Below are positions 1-51,585 of a DNA stretch of 51,585 nt, one piece after another. Origin of the DNA: Callorhinchus milii (taxonomy: Eukaryota); assembly GCF_018977255.1 (NCBI RefSeq), contig NW_024704767.1:198416-250000 (forward strand), in the 5' to 3' direction. The first letter of the stretch is position 1; the number at the start of each line of letters is the position of its first letter. Both the position numbers and the translations under genes were made by a program. The notes beneath the pieces are model-generated. The model made no database searches. It was not told the DNA's origin and saw only the letters and a list, made by a program, of their open reading frames with translations.

Positions 1-227
1 CCCCCTCCCATCCCCCCCCCCACACACCAGCTCCTCCTCCGCCGCCAAACGACCCTCGCGCCCCCCGCACTCCCTGCTTCACACGCCGAGGAGGTGAGGG
101 GGGCCGGCAAGCTCCTCCCCTGCGTCACACACACTCACACACACACACACACACAGGCACCACCACCTCCTCACTCCTCACACAGCGGCCCCTCGTGTCC
201 GCACAACGCACTGCTGCTGCTGCTGCT

Positions 228-261
<34 letters not shown>

Positions 262-474
262 CGCCCTCTCTCGGTGGTACACTGCTATAGCCATGGGATG
301 GCATCAGTCTAACATTACTGTCATGTCATAAATCAGTCAGGTTTTACCCCAATGCCATCCCCCCAAAAAAGGTCCCAGCGGGTTAATAGCCATGACTTCA
401 CCAACCTTCCTTCTCCCTCCACGCGGCGGGCACTGCCTGCTGCATCTCCCCCCCGCCCCGCCCCGCCCCGCCCC

Positions 475-540
475 GCTTGCCCCACTGTCGGCGGTCCAGC
501 CTTCAGCCTTTCTGCCCCCACCCTTTGGAACTCCACCCGG
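475..540 (+). mobile_element. L2-clade LINE ORF2 3' fragment
   Basis: Translates to VGGPAFSLSAPTLWNS, like the GGRAFS..AP.LWNSLP C-terminus of L2 ORF2; ends where a SINE tail begins. Confidence 0.65.
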
Positions 541-541
<1 letters not shown>

Positions 542-577
<36 letters not shown>

Positions 578-884
578 CCTCGCATTTGATATAGCGCTTT
601 TCACGTCGAGAGGACGTCCCAAAGCGCTTCACAGAACACACTGTAAAGTGAATTGACTGTATGTTTGTGGGCGAACGCGGCAGCCAATTGCGCACAGCAA
701 TGTCCCACAAACAGTCGTAGATTGAAAATGACCAATTTATTATTGTTTTTGGTTTTGGAGGGATTATTATTAGGCTCTGTGTGGAGTAAGGAAACTTGCC
801 CAAGGTTTGGCCCTCTGCCTGGAATTGAACTCAGGTCTCTCGCTTGCAAAGCGAGTGCTCCAACCCCTGAGCCACAGGACTCCA
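542..884 (-). mobile_element. Full-length tRNA-derived SINE (young subfamily)
   Basis: tRNA-like head with A and B boxes, TGGCTGCCGCG core, L2-like 3' end, (TTA)n tail; near-identical to 6291-6618 and 43477-43815. Confidence 0.93.
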
Positions 885-1309
885 CAAATCTCTTCGCCTT
901 GCTCGCCTCCGACTCGGGGCCCTTCTTCTACATTCCCTTCTCACGATTTTGTTCTAAGTAGCGTTAACCTGAGAGAAGGGAGGTGACTGACTATCACCAA
1001 TGCGTCCGATTGTATTGTTTCGTATTCCAGGCTTTCCCGAAACACGTCGGAACAAATCATATCGAAACCCACTTGCGAACCTCAAACATCGTAGGTCAGC
1101 TGGGAGCGTGAGATTCGTGAAACAGAAGCACGATGATCCAAAGAAAAACTCAAAATAAACTGACGCACCAAGCTGTAGATGGTGCAGGAAGGCAGCATTG
1201 TGTGACCTCCAGGTTATTGACCGTAACAAGTTAAAATTAGATTTCAATGATCGCTGTATGTACAGAATCGGCTGCTTTATGCTCAGTCACTGGTTATATG
1301 ATACAATCA

Positions 1310-1590
1310 AGAACAACTACAACAACTTGGATTTATATAGCAGCCTCGACGCCGGACGGCGTCTCAGAGCGCTTTACAGTAATGGATCCCAGCGCCGAGC
1401 CATGGGGCGGTCGGGGGAAGGTGACCAAAGGCACGGTCGAAGAGAAAGGTCTTCAGCAGAGACCTGAAAATAGGAAGAGACGAAGGGAATGAGGAAGGAA
1501 GTTCCAGAGCCTCGGGGCATAGTGGCTGAAGGCACGGCCACCGAGGATGGAACAGAGGGGGACAAGGAGGAGGCCAGACCCGGAGGACTG
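1310..1590 (-). mobile_element. L2-clade LINE 3' fragment
   Basis: Minus strand reads LGGRAFSHYAPRLWNFLP, followed by an L2-type 3' end and (TTG)n-like tail. Confidence 0.7.
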
Positions 1591-4500
1591 GGTTTATGAT
1601 GGATTATTTTGCGAAATTCAAACCATCGGGATTATAAACAGTCGGATTTGAGAACTTTGCTGGAAAGAAATTGCCAAAAAAATAAAATCAATGGAATATC
1701 TTGGGAGCCCCATTTGTGTTGCAACTGTAGCCAAGCAAATAAATAGACAGTTCACGCCTTTTGAAATATGCTTGAAAAATATTCCCAATCAATGAGTAGT
1801 CAGGGGATTGGCAGCAGAATGGATTTCTGTTATTCAGTAACTATAGTTTACTGCCCCGGTCAATAAAATGTCAGAGTTATTGCTCTGTGCGGATATTTGG
1901 AATTCAGTATCATTCACTGAACTCTTGAACAGATCAACATCCACTGGAAATCTCTCCAAACAAACCACAGGCGAATAGAGTTACCTGAAACCTTGACTCA
2001 ATGAAGAAAGATAAAGGAAATAAGTTATAATTGACATATAGATAGATGTTTCCAGCAATAATAACAATAATCTTTGCATTTGATACAGTGCTTTATACGT
2101 CGTTGAGACTTCTCAAGGCTCTTTGCAGAATATACTGTAAAGTGGATTCCCACTAAAGTGTGTTTTGTGGGCGAAAGTGAAAGGTTACAGTAATAAGTAA
2201 GACAGGGGTGACTCAACAATCAGTTTAAGTCTGTCTTAGAGAGAGAAAAAATGCAGAGGTGAATTAAAATGGGTTGTCAACCTGTTGTTTTTTTGTTTAT
2301 GAAAAATAACTGAGTGAAAGAATAATTCAAATATTGACAGATTAGACTCAAAGAACCTGAATCACAAAATGTGGGCAATGTAATCAAAGACTTCCGCCTC
2401 CTCCCACTGAAATTTCACAAGGCTCATTACTGAGAAATGTTATCAGCACGAGAAGTAAGGAGAGGGTGAGTTCTCTTACTGGAACAGATTTGAGATGACA
2501 AAGAACCCTTCTCAATAGAAACAAACAGGGAAATTCAATAGTCCCAACAAACTCCAGTCTGCAAATCAAAGGTAAGTTCAAATCATAGTATTTTGTTGTT
2601 GTTGGAAATTCAAGGACTATCTGAGGACTATCTGAAGAGAGAATTTGTGTGGGAACAGAGAGAGAGAGAGGGTATAGCATACTGACTTTCTATATAGTGT
2701 TAATCATTCATGTGAACCCTATGAAATACAGTTTACCTTCATCCATATGTTGTCTGTTCACATCAGACATGAGTTAAAGTGAGAAACTAGAACATATTAT
2801 TGCATCCGGGCTAATAAGATACAAATGAAGAATTTGGGAGTGAAAATGTGACATTGATTAAGATAAATGCATCACTTAAATGACAGCATGGATATACTGT
2901 ACTAAAGGACTGTGGTTGTGGAAATAAGACTAACAATGAGCAGTTGCGAACCTATCCAAGTACAGAATGGACCATTCATAATATCTGGGATCAGCATTGG
3001 GCTCTCAAACCCCAGGGATTGTCACTGAATTGTCACAGAAAAAGTTTTCTTGAACTTTGCAATGCTTCCTGCTTTGATGGAATATGCGTCTGAACACATT
3101 TCAAAACTGCAAGAAAGACGATAAAAGCACAAAGTTTAACCCCCAGAGGCCCAAATTCCAAAAAATTCCTCCAGTCATTGTTTGTGGTGTACCTACAGAA
3201 GAAGGTTTAAACTGTTGGGAGTATATCTTAAAGGGAGTATTGGCTCATCAATGGATTATTTTAAAGGGAGCTGGAGGCTAGGAGGCGGAAGTGATCAAGA
3301 CTGAATCTGGTAAGTGTTTACTCATGTTTCTTTCATTCATTCAGTAACGTTATAACAAGGTGAAACTTTTCACAGAAGTGTACAATATATCCCAGAGCCG
3401 GGTACTGCCAACTTTCGGTTTACGTGCTTTATATGCTGTAGTATTACAAATTAATTTGATCATGTTCTCGTTATCTTTATTATTTTTTTCAGGTGAGACC
3501 AGACTATTATTGCCAGCACCAGAAATTAGGCAAAGGGGGTGATGTATATATAATTGCTTCCGCTTTCAAAATTCCCAGCAGTTTCCATGTATGATATCTG
3601 GGCTGAAATTAATTCATTGTGTATGAATAAACCAAATAAACCATTTTTGTTCCTATGTCTACCAGGTTTGTGTATTATATGAACCTCAATATAATGTGGT
3701 TCCTTTCTGTTGTGCATAAGTCTGTTCTGTATAAATCGTATAATTGCCTAAGTCCGTTCAAAAGTTTCCATTCTATGCAAGTTGCCATAACTCATACTTT
3801 GCATAAGTTGTATTAAATGTATAATAATAATAATAAAATGAAAAGATTATTATTACGTATGGTCTCAACTGATACGACTTGTGTGAGATTTGCTGTATAT
3901 ACTTCAAACTCATGATAAAACTATTCCCATTTCTGCCAACCTTGGACATTAGATTCGAATGAACGACCATCTATTTGGCAGCAACTATAATGTTGGACAT
4001 GTACCTCGGTTTTTCAAAGCAGCCAAGCAAAGCAAAAGTAATTAAAGATAGAATTGTGTGGTCATAAAAAAAAACAACCTTTGATTTTATTGGTGGCTTC
4101 AGAAGAGTGTAGACAGACAAGATTAGCAAGTTTCAGTGTCATTAACCTTTTGGTTACAACCGACTTGGGTCATACTCTTGATTTTGCTCACATTAGTTTT
4201 ACATTGGTTGATGTACTTGTCCTCTTTATTGGCAGGACTTGGCAACGAAAAATCACCTTTAACAACACGCTCTGTTAAGAAACCAATTGACCCTGTTGCC
4301 ACTCTCCACTTTGCACATAAAAAATATGCATTATGGGGTCTAATTTGCAATATTTCTTAATAAAATTTCAGATTAAAGAATCTGATTAGACTTTTCTTTG
4401 ACCCACAGAAACGCCACTGCATTTGCGATGTAATAACAGAAAAAAAAATTGGATTTGAATGAATGAGTTCCTATTTGGAAGCACGTATTATGTTGAAGCA

Positions 4501-5349
4501 TCTCAAAGAGTTTCACAGAAATTGGGAAGCTCTTTGAGATAGTAATAATAATCCTTACATTTGTATTACGCCTTATCATGTCATCGAGACATCTCAAAGT
4601 GCTTCACAGGATATACTGTAAAGTGAATTGACTGTGTATTTTGTGGGCAAAACATTATACGTTTCTACCAAATAGGAATTCATTCATTTAGATGTAAAGG
4701 TTCATTAATTCACTCGCATGCGGTGATGTTTTGCTTTTGGCAGTCATTTTGCAGACAGAAAAGTTCCACTACCAACCTGGAGGTGAATGACTATTTAGGA
4801 GGTTTTCCTGGTCAGGACGTAGAAACAATTTCCCTTCCTTTTCAAACAGTGGGGAAGTTAACATCAGTGTCATTGACCTCAGCCACTGAGCTCATCCTTT
4901 CAGATCTAATGGTGACAAATCTGATACTCGATGACGAATACAGGGGAGTTTCTGTGGGTCACAGAAAATAATCTCTAACACTCTGGAATTTTGTTAAGAA
5001 CTATTGCAAATTAGAGCCCACTATGTATATTTTTGTGTGCAAAGTTTAGAGTGGCAACTGTTTTTTTTCAATGAGTTTACCAAAAGGCTAGAATTTTCGC
5101 AAACTGTTACAATAGTTAGTGGCTTGTGTTTACTATCAGGTTACCATTTTAGTTAACTGTTAGGATACATCTACCAAATCGGGTTCAGCTTTGGTTCACG
5201 CATATCTTTAATTGTTTTGTCAAATCGAACGGAATCAACTTGAATGGGGAAATGGGGGCAGAGCAGATGCTGAAAGTGTGACTTCTTTTTTCTTCTCCTC
5301 CAGGTCTCTTGTTCAATTGAATATTTCCATCCTCCACAGTTGCAAAGAA

Positions 5350-5407
5350 ATGTACGGATTCAGAAGTTATGCCTGTTTGTGGCTCATTCTATGTGCTCTG
5401 ATGGAAG
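5350..5407 (+). CDS. SLC51B: SLC51B-like (organic solute transporter beta), coding exon 1, signal-peptide-like
   Basis: MYGFRSYACLWLILCALME, donor G|GTAAGT (phase 1), upstream acceptor ttcttctcctccAG at ~5303. Confidence 0.6.
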
Positions 5408-6162
5408 GTAAGTAAATCTGAGGAACAGGGTAGAAGTTACTTGAAAACATTTAGACTTTTCCTTGGTATTCAGGATAGGCACAAGGATACACATTCTTCC
5501 ATTACTCCAGACTACTCTTATTTTCCAAGTATCTGTCTATCTCCCTTTGAGACATCCCAATTGATTCTCCCCTTTTGTCCTTTTGGGGCAATGCATTCCA
5601 TATTTTCATTGTTATCTGTATGAAGAAATATATATTTAGACCTTGATTAGATTAGTAGGATAGATATTGAGATGTGGTCTGATCCAAGACAGATCATGAC
5701 AATAAGGGAGCAGAGTGAGTGACTGAATTATTTCAAGAAAAGATTTTTATTCCAAAATGACTCACCTGAAATGGCCATAGAGTGTCTGGAAGCCATACAG
5801 TTGACCAAAATAATGTGTGTGTGGGGGGGGGGGGGGGGGGGAGGGGGGGAGGGGTGTGGGGTGGGTGGAGGGGAGATAACGGGTGCAAACAATGGTCCCT
5901 AATCACTGTCTTATGTCTAGCCTAAAAAGATATAAACAACAGCAACAACAACAAGATCCCATTTATAGAGCGCCTTTCACATCGGGAGGAAAACATAATC
6001 GGTCATGAGAGATTCTGTATTTTCAAGACATTATCCCAGGTGAAAGGAGTAATTTGCACGGTGTGGTAGGTTCTGTTGCCTAACAGAAGTTAGCCGTAAA
6101 TGATGGAGTGGATCACTGGTTTATTACCGCTGTTGTTCCTAATTTTCGTCTCACTGAAACAG

Positions 6163-6267
6163 GAATCGCAACAAGAACATTGGCCAAACCTAGAAGTTCA
6201 GTAGCTTCACCCATTACGCCCAAGAATAACGCACAAGGAACGAAGTCCTCATGCAACCCAGAGGAGC
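6163..6267 (+). CDS. SLC51B: SLC51B-like coding exon 2
   Basis: acAG acceptor, 105 nt open, phase 1-1, donor C|GTAAGT; GIATRTLAKPR...SCNPEE. Confidence 0.55.
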
Positions 6268-6290
6268 GTAAGTGTCGTAACTTGGCCGTT

Positions 6291-6618
6291 TGGAGTCCTG
6301 TAGCTCAGTGGTTAGAGCACTCGCTTTGCAAGTGAGAGACCTGAGTTCAATTCCAGGCAGAGGGCGAAACCTTGGGCAAGTTTCCTTACTCCACACAGAG
6401 CCTAATAATAATCCTCCAAAACCAAAAACAATAATAAATTGGTCATTTTCAATCTACGACTGTTTGTGGGACATTGCTGTGCGCAATTGGCTGCCGCGTT
6501 CGCCCACAAATATACAGTCAATTCACTTGACAGTGTGTTCTGTGAAGCGCTTTGGGACGTCCTCCCGACGTGAAAAGCGCTATAGCAAATGCAAGGATTA
6601 TTATTATTATTATTATTA
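6291..6618 (+). mobile_element. Full-length tRNA-derived SINE (young subfamily)
   Basis: A box TAGCTCAGTGG, TTTGCAA loop, B box GAGTTCAATTCC, L2-like 3' end, (TTA)n tail. Confidence 0.93.
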
Positions 6619-6700
6619 CACATTATTTAGTTTCCCCCCCCCCTCCCCCCACCACCCATTGCCCACATCTGGCACCGACAATGCCCTTCGATGGAAATGC

Positions 6701-6730
6701 TGCAGTACCATCTTTGCCACGAGGGGGCGA
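6701..6730 (+). promoter_or_regulatory. Candidate CTCF site with upstream module
   Basis: TGCAGTACC followed by core CCACGAGGGGGCG. Confidence 0.55.
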
Positions 6731-7085
6731 AGATTGGTGACAGCGCTAACCGCCTCGAACTGGGGGCTGAATCCATGCGACCTGGTTCAGGTTGACACCA
6801 AATCAAAGCACCTTGGGTTTATCTCACCGTGTTTGGAGGGGGAGGGAAGGAAAGGAAAGGAGGGCGAATCAACCACGAGGTAGAGAATAACTTAACAACT
6901 TTGCTATGATAATACTACCAATAATATCCTTGCACATTTATAGTGATCAAACATTGGGAGATGTGCTCGGGTTGAGGACACTGGACGGAGCCTATGGTCT
7001 GAATTGTTGTCTTCTTGAGCAGGTTACTAGACACATTCCCTGTAACTATTAATGGTATTAAATTCCCCTTTTCTTTTTATTGCAG

Positions 7086-7175
7086 ACATTGTGTGGAACT
7101 ATTGCATGTTAGGGATTGCTCTTCTGGTCTTGATCTTCGGGTTCGTGATTCTGTGGTTAAACCCCAGGGCAAAAT
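7086..7175 (+). CDS. SLC51B: SLC51B-like coding exon 3 (single TM helix)
   Basis: IVWNYCMLGIALLVLIFGFVILWLNPRAK: Trp-Asn plus hydrophobic helix as in OST-beta; strong acceptor and GTAAGT donor; 1 nt short of the phase needed by the next exon. Confidence 0.8.
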
Positions 7176-7519
7176 GTAAGTAAAATCTTGTCTTTTATTC
7201 CTTTAAATCCCTCTAAACAGGCAATTGGGTTGACTGGATATGCTGTACAACTTATTATTAAAGTTATTATTAAAGTTATTAGTATTAAGAATAATAATTT
7301 AGTACGTTAACATATTAAGTTATTATTAATAATAATTTAATAATAAATGAATAAGTAACTTTACACTTTTCCTAATTGAACTTAGTAAGAGTTCATTAAG
7401 TTGAGGGCACCATTTTTTCCCTCTAACTAGAAGCAGAATTTTTTTTTCCCATTTCTACTCCAGTGGTGAGACACCTATGAGTTCACCTGTCACTGTTGTT
7501 ATTATAGTAATTATTATAG

Positions 7520-7730
7520 GAATTATTAAAGGAAACAAATCCCAAACAGTGATAAATTGGTCACTTCAATCCACGACTGTTTGTGGGACACTGCTGTGTG
7601 CAATTGGCTGCCGCGTTTCGCCCACAATTCACCCTCAATTCACTTTACAGTCTACTCTGTGAAGCGCTTTGAGAGATCTGGAAGATGTGAAAAACGCAGT
7701 ATCAAATGCAAGGATTATTATTATTATTAT
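7520..7730 (+). mobile_element. 5'-truncated SINE whose (TTA)n tail abuts the SLC51B last-exon acceptor
   Basis: Same body and tail as 6291-6618. Confidence 0.85.
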
Positions 7731-7732
7731 AG

Positions 7733-8006
7733 GAGGAAGAAAAAGATCATAATCCAGCAGCCAGCAAACATTGACAACATTAAAATGATCAAGGCAACTC
7801 GACAGCTCGTAAAACATCAGTCTTCAGAAAGTGACGATGAGCCTTTGGAGGTGGATCTGATGCTGCCGACGAGGCAAACCTCTATCCCTCAGCGCCGGCC
7901 TCAGCGGCATTCACCTGGCTCACCCAAGCCTGGAGAGATACTGATTCGCTGGAAAGATGGAGATATTGGTGCGATTCTTCTAAGTGCAAAGGAAGATATG
8001 GTGTAA
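7733..8006 (+). CDS. SLC51B: SLC51B-like terminal exon
   Basis: Basic RKKK after the TM and a C-terminal KPGEILIRWKDGDIG..EDMV motif resembling non-mammalian OST-beta; syntenic position next to RASL12; AATAAA at 8121. Confidence 0.8.
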
Positions 8007-10569
8007 AGCCCTCTCCACACCCCCCCCCCCCCCATCCACCCCACTCGAAACACTTCCCCCCATCCACCACTCCACCCCCAATCACAGGATTTAAATGGGA
8101 CTCGTAGAATTTCGTAAAGAAATAAAATATAACTTTTGCAAAACAGTTTACTGGCTAAATTACACAACAGATTTAGTGTTTGCGTACACGTTAAGCGCTC
8201 GACTGTTGCATGTTATATTGAGAAAGACAGTGAGAAAATGGACCAGTTTTGTTTAACCTCACAAATACTGGCTCCTTTTACAGTTATTATCAGGTATTTT
8301 TTTTACAGAAAATGACTAAAGTTAAAATAAAAAAAAGGCAGGCGGGGCAAGAATAGGGAAGCATAAATTGAAGGAAAATAAAATAGCTGAACATTCTGGG
8401 AAGGTTTGACTTAGGAAAGGAACACTACAGGTCAGGTCAGTCTTTGCAGGAAAATGGCCCAAAGCAGTAAAACAACAGAGTGCTGAGATCAGATCACCTA
8501 CAAACACTGTGAACTGCCAAACGCTATATAACGTGGAACAAGTTAAAATGGGGAGTGAAAAAATAAATGAATGCTAGAAAGCAAAATGTCCCGTGACTGT
8601 GGCTTGTCTTTCAGTTAATGTCAGGAGTGGCTCTAACTAGCTGTTAGCTAGTTCTGTTACCAACCACCACTATAACTAAATATTACAGTAATATATATAA
8701 ATATATATATATATAAAACGTTGAGAGAGTGATATAAACTTAAAGCAGACTATATAAATAAATGAAAAGGTAAAAGTTGCATAAGTAGGTAGTATAATTG
8801 TAGTCATAGATTAAAAACTATAATTAATTACATTAATCAACATCCTTTTAGCTGTGCAAAGGCAAAATTAGAGAGAACCAACATTGATTTTGTAAAATGT
8901 AAAGGATGTAAAATGAGAGCAAACCAGTAGATCTGTAGAATATAGATACAATGAACAGTAACTAACCCATAAAAATCTTGGCGAGACAATATGTAGAGCT
9001 CTCTCCAGTTGTATACAAATTTCATCACCTATTTGCTTTTTAAGTTGGGGAGGGGGCGGGAGGAGGAGGTTGTACATAATCAATTTCTAAAAGTGGCAAG
9101 TTAAATACAGAGAGAATAAATCACAAACTACAGTAGAAGCAACGAAACTTTGGACGTTTATTGAATTAATATTATTTTCAAGCACAAAATAACCTACTGA
9201 TTTTTCTAAAATCTCCTATGATGTAGTGAGAGGTGTGAGGAAACTTTAGAATTGTGGATTTTTTTCCTTAAAAAGCACAGAACAAACAAAGCGACGAGCA
9301 AAAATGACAACGGACAATAAGTTAGGCTTCACCAGTCAGCGAGACCTGGATTCTGTTAGAAGTAATCCCTCCGAAAAAAATGTGGTCATTCAATCCACGG
9401 CTGTTTGTGGGACCTACTGTGCCAAATTGCCTGCCGCGTTTTGCTCAGTATATTCTGTGAAGCCCTTTGAGATGCCTCAATGATGTGATAAGGTGCTATA
9501 TCAAATACAGGATTATAATTATTATTAGAATTCAGTGATTTGATTAAACATTGAATACAAATGATCTCTTGGTTATTTTTATACTATTAAGAGAGTGATT
9601 GCCACCGGGAGCCCTTTTTCTAACTGAGGCAGCGTTCAGCGTTCCCAGGTCAGCTCGACACACAATAAATCTCTCCCAACAAACACAACATGCTTGAATA
9701 CCAATCTCAGAGCCTCTCTTCGCCCAACGCACCTTTGGACGCAGTTTGTGGCAACCCAGAGATCAGCATGTAAATATGGGGCTTTGTTCAGTGTTTCTAG
9801 AACCCTCAGCGTTGGGAATAGCACCCCCACTTCCAGGTAAATTCTAACTCCTGGGCAAAAACTCTGTCCTTTGGATGAGACGTTAAACCGAGGTCCCGTC
9901 TGCCTGTACAGGTGGACGTTAAAGATCACGGGGCACTACTCGAAAAGAGAAGGGAGTTTCTCTCTTGCTGGCAAGGTGTCCTTGGATTGAAGCCACCAAG
10001 GCCACCTGTGAAGCCACCAAGGATTAGTGTCCTTGCCAAATAAAAATTTTGGTAGTCAAATAAAAATCACTCATTCCATGGCTCTTTGTGGGCCACTGTG
10101 GCATAAAATACACAGTCAATCCGCTTCACGGTATATCCTATGAAGCGCTTTGGGACGTCTGGGCGACCTGATGAGGTGTCATATCAAATACAAGGATTAT
10201 TATTAGAAAAATTCATCTCCTGGGTTTGAGCTTGTCCACAGCCCCCCCAAAGTCTTGTCTCTCAGTGAAACATCAGCCTCCGGGCAAATCGTGAACCGAG
10301 CAATAATTTATCCATCAAACCCTCTGTCAAAATCCTGTCCTCACCTTTGGTTGATGTCACCAAGAGGGAGCATGTAGCTCGGGTCCAAATCCCTGACTGT
10401 CCAGCGCCTTGGGACGCTCTCCCGACATGAAAGGCGCTGTACAAATGTAATTTGTTGTTGTTGTCTGGATCCCCGCTGGTGCCCGATGACGTTAGTTTGG
10501 CTGACGATGTATCAAAATTTGTGACATCCCAGTTGCACAATCAGCTGGGGCGAGCTTTTATCAAGACGT

Positions 10570-10959
10570 TTAAAATATTTTAAAGCCTTTCAGTAAGGTC
10601 AGTGTGGGAGTTCTCCGCTTGCTTTGGGCCCTCGCTGTCTTCACGGTGACCAGTTTGGCCGAGGTGATGGTGGGCACCTCCTTGTAGATGGCGGTGGACA
10701 GTCCATGGGAGCCAAACGTGGCCGGGTGGTGTTTGAGGGACTGGGCATAGGCAGGCGGGTGAGCAATACTCAACGCTGGCTTCTCCTCGAGATAAAGAGA
10801 GGCCTGACGGGAAGGTGGCGCTCTGTCTCTCGTCTCACCTCACGTATCGCTTCGTGAAAGACGTGCCGGACAGACTCAAAGTCCAGACAGGCAGATACTT
10901 CGTAAAACAAGCTGTTAGATTTGGACGCCAAGGACACACCATTAGCCTTGCTCACCTGC
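10570..10959 (-). CDS. RASL12: RASL12 terminal exon 5 (apparent -1 frameshift at ~10789)
   Basis: EVSAC (G5 box), VFHEAIREVRRE, and C-terminus AKLVTVKTARAQSKRRTPTLTLLKGFKIF typical of RASL12; the two halves are in different frames. Confidence 0.93.
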
Positions 10960-11464
10960 CTGAAAACAACAGGGATGTGAAGAGCTTAGAGAGGTGTGTA
11001 CAACAATAAAGAGGTATTTCTCCCACAATATACACTGTCAATCCACTTTACAGTAACAATAAATAATAATAATCCCTGTTAATGGATATAATACCTTATC
11101 ACGTCGTTGAAACATCTCAAAGTGCTTTACAGAATATATTATAAAGTGGATTGACTGTGTACTTTGTGGGTGAAACAGTATATATCCTGTGAAGTGCTTT
11201 GAGACATCTCAATGACATGATGAGGTGCTTTACCAAATGTAAGGATTATTATTATTATTATTATTATTAGGACCTTATAGAAACTTTAGTTATCGATGGT
11301 CAGCACAGTCACTCCAGCTGACTCCAGCAGAAAGTCATCCGCCAATTGACTAACACGTAGAGTAAGGAAACGTGCCTAAGGATGCAACCCAGTAGAAGGA
11401 AGAATTGAACAAATGCTTCAGAGGAGGAGGAATTGAGAAGGTTTTGACGATAAACATTGCTTAC

Positions 11465-11655
11465 CTATATCTCTCCATATCCAATTTATTGCCCAGCAAA
11501 ATAACGGGACAGTCGTGTGGCAGGCCTTTGGTGTGGTTGGCAATTACAGTGAGGTATTGCTGGCAACCCTCAAAACTCCTCCTGTTATCGATGCTGTAGA
11601 CCACAATGAACGCATTTGCCCAGTTTAGGTAACGTTCCGAGTTTGTTGGCTTGTC
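11465..11655 (-). CDS. RASL12: RASL12 exon 4
   Basis: ERYLNWANAFIVVYSID...ILLGNKLDM (G4 NKxD); AG/GT boundaries, phase 0-2. Confidence 0.95.
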
Positions 11656-11896
11656 CTGTGTTTTAAAGAGGAAAGAAACTAAAATGACTGTTTTTGTGAG
11701 CTGTAGTTTGCAGACTATTTTCACAGACAGACAGACAGACAGACAGACAAACCCGTACAAACAAATCATCACCTGCACACACATACAGGTGCAACTCATG
11801 AAACTATAACTTTAAAAGGTAAAGTGTCCAGTGCCTGCACCATTACTGTTTTCCGTCCGTCTTCAGCTTTGCAACAGCTCACATCAGATCATTAGA

Positions 11897-12270
11897 TAAT
11901 AATCAATAATTATTCTTGCATCGTAAAGTGTATTGGCTATGTTGTGTATTTGTAGGCAGCCAATTTGTGCATAGCAATGTCCCACCAACAGCCACAAAGT
12001 TTTTTTTCTCTCTCTGGGGGGAATTGCTAGGAGATCCCTGAGAGAAAATCCCATCTTTGTTTGAATAGCACCTTGCGATCTTTAACAGCAACCCGAACAG
12101 GCAGATGGGACTTCGGTTAAACGTCTCCGTGAGCTCTGACAATGCAGTGCTACCCCAGCACAGCATTGGAGTGTCAGTCTAGACTGGGAGCTCAAAGTCC
12201 TGACATAGGGCCTCAAGCCCACAACCTTCTGACTCAGAGGCAAGAATGCTATGAACGGAGCCAGGCTCAC
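11897..12270 (-). mobile_element. Older Deu-domain tRNA SINE
   Basis: Homologous to 25437-25740 (TCTGAGTCAGAAGGTTGTGGG head, GAGACGTTTAACCGA core). Confidence 0.75.
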
Positions 12271-12940
12271 ACATGTCTCTGGGTTGATGCAGTTTCAAGT
12301 CAATTTCAAGGGTCAGCATCTCTTTGTGGAACTCACAACAGAGACAGTGATATTGTCAGGACAACACATTGCATAAGTACAAAGAGAAAACATTTAATTA
12401 TTGAAAAAGATTCCTGGGAGAAGATTGCTCCAGCTCTGTCTCGTTGCTTTTAAGCTTTATGATAAATGGGATCTTGACTTAACTTTTGTTGATTCATTTA
12501 TAATTTATTTGGTTTTACAATTACAGAACTACACATGTTATTCCCCTTGAAGTCCACGCCAGCTGAACTTCAATTGGATGGCGACAAGAAAGGGATATAT
12601 TCTCTGGAAAATTGGATTTCTCATTTGCTCAGTTAACCCATTCCTTACCTGTGTAGTCACTAACGATTACAAGCTTTGTCTAGTTTAAAGGTTCAGTACC
12701 TTGGGACGTGAAAGATGCCGTATAAATGCAATTTATTCCTGTTATTGTTGTGAACAAAACAAATAGCTAGGCATTTAATTGCGATGTGAAAGGCGCTGTA
12801 TGAATGCAAATTGTTGACGTAGTTGTGGTTACAGGCAAAGAGCAACCTCTAGTGAATTATACATACAATGGGTTTAAAATTCCCTGTGTTATAATGTCTC
12901 AAACAACCCTCCGATCTCCCACCAGAGAGATCCAAGTTAC

Positions 12941-13014
12941 CTGATCAGCTGTGTCCATTATCTTCACCAAGACTGCCTGATGATCTACCAGCTCTTCAGA
13001 AGTGTAGATATCCT
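12941..13014 (-). CDS. RASL12: RASL12 exon 3
   Basis: EDIYTSEELVDHQAVLVKIMDTADQ (G3 DTADQ variant of the RASL12 family); 74 nt, phase 1-0. Confidence 0.95.
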
Positions 13015-13217
13015 CTGGAACACAATAAACAACGATGACAAAGTGAAAGAGCATCTCGGACTGACTGATTGACTGACATAATTGCTCCAAGACCCAGGCC
13101 AGTGGAGCGGAGAGAAAGTTGGTCCATATTTGCTCGCATAAAGTGCATCAAATTTCCACACAAAGCAGGTGGAAAAACGCAATTGAATGGTGCTCACTCA
13201 CACTCTTTTGTACTTAC

Positions 13218-13274
13218 CCAAGTGTGGATCGTATTCGCTTATGAATCTTTTGGTGAGAAACTTCACAGTCAGAG
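13218..13274 (-). CDS. RASL12: RASL12 exon 2
   Basis: ALTVKFLTKRFISEYDPHL; 57 nt, cAG / GTAAGT. Confidence 0.95.
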
Positions 13275-13600
13275 CTGCAGGAAAAATCAACACACCAACG
13301 GGTTATTTTCAATGTCACTGAAATCAACACTCGGTAGAGAAAGATTGAAGTGCGTTTTCTATCATCCGAAAGGCAGTCAGAGTATAATAATAATAATAAT
13401 CCTTGCGTTCGATATAGCATCTTATCACATTGTCTCAAAGCACTTGACAGAATTATAATTGTAAAGTGAATTGACTGTATATTTTGTGGGCCGAAGGAGA
13501 GGACCATAAAGTTAAGTTGCTATTTGAAACAGTGCAACCGACGAACAAATAATCAATTACCAGTTAGGATTTAAAAATGTGTTGATGGAACCAATCTCAA

Positions 13601-13786
13601 TGAGTGCGTACGTGAGTGCGTGGGTGAGTGCGTGGGTGAGTGCGTGGGTGAGTGCGTACGTGAGTGCGTACGTGAGTGCGTGGGTGAGTGCGTGGGTGAG
13701 TGCGTGGGTGAGTGCGTGGGTGAGTGCGTGGGTGAGTGCGTGGGTGAGTGCGTGGGTGCATGAGTGAGTAGGTGCGTGAGTGAGTG
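13601..13786. repeat. 12-bp minisatellite (GTGAGTGCGTGG / GTGAGTGCGTAC), ~13 units plus degenerate end
   Basis: Direct reading; lies in RASL12 intron 1. Confidence 0.95.
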
Positions 13787-14149
13787 AACAGTTTAGAGCT
13801 CGAAACACGCAGTGTAAGTGCAAGCCCAAGCTCTCCGGGACAAATAACCCGCACGAAAGGCGCCTACATGAATGCAAGTTGTTGTTGGACGCAGTCTCTT
13901 GGGTAAACAGGAGAGAGAGAGAGCGAGAGAGAGAGAGTGCGCGTCCCATTCCAACAATCTATCTCCGGAATTTCCACGTGTAGGTGGGACGAACGATGCA
14001 TGGGATGATACTCAGCTTCGGTTTGGACGCTCTTAAGCAAAGGGTGATGGGTTTTCGCATGTGTCAAGACACCCGGCTGACCGCCACCTCCCCCCCCCCC
14101 CCCCCCCCCACCCACCACCCCAAAAAAACCCCACCAAAATATCTCTTAC

Positions 14150-14288
14150 CAGATTTCCCAGATCCAGTGCAACCCAACATGACAAGGTTACATTCCTGAA
14201 TGGAAGTTGGGAGACTCTTCTCTCGATCCAGGGAGTTGGATGAATGGAGCAACCCACTGGATTTGCCTTTCCCAAACATCAGGGACAT
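14150..14288 (-). CDS. RASL12: RASL12 exon 1
   Basis: MSLMFGK...NLVMLGCTGSGKS (G1 P-loop), donor G|GTAAGA. Confidence 0.92.
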
Positions 14289-14733
14289 CCTGGGTTGGAC
14301 TTCACTGGAGCATCGTCAAACCCCACTTGTGCGATGGGATCTCTGGTGAGAGAGGTTTCAGGTCAATTTCAGGAGGATCTCTCTCTCTCTCTCTCTCTCT
14401 CTCCCCTTCTCCTCACTTCCTTTCCTCCCTCTTTTCACTGTAATCTCTGTCCATCCCTCCCAGCAGCAGAGAGACTAGAGAGAAGGAAAAAGCAACACAC
14501 AACAGCGCACAGAGGAGATGCAAAGAGATGCAAATGCAATGCATTCGCTTTCTATTCGCTTTGCCTCCCACCAACCTCTTCCATCACTGCTCTGCCAAGT
14601 GCAGAATGCGAGTTTCGAAAAGAAATCGTCGAGGAAAGAGGGAGAGAGAGAGGGAGGGATGGAGAGAGAGAGAGAGAGAGATGCTGCTGGTGATTATGGT
14701 TTGAACCACAGCCACATCCCTTGTAAGGCAGTG

Positions 14734-14832
14734 CAGCTGCATTGAGTTCCTTTGCGTGAACATCTGTATAACAAATAGAGACTGTATCTAATCAACAAAT
14801 TGCTGCAGCCTGAGCACACACACTATAAATAG
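14734..14832. promoter_or_regulatory. Muscle-type motif cluster upstream of RASL12
   Basis: Perfect MEF2 consensus CTATAAATAG (14823-14832), E-boxes CAGCTG (14734) and CATCTG (14761). Confidence 0.4.
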
Positions 14833-15191
14833 TGCCTCGAACGTGCAAGAAAACTGCCACCGACTTCAGCAGCAGCAGCAGCAGCAGCAAAAAAAATAAT
14901 AATAAATAATTTTTTTTAGCCCCTGGGGTTTAACACACAAGCAATGGCTGGACTCACTGGTCAGGAATCTCAGGAACCCAGGCAATGAGAGATTAGTCTG
15001 GATGGTGTGTGGTTTTTCTTTCTCTCTCTCTCTCTCTCTCTCTCATCAAACTAACCCCTTATAACTTTCCTGTGACTTGTTTCACCAATAGGGATGTGGA
15101 GCCACATTTTTTTTTTTGAAACTGTCTGATGGTGAACTGGTTAATTTTAACTGTTCATTTCAATTCACCAGTGGAAATAGGATGTGCTGAA

Positions 15192-15227
<36 letters not shown>

Positions 15228-15440
15228 TGTGTGTGTGTCCTCTTGTTTCATCTCTCTCTTTCTCTCTTCCCTTCTTTTCTTTCTTTCCTTCCTTCCTTCC
15301 TTCCTTCCTTTCTCTCTCTCTCTCTTCTCTTCCACTCTTTCTCTCACTCTCTTTTTCTCCCCCCCACCCCCTTCTCTTCTTTTTCTTCCTTTCCTTCACC
15401 ACCCCCCCACCCACCCCCACTTTTTTCTCTCCTCCCATCC
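15192..15440. repeat. Polypyrimidine low-complexity tract with (CT)n and (CCTT)n
   Basis: Direct reading. Confidence 0.9.
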
Positions 15441-16842
15441 CATTTCTGGATAAATAAATCCTATGTGCACGTGAAACTTGGGGCTATTCAATCCCCTCCA
15501 TCCCTGAAGTGTGTAAAAAAAAATGATGCATACAAGTCCTCTTAATTGCCCTCATGGGGGAGGGGGGGGGGGGAAAAGAAACATCCTGCCCAGGATTTAT
15601 TATCCTCCTTTAAGGACTAAAAGTTGCACTTCCCAACATCTCAGAGAGGTTGCAGTGTGTGTAATATGCACATGTGCGGTAGGGGGCGCTGCTCTAAGGT
15701 TGCAATGCAGGTACTGTGTGTCCTATTCCATTCTAACATGGGTTAATCATCATCTCAAGAGGTCCTGGTGTTAACATCTCACCCCATCACAGCTCAACTG
15801 CCCCCCAGCTCACCCACTGGCTGTCATTTACTCCATCCTCAATCCCTGCTCTTTCCCTGGATGTTTCCTCCCTTGCAAATGTTCATCCCATTCCTCCCCA
15901 CAACCCAACCCAACCCCCACTCACACCCCAAAAAAAAATTGGCTTAGAAAAAAAGAAAATGCGGTCGCCCAAATCGCGGCCGTTTGTGGGACGCTGCCGT
16001 GCACACTTGGCTTTCGTGTTCGTCCACCAAATCCACAGTCAGTTCACTTTGCAGTATATTCTATGCAGCGCTTTGAGACGTCTCCACGACACGATAAGGA
16101 GCCGTATCAAATGCAAGGATTATTCTTAAAGATATCGCCAAACCCCAGCAGTGCTTTCTAATGACTTATTTGATGTTATGAGATGATATCAGTGATGTCT
16201 GTCAGACACAGATATGGGATTGTAAGTAATGATTTTAAATATAATAACTGATAAAATGATACAGAAGTTTGTTTTGTTAATGAGCCCAATTCTTGCCCTC
16301 TACATGTCCTGTTACATTTCCCATCAGCCTCTCACTTAATTCACAGTACCAGACCTGCAAACACACTTAACGTTCCACATAAAGTAAAATAAAATGCAAT
16401 CATATTTGACATTCCTAAGCCCAACCCCAGCAATGTCCAGCTCCAGTGAAACAGCTCACAAAGAATGCAAAGTATTTTTTTCCCCCGAAGTACAGATGTA
16501 CAGGAATTAATGACGTGCATTCCTACATTTTGTTAAATACTGTCCAGATCACTCGTTTATACATCACTGCAAACCCATCTCTTTTACATTCGTGCTCAAC
16601 GACATGACCTCTCATATCACTTTCCTTGTGTAACTATGGAGCAAGTGTCAGCGCAGTTTAACATTGTTAAACATATATAAAAATTGTGATTTCAACCCTA
16701 GTATCTTTATTACTAACATTTTTTTTTTGCTGTGCGCAATGGGCTGCCGAGTTTCGCTTGCATTTGATACAGCGCCTTTTCACAAGGCATTGAGACGTTT
16801 CAAAGCGCTTCACCGAATACACCGCAAAAGGGGGACGAAACA

Positions 16843-16990
16843 CAAAATATTGCAGATGCTGGAATCTGAAACAAAAACAGAGAGAGCTGGAAAAGCTCAG
16901 CCGGTCAGGCAGCATCTGGACCCGAAACGTTGACTCACTTTCCTTTCTCTGCTGCCTGACCTGCTGAGTTTTCCCAGCTCTCTCTGTTCT
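16843..16990. repeat. Palindromic interspersed-repeat remnant with ~39-bp inverted arms
   Basis: 16876-16914 is the imperfect reverse complement of 16950-16988. Confidence 0.75.
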
Positions 16991-17460
16991 TGGATACTCT
17001 AAAGGAGATTGACCGCAGCAAAGATGGAAGGAGATGAATTGAATATATTTTATTACCTTATTAAAATCCACAGAACCAGAAACACATCATTCTTCAGTTG
17101 AACGTATCACCACCGAGTCGTCAAAACTAGCCTTGAAGGTTTGATTCCTAACCTGATGAATCCACTCGCTCGCTACAAAACAGACTGGTCACCGGCAAAG
17201 CGGTGTTACCATAGTTACTGAAAGTTCAGATATAATGGCTTTAAATGGAGCAGAACTACACAAGTCATATGCCATTACACCCCAATGTTGCCGGCATCTC
17301 TCATGCAGCTGTGTAGATTGGGTCTTGAGATAGGCGTGTCTGTAGCCCAGTCAAAATAACCAGCAGCCTGGCTCACTGATAGCGCTCTCTCTTCGATTGA
17401 ACCAACTAAATACACTGTCACTGCACTTCACCGTCAATCCTTACTACTACTATTGCTGCT

Positions 17461-17834
17461 AATAATAAGCCTTGCATGTGGCATAGTGCCTTATCATGTC
17501 TTCGAGACGTCTCAAAGCGCTTCACGGAATATATACGGTAAAGGAATTGACTGTATATTTTGCGGGAGAAACACGGCAGCCATATTTGCGCACAACAGTG
17601 TCCCACAAACAGTTGTGGATTGAGTGACCAAATCATTATTATTTTTTAAAGGGATTATTACTTCCAGAAAAGCGATCCACCAATCGACTAACAACTGGGT
17701 TCCTACTTACTGCTGGGTAAACAGAGGCGTGTGGAGTAAGGAAACTTAAACCAAGGTTTCGCCTGAGAATTGAACCCTGGTCCTCGCTCTCGCTTGCGAG
17801 TTGAGTGCTCTAACCACTACGCCACAGGACTCCA
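17461..17834 (-). mobile_element. Full-length tRNA-derived SINE (long subfamily)
   Basis: Same head and tail as the young SINEs plus an internal segment CTGTTTACCCAGCAGTAAGTAGGAACC... Confidence 0.88.
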
Positions 17835-19467
17835 CAGTAAATTCACACGTTTCAGTGCCATGATAGCGTGCAAAGATTAAATCTTATTTTATTATTATAC
17901 TACAGAGCCTAGAACTGGGCTTTTTTTTTTACTAACTTCTTTAACCTGACCCCGAAATCACAATAGTGTGCAGTCAAAACACTTTGAAAACACTTTGATT
18001 TCCCAAATTTAGCTCGACTCTCGGTCTGTCTAAGTGCACCAAATAAAGTCTTGTGCAACAAAACAGGGCATATCTGCACCCAAGAGATATGGGAATCTAA
18101 GTGAGTCTAGCAATATGGTCTGAAACTTTATTTAACCTTTGCAATGCACGTCTTAAATGGGCAACAAGGTCTTTCTCTTGAGCAATGTATTCATTACTCG
18201 TGTCTCGAGATCTCAAACTATTTAGAACCGACTGTGTTTATCAATCCATTATTTAGGCTTGACGCAACTGTGAACTGGGCTCTCAAAATATTTGCGGTCT
18301 GCTTTGTTTTGTTGTTGCAGTTTAGGCCCCTATCTGTGCTCTGTGGAGAGCTCCATCTGCTACGGACAATATTGCGACACCAACATGGGGGTTTGTCAGG
18401 AAGCCAAATGTTGAAGGGAAACTGTTGAATTCACCATTTTCTCAGCCTCGAGAAGTGGGATTTGGAACTGACATCGTCCAGACACAGTGCGAGGAGTGAG
18501 CTCCGCATTGACAAAGAGGTATCGTCCTTTGGATGAAACCGAGGTCCTGTCTACGTGTTCAGGTGACTTCAAAGATCCTGTGTTGCTAATCAAAAAGAGG
18601 AGGGAGTTTCTCCCATCTGCTGGCGTAACAATTCCCTCCTAATCATTTTTCATTCACCTCTTGGCTGTTTGTGGCATTGTGTTGGTGCAAACAGTTGTCT
18701 CATTCGCCTCCAAAAAGTCACAACACAAGACAGTAACCGATTGTGAGGAGTTTTGGCTCATGTCAATGTAATAGTTGCTATAATTAGGAAAACTACAAAC
18801 AAGGAAATCATTTGGCCCCAAGTAAACTGTTCTGCCAGTTGATTAGATCACAGTAAACCTTTGAATCCTTTTCTTCATGTACCTTAATACATTTTCCTCC
18901 CAGGTATCGAGCAATACCCTTTCAAAAACATGCCATTTGACTGCAACAAGAATCTCCTAGGAACAGTGCGAGCCACATTATTATAAACGTCTTTGTGAAG
19001 AAAGCATCTTTTAATTAGAGCTTAGCTCTAAGGCCATCCTTTGTTTTAAGATCCCTCTAAAATGTTCTTCATCATTCAACGCAGTTTTTTGTTTAGAGAC
19101 CCGAGTGCAAGGACAGTCTACAGGGCTGTTGGTTCTAAAATACCTGCTAGGTTAGATATATTAGGCAGGACTCAGCTATCTATAGCCAGTGATATGGATA
19201 CTTTAATGTCAGAGAATGCGTACGCAGCCAGTCATTGCAACCAAACAAGCAACTAAAAGGAAACAAGCCTGTAGGATAGGGTTGTGTTTTGCTTCAATTG
19301 GAGCCGTTAAATATCAAATTCAATCCTCTCCGGGTGCTGTTGGGGGAACCTGTTTCCCTGAGACCTAGGGTTCCAGACTTCAGGTTCAATTCCAGTCGGC
19401 TCTAAGAAGTTTATCAAGGAAAGTGATCTATGATCGCAGGGTCTGACTAAAGCAAGGCCTGGGGGAG

Positions 19468-20838
19468 ATGCAGCCGGCAGGGTATCTGGGTGTGAGAGTG
19501 GAGGAGGAACTTTTCTCTGTTGAGAAGGCGATGCTGGCTGAGAGCAGTGAGTACTTCCGGGCTCTTTTCGACTCAGGAATGCGGGAATGTTCCCAGCAGG
19601 AAATCCGGGTGCAGGGGCTGACAGCACGTGGCTTTAGGATCCTGCTCCAGGTTCTGGCGGGCGAGAGGCCAATCCTGGCGGGCGAGGAAATCATCGACGC
19701 GATAGAGTGTGCCGCTTTCCTCATAGCCAAGCCTCTGTCAGAGCACATGGTGCACACCATCAGCTCCAGTAACTGTGTCCTGATGTTCCAGGCAGCGGCC
19801 ACCTATGGGCTGTTTGACTTGACCCAGGCCTCGGCTCTGTTCATGAGAGATCTTTACCCCAACGTCAGGGAGGAACTGAGATGTTTGCCCAAAGATGAGC
19901 TGAGTTACATCGAGTCCTTTTCTCCTAGCACCTTGGTGTCCGTGGCCACTCACACGCCCTCCCAGGGCTTCCTGGATGACGTGTTCAGGACCTTCTGTTA
20001 CCTGGACGAGGGTGAGAATGTGTGGAAGACACTGACGGCCTTGCCGGACAAGGCTACCACCTCTCTGGCCGGCGTCACCATGATGGGCAACAACATCTAC
20101 ATCGTGGGGGGGGTCTGCGCCTACAACAAGCGGCTGGTGGAGCTCAGCTTCTGCTACAACACGGCCGAGGATCGCTGGAACGAATTCCCTTGCCCTCAGC
20201 AGCTCCGCTACAGCCTGACCCTGACGGGACAGGACGGGAGTCTTTACGCCCTCGGTGGGATGTATCAGAACGTGGCTCTGGCCTCCGTGGAGCGATACCA
20301 GGTGGCGACCAGCACATGGTCCTCAGCAGCCCACCTGCCCAGGCCGGCCGAGAGCGTGGCTTGCACCCGGGCCATGGGCCGGATCTTCGTGTGCCTCTGG
20401 CTCCCCATGGACACCACCGATATCTACGAGTATCGGTGCGCGGAGGACACCTGGGCCTTGGTGACCACCTTGAGACGGCCCCAGAGTTACGGCCACTGCA
20501 TGGTGGCTCACGCCGACAACCTGTACGTCATGCGCAACGGACCGGCGGACGACTTCCTGAGATGCGCCATCGACTGTTTCAACCTGACCCGGCACCAGTG
20601 GAGCGCGCTGTCCGGCCAGTACGTCAACAGCAAAGGGGCGCTGTTCACCGCGGTCGTCAGAGGGGACTCGGTCCTGACGGTTAACAGAATGCTGACCTTG
20701 GTCTATGATATTCAGAACGACAAGTGGAAGCCGGCCAAGGAGAAGAGGGGCTTTCCTCGCAGCGGGTCCATGCACACCTTCCTACTCAGGCTGCCCAACC
20801 AGAGACCCGCAGCTCTGCACCCCGAACTGCCTTCATAA
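19468..20838 (+). CDS. KBTBD13: Kelch repeat and BTB domain-containing protein 13 (intronless CDS, 456 aa)
   Basis: N-terminal BTB (SEYFRALFDSGMRE), kelch repeats (IYIVGG, LYALGG, VERY), NSKGALFTAVVRGD and LYVMRNGP motifs; syntenic between RASL12 and UBAP1L. Confidence 0.97.
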   Translation: MQPAGYLGVRVEEELFSVEKAMLAESSEYFRALFDSGMRECSQQEIRVQGLTARGFRILLQVLAGERPILAGEEIIDAIECAAFLIAKPLSEHMVHTISSSNCVLMFQAAATYGLFDLTQASALFMRDLYPNVREELRCLPKDELSYIESFSPSTLVSVATHTPSQGFLDDVFRTFCYLDEGENVWKTLTALPDKATTSLAGVTMMGNNIYIVGGVCAYNKRLVELSFCYNTAEDRWNEFPCPQQLRYSLTLTGQDGSLYALGGMYQNVALASVERYQVATSTWSSAAHLPRPAESVACTRAMGRIFVCLWLPMDTTDIYEYRCAEDTWALVTTLRRPQSYGHCMVAHADNLYVMRNGPADDFLRCAIDCFNLTRHQWSALSGQYVNSKGALFTAVVRGDSVLTVNRMLTLVYDIQNDKWKPAKEKRGFPRSGSMHTFLLRLPNQRPAALHPELPS

Positions 20839-20985
20839 TGATAGTCCTTGCATTTGATACAGCGCCTTATCGCGTCATTGAGACGTTCTCAAAGCCCTTC
20901 ACAGGATATACTGCAAAGTGGAGTGACTGTTTATTTTGCGAACGAAACGCGGCAGCCAATTGCGCGCAGCAGTGTCCCCTGAACA
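20836..20985 (-). mobile_element. SINE 3' fragment abutting the KBTBD13 stop codon
   Basis: TAATGATAGTCCTTGCATTTGATACAGCGCC is the antisense SINE tail and 3' end. Confidence 0.8.
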
Positions 20986-21640
20986 GTCATAGAATCATAC
21001 AGCACAGAAGGAGGCCATTTGGCCCATCGGGTCTGTACCGCTCTTTGAAAAGAGCGTCCAATTCAACCCCACTCCCCCGCTCTCTCCCATAGCCCTGATC
21101 AACCCCACTCCCCCGCTCTCTCCCCATAGCCCTGATCAACCCCACTCCCCCGCTCTCTCCCCCATAGCCCTGATCAAACCCACTCCCCCGCTCTCTCCCT
21201 ATAGCCCTGCAAACTCGTCCTCCCCAAATAATTATCTACTTCACTTTTAAAAGATGTTATCGAATCGGCTTCCACCAGCCTTTCAGGCAATGCATTCCGG
21301 ATCCCAACACCTCGCTGTGTGAAAACATTTCTCCTCCTCTCCCCTCTGTTTCTTTTAACAGCTATTTTAAAATCGGTGCCCTCAGGTTACCGACCCACCG
21401 CCAGTGGGAATAGTTTCTCCTTGTTCACCCTATCGAATCCCCTCATAATTTTGAAAACTTCTATTAAGTCTCCTCTTAACTTTCTCTGCTCCAAGGAGAA
21501 TAATCCTCGCTTCTCTCACCTCTCCTGATAACTGAAGGCCCTCATTCCTGGTACCATCCTGGTAAATCTCCTTTGCACCCTCTCCAATGCCTAGACATCC
21601 TTCCTAAAGTGTGTGGCCCAGAACTGAACACAGTCTCTAG
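20985..21640 (-). mobile_element. CR1-type LINE 3' fragment containing a 4x ~36-bp tandem repeat (21061-21209)
   Basis: Minus strand gives degenerate PHFRKDV.ALERVQRRFTRMVPGM (CR1 RT end) and an ATTCTATG-like tail. Confidence 0.8.
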
Positions 21641-24600
21641 TGTTTTATACTGATTTTTTACCAGTGTTTTATGAAGTTCATCATAACTTTGTGACTTTTG
21701 TATTTTATGCCCAAATTTGACCAAAGTGCCCAAATTTATTTTAGAGGGGCATTATTATTCCCGGAAAGTGATCCGCCAATTGACTAACAAGGAGGTTCCT
21801 ACTTACTGCTGCGTTTCGCCCACAATATACTCAGTCAATTCAATTTACAGTATATTCTGTGAAGCGCTTTGAGACTTCTCAATGACGTGATAAGGAGCTA
21901 CATCAAAAGCAAGGATTGTTATACATCATTATTATACAGTGAACCAAATCGGTGCTTAGATGGACAAATCTTTCCACCCTCTGCATATTCCCTTTCACCC
22001 ACAGGCTAATGCCTAGGGGTTGGGGACACGTATTCGAAACATTTAAGCAGTTGTGATGCAGAAACAAAACAAAAAAAATTCCGTCTTATACCAAAGGTTT
22101 CCCGGCCTGGTTCTGCCTTCCGTGATTGTAACAGTTCTCCTGCCTGAGCTGATGGAATGGGAATTCCAGTCATCTGCCAGCACCAAGTACTAAAATTCCC
22201 GTGCGAGCAGACCAGCTCCGATAGGATCTGTAACCTTTAATGTGTACCGGTTCGGCGAAGGTCTGTTGTATGAGAAACCATAAATCTAAACAGCTCTAAA
22301 CAGTGTTTGTGGAATCAGATTTAGCAGGACTGCAGTGTTTTAACTAAAATATTGGCTCGAGCCACTCATTAAACGATGTTCACCCTCACTATCGACATTG
22401 TCCTCCTGACGTGAAAGGCGCTGTATCAAAAACGAGGATTATTATTATTATTATTATTATTATCAAGGCAAATATGCAGCCCAGCAATTTACGCAATCAT
22501 CAACTAATGACATTAATAACTAGCCATCATATAGACCATGTCTGATTAGATCGAAGGGTCTGTTTCACATTTAAAAAAATGCATTATGCGTGATCTCTAT
22601 CGTTTTTGAAAAGAAAAGCTACGTTCTCCTCCTCTGATTTCCTCCCCTCCTCTCCCCTCCTGAAAGTGTTTGATCTTCCCCCTACCGCCCCCCCCCCAAC
22701 TCTTTCCCCTCTTTCAGATCACGACTGAAGACCTTCCTCTTCGACTGTGCTTACAACCACTTCCTCTCTCCCCCAGCTCGGCATCAGGCTCCGCCACTGT
22801 TAAGCGTTCTGATAAGCCGTCCTGCATGAAGGGAGCTACATAAATGCATGTTGTTGTTGTTGACTTGTTTCCTCTCCCTCCTACTGGGCTATGATTCCAT
22901 GCGTGTCAGGCATGGTGTCCAAATCTGTGGAGCAGGAGGCAAGGAGGAAGGAGACAAAGAAAAAGAGAAAAATAGGAAGGGAAGATCTTTCCTAAAGAAA
23001 CATTTGGAACATAATAGTTTCTGTGTGTAGTGGCAGGGACTATATTCACAGAGCTGGGGTGTTTGGTAACATATCTTTCCAACCGATTAATACCCAACTG
23101 AACACATTGGTGGCATTTGAAACCTTCACTTTTCGGTTTTCAAAGCTACTCTTCAAGAGAAAGGAAACAGTTAAAGAGGGCAATGCGAGTGCACGGTTGT
23201 AAATCGGTCGAACTCGTGAGAATCCGATGCACCGTCAGCCAGTTTCAGAGCAAAACGAACAGCTTGAGTATCTTCGATCAAAACAGCAACAGTGGAAAGC
23301 AAATTAAAATCTTTATCAGGACGGTTTGGTTTCCAACCAGTTCTGTGCTGGAGGCTGAGAGCACCGTCCTCTACTGGTAAGAGTGGTGAACTGTTGGTTT
23401 GACCATTGGAACCTGATCACCGTTGGAAAGTTCCTCTCAAGTATCAGACGGATATGCTTGAAGCTGTGTTGTCTTATGCGTGTCTACGGTTATGGCTCTA
23501 TCACTGGGATATTATGTGGCAATACCCACGATTCACTCATCTGAAGGACGACAGCACCTGTGACAATGCAGGTCTCCCCCCAGAACCGCACTGGAGTCTC
23601 AGCCTAGACTACGAGCTCAAACCCAACCTAATCCCACACCCATGCAACCCAGGGACAAGAGCACCACTAACTGAGCCAAGGTGATAATGCGGGTAATGTT
23701 CTGCACACCCAGGGCTGTTCTAAATGGGTTTAAATGGGAACAGTTTGACCTCTGGGAGGTGGATTTGAATACTGCCTGGAATGATCACCAGTTGTCTCTG
23801 TAGCCAACACTTCAAATAAATTCAGGAGGTCCTGTAGATGTGGCTGTACAGTACAGCGTAAGCCTACATAGGCTGCCACTCAGTCCATCCCAGTGAGGTG
23901 GGAAGTGGAGGTGCCATTTGCTTGGGTGTGGGATTATGTGAAAAGCTTCTAGACGTTACCCTACGTGAAAGGTAATCGCTGTACAAACGCGAGTTTGTTG
24001 TTGGACTCGCTCCGAATCGTGGATTGTTCAAGCGGCAACTTGCATTTATATAGTGCTCTTCACTCGGGGGCAGCGTCTCGGAGCGGTTTACAGCGGCAAA
24101 GCCTGATGCCGAGCCAGGGGGAGGGAGGAGGTGATGGTCAAAGAAGAAAGTGTGAGTTACAGTGCATTATTGGGGCACTGCAATCATGCCAAAGCCCAGC
24201 ATGGAGATCCTTCCTAAACAAAGTGTATTTTATTGAGCACAAAACGTACACTGCAGGATGTTGCTTATTCAGCAGGACAAGGGTTGTGTATATCATAGTC
24301 AGGGTTATACACCGTGTAATTACATGGCGCCACAGTCAGCCCATTCACATGAATGGTTAACAAAAGCACTACTGCTTTCCCACACGAAGCTTACCCCGTT
24401 TACCAGGAAATTAATCAGCAGCAAAATCACTGGGGAACGGCTAGTGTGAGCCCAGGCCAGTGTCAGAGCAGTTGTGTAATAAAGTTCCCAGAGTATTTTC
24501 ATCTTGTATAAACGTCTTCCTGTGAGAAGCTACAGTGATGATTATGATTCTCTCTAAACTGACGTCGGAGTTTTGCCCCTGTGGTTATCTGAAAACAGAC

Positions 24601-25436
24601 GGGCTGCAACCTCTTAGCCTACTGCAGAGCTTTGGGATGTCCTCCCGATGTGAAAGTCATTATACCAATGTATTTTGTATTGTAATTTTTATATTGTACT
24701 GCAGGCCATTTTACCGTGTTAATAATAATACTTATATTATTAATAATGCTGTAGTACATTTGATATAGCACCTTATCACGTTGTTGAGACATCGCGTCTC
24801 AAAGCACTTCACCGAATACACTGTAAAGTGAATTAACCTTATATTTTGTGGGCAAAACATTTTTTCCCCCCAAATAAAGTCATCTCACGCGTTGTGTCGG
24901 CAATCTCAGTTTATAAAATTATTCTTCCCCCCCACCCCCACCCCTTCAGATGCAGGGGATATGAAGTTTTACAATACTGTGTTAAATCAGTCAACAACCA
25001 GTAAATTGTACTTGGGAAAAGAGCCATATGCCAAACTGAAACTGATGAAAACCAGATTGTATTCCAACAAGCATGAAAAAGGACAAGGCTTATAGGCAAC
25101 CCTATAGAGAGCAACTTCACTATAAACATCATGGGTCATGTACAGTATTTTACCCACTGAGGGATTGGCGCAAGAGAAGGTGGTGTGATGTGTTCCAGTA
25201 CTTCCAACGCTCAGCTTTTAAGTCACTGCAAATGCAACATCCAGTGCAAGGCCAAGAGTGAAACGTACAGTCCCATCACAGACAGTTCAGCCTCTGCGCT
25301 TTTTAAATGAAGTGATACGAGATCGCTGTCAGATTTCACAAAGGGCAAAGCATTCCTCATGCTGCTAAGTGCTGTGAACATTCTCTTAAGGCTTTGGCAC
25401 TTGTGCGTTCTTAACAAGATACCATCTTGCGAAGGT

Positions 25437-25740
25437 CAGCCTGGCGCAGTGGTAGTGCTCTCGTCTCTGAGTCAGAAGGGTTGTGGGTTCAAGCCCCACG
25501 TTGGGACTTGGAATCACACAGTCTAAAATGACTCTCCAATACAGTGCCGGGTGGGGCTGGGGGTATCACATTGTCAGAGGTGCCATCCTTCCGATGTGAT
25601 GTTATTTCGAGGTCCCATCTGCCTGTTCAGGTGGACGTCAAAGATCCCATGACACTATTCGAAAAGAGAAGAGAGTTTCTCTCTCCTGGTGTCCTGGCCA
25701 ACAATTCCCCAAATAAAATTGGTCACTCACTTTCGAGTCA
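25437..25740 (+). mobile_element. Older Deu-domain tRNA SINE
   Basis: A/B-box head plus core GAGGTCCCATCTGCCTGTTCAGGTGGACGTCAAAGATCCCATG...GGTGTCCTGGCCAA; related pieces at ~9865-10200 and ~18520-18700. Confidence 0.8.
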
Positions 25741-27456
25741 CAGACGCTTCAGAAAGAGGGAAAGTCACCCGTTGGGAGTAGAATTCTGAGTGCAGAATTT
25801 GAAAGAAGAGCATCTTTGACCCAAAAAGGCTTTGCCCGAACGTCAAACTTGCACATTACAATTCTCCACGGTGTTGAAGAACTCAACCCATTGCAATGGC
25901 ATCCAATGTTTTCATCCTTCCCCCCCCCCCCACCCCCGTGCAAGGATCCTTTGTCCACAACACTGGCGTATTAAATAATTCCTTTATTGTCAATTTACAA
26001 CACTCCAACCATCAACTCATCCCTGGTGCCATTCCCAGGATCCGTTTCTACTTCCTGCTTCTATTTCATTAGCTCTTTCTGAATTTCCATTTAACTTCTT
26101 AAAGCAAAGTCAGGTGAGTGCTCGGATTCAGAGGAACTTGGTCAAAAACACACCAAACATGCATCAATGTAGTTGCTTCATATTGTTCGGTTCCAATTGG
26201 TTTATTATTATTATTATTATTATCAAGCCTTGTTTTTAGTAAGCAGAAGACCGGGGGGTATTAGCATTGTGCTTAGAGACCAGCTCTTGGTATTAATAAT
26301 GTTCTGCTATTAATTTATAATGCCTCGTTACACGTCTTCTCTAAATCCAGATGTTCTAATGCTAATAAGATGTTTTGCTTGTAAAAGGGTTCCAAGCCAG
26401 TCCCAATGTAGTACTGGAACAATCACAATCACTGAAAAAAAACTAGTTAAATTTAACTGCAAAGTAACAAAGTTTGAAACTTATGTAGTTTTATAACTAA
26501 AGCCCTAGCTCTCACACAGCATAGAGCACAGTGATCATAGCAGCCAAAATAAATACAAGTTTTTGAGGAACCATTTCAGCTCAGCTTTTAACGTACCCTG
26601 GCTTTTGAAGTTCTGCTACGGTTTGCCTTTGTTTGTGGCTGGTGAAAGCCTTGGTCATTGAAGACATCCACTCCCCATGATTAAGGCCAGGGTACATTCA
26701 GCTTTCCTGTGGAAACTAGGGACCATCCATTCACCACCGTAACAGCACAGTCGGTCATGCAAACAATTGAAACTGCATCAAAAGGCTGGAACATTTTTCT
26801 TTACAGTAAATCTGCTTTGAACAGTTCATTTACAACCTACATCAATGTTTACAATCCACATAACTGGCTTTCCCAGCATCCAAAAACCTGAACGTACTTA
26901 AACATTAAAAAAAACAGAACCACAATAAAATTACATTTATAGAAGATTGGCTTCTCATAAATGCCCACCAGCTACTTGCTGAAATGAACATGGTTTGCTT
27001 TATGAGACTTTAACAGAAGCTCTAGAGACTGTACATCAATGTTTTTGTAATCATTTCTATTCAGTCTTTACTCATATGAAACCAATGTAAATAGGATCCG
27101 GTGCTGGATATGTTTCCGTATTAAATGCATTGGATAAACACAGCAGCAGCAGCTCATTTTTTCAAATGCAAATACTTTTTTTGAAATGTTAAAATAGCTT
27201 TGCTTTCAGAAAACACTCACACAGTACAATAACAATGAGTAGTTTTTTTTTAAAAAAAGTTTGTACACAGGGATTAATGTTAAATCCCGGGAGGTTGGAT
27301 CCCACTATTGAATGTACATTTAATTAAGTGAAGTTAATTAAATCCCTGACTGTCCGTCCAGTGCCTTGGGACGTCCTCCCGACGTGAAAGGTGCTTTACA
27401 ATGTAATTTGTATTGTATTTACTGAACACGACACAGCAGAGTTCAGGCTGTAGTGA

Positions 27457-27589
27457 TCAGGATCGTGTCATGAGCTCTTCCAGTGCTCTCCCCTGATGGT
27501 TGTTGTGGACGAGAAGAACTTCCTTGATATCTTCGTGTTGGAAGCCCCATCTCATTGAACTGCGTCACCAGAGTCAGGAATTCTGCCGC
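27457..27589 (-). CDS. UBAP1L: UBAP1L terminal exon (apparent +1 frameshift at 27545-27548)
   Basis: AAEFLTLVTQFNEMG then, one base shifted, FQHEDIKEVLLVHNNHQGRALEELMTRS* (last UBA of SOUBA). Confidence 0.9.
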
Positions 27590-28315
27590 CTGCAGTCATG
27601 AAAAGGGCGAGTAAGAGAGAGGTCACGAGAGGTGAAAACAGTTCAGAAGAACACCACATAAGAGGTTTGGATGAAGAAGAACCCTTTGGCCCATTTGATT
27701 TCATCTTTGCTGAATGCCAACCCCATTGCAGTAACAAGCGGTTTCTTACGGGTGTCCTATGTTCTGGCTGCAGACACCCTTCCTGTTTTGTAACACAATA
27801 ATCCTTGCATTTAATGTCATGCCTTATCACGTTGTCGAGACGTCTCAAAGCGCTTTCAACACAAGGTTTATTGTAAAGTGTAGTTGGCTGTATTTTAAAT
27901 AGATTGTGGTGTTATTTGCGACTTTCGCAAACCAGATTTGATGTACTAATTGCACCTTTCAGTTTGCGAATACCATGTAGGGAGTGCTTGCTGCTGGATC
28001 CACTGGCCAGTGTGTGTGTGAGGGTTCTGTTTGAGGACTTTTATCGATTTTCAGGCGTCACAATTAATCTTTTGGACGAGTCTTGCAAACTCTCAAAATA
28101 GGGAGAGGAAATCCCAATCAGCACACCGAGGCAAATCTCGTTTCCAACCATCACAAAGTAAATAATAATATTAATCCTTGTATTTTATGTGATCACGTCA
28201 TTGAGACGTCTCAAAGCGCTTCATATAATATACTGTCAAGTGAATTGAGTGTGTATTTTGCGGGCGAATTTCCTGTTAAGGAGCAAATGCACCAATGAGG
28301 AACACACTCTCTGAC

Positions 28316-28417
28316 CTTTGCTTCCGAGTTCTGGAATATCTCCAAGGCTTCTTCCACCAGAGGCTCCTCATAGCCCTCCTTGCACAGTCGGTCCCAGGCA
28401 CTCAGGTAAGCCACAAT
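28316..28417 (-). CDS. UBAP1L: UBAP1L exon (SOUBA)
   Basis: IVAYLSAWDRLCKEGYEEPLVEEALEIFQNSEAK; 102 nt, phase 0-0. Confidence 0.93.
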
Positions 28418-28481
28418 CTGACACATAATCAGTCAGTTAAAAGACAGAACTAAAAAAGAAACTCTCCGCACATAGAGAGCA

Positions 28482-28845
28482 GTAATAATAATAATCCTTG
28501 CATTTTGATAGAGCGTCTTATCACGTCATTGAGATGTCTCAAAACGCTTCACAGAATACACCGTAAAGCAAATCGACTGTGTGTTTTGTGGGCGCACAGC
28601 AGTGTCCCCCACACAGTCGTGGATTGAGTGACCCAATTTTTTTCTCTTTTTTTTTGCTTTTTAGGGATTATTACCCCCGGTAAGTGATCCGCAATCAACT
28701 AACAACCGGGTTCCTACTTACTGCTAGGTAAACAGAGACTGTGTGGAGTAAGAAAGCTTATCTAAGGCTTCGCACTGCCTGGGAATCAAACCTGGGTCCT
28801 CTTGGTAGTGAGGCAAACGCTCTAACCACTACTCCACGGGACTCC
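28482..28845 (-). mobile_element. Full-length tRNA-derived SINE (long subfamily)
   Basis: Colinear with 17461-17834. Confidence 0.85.
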
Positions 28846-29443
28846 TATAATATCAAACTATCAAAACCTGAGACTGCAACACAGTTAGAGATTTCTTATT
28901 TACTGCCTTGGAGGAGTGCATGTCTACAAAGCTCAAAGGGTTTTAAAATCACACAATTCAAGGTGTTGATCCCATTTATAAAATCGTGTGTTTGGGGCAA
29001 ATATTTATTTATGCAGGACTCTCTGTTCTTAAAAATTAAAAATAAAGCCAAGAAAAATGGTTCTTAAGGGACCAGAGCTGCTCCGATAGATATTTATTGT
29101 GATTAACATTCGCTAATTTAGATTCTCCCCTTTTGTTGTCTCTCGTCACTATTTTCAGTGTTGGACGTTGGCTGAGAGGTTAAATGATTGTGAATCAAGA
29201 GAGGTTTCTGGTCTGGTGCCTGGCTCTCTGGTTTCCTTGCTCCTTGTTTGGCCACAAGGGCTGGATGGGTTGGTTATTGGTGGCCTTGCTCTCCCTCTCC
29301 TCCTCTCCCTCTTCCCCTCTGCTCCTCCCACTCATCCTCCTCCCACTCCCATCTCCCTCCCTCCCCCCCATCTCTCTTCCCCCCTCCCATCCCCCTCCCT
29401 CTCCCGCTCCCCCCCGTTACCAGTTAACAGATGAGTCACCAAC

Positions 29444-29653
29444 CTGTTGTGTACTCCGTTGTCCAATGTTCTGGATGGCCCAAATGACTCTCCTGATAGG
29501 ATAGCCCCGATCTACAACAGTCTGGATGAGCTCCTGCTCTTTTTGGCTCAGTGCCAGCAGCAGGTCAGAGTAAGAGTCTGGGAGAGGTTTGTGAGAATCT
29601 AAAGGCTTCGAGGTTGATGGAGGCGCCGGAAGGCAAGAGTAAGGGCTGAGAGA
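29444..29653 (-). CDS. UBAP1L: UBAP1L exon (linker + first UBA)
   Basis: SLSPYSCLP...DLLLALSQKEQELIQTVVDRGYPIRR...; 210 nt, phase 0-0. Confidence 0.93.
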
Positions 29654-30226
29654 CTGGAAAAGAGCAGAGCGAAAACAAACCTTCAGAACAGAGGCACAAG
29701 AATAGACAAGCTGTCGAGAGCAATGGATCTATAAAAGAATCTGGTTTATTTTTGCCCAGCGAGGGGTTTGTTTCACAGTCTACTAGCTATTAGCTATTCC
29801 CAGTCCCTCTCTGCAACCATCACATTCCTCAATCTCAAGGTCAGAAGGGCCCTTACCCTGGGCTATTCCCATTGTGATCAGATTACTTGTGCTATTTGGG
29901 TTCCCAAAGTAAACAGAGCATTGGTTACTTTCCTCACAACGTCCTTCGGCTGAACGATAATCATCTTGCAGTATTTTAGATTGTTGTCCGCAAGACAATC
30001 AAATCTTTACCCCTCCTCCTTCCCACCCAAAACCCACAGGTTTCTAAGTATTGTAACAATGAGGAAGCAGATTGTGGCTCATGGAAAACAACAACAACAA
30101 CATGCATTTATCTAGCACCCTTCACGCAGGGCGGTGTCCCAGAGCGCTTGTTCTAGCCAAGCCGGGAGGCACGGATATTGAGATCTGGATTGAATTCTCA
30201 GGGCAGTGGTGATCGGGAGCTCTCAC

Positions 30227-31015
30227 CGGGATTGGCGGCTTGTGTCTTCGAATGGGGGCTATAGGGCTGGGCGGGGAAGACCTGGCCAGGTGTCGCCGGG
30301 TGAAGGCGAGAGGAGGACTTCCAGATCCGAACTGCGGCATGAATGGGTTTTTGCTGTTCCTGTTGGGCTGGAGTTGAGAGAAGGATTTGCGGTAAAGTTT
30401 CTTGGGCGCTTGTTGTTGTTGGTGGTGATGATGATGGTCCTGCAGCCAACTGGGGCTGCATCTCTTGCCCACCTCCTGCTCGGCGTCTGTGCCGCTCGAG
30501 TGAGTCGACATCTTCAGCCCATAGATGTGGGGGAGTCTGGTGACGTTGACGTTCCGGTGCTTCTCACAGTATTTACTCCGCGAAGCGCTGTCCAAGAAAG
30601 GCGAGGAGGCTGGCCTGCCGTCCAGCAGCCTGGAGTATGAATTACATTTGACTCTGGGGATGGGCACTGAGGGAAGCTTGAACTTCTTGTCCTCGCTCTC
30701 GTCCGAGGAGGAGAGTTCGTCGTCCTCCGAGTAACCGTCGTCGCTCTCTGACGAGATGTAGGCGACCCGGGGGCGAATGTGGCGGTCGTCGGTCACGCTG
30801 AAACTCCGGCACCTGCGGGTCTGCAGAATCACGTGGCCTCTCATGGCCTTGGAGTAATCGCAGGGGCTGTCGTCGTTCGGATCCTCGGAGCTTTCCTCCT
30901 CGGGATCGGGGAAGGCCAGCCAGAAGGGCGGGCACGTGGGCACAGCCCTGACCCGCTCCGTCACCCCGCGCTCTCTGATCCACTCCAACACCTCCTTTTC
31001 CAGAGAGAAGTCATA
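30227..31015 (-). CDS. UBAP1L: UBAP1L large exon (end of UMA + disordered region)
   Basis: Starts YDFSLEKEVLEW (UMA C-terminal motif), PPFWL, ends IAPIRRHKPPIP|GTGAG; 789 nt. Confidence 0.93.
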
Positions 31016-33315
31016 CTGCAAGAGATCGCACACAATACACCGACTTCACTCAACAACGGAATTAGGCCTTCGTTTGACTTACGCCCGCCACCTCTTCGCC
31101 CTCCGATCCCCCCCCCCACCCCACAAAAAAAAGTTTTCAAAGATAATTTGAGTTATTATTAATGTCTATGAGTTATTATCCCCGGAAAACGATCTGTCAA
31201 TCAACCAACAACCGGGTTCCTATTTACTGCCAGGTAAATAGAGGCGTGTGTAGTAAGGAAACTTGCCTAAGGTTTCATTTCGTCCCTCCCCGGAATCGAA
31301 CCCGGGTCCTCTCACTTGCGGCGCGAGCGCTTGAACCACTACGCTACAGGGGGTTTTTGGAGGAACAAAAGTAATCAACACCTTTCAAGGCCACAAGTTA
31401 TTCATTTAACATTACTAAACTAGTTTTATCTGCACCCCCTTAGGCAAGAACGTACAGGAGGCAGTGGCAGCAATCTTTTTTGTAAACAAAATCTTTCACG
31501 TTTAAATACCATCAATAATCCAACAACACTTAATCACGTTCTGTTCCTCTTCAAAGAAGGGAATTTTTTTTAGAGTGAGAAACACACTTTGAACCCTGCT
31601 GGAATACAAAGTCACAAAAATAGCACTGATTTAACTCTCAAATATTTACAGGTTAAATCGCAATGTAAGCCATTCCAAATAAGACTTAAAATTGCTATCA
31701 GATCAAAGTGTTCCTTCAAAAGCTTTACACTGGCACAATATCCCTTCAGCCTAATCAAATTATTTCAGGTTAGCAGAGGACAAACTCCTAGGAAAATAAC
31801 ATGACATTTATAGACTGCAGGAAAGAAAGATTAATAATAATCCTTGCACTTGAGATGGCACCTTATATCATCGAGACATCTCAAGACACTTCACAGGATT
31901 TACTGGAAAGTGGATTGGTCGTGTCCCACATGGATCAGTGTCTTGGGACGTCTTCCCGACGTGAAAGGCACTATACAAATGTAATTTTGTTGTTCTTGTT
32001 GTTGAAATGAATGACCAAATTTTTTTTTAAAACAAACAACATTAAAATACAGCACCTGATTATATTGTTGGAAGATCTCAAAGCACTTCACGGGATTTAT
32101 TGTAAAGTGACTATACATTTTGCAAGCGAAGGCACTGGCCAATCTGCACACCGCAGCCATGATGTGAATGGCCAAGTTTTATTAACTGGGGGATTGTTGG
32201 CCAGGACATTGCAAGACAACCCCTTCTCCTTGAAGAGTCTGGCCAGCAGTTAGCAGACAGTAATCATATGCCAACACCTTCCACGCTCCACAGATGTGCA
32301 CCAGCCAGGGCTGAGTGGGGAAGAGCGAGTGTGCATGTGACTACTTCCACTTCAAACCGATGGCCCATTTATATAGTGCCCTTCATGTGGGGGGGGGGGG
32401 GGTAGTGTTCAACAGCCACGAGGTGCCAGCGTACGTGACAGCAAAGCCGCTTTGTTGGGGTCACCAGCTGGAGTAAGTTGAATCATTCGGTTTCCAAGAA
32501 GCAAACAACAATCTGCTTACACCATTTGATTAGCTTCTTGGTCCTGCTGTATGCAGGGGCTTAGTGTCCTTACATCACATAGGCTTTAGTGGAACAGCTG
32601 CTAAGCCATTCGTCCACAAAAACTCACGTTATCTAAGGAACCTGCAGATTAGGGTTATATACGCCTTTCCTATTGGTTGAGTGCCCTGTTCCAAGGCTTT
32701 AATATTCTGTCACTTAATCTTGCTGGTCAGGGTCATTCCTTATTATCTACTTTCCTTAAGGTTCTTTGGTAAATCTGGAACTCTCTAAAGATTCATTGGA
32801 TTTTCTATTCACGTCTTCGTGTCCTGCAATCTATGTTTGTGTCAAACATGCTTTTGGTTGCATTAGTCATTTTGTGTTTAAAAATAACCTGTATCTCTCA
32901 ATCCCCCCCCCCGCGCATTACATCAGTGGAATCTCAGGTAAATGGGACTGAATGGATTGCTCTTTCAAAAAGCCAGCAACGAGATGTTGGCCTGAATCAA
33001 TGTCCATGGCATGATCTGAAAGGATAACAAGAGTTTTTCCTCCCAGTGTCCTGCCAACAATCCTCCAGATAAAATTGGTCATTCACTTAATGGCTGTTTG
33101 TGGGGCATTGCTGGGTACAAATTGACTGCCACGTTCACCTGCAAAAATCCACGGTCATTACATTTTACAGTAAATCCTGTAAAGCATTTTGTGAATGTCC
33201 TCCCGAAGCAGAAGGTATGAAATACAAGGATTATTATCAGACTGATGCTTTGTATATGCAGTATGGATTTACACTAAGAGAAAAGGAACTGAACTGTTTT
33301 GCCTTGACATATTAC

Positions 33316-33458
33316 CTGCGTTTGCGTCAATATCTCAAAGCAATGAGTCAAGCAGATATCTGGCAGAGGGGAAATTACCACACGTTCTTCTGCAGAGTTA
33401 TTCTCCAGTGCTGCAGAAATTCTAAAGGATATTTCTTCCAAACAGCTCGACGATCCAC
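33316..33458 (-). CDS. UBAP1L: UBAP1L UMA-domain exon
   Basis: GSSSCLEEISFRIS...PDICLTHCFEILTQTQ, joins in frame to YDFSLE; resembles the UBAP1 LDDVPFK..PDCLQVV.EVQ segment; phase 1-0. Confidence 0.88.
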
Positions 33459-33681
33459 CTAGATAGTTAAAATGATCAACAATGGATTAATTAATCGGGT
33501 CAGAGTTCCTGCCTCATATACACGAACACAACACGTAACACAAATCTCCAGAATCCCATCGAACAAGATTTACCTCATGAAACATTACAGCATGAAACCA
33601 TAACTGTGCAATCTGCTATTCAGTCATGTTTGCGTAATCCACTCATAATAAAATGACATTAATAATATCTGAATCACTTAC

Positions 33682-33738
33682 CCACGCTACTGTACACCTC
33701 AGCTTCTGAGCTGCTCATTATTTCACCCCAAGTACAAT
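33682..33738 (-). CDS. UBAP1L: UBAP1L 57-nt exon with in-frame ATG at 33718
   Basis: tcttcctttcAG acceptor, (D)CTWGEIMSSSEAEVYSSV, G|GTAAGT donor, phase 1-1. Confidence 0.65.
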
Positions 33739-35208
33739 CTGAAAGGAAGAAAAATAAACATCAACCACTGATCAATGAATGTTGCAAAGGGTAACAAACT
33801 CAATATTTGGTTGACTATCCCACGGTTAGAGAAGGAAAAATCCCTTGAATAGAAACCAGAAACTAGTTTCTCCCAGTTTGTTGGCAACCAATTCTCCAGA
33901 TCAAAATTGTTAATTCGCTGGACACTGCTGTGCACAAATTGGCAACCACATTTGCCTACAAATACACAGTCGCTATCTTTTAGAGTACAACCTCTGAAGC
34001 GCTTTTTGAGACATTTTTGATGATGGAATAGGATGCGTTATCAAGGGCAAGGATTATTATTGTATCAAATCAAGCTGTTGCCATTCTGCCTTGGTGCATG
34101 CTACAGAAGATTGTGAACATTATTGCTAATGATCTATTCATTCTTGGGTTGTATTTAATCACATCAATTAACTACTTGGACCTGCGCACGTAGTCAGACG
34201 GGGTTGTGCCGATCGCTTGTGTTGTTCACTGGATGGGGTTTATAATTAAACTCATCCTCTGATAATGGCGTGAGTCAGACTGACTGGATTAGCAATGGAA
34301 AGATTATTCCTCTTGGGCACGTCACCAGACTAGATGGGACAGCTTTGTCTGATGTGGTCAAATGTCACCAGTAAGCAGATCAGGGGGGAGGGGGTGGGTA
34401 GAGGGATGTAAACAAATAAGCTTCACTGTGCAATGATCAGTGATCACAAACATGCCCCGAATCCAAAGCATCCACGTTAAACACAATGGGTCATTTTTCT
34501 GCATTTCTAGACATGTTTCGCCCACAACATACACAGTGAATCCACTTTACAACATATTCTGTGAAGGCAGTAAGGTGCTGTATCAAATGCAAGGATTATT
34601 ATTATTATTATAGTAATAAGTTAACAGCCTTTTCAGTCAGGTAGAAGATTTCTGAAAGGGAAGTTACGATTTTATCTAAAACCAAACTTTGTTTTCCTGC
34701 ACTGTCCAATACAGAGTGCAGCTCTCATACCCAAAAGATGCATCTTTTTTAACACTAAGCTGGGTTACTGCTCCAACTTGCTAGATTCCAGTACTTTTAA
34801 AAATTCACAGCAGCTTTTTTTGATACTGTATATAAAAAGGAATTGACAAACTGACTGCACGTAGGTTAAAAGGGAGTAACTTTTGAGCCGTTAAAAGTGG
34901 GTGGGAGGTGGTAGGTATCAATACGTGCCAGTCCACTTATACACTGAGTCACAGACTGAGTGTTGTGGAAAACATGAAATCACTTAAGAAACTCTCTCTC
35001 TCTCTCATTAAATCTGCTGTTATTACCAGTTGCACTGATAATTGTTTTGCAAAGCACATTCCATTCCTTCCCCATTATTGCAGCCCGTTTCCTCACATTA
35101 CAAAATTGGAAGAGAAACAAATCCTTCTAAAAATCTCTCCTTTTAAGGCAGGCAGCTTGATATTTTCTCAGGTGGCTTTGACAAGAGTTGAGCATCGTAA
35201 TGACTCAC

Positions 35209-35251
35209 CCACCGTTGATTTTAAGCTGCGAAAGGAGAGGAGACGTAACAT
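35209..35251 (-). CDS. UBAP1L: Candidate upstream first coding exon of UBAP1L
   Basis: MLRLLSFRSLKSTV + G|GTGAGT, phase 1, in frame with both downstream exons; acceptor at 35262-35263. Confidence 0.4.
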
Positions 35252-35642
35252 GCACCAGTGGCTAGACATTGGAAACAGGCAGTAAACAGGGCAGAAATGA
35301 TTTCACTTCAGTATTTTGACGCTGAAAATTGCTATTTATATATCCAATGAACAAAAACTAAAATTAAAGGAATACAAATAGTAATTGAAACGTGAGCAGT
35401 TAATTCATCTGAAATTTCTTCATCTGAAATCCACTGCAGCCTGTTGGCCTTCAGGTGCCTTATCATGTCTACATCATAACAACAGCTGAGCACAAGTCTT
35501 ATTAAAGTCCATTAAAATAAAGGGAACATCTTAAACATCAAAGAAAAAATGAAATATATAAGCCTTTTTAAAAAGCCTCTTATAACTATAATGTGTCTAT
35601 AGATGTGTCGGCTAGCATTTAAAAAAATGTAGCATGGCTTAC

Positions 35643-35960
35643 GGTGACAGATCCAACTCTGGAAGCGAGTTGTTGATATGACGAGGTCTTTCTTGTTCAG
35701 TAGCTGCTCACTGAAACCACCGCTGTGTGTTATTCTGAAGCTGTCCAGAGGAAGACTGATTGCGGATTAGTACTGCTTGCTATGATGGACAGGAGAGTCT
35801 TAAAGTATCCCTGCATTAACGTAACTAATACACTGCATTTGAACACATTCCTCCTTTTTCTTCATTTAAAATCCATTAGATAGAAAGGACTCCAGTTGCA
35901 TCGATAGCCCTATTGACTTTACTTATCCAGTTTACATTTAATCCAGATATTTAATCCCAG
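35643..35960 (-). promoter_or_regulatory. Candidate UBAP1L promoter / non-coding first exon
   Basis: Donor GTAAGC at 35642; three TAATCC (CRX/OTX-type) sites at 35764, 35939 and 35952. Confidence 0.4.
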
Positions 35961-37147
35961 ACCCAATGAAATTCTAAACAAACAAAAGCCCGAACCAGTG
36001 TCAGCACTGGGACCAAGAGACCCAACTCCTCCAGGAAATCGTCTTGTTTGCCCAACATTAGGCGGGCAACAAACCGAACTGAACCCGTTGGGCTGTTAGA
36101 TAATTACTCACTCGCCCATTAACTGAATCTCCCTCATACTCAACTGTTTCCCCACAGAAAATGAATCCAGATATTGAGTACTGATTTGTAAACGTTGAGG
36201 TCTATCAGCATTTGAACATTCTAAATTAGTGCAAAATTTTGATTATTCCCCCAAAAAAGCAAACAGTGGCTCTTCATTTTTAATCAGCATCTTAATATTT
36301 TTTTAAAGCCTAAAATACTCCTCAACAACAACAAGAAGATTTAATTTATAGAGCGCCTTTCACGTCGGGAGGACGTCCCAAGGCGCTGGACAGTTGGGTC
36401 AGGACCCGAGCAGTGGGGGGAAATGGTCAGGGTGAGGGGAGGGAAGGGAGGGAGCGAGGAGGGGGTAGAGAGTCGAGAGGGGAGCTGAAGGCACGGTCAA
36501 AGAGAAGTCCTCACTAATCTAACTGATCTGCCAGTCAAGGAACATCATAACCTAACTGCCCAAACACACCTCCCTGACCGCAGCTGCCAACAGTGGAACA
36601 TGTCCCACTTTGATCACTCAGCTACTGCCGCCTGCTGGATGCAGCAGCGATCGACACATCTTACAGAAAGCGAGCACACAACCAGCACGAGGGCTTCACT
36701 CTGCACGTTTTTAAACGAAAAAATACACATCTTTGAAATACCAGTGTCTTCTCTGTAACAAATCAGAAATGCACTGTGAACTAAATTAGAGAATCATCAT
36801 TCAATACATCTGTTTAAATAAGATACCCCCGAGTACAATATTCAGTGCAAATTGTGGTTGATGCTTTCTTGCTGCTCACTTGCATGTAAAGGGCAATGAA
36901 GACTGGATTTGAAATAGATTTATTTTTAAAAAAATATTTCTCGTTGGGACGTCGCACAATGCTCTTATACATCGCCCATCGCCCATTTTCTCAGTTTGAA
37001 TCCTTCAGTTTTCTGCATTCAGATAGACCATCATCGAAATATTTACAAAGCTCTAAATTCAGAATGCGAGTTCCATCTTTATTTGTAGTGAAAGAGTCTT
37101 TGCAGGATACAAAATATTTCCAGTCACAGAGAACGGAGGTGAACAAG

Positions 37148-37280
37148 TCACCAGCTCTCACTCTGTCCCAATGCTGTTGCCCACGTGTCGTGAGAAGGTG
37201 GGACTGGAAAGACCCAGCCATGTGGTACAAAACTGCCATCGGGGTGATCTTCAGGGACGAGATATCGATCCCATTCTTGC
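37148..37280 (-). CDS. PDCD7: Duplicate copy of PDCD7 terminal exon
   Basis: Identical translation to 41515-41647, intact acceptor. Confidence 0.8.
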
Positions 37281-37692
37281 CTAACAGGGGAAAAGAGAGA
37301 GAGAAAAATAACTAGTACATCCCCTAACACAAATACATTCTCTGCAAAATACATACAGGACTTCAGGGTGGGTTATTTGTTTGCGTGGCTGGTTGCTTCA
37401 GCATTTCACACTTGGCTCAGCAAACCGAGTGAACGCCTGCTTTGGCCAAAGCTCAGATTTTGGCTTCTCTCATCCCATCGTAGGGACGTTCTCCCGAAAC
37501 GAAAGGCGATACACAAATGTAATTTGTTGTTGTTATGCAAGTATAAGAGAAAACCCATTATATAATATACAAAGGGAGTTTGCAATAAGAGTGCCACAAT
37601 GTAAAAAAGACCCATCTATAACAGAAGATTAAAACAGAGTACCCATCCCTTTTCTTAGCTCAGTCTTATATGTCTCAGCCTTGACATATTAC

Positions 37693-38095
37693 CTGCGTTT
37701 GCGTCAATATCTCAAAGCAATGAGTCAAGCAGATATCTGGCAGAGGGGAAATTACCACACGTTCTTCTGCAGAGTTATTCTCCAGTGCTGCAGAAATTCT
37801 AAAGGATATTTCTTCCAAACAGCTCGACGATCCACCTAGATAGTTAAAATGATCAACAATGGATTAATTAATCGGGTCAGAGTTCCTCCCTCATATACAC
37901 GAACACAACACGTAACACAAATCTCCAGAATCCCATCGAACAAGATTTACCTCATGAAACATTACAGCATGAAACCATAACTGTGCAATCTGCTATTCAG
38001 TCATGTTTGCGTAATCCACTCATAATAAAATGACATTAATAATATCTGAATCACTTACCCACGCTACTGTACACCTCAGCTTCTGAGCTGCTCAT
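37693..38095 (-). CDS. UBAP1L: Duplicate copy of UBAP1L 5' coding exons (38059-38095, 37693-37835)
   Basis: Identical to 33682-33718 and 33316-33458, with intact splice sites. Confidence 0.75.
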
Positions 38096-41000
38096 TATTT
38101 CACCCCAAGTACAATCTGAAAGGAAGAAAAATAAACATCAACCACTGATCAATGAATGTTGCAAAGGGTAACAAACTCAATATTTGGTTGACTATCCCAC
38201 GGTTAGAGAAGGAAAAATCCCTTGAATAGAAACCAGAAACTAGTTTCTCCCAGTTTGTTGGCAACCAATTCTCCAGATCAAAATTGTTAATTCGCTGGAC
38301 ACTGCTGTGCACAAATTGGCAACCACATTTGCCTACAAATACACAGTCGCTATCTTTTACAGTGTAATACCTCTGAAGCGCTTTTTGAGACATTTTGGAT
38401 GATGGAATAGGATGCGTTATCAAGGGCAAGGATTATTATTGTATCAAATCAAGCTGTTGCCATTCTGCCTTGGTGCATGCTACAGAAGATTGTGAACATT
38501 ATTGCTAATGATCTATTCATTCTTGGGTTGTATTTAATCACATCAATTAACTACTTGGACCTGCGCACGTAGTCAGACGGGGTTGTGCCGATCGCTTGTG
38601 TTGTTCACTGGATGGGGTTTATAATTAAACTCATCCTCTGATAATGGCGTGAGTCAGACTGACTGGATTAGCAATGGAAAGATTATTCCTCTTGGGCACG
38701 TCACCAGACTAGATGGGACAGCTTTGTCTGATGTGGTCAAATGTCACCAGTAAGCAGATCAGGGGGGAGGGGGTGGGTAGAGGGATGTAAACAAATAAGC
38801 TTCACTGTGCAATGATCAGTGATCACAAACATGCCCCGAATCCAAAGCATCCACGTTAAACACAATGGGTCATTTTTCTGCATTTCTAGACATGTTTCGC
38901 CCACAACATACACAGTGAATCCACTTTACAACATATTCTGTGAAGGCAGTAAGGTGCTGTATCAAATGCAAGGATTATTATTATAATAGTAATAATTTAA
39001 CAGCCTTTTCAGTCAGGTAGATTTCTGAAAGGGAGGTTACGATTTTATCTAAAACCAAGCTTTGTTTTCCTGCATTGTCCAATACAGAGTGCAGCTCTCA
39101 TACCCAAAAGATGCATCTTTTTTAACACTAAGTTGGGTTACTGCTCCAACTTGCTAGATTCCAGTACTTTTAAAAATTCACAGCAGCTTTTTTTGATACT
39201 GTATATAAAAAGGAATTGACAAACTGACTGCACGTAGGTTAAAAGGGAGTAACTTTTGAGCCGTTAAAAGTGGGTGGGAGGTGGTGGGTATCAATACGTG
39301 CCAGTCCACTTATACACTGAGTCACAGACTGAGTGTTGTGGAAAACATGAAATCACTTAAGAAACTCTCTCTCTCTCTCATTAAATCTGCTGTTATTACC
39401 AGTTGCACTGATAATTGTTTTGCAAAGCACATTCCATTCCTTCCCCATTATTGCAGCCCGTTTCCTCACATTACAAAATTGGAAGAGAAACAAATCCTTC
39501 TAAAAATCTCTCCTTTTAAGGCAGGCAGCTTGATATTTTCTCAGGTGGCTTTGACAAGAGTTGAGCATCGTAATGACTCCCCACCAGTTGATTTTAAGCT
39601 GCGAAAGGAGAGGAGACGTAACATGCACCAGTGGCTAGACATTGGAAACAGGCAGTAAACAGGGCAGAAATGATTTCACTTCAGTATTTTGACGCTGAAA
39701 ATTGCTATTTATATATCCAATGAACAAAAACTAAAATTAAAGGAATACAAATAGTAATTGAAACGTGAGCAGTTAATTCATCTGAAATTTCTTCATCTGA
39801 AATCCACTGCAGCCTGTTGGCCTTCAGGTGCCTTATCATGTCTGCATCATAACAACAGCTGAGCACAAGTCTTATTAAAGTCCATTAAAATAAAGGGAAC
39901 ATCTTAAACATCAAAGAAAAAATGAAATATATAAGCCTTTTTAAAAAGCCTCTTATAACTATAATGTGTCTATAGATGTGTCGGCTAGCATTTAAAAAAA
40001 TGTAGCATGGCTTACGGTGACAGATCCAACTCTGGAAGCGAGTTGTTGATATGACGAGGTCTTTCTTGTTCAGTAGCTGCTCACTGAAACCACCGCTGTG
40101 TGTTATTCTGAAGCTGTCCAGAGGAAGACTGATTGCGGATTAGTACTGCTTGCTATGATGGACAGGAGAGTCTTAAAGTATCCCTGCATTAACGTAACTA
40201 ATACACTGCATTTGAACACATTCCTCCTTTTTCTTCATTTAAAATCCATTAGATAGAAAGGACTCCAGTTGCATCGATAGCCCTATTGACTTTACTTATC
40301 CAGTTTACATTTAATCCAGATATTTAATCCCAGACCCAATGAAATTCTAAACAAACAAAAGCCCGAACCAGTGTCAGCACTGGGACCAAGAGACCCAACT
40401 CCTCCAGGAAATCGTCTTGTTTGCCCAACATTAGGCGGGCAACAAACCGAACTGAACCCGTTGGGCTGTTAGATAATTACTCACTCGCCCATTAACTGAA
40501 TCTCCCTCATACTCAACTGTTTCCCCACAGAAAATGAATCCAGATATTGAGTACTGATTTGTAAACGTTGAGGTCTATCAGCATTTGAACATTCTAAATT
40601 AGTGCAAAATTTTGATTATTCCCCCAAAAAAGCAAACAGTGGCTCTTCATTTTTAATCAGCATCTTAATATTTTTTTTAAGCCTAAAATACTCCTCAACA
40701 ACAACAAGAAGATTTAATTTATAGAGCGCCTTTCACGTCGGGAGGACGTCCCAAGGCGCTGGACAGTTGGGTCGGGACCCGAGCAGTGGGGGGAAATGGT
40801 CAGGGTGAGGGGAGGGAAGGGAGGGAGCGAGTAGAGAGTCGAGAGGGGAGCTGAAGGCACGGTCAAAGAGAAGTCCTCACTAATCTAACTGATCTGCCAG
40901 TCAAGGAACATCATAACCTAACTGCCCAAACACACCTCCCTGACCGCAGCTGCCAACAGTGAAACATGTCCCACTTTGATCACTCAGCTACTGCCGCCTG

Positions 41001-41514
41001 CTGGATGCAGCAGCGATCGACACATCTTACAGAAAGCGAGCACACAACCAGCACAAGGGCTTCACTCTGCACGTTTTTAAACGAAAAAATACACATCTTT
41101 GAAATACCAGTGTCTTCTCTGTAACAAATCAGAAATGCACTGTGAACTAAATTAGAGAATCATCATTCAATACATCTGTTTAAATAAGATACCCCCTGAG
41201 TACAATATTCAGTGCAAATTGTGGTTGATGCTTGCTTGCTGCTCACTTGCATGTAAAGGGCAATGAAGACTGGATTTGAAATAGATTTATTTTAAAAAAA
41301 ATATTTCTCGTTGGGACGTCGCACAATGCTCTTATACATCGCCCATCGCCCATTTTCTCAGTTTGAATCCTTCAGTTTTCTGCATTCAGATAGACCATCA
41401 TCGAAATATTTACAAAGCTCTAAATTCAGAATGCGAGTTCCATCTTTATTTGTAGTGAAAGAGTCTTTGCAGGATACAAAATATTTCCAGTCACAGAGAA
41501 CGGAGGTGAACAAG

Positions 41515-41647
41515 TCACCAGCTCTCACTCTGTCCCAATGCTGTTGCCCACGTGTCGTGAGAAGGTGGGACTGGAAAGACCCAGCCATGTGGTACAAAAC
41601 TGCCATCGGGGTGATCTTCAGGGACGAGATATCGATCCCATTCTTGC
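41515..41647 (-). CDS. PDCD7: PDCD7 exon 5 (terminal)
   Basis: QEWDRYLVPEDHPDGSFVPHGWVFPVPPSHDTWATAL, matches the PDCD7 C-terminus; phase 2 acceptor. Confidence 0.95.
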
Positions 41648-42095
41648 CTAACAGGGGAAAAGAGAGAGAGAAAAATAACTAGTACATCCCCTAACACAAA
41701 TACATTCTCTGCAAAATACATACAGGACTTCAGGGTGGGTTATTTGTTTGCGTGGCTGGTTGCTTCAGCATTTCACACTTGGCTCAGCAAACCGAGTGAA
41801 CGCCTGCTTTGGCCAAAGCTCAGATTTTGGCTTCTCTCATCCCATCGTAGGGACGTTCTCCCGAAACGAAAGGCGATACACAAATGTAATTTGTTGTTGT
41901 TATGCAAGTATAAGAGAAAACCCATTATATAATATACAAAGGGAGTTTGCAATAAGAGTGCCACAATGTAAAAAAGACCCATCTATAACAGAAGATTAAA
42001 ACAGAGTACCCATCCCTTTTCTTAGCTCAGTCTTATATTTTAGTGATTATATTTTAATATAGGGTCATCGCATCCTTGCTCCTCAGAACTCTTAC

Positions 42096-42180
42096 CTTAT
42101 TTGCACAAGTACATGAGGAGAGTGCTCGGCTTGCAGATAATATTGACGAAATGGCCTCAGTGGATGGTTTGAAGGCAATT
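42096..42180 (-). CDS. PDCD7: PDCD7 exon 4
   Basis: ELPSNHPLRPFRQYYLQAEHSPHVLVQIR; 85 nt, phase 1-2. Confidence 0.95.
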
Positions 42181-42674
42181 CTGTAATGAAGTAAAGTGAA
42201 TAGATGAGGCATTTGGTACTCCTTTATAGTTTGCCTAAATGACAATATTATCAAAAAAACATGTGGCGACTCAATCCCGGATTGTTTGTGGGACACTTGT
42301 ATTTTGTGGGCAGAACACGACAGCCACAAAACACACAACAACAACAAAATTACATGGGGGTCGGGATCGGGGAGGGTCAATTCACTTTACAATATAGCCT
42401 GTGAAGCACTTTGAGACGTTTCACTAACGTGATAAGATACTATATCAAATGCAAGGATTATTATCATCATTACACAGGCAATGAGGCATATGAATCACTA
42501 TCTTTAACCTCCGTCTCAATCACTAATAGTGAAGCCCTCATCACTGTACTAATGTACTGGGTCACACAGGAGCACTTATTTATCTGTAGAACAACCCAAA
42601 ATATCTGTACTACATTCCACTCTTAATCTCTTTATTTATAAAACACTTAAAACAGGATCTACAATGAATGTTAC

Positions 42675-42911
42675 CTGGATCCCCAAACATTATGAATTCC
42701 ACTTCTCTCTGTTGTTCCTCCAGCTTTTCCCTCTGTTTTTTCAATTTATTCTCCCTCTCTCTTTTCCTTTCTTCCTCTTGCTCCCCTTCCAGCATGACTC
42801 TCAGGGCTCTTTCTTCTGCGTCGTACAGTTCACTCCGCTTTTTAATCATTTTTCGCAGTCCCTCAACGTGAAGCTGAAATATTTCATCGGATGAAGGAGG
42901 GGGATGGACGG
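42675..42911 (-). CDS. PDCD7: PDCD7 exon 3
   Basis: VHPPPSSDEIF...IKKRSELYDAEERALRVMLEGEQEEERKRE...FGDP; 237 nt. Confidence 0.95.
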
Positions 42912-43042
42912 CTGCGGAAAACGGGTCAGATGCATTTCGGATTTAACTTTGCCCGAAATTAAGAGTTGAACTCGTTTGCAAATATAATCAACGGGCACAA
43001 AAAAATGACTCTGCCGTGAATACGGGCTCAGCCGCCTCTCAC

Positions 43043-43181
43043 CTTTCCTGGCTGCAGCTTCTTTCCTGAGTTTCCTCAGCTTCTCCAGCGCACACAGGAT
43101 ATCCAGAATCCTTTTCGCGTCTGCCTGTTTCTTTCGCACTTCAGCCAAGACGCTGTCTGCTGCAGCTTTCAGCTCACGTTC
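43043..43181 (-). CDS. PDCD7: PDCD7 exon 2
   Basis: ERELKAAADSVLAEVRKKQADAKR...LRKLRKEAAARK; 139 nt. Confidence 0.95.
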
Positions 43182-43476
43182 CTGCAAAACAACAACAACA
43201 ACAACAAGATTCCATTTATTGAGCGTCCATTTCACGTCGGGAGGACGTCCCAAGGCGCTGTACAGTTGGGTCGGGACCTAACAGAAGGATAGCCATTGCA
43301 ATCCACGCCCCAGATAATAATACTCGCGCTTCGATAAAGCGCTTTATCGCGTGGTTGAGAGGCGTCTCGGAGCGCTCCGTGGGAGATACCGCAAGGCGGT
43401 TCGCCTGCGTATGACGGCCGCTCCCCCCCAGCACTGGGGTTGGGAGTGTCACCTCAGACGATTGATTGATTGATAG

Positions 43477-43815
43477 TGGAGTCCTGTGGCTCAGTGGTTA
43501 GAGCACTCGCTTTGCAAGTGAGAGACCTGAGTTCAATTCCAGGCAGAGGGCCAAACCTTGGGCAAGTTTCCTTACTCCACACAGAGCCTAATAATAATCC
43601 CTCCAAAACAAAAAACAATAATAAATTGGTCATTTTCAATGTACGACTGTTTGTAGGACATTGCTGTGCGCAATTGGCCGCCGCGTTCGCCCACAAACAT
43701 ACAGTCAATTCACTTTACAGTGTGTTCTGTGAAGCGCTTTGGGACGTCCTCCCGACGTGAAAAGCGCTATATCAAATGCAAGGATTATTATGATTATTAT
43801 TATGATTATTATTAT
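43477..43815 (+). mobile_element. Full-length tRNA-derived SINE (young subfamily)
   Basis: Near-identical to 542-884 and 6291-6618. Confidence 0.93.
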
Positions 43816-44046
43816 CCCAAGCCTTGGACGCGGGGCTTGAACCCGCAACCCTCTGCGACTCAAAGAGTCCAAACAAAAAAAAGAAGACGACTCAAAGAGC
43901 GTGGCCACCGAGAGCCCGGCCGGCAACACCAAATGAGACGCAAGTCGTCCGGATGACAGCGCGGCACACGACGACGACGACGGCGGCGACAGAGAGAGGC
44001 GATACGTCCCCGGGGGGGTCGCGGCGGCGGCGGCCGCGCTGCGCAC

Positions 44047-45198
44047 CTTCTTCTTCTCCTCCACTTGGCGGACCCGCTTCGCCCTCCACTCGTCGATCCC
44101 CGCTTCCCGCTCCGCCGCCCTCTCCCCTCGCTCCCGGCCCTCCAGGCCCAGCTCTTCCTTCTTCCTTCGGGCCCGGCTCCTCCTGGTCTCGATCCTCCCG
44201 AGTCTCCTTCGCACGGCCGCCACGTAGCCGGCGTCGGTCAGCGGCCTCAGCTCGGCCTCCAGGGCCTCCTTCAGCTCGAGCGCCTCCCGGTGGGTCTCGG
44301 CCCAGGCCGCGTCGTCCTCCACGCTCTGCCTCAGCCGCCGGCACAGGGCCGTGAGCTCGGCCGTGAGGCGGCACACGCCGAGGATGGACTCCCGCGCCTC
44401 GGCCACCGAGGGCCCGGGCTCGGGGGGCCCGCGCGGCTCGGGCGGCCGCAGCCTTCGGCGGGACAGGACCCTCGACAGCCAAAGGCGCGCTCGTTCGGAC
44501 GGATCCTCGGGGCCTTCCGGGCTCCCGGCGGGCGGCGGCCGCCCGCTGAGGGTCCCGGCTGCCGGCCACCAGGCGGGCGGCGCCTCGCAGCTGCTGCTGC
44601 CGCCGCCGCCGCCGGCGCCGGCGCGGCGGGGCCCGGGCTCGTCGCTCCAAGGCGGCAGCTCCCCGTAGGCGTGCGGGAAGGCGCCGCCCGGGTCGCCGCG
44701 GCCGTGGTCCGCCGGGTGGAGCTGCCGAGGCCCGGGCCCGTCCACCCGGTGAGGGCCGCCGTTCTCCGCTGCTCTGCCCGGGAAGGGCTGGTGCTGAGGC
44801 GGCGGGTGATCCCGAAACGGGCGCTGCTGCTGCTGCTGCTGCTCCTGAGGCCCGGCCTCCAGCGGCTGGAGGCCGAGGTGATGAGGAGGGAGCGGCGGCG
44901 GCTGCTCCTGACACGGATGGTACCGACCTGCCTCCTGTCCCTGAGGAGGAGGAGGAGGAGGTGGAGGGTATCGCTCGGCTCCCGCCGACAGAGGCGGCCG
45001 CTCCCACAGGGGCCGAGGAAAGTCCCGCTGCTCGAGGCCCCACGGCCCGAATGGCGGCGGCGGGGTCCTGGCCTCCTCTGCCCTGTCCCTCCCCGGCCTC
45101 AAGTGAGGGTACGCCGGCCCCGGGCTCTCCACTCCTCCTCGGCCGAAGTAGCCGCGGCCCGGGCCGGGCGGGGGAGGCCGGTAACCGCCACGATCCAT
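44047..45198 (-). CDS. PDCD7: PDCD7 (U11/U12 snRNP 59K) exon 1; whole protein ~581 aa
   Basis: Strong Kozak gcggccATGG at 45198, Pro-rich N-terminus, then coiled region ending IDEWRAKRVRQVEEKKK|GTGCG. Confidence 0.92.
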
Positions 45199-45410
45199 GG
45201 CCGCCGCCGCCGGCGTCGTCGTCGACGTGCCGGACGTCAGCTCCGCTCGATTGACAGCTGCTTCCACCCAATCAGCTGCCGATCCGCCTCCCCTGCCAGC
45301 CAATCAGCGGCGAGGTGAGGTGGGCGGGCCGGACTGCTCCAGCAGCAATAGGTTACTGCCCTGGAGAGCGCCCCCTGGAGGACGGCGGACTGACTGCGGT
45401 ACTGCAGCCA
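45199..45410 (-). promoter_or_regulatory. PDCD7 CpG-island promoter / 5' UTR
   Basis: CpG-dense; CCAATCAG twice (45268, 45300), GACGTCA, GGGCGGG, CTCF-like GCGCCCCCTGGAGG (45368-45381). Confidence 0.7.
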
Positions 45411-46928
45411 ACGCTGCCTCCCCCCTCCATCACTGCCACAAGGTAACCTCTCACAGCCTGAATGTGGTCAAAGTTAACTCCAGTCTCCACTGCAGTAAAT
45501 ATCACCCCAGCCTGAACTTTTTTAAAAATATATATTATATAAAAAAACTTTAAGAAAGGCACAATACAAGAAAGACACCGTCAATGTTACTGTGTTGCGC
45601 AGTGACTTCTGTTTGAGTGAGTAATGCTGCAATTAAAATGAAATGCTGAAATCAGAATAATGCAGGCTGCGGGGTCTCTCTCTTCTTCTCTCCCCCCCAC
45701 CCCCGGCCACCCGCCACCACCATCCCGGTCAACTGTTTATTCACCCACAAAATACACAGTCAATCCACTTTGCGATACGTTCATTGGGACGTCTCAATGA
45801 CGTGATAAGTCGTAATATCAAATGCAAGTATTATTATTGTTATTTGACTGTGGAAAGCACTTTGAGAAGTCCTCCTGCTGGGAGAGGTGCTGTGAAAATA
45901 TATACAGAACTGTATGATCTTGCCCAAATACGACTTTTCCTTTTGGTTTCACGTTTATCACAAGTGCCAAAATTACCGAACCGCCACAGTTTAGATGTTT
46001 TTTTTATTTGTACATTTTATTTATACAACCAGAGATTTACAATAATTCTTCTTCAAATCCTTTAGTGTTCCAATAAAGTCTGTTTCTAAAGGATTGGTCA
46101 ATCCCATTACTGGTCGGCAAGACATAAAATGACTTTCGCTTTTAGACCTTTCAAAGAAGCGTAAAAGAAAAAAAAATACAAAATATATGGTGCAGATCTA
46201 CTTGTGCTTAATATTAAGTAGTATCTAAACAAATGTTACAAAACAGCTTAGTGCAAGCAGAATGAAGCCAAATCATGTCCAAGTATTGTGGTAAAGAGCT
46301 GAAGCCGAAATCCCCTCAATTCCTCCTTCTGCAGTTAGTAAAATTGTTTATATTTCCTTAATTACAAGCACTGTGATCCTTTTCTCTCAAATTGGTTCCT
46401 AAATCATGAACGCAAATATGTTAAATGAAACTAAAGCTTTGTAATATTACCACTGCACATCTAGCTCAAAGAAGAGTACACAGATGTAGCCGAGAAATCT
46501 AAAGGAGATATTCAGAAAATCCTTAAGATCCTTCCTTCTGCACTAGTTGCTGCGATTGTTCCTGAATAGTCACGATAGGAAGTAGCTATTAAAAATGGTA
46601 ACATGCGATAAACACATTTGTGAATGTTTACCAGTAAAATTTTAAGACAGCATAATGACCACTGTACAAAAATTTACTATTTTACAAAGAAATACATGAT
46701 CAGATTGATTAGACTGGTGACCATGTTGGAAGGTGTAGGGCGGAAGGGAGGGGTGAGAAAGTGCTTTCGAACTCTTTCCTCTTACCAAAAAAAGCCTCTC
46801 CCTTCGAACAGGAACTCTCTGGTGAGAACAAAGGGTGATTCGCACTTTAAAATTAAATAGAATAAAAAAAAAGTTGCAAAGTTGTAGGAGATCCATTATT
46901 GTACAAGCTTTTCCATATTTGCTGTCGT

Positions 46929-47019
46929 TTAATTGTTGGCTGCGTCAGCTTGGCGATGCCATCTATCGTCTTCCACTCCTGAATCATACTCTTCCTCAGC
47001 AGCTTCCTTAGGGGGTGTC
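46929..47019 (-). CDS. CLPX: CLPX terminal exon
   Basis: [29 protein letters not shown]; poly(A) signals near 46003-46021. Confidence 0.93.
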
Positions 47020-47404
47020 CTAAACATGAGAAAATAATTGTCAAAGTTTTTTTTTAAAAAAATATTTTAAATGGAGCATAAGAATCCCTTGTGTATCAAG
47101 CTTCAAACCAAGCAGTTAGTTGGAGGCCGTATGGGTGGTATTGTGCTGGATATTGTGCTGGACGTGTTTATCCAAGACTGAGAGATTAACCCGATGCTCA
47201 GCTCCCGCACCCCCCTCTAGCACCGAGCTTCCCTGGCCAGGTTGAACCACCAGAGTGAATGTTCTCTCTAACCAAATTCTCCAGGAAACACTGTACAAGC
47301 GGCAACTCTGTGAGCACAGTTGTACAGAACAAAAGTGACATTGGGAAGTGGATTTAATTTGTAGACATTGACCTTTAATTTGCGACAGAGCCTTGGACAC
47401 TCAC

Positions 47405-47511
47405 CTTATGTACGCTGGAGGTTTCTTCCCTTCCACCACATCTTTCTCAACTTCCACAGCTACAATGTCGGAATTTGGCACTTCAAACATTGGCTCCAGC
47501 AGCAATTGTTC
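47405..47511 (-). CDS. CLPX: CLPX exon
   Basis: [36 protein letters not shown]. Confidence 0.95.
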
Positions 47512-47927
47512 CTGAAAAGACAGCAGTTGAAATTGGACTTTTAGGAGCTGTATAACAAGTGTGTTCTTAAGTGTCCTACTTAGGTCACCCAGAACTTCCT
47601 GTTGCTCTTCTTAGAGGCAATAATGCTCTGAATAAAGTAGCAGGGAGTCCTTGCTAATCAAATGCCATTCCCCAATCATCAACCAGGAGGCCCCTCATTA
47701 TCAGATGAAACTATTTAAATATTTCCAAATCAAGTCATTAAATGTAGACAGTGGGAGCGGAATCCCTTTAAAAGTTTGTTCTGTGGTGAGTCAGAGTCTT
47801 TAGGAACAGGCTAATCAGTAAAGACTAAGACCATTGTTTTCCTGCTGCCAGGATATCTCCTTGAAGACAAAAGTTAGCCACCGTGAACAAGTGCCAAAAA
47901 CCTCCCCAAATTCTTCAGATAACTCAC

Positions 47928-48020
47928 CATAATCGATCTAAGGCCTCGGGCGCCAGTCTTTCTCTCCAGAGCCAGTCGAGCTATAGCTCTCAAAGCACCC
48001 TCACTTACGATCAGGTCACA
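47928..48020 (-). CDS. CLPX: CLPX exon (sensor II)
   Basis: [31 protein letters not shown]. Confidence 0.96.
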
Positions 48021-48261
48021 CTAAATAGATCATTAAAAAGGTTAGGTAGGTCAGTAACACCAGAGATAAATAAATTCACATTAATCTTTATGAAAATTAT
48101 ATTTGCTTAGCGCCTTTAACGTCAGGACATCCCAAGGCGTTAGCACCCGAGCTGATGGTTGGGATCAGGAGGGGTGGAGGGTAGGGGTAGGAGGGTGACC
48201 GGAGCCACGGTCGAAGACAAATCTGTTAGGAGAGAAAAAAATACATCACACTTGTTCGCAC

Positions 48262-48561
48262 CTTGTCCATACTAAATAAAGCCTGGTATTGGGGGACAAC
48301 AGCATTGCGAGGTTCTGTTAGAATCCGCACCAGGGTCTCCTCGTCTAGACTGTGCAGTGGGACCACCACAGGCAGACGACCGACAAATTCTGGGATCATT
48401 CCAAACTCAATCAGGTCCCGGGCTTCTACATGGCGAAGCAATCGGTCCTTTTCCTCCAACTCCTGTACAGTGTTGTTGTCGCCACTCGTGTTGGCTAAAT
48501 CTGCTGCTGCCGCTGCCCTCCTCCCTTTGCCAAGGTTTGAGGGTGTTCCAAACCCAAGGTA
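48262..48561 (-). CDS. CLPX: CLPX exon (LGF loop, Arg finger)
   Basis: YLGFG...[21 protein letters not shown]...LFSMDK; 300 nt. Confidence 0.97.
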
Positions 48562-48921
48562 CTGCAGGGAGAGCGAGAAAGGAAGGGAGAGAAAAGGGGC
48601 GAGGGAGGGGGGGGAGAGAGTATTCAATAACAGTGCAATTAAAAAGCACCTTTGTTGTGTAATGTGCTCCAAAATAAATCACTTAAGCAAACAAATTAAT
48701 AATTTGTCTTAAACCTGGAATTCTCCTCAAACAAGATTCTGGCGATAACTAGGAAATCTCAGTAGCATTTAAAAAATTTAAAAAGAGATCAATTTCCAGA
48801 CATCGATCATTTATATAAAGAAGTTCACTATTTTCTATGGCATTGGTATCCCAATTTTTAAAAAAAATTTTATAAGTCAGCTGGTTGAATGACGCATGCG
48901 GAAACCATATCCTGAAAGTCA

Positions 48922-49098
<177 letters not shown>

Positions 49099-49385
49099 CT
49101 AAGAGAGGGCAGGAGAACAGAAACCATTTAAAAAAAATACACCTAGCTCAACCAATTCAGCCAGGAGCTTGAAAAACAAAGTTGCAGATGTTTATTAAGG
49201 TTGTGTCACCCAGAAAAATAAATCAGGAGTTTAGTTACAACTAGTAATGGAACACGAGCTTTCTTGGCTATGATAGTTAAGACTGCCTATAATGCTGGTA
49301 ATGAAATCTACACAGTAGATATGTATCCAAAGGCAGTAACTAAAAGCAGTAAACATTTTGTTCTAACAAATACTTCCAGCACTTA

Positions 49386-49532
<147 letters not shown>

Positions 49533-49929
49533 TTAAAACAAAATAAGAACTTTTTGCACAGATGGTCTGATACAGTCTAATCTGTACACAGATCATGGAC
49601 TCGGTCATTTTTTTCCCTCAAGTCTGAGACCTCAATTAAGCAAAAACTCAAAATCGACACAATATATTCACAATCTCTACTGGTTGCACATCATAACAAC
49701 AATTCCCCATTTTCCCCAACAGATAAAATACTGTGTGGAACACTATGGACCCATATCCAAATGTCATTTCTTTTCATATCCAGTTCCATAAATGCACTGT
49801 CTACTCATGGACTAAAGGCAGTGAGATCCATTTTACTGACAGAAACTAACTTTTATGTTTAGTATGACAGCAATACTGCAGTGTTTACTACAGGGAGTTA
49901 TTTGCTGGCATAGCAATTTGCTGGCCTAC

Positions 49930-50092
49930 CTTGTTGTGCTTATCACATTGTAATTGGAATCTTGCAGCAGTTTAGCAATGACCGATTCAATGTCTTCACC
50001 CACGTAGCCAGCTTGGGTCAGGGTGGTACAATCACAGATGGCAAAGGGAACCTCTAGGCACCTGGCAAGAGTCTGGGCTAACAAAGTTTTAC
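49930..50092 (-). CDS. CLPX: CLPX exon (KT of Walker A, GYVG pore loop); 2 nt short at its 3' end
   Basis: [44 protein letters not shown]. Confidence 0.96.
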
Positions 50093-50526
50093 CTGGATTC
50101 AGAGAGAAAAGAACAAACAATGAAGCAGACTCCTCAATGGTTTGAGTTAAAAACTGCAGTGTTTTGTTCAATTTTCAAAAACACATTTAAAAAGGCAAAA
50201 TACTGATTTTTCTTTTCAGTCTTTAGCTAGGAGTCGACTGTTTGTGAGGACACAGGGACCACAAAATCTTTAAAGGTACTTCCAGAGGCCAAATAAGCTG
50301 ATTCATTGGTTAAGAATCAATCAAGTAAAGGTAATTTTAATAGGATTTCCTGGTCATAACAGTAGGATTAATTAATTAATGAATTAATTGAAGAATCTGT
50401 AAGTACAAATGGACGGCTTAAGATTGTAGAACGTTTTGGAAGCTTGTAGAGGATTCACAAATGATTCTGTGAAACAACAGCTAATGAACAGCACTCTTGA
50501 ATGATTCCCTTGATTTTAAAACCAAC

Positions 50527-50703
50527 CTGATCCTGTTGGACCTAGCAGCAGGATATTGCTTTTTTCCAGTTTAATGTCATCGTGAATGGAGTCCAGCACA
50601 TCTCCTCCCCGTTTCTCCTGAGGGACAGACTGACTTGCCTGTTGCTGCATCGAAGCTCCGAGTGCATTACCGTGTGGGCTGATGCCTGCAATCTGAAGTA
50701 GTT
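50527..50703 (-). CDS. CLPX: CLPX exon (Walker A start); upstream exons lie outside the window
   Basis: [21 protein letters not shown]...[14 protein letters not shown]; 177 nt. Confidence 0.96.
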
Positions 50704-51585
50704 CTGCGGAGGGAAAGAGAAGAAAAAACCTCCAGATAAGTTCTTCTACTGCGACACAAGATAGCCACACAATCAGGTTTTGCATCATTTTCATCTCAAT
50801 TGTTTAACATCTCCAAATTAAATGCTTATAAACAGCTGCTCCTTTAATTTTTTTTGATTTGTTTTTAAATGTTTGGATAAACTCTTGGAAATTCCATTGA
50901 ACATTAATTCTGGGTGAACGTCATTGTATGTGAAGCACGTGGACAAAAAGATGAGCGCTTCTCCACCGACAATCAAAAAATCCCTCTCGATAAAACCTAA
51001 TAAATTGATATCATAAAGATAATCAGGAGTGATAAAGCCTATAAAACAATCTTTGAATGCTTATAAAGTCATTCATACTTGCTTTTTCAGTTTACGACAT
51101 TTAAAACACTCTAAAAGAAAAACCAATAAAGAGTTATAAACCAGTTATAACGCATCTCGCCTGTGAGCCTGTGTATAGGACGCAGTTACTGGAAATGCAG
51201 TACTCTTTGAGCTTGTGGATGATCTGGCCAGCTTCCTGTGCAAGAAGCTACCAGTCAGTCTGCACTGGAAGCTACACCAGCAGTGACCTGACAACCTAGA
51301 AACGAGACTGGCAGCCATTATTTTCCGTGAACCAGTTACAGCATGTCCAATACAACCAGTGACAATTTATATAGAAGTTTATATGCAAAGTAAACACTTT
51401 TTTTGGTTAGACAGGTGTCTGATACATACAAAAAAAACCACGATTAAGAGTATCCACAACAAACTGTATGGAACTGTGTTTGGTCTGGATACTCTTGAGC
51501 ATGGTGATGGGTTTCCGCATGCGTCAGTCATGCAGCTGACAAAAAAAAAACACTTCAAAGCTCTTTAGAAACAAAGACTGGTTAG

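What the first reader, a model, noticed from the sequence alone, without database searches (positions are those of the whole stretch)
36919..40340. Duplication junction builds a potential chimeric UBAP1L-PDCD7 mini-gene
Seen (minus strand): copy B supplies the UBAP1L upstream region, the ATG exon (38095-38059) and the UMA exon (37835-37693) with its GT donor. Fifteen nt later the junction switches into PDCD7 intron 4, giving a 412-nt hybrid intron. That intron ends at the intact acceptor of the duplicated PDCD7 last exon (37280), followed by AATAAA signals (37083, 36924). The donor is phase 0 and the acceptor phase 2, so the exon is read off-frame as ARMGSISRP-stop (TGA 37253-37251), predicting a 69-aa protein. 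Established: a stop in the last exon normally escapes EJC-dependent NMD; UMA domains insert into the ESCRT-I core; UBAP1L is retina-enriched. Inference: a newborn gene making a UMA fragment that lacks the YDFSLE motif and the ubiquitin-binding SOUBA domain, either inert or an ESCRT-I decoy.
Basis: partly seen in the sequence, partly recalled or inferred. Interest (0 to 1): 0.8.

Follow-up and report, generated by a model that had tools for sequence, protein, structure and literature searches.

The report
Polymorphic duplication fuses two neighbouring genes
In the elephant shark, a real 4.4-kb duplication carried by apparently only some individuals places the start of the eye gene UBAP1L in front of the last exon of its neighbour PDCD7, which would give a short out-of-frame hybrid message whose product is likely inert; this is an ordinary kind of raw material for new genes, and its expression is untested.

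Summary
The anatomy is confirmed. A head-to-tail duplication (33301-37671 and 37678-42038, 99.2% identical, 6-nt spacer) breaks in an early UBAP1L intron and in PDCD7 intron 4. It leaves a 412-nt hybrid intron with native donor and acceptor, and a predicted 69-aa out-of-frame product. It is not an assembly artefact: 1 of 4 whole-genome runs holds a contig across the junction with no mismatch and about 1.5-fold depth on the unit. The other 3 run through the UBAP1L breakpoint unbranched. So it is likely a segregating variant, and the copy differences match allelic diversity. The species is Callorhinchus milii. Expression was not tested: no RNA was examined, and whether the promoter lies inside the unit is inferred. 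The decoy idea is weak: the VPF anchor for ESCRT-I reads ISF in this gene, against VPF in 7 of 7 shark and ray orthologues and in this genome's own UBAP1. Verdict: a new member of a known kind (a segregating tandem-duplication chimera), most likely a neutral by-product. 'Newborn gene' is unproven.

The parts
33301..37671 (.). Duplicated unit, copy A; continuous with the complete UBAP1L gene to the left
   Evidence: self-BLAST and alignment
37672..37677 (.). 6-nt spacer at the novel junction, from neither parent; no microhomology; no convincing nearby template
   Evidence: read-derived contig of run X2 over 37642-37716
37678..42038 (.). Duplicated unit, copy B; continuous with the complete PDCD7 gene to the right
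40312..40330 (-). Pair of TAATCC sites (CRX/OTX-type motif, recalled); a third site at 40137; candidate photoreceptor promoter of UBAP1L copy B (inferred only)
   Evidence: 3 pairs in the window, two of them this duplicate pair; 0.23 expected; weak
40010..40016 (-). Candidate donor (GTAAG) of an untranslated first exon; not shown to be used
   Evidence: seen in sequence; inference
38059..38115 (-). UBAP1L ATG exon, copy B (ATG 38095; phase-1 donor); starts at a 3' splice site, so an upstream exon is needed
   Evidence: N-terminus conserved in orthologues
37693..37835 (-). UBAP1L UMA-N exon, copy B (carries LEEISF where orthologues have LDEVPF); phase-0 donor
37281..37692 (-). 412-nt hybrid intron: 15 nt UBAP1L intron + 6 nt spacer + 391 nt PDCD7 intron 4
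36919..37280 (-). Duplicated PDCD7 last exon with 3' UTR; read off-frame, stop 37253-37251; AATAAA at 37083 and 36924
   Evidence: the native copy matches Pfam PDCD7 positions 270-306 at E 6e-14
41286..45198 (-). Parent PDCD7, five exons, 581 aa, intact
27457..33738 (-). Parent UBAP1L, 470 aa in the database protein; the assembly has a 1-base frameshift in the last exon near 27545

Best explanation
This is a real 4.37-kb tandem duplication, likely segregating in the species, that joins the first coding exons of UBAP1L to a copy of the last exon of PDCD7; it is predicted to yield a spliced, polyadenylated, out-of-frame message where UBAP1L is active, whose 69-aa product is likely inert. Shown: the duplication, its junction in the reads of one run, native splice signals on both sides of the hybrid intron, one full copy of each parent gene, the frame mismatch, and the altered ESCRT-I anchor. 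Inferred: (1) origin by non-homologous joining of two different haplotypes, since there is no microhomology, a 6-nt insertion, and copy differences along the unit that equal standing alleles; (2) the UBAP1L promoter lies inside the unit (about 0.7); (3) transcripts from copy B splice to the first acceptor and end at the copied poly(A) signals (about 0.55 overall); (4) the stop lies 27 nt into the last exon with a 3' UTR under 350 nt, so junction-dependent NMD is avoided; (5) the peptide has no folded domain, no SOUBA, no YxFxxE segment and a non-canonical anchor, so it binds ESCRT-I weakly or not at all; (6) the allele drifts as a near-neutral variant.
For: Duplication and junction. In X2 a junction contig has 0 differences at depth 2.7 (3.7 expected for 1 of 3 copies), and neighbouring contigs end at 37671 and 37687. 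Contigs of X1, X3 and X4 pass 37678 into other flanking sequence. Repeat-normalised depth of X2 on the unit is 1.53 times the mean of the other three (1.44-1.61). Copy divergence is 0.41% against 0.51-0.64% between the assembly and each run. At 4 of 6 copy-difference sites in the 1.7 kb laid, both the A-like and the B-like state occur among the 3 runs without a junction. The fusion is out of frame, which is the commoner outcome of random breakpoints. The motif is ISF here versus VPF in 7 of 7 orthologues and in this genome's UBAP1; VPF-to-AAA and LDD-to-AAA abolish binding (PMC3314968 passages; bioRxiv 2020.01.31.927327 passages). No 25-83-aa protein sharing words with the UMA exon was found in the protein collection (weak).
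Against: No RNA was examined, so every step from promoter to peptide is inference. Contigs drop rare variants, so absence in three runs is not proven. The depth figure uses per-contig means and a repeat-based normalisation of my own. Inertness is untested: a 22-residue UMA-N fragment of MVB12A suffices to bind the ESCRT-I head, I and F keep the two buried positions of VPF, and UMA-only fragments of UBAP1 are dominant-negative when over-expressed and linked to disease in mice. At 2 of the 6 copy-difference sites (36867, 38397) one copy's allele was seen in no run; these may be assembly errors.
Confidence: 0.68

Rival explanations
1. Real duplication, but the hybrid is never made: the UBAP1L start site lies outside the unit, or copy B is silenced by the PDCD7 termination zone. 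The extra unit is then a passive gene fragment.
For: The ATG exon is an internal exon with its own acceptor, and no first exon was mapped. The promoter evidence is only a motif pair at weak significance. In Drosophila yakuba 24 of 76 such chimeras showed raised expression (PMC5460883 passages).
Against: The unit holds the entire 3.1 kb between the PDCD7 poly(A) signal and the ATG exon, so any promoter in the intergenic gap is copied, with 99% identity and in its ancestral setting.
Confidence: 0.3
2. The chimera is expressed in photoreceptors and its UMA-N peptide occupies the ESCRT-I head as a decoy, as SOUBA-less UBAP1 does in SPG80, so carriers have altered endosomal sorting in the retina.
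For: UMA-N alone binds the headpiece. UBAP1 1-68 is dominant-negative on over-expression. Truncated Ubap1 escapes NMD and causes disease in mice (PMC9691459 passages). UBAP1L is retina-specific in human and mouse (PMC12704213 passages).
Against: The anchor is LEEISF, not LD(D/E)VPF. The fragment stops before the YxFxxE segment that the dominant-negative constructs retain (its match to UBAP1 Glu59 is my inference). UBAP1L's own binding to ESCRT-I is described as unvalidated. No expression data.
Confidence: 0.06
3. The main effect is regulatory: the second promoter changes UBAP1L dose, either by splicing from the copy-B UMA exon straight to the YDFSLE exon (a normal protein start) or by transcription interfering with promoter A.
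For: The copy-B to exon-4 splice is in frame and equals the normal 5' end; splices into copy-A exons hit early stops (66 and 87 aa).
Against: It needs skipping of a strong terminal exon with two AATAAA signals plus two more exons. Promoter A already sits downstream of a PDCD7 poly(A) site in the ancestral arrangement.
Confidence: 0.1
4. Assembly artefact: two haplotypes of one locus were laid end to end.
For: The copies differ only at allelic level, and the assembly has at least one probable base error nearby.
Against: The exact junction, including the 6-nt spacer, stands in run X2 with 1.5-fold depth and contig ends at both breakpoints. X2's main contigs carry alleles absent from both assembled copies (36949, the 7-nt deletion at 36970, 37765, 38263), so it is not a re-reading of the assembled sequence.
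Confidence: 0.04

Closest known systems
Segregating chimeric genes from tandem duplications in Drosophila yakuba (Rogers et al., PMC5460883, passages read; PMC4069613, listing only)
   Same: A tandem duplication ignoring gene boundaries joins the 5' part of one gene to the 3' part of its neighbour, keeps the parents, and segregates in the population; 76 such chimeras among 1116 duplications.
   Different: Here the host is a chimaera (cartilaginous fish), the fusion is out of frame so PDCD7 gives only an acceptor and poly(A) signals, and expression has not been measured.
SPG80-type truncated UBAP1 and UMA-only dominant-negative fragments (PMC9691459, PMC3314968, passages read)
   Same: N-terminal UMA region without SOUBA, from an mRNA that escapes NMD.
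   Different: It comes from the paralogue UBAP1L, is an extra copy beside an intact gene, ends before the second UMA segment, and carries ISF instead of VPF.
Tandem-duplication fusions such as KIAA1549-BRAF, anti-Lepore globin and Drosophila Sdic (recalled, no call)
   Same: Same geometry: downstream gene's 5' end fused to upstream gene's 3' end, parents kept.
   Different: Those give in-frame or otherwise functional products; nothing functional is shown here.

Membership tests
Tandem-duplication chimeric gene | Head-to-tail duplication with breakpoints inside two adjacent same-strand genes | tested here: met
Tandem-duplication chimeric gene | Junction exists in DNA, not only in the assembly | tested here: met
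   1 of 4 runs, 75-nt contig, 0 differences, 1.53-fold depth
Tandem-duplication chimeric gene | One full copy of each parent gene retained | tested here: met
   PDCD7 581 aa; all coding exons of the 470-aa UBAP1L present, with a 1-base frameshift in the assembly's last exon that the database protein lacks
Tandem-duplication chimeric gene | Transcript across the junction | not tested
   No RNA data were examined; no run is on record as RNA
Tandem-duplication chimeric gene | In-frame fusion of both proteins (protein-level chimera) | tested here: not met
   phase 0 donor to phase 2 acceptor; 9 foreign residues then stop
Established new gene | Fixed or spreading, with signs of selection | tested here: inconclusive
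   No junction piece in 3 of 4 runs (absence not proven); copied exons identical to the parent, so no substitution test is possible
UMA-domain ESCRT-I binder / SPG80-like decoy | LD(D/E)-VPF anchor | tested here: not met
   LEEISF versus VPF in 7 of 7 orthologues and in this genome's UBAP1
UMA-domain ESCRT-I binder / SPG80-like decoy | Second conserved UMA segment (YxFxxE) | tested here: not met
   encoded by the exon at 31015, outside the unit
UMA-domain ESCRT-I binder / SPG80-like decoy | SOUBA domain absent | tested here: met
   UBA2 domain at residues 431-469 of the parent only
UMA-domain ESCRT-I binder / SPG80-like decoy | Binds TSG101-VPS37-VPS28 | not tested
   no complex prediction or assay run
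False (haplotype) duplication in an assembly | Copies differ at allelic level | tested here: met
   0.41% versus 0.51-0.64%
False (haplotype) duplication in an assembly | No read support for the junction and no raised depth | tested here: not met
   one search run X2

The most novel reading that the evidence does not exclude
A photoreceptor-expressed proto-gene is caught segregating in a cartilaginous fish. It makes an NMD-resistant UMA-N peptide, or by the alternative AG 5 nt downstream a 154-aa protein with a 94-residue tail overprinted on the PDCD7 last exon and UTR, that competes for ESCRT-I or shifts UBAP1L dose, so carriers differ in retinal trafficking.
Probability: 0.07. Interest if true: 0.6.

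Novelty: new member of a known kind. Interest (0 to 1): 0.3.

Why it matters
It shows that the reference sequence at this locus carries a real, probably minor allele, so annotation and read mapping of PDCD7 and UBAP1L in this much-used outgroup genome are affected. It is a clean, PCR-testable example of exon shuffling as standing variation in a cartilaginous fish. If expressed in the eye, it would be a natural test of whether a UMA-N fragment of UBAP1L binds ESCRT-I, which is unvalidated even for the human retinal-disease gene. Without expression data it is an ordinary structural variant.

Tried and rejected
Expression: no RNA holder listed on record (X5-X12 are only guessed RNA and were not examined), so this is no evidence either way. 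Junction template: only two 6-nt matches to the spacer within 500 nt of the PDCD7 breakpoint and none near the UBAP1L breakpoint; treated as chance. Exact-spacing motif search was fitted after seeing the site and is discarded; the flexible search is used instead. Rfam on 33000-42500: 0 matches at gathering score. Pfam on the UMA exon: 0 families; on the 94-aa alternative frame: two matches below cut-off, and the window holds 98 stop-to-stop frames of 90 aa or more, so its length is unremarkable. The 337-aa length printed came from a wrong exon-5 start of mine (correct start 29653) and is dropped. Earlier scan findings: none near this place or for my words. Literature: UBAP1L+PDCD7 gave 3 unrelated listings; elephant shark with copy-number terms gave 4 unrelated listings; the 12 papers listed did not mention the species. 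No report of this variant was found in those searches; subscription journals and supplements were not seen. A complex prediction was not run: a pass would mostly reflect likeness to the solved headpiece. Dating the duplication from copy divergence was rejected because the differences are largely standing alleles.
Full report
Setting. The window is G000:C26:198416-250000 of a 992-Mb genome. Its large UBAP1L exon is 100% identical to a database protein from Callorhinchus milii (XP_007904133.1). The genes are PDCD7 (minus strand, five exons, 581 aa; Pfam PDCD7 at E 2e-26 and 6e-14) and, directly downstream on the same strand, a 470-aa UBAP1-family gene. A BTB-Kelch gene and a Ras-family exon follow. 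A second family member on contig C1 has the LDDVPF motif. I read the C1 gene as UBAP1 and the window gene as UBAP1L. That rests on the orthologue names (4 of the 7 are named UBAP1-like) and on gene order recalled from human, which comes from no call.

Observation. Self-alignment shows one long direct repeat: 33301-37671 and 37678-42038, 99.18% identical. The breakpoints lie 15 nt into the UBAP1L intron after the UMA exon and 57 nt into PDCD7 intron 4. Six bases from neither parent separate the copies, and the flanks share no microhomology. The result on the minus strand is an ATG exon (38115-38059), a UMA exon (37835-37693), a 412-nt hybrid intron and a copy of the PDCD7 last exon from 37280, with AATAAA at 37083 and 36924. 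Both splice sites are the native ones. The donor is phase 0 and the acceptor phase 2, so the exon adds 9 residues and stops, giving 69 aa.

Is it real? Copies that differ by 0.4% side by side are what a false haplotype duplication looks like, so this was the first test. I laid all 4 of the runs with a high share of words (X1-X4, of 24 listed; one study) on 36750-38450. X2 holds a 75-nt contig over 37642-37716 with no difference from the assembly, at depth 2.7. Its neighbouring contigs end at 37671 and 37687, as expected where a tandem repeat branches the assembly graph. In X1, X3 and X4 the contigs that reach 37678 carry on for 126-142 further bases of other sequence, as a single-copy allele would, and no junction piece is listed. 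After scaling by depth on three repeat-rich bins, X2 has 1.53 times the depth of the others on the unit, which fits three copies against two; a junction on one of three copies would have depth 3.7. X2's main contigs carry four variants found in neither assembled copy, so it is independent support. Limits: one contig, low depth, a pieces table cut to the longest records, and contigs cannot prove absence. I put the duplication as real at about 0.95 and as polymorphic at about 0.85.

Origin. The assembly differs from each run by 0.51-0.64%, and copy A from copy B by 0.41%. Six copy-difference sites fall in the laid stretch. At four (36830, 36927, 37888, 38359-68) both states occur among the runs without a junction. 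At two (36867, 38397) all four runs show one state, so the other is private or an assembly error. The differences are spread along the unit. The simplest reading, inferred, is a non-homologous join between two different haplotypes, or later exchange with single-copy chromosomes. Copy divergence therefore does not date the event.

Would it be transcribed? Not tested; no RNA was examined. The ATG exon starts at a strong acceptor, so an upstream exon exists. The unit contains the whole gap between the PDCD7 poly(A) signal and that exon. It holds a pair of TAATCC sites at 40312-40330, a third at 40137 and a GTAAG donor at 40015. The pair is weak evidence: two independent pairs in the window against 0.23 expected. 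That TAATCC is a CRX/OTX site is recalled. UBAP1L is retina-specific in human and mouse (PMC12704213, passages). If the promoter is inside, the first acceptor met is the PDCD7 copy with its poly(A) signals, so the 69-aa message is the likeliest product, and its last-exon stop should avoid junction-dependent NMD (established knowledge). Other splices give a normal UBAP1L start (skip to 31015), early stops (66, 87 aa), or 108- and 154-aa products that use a 94-codon alternative frame. A search for 25-83-aa proteins sharing words with the UMA exon found none, which says only that no such product is annotated there.

What would the peptide do? The VPF motif in the first UMA segment is the main anchor to TSG101-VPS37, and a 22-residue segment suffices for binding (bioRxiv 10.1101/2020.01.31.927327, passages). 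In UBAP1, LDD-to-AAA and VPF-to-AAA abolish binding, E59A affects VPS37B complexes only, and fragment 1-68 is dominant-negative when over-expressed (PMC3314968, passages). UBAP1 1-63 is enough for assembly (PMC4007767, passages), and the VPF mutant of UMAD1 loses binding (PMC10445733, passages). So losing YDFSLE does not alone make the fragment inert. But this gene reads LEEISF, while 7 of 7 shark and ray orthologues read LDEVPF and this genome's UBAP1 reads LDDVPF. The two buried positions stay hydrophobic and the proline is lost. With the second segment and SOUBA also missing, weak or no binding is the better bet. This is inference; no binding test was run. The SPG80 mouse shows that a UMA-only fragment can be harmful (PMC9691459, passages), which keeps the decoy reading alive at low odds.

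Comparison. Segregating tandem duplications that join the 5' end of one gene to the 3' end of its neighbour are well described: 76 among 1116 duplications in Drosophila yakuba, 24 with raised expression, and found at lower frequency than whole-gene duplicates (PMC5460883, passages). This case works like those at the DNA level and meets their structural definition. The transcript criterion is untested and the fusion is out of frame. It fails two sequence criteria for a UMA-type ESCRT-I binder. My searches found no report of this variant (listings only; no supplements read).

Verdict. A real, probably segregating structural variant in the reference, with a splice-competent but unproven hybrid gene that is most likely a near-neutral by-product. 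New member of a known kind; interest 0.3.

Noticed in passing
window 27592-27460, minus strand: The last UBAP1L exon has a 1-base frameshift in a short G run relative to the 470-aa database protein. This likely explains the 'low quality protein' label; probably an assembly error, but a true allele is not excluded.
   Followed up: partly
window 33458-33316 (and copy 37835-37693), minus strand: C. milii UBAP1L has ISF where 7 of 7 shark and ray orthologues keep the ESCRT-I-binding VPF motif; the parent gene itself may have weakened or altered ESCRT-I binding in this lineage. No other holocephalan sequence turned up for comparison.
   Followed up: partly
window 37311-36991 and 41678-41358, minus strand: An alternative reading frame stays open for 106 codons across the PDCD7 last exon and 3' UTR; no significant Pfam match; probably chance.
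   Followed up: partly
window 546-885, 6291-6618, 43476-43815: Three 97%-identical copies of a ~340-nt interspersed repeat (two orientations), a young SINE-like element; one lies in PDCD7 intron 1.
   Followed up: no
window 45198-44047, minus strand: PDCD7 exon 1 codes a long proline- and glutamine-rich N-terminal region (about 260 aa before the Pfam domain) in a GC-rich island (77% GC at 44001-45000).
   Followed up: no
window 19447-20838, plus strand: Single-exon BTB-Kelch gene (KBTBD13-like by recalled gene order) between UBAP1L and a Ras-family gene.
   Followed up: partly
window 13601-13786 and 21063-21209: A 12-nt-unit tandem array and a short 36-nt-spaced tandem repeat.
   Followed up: no
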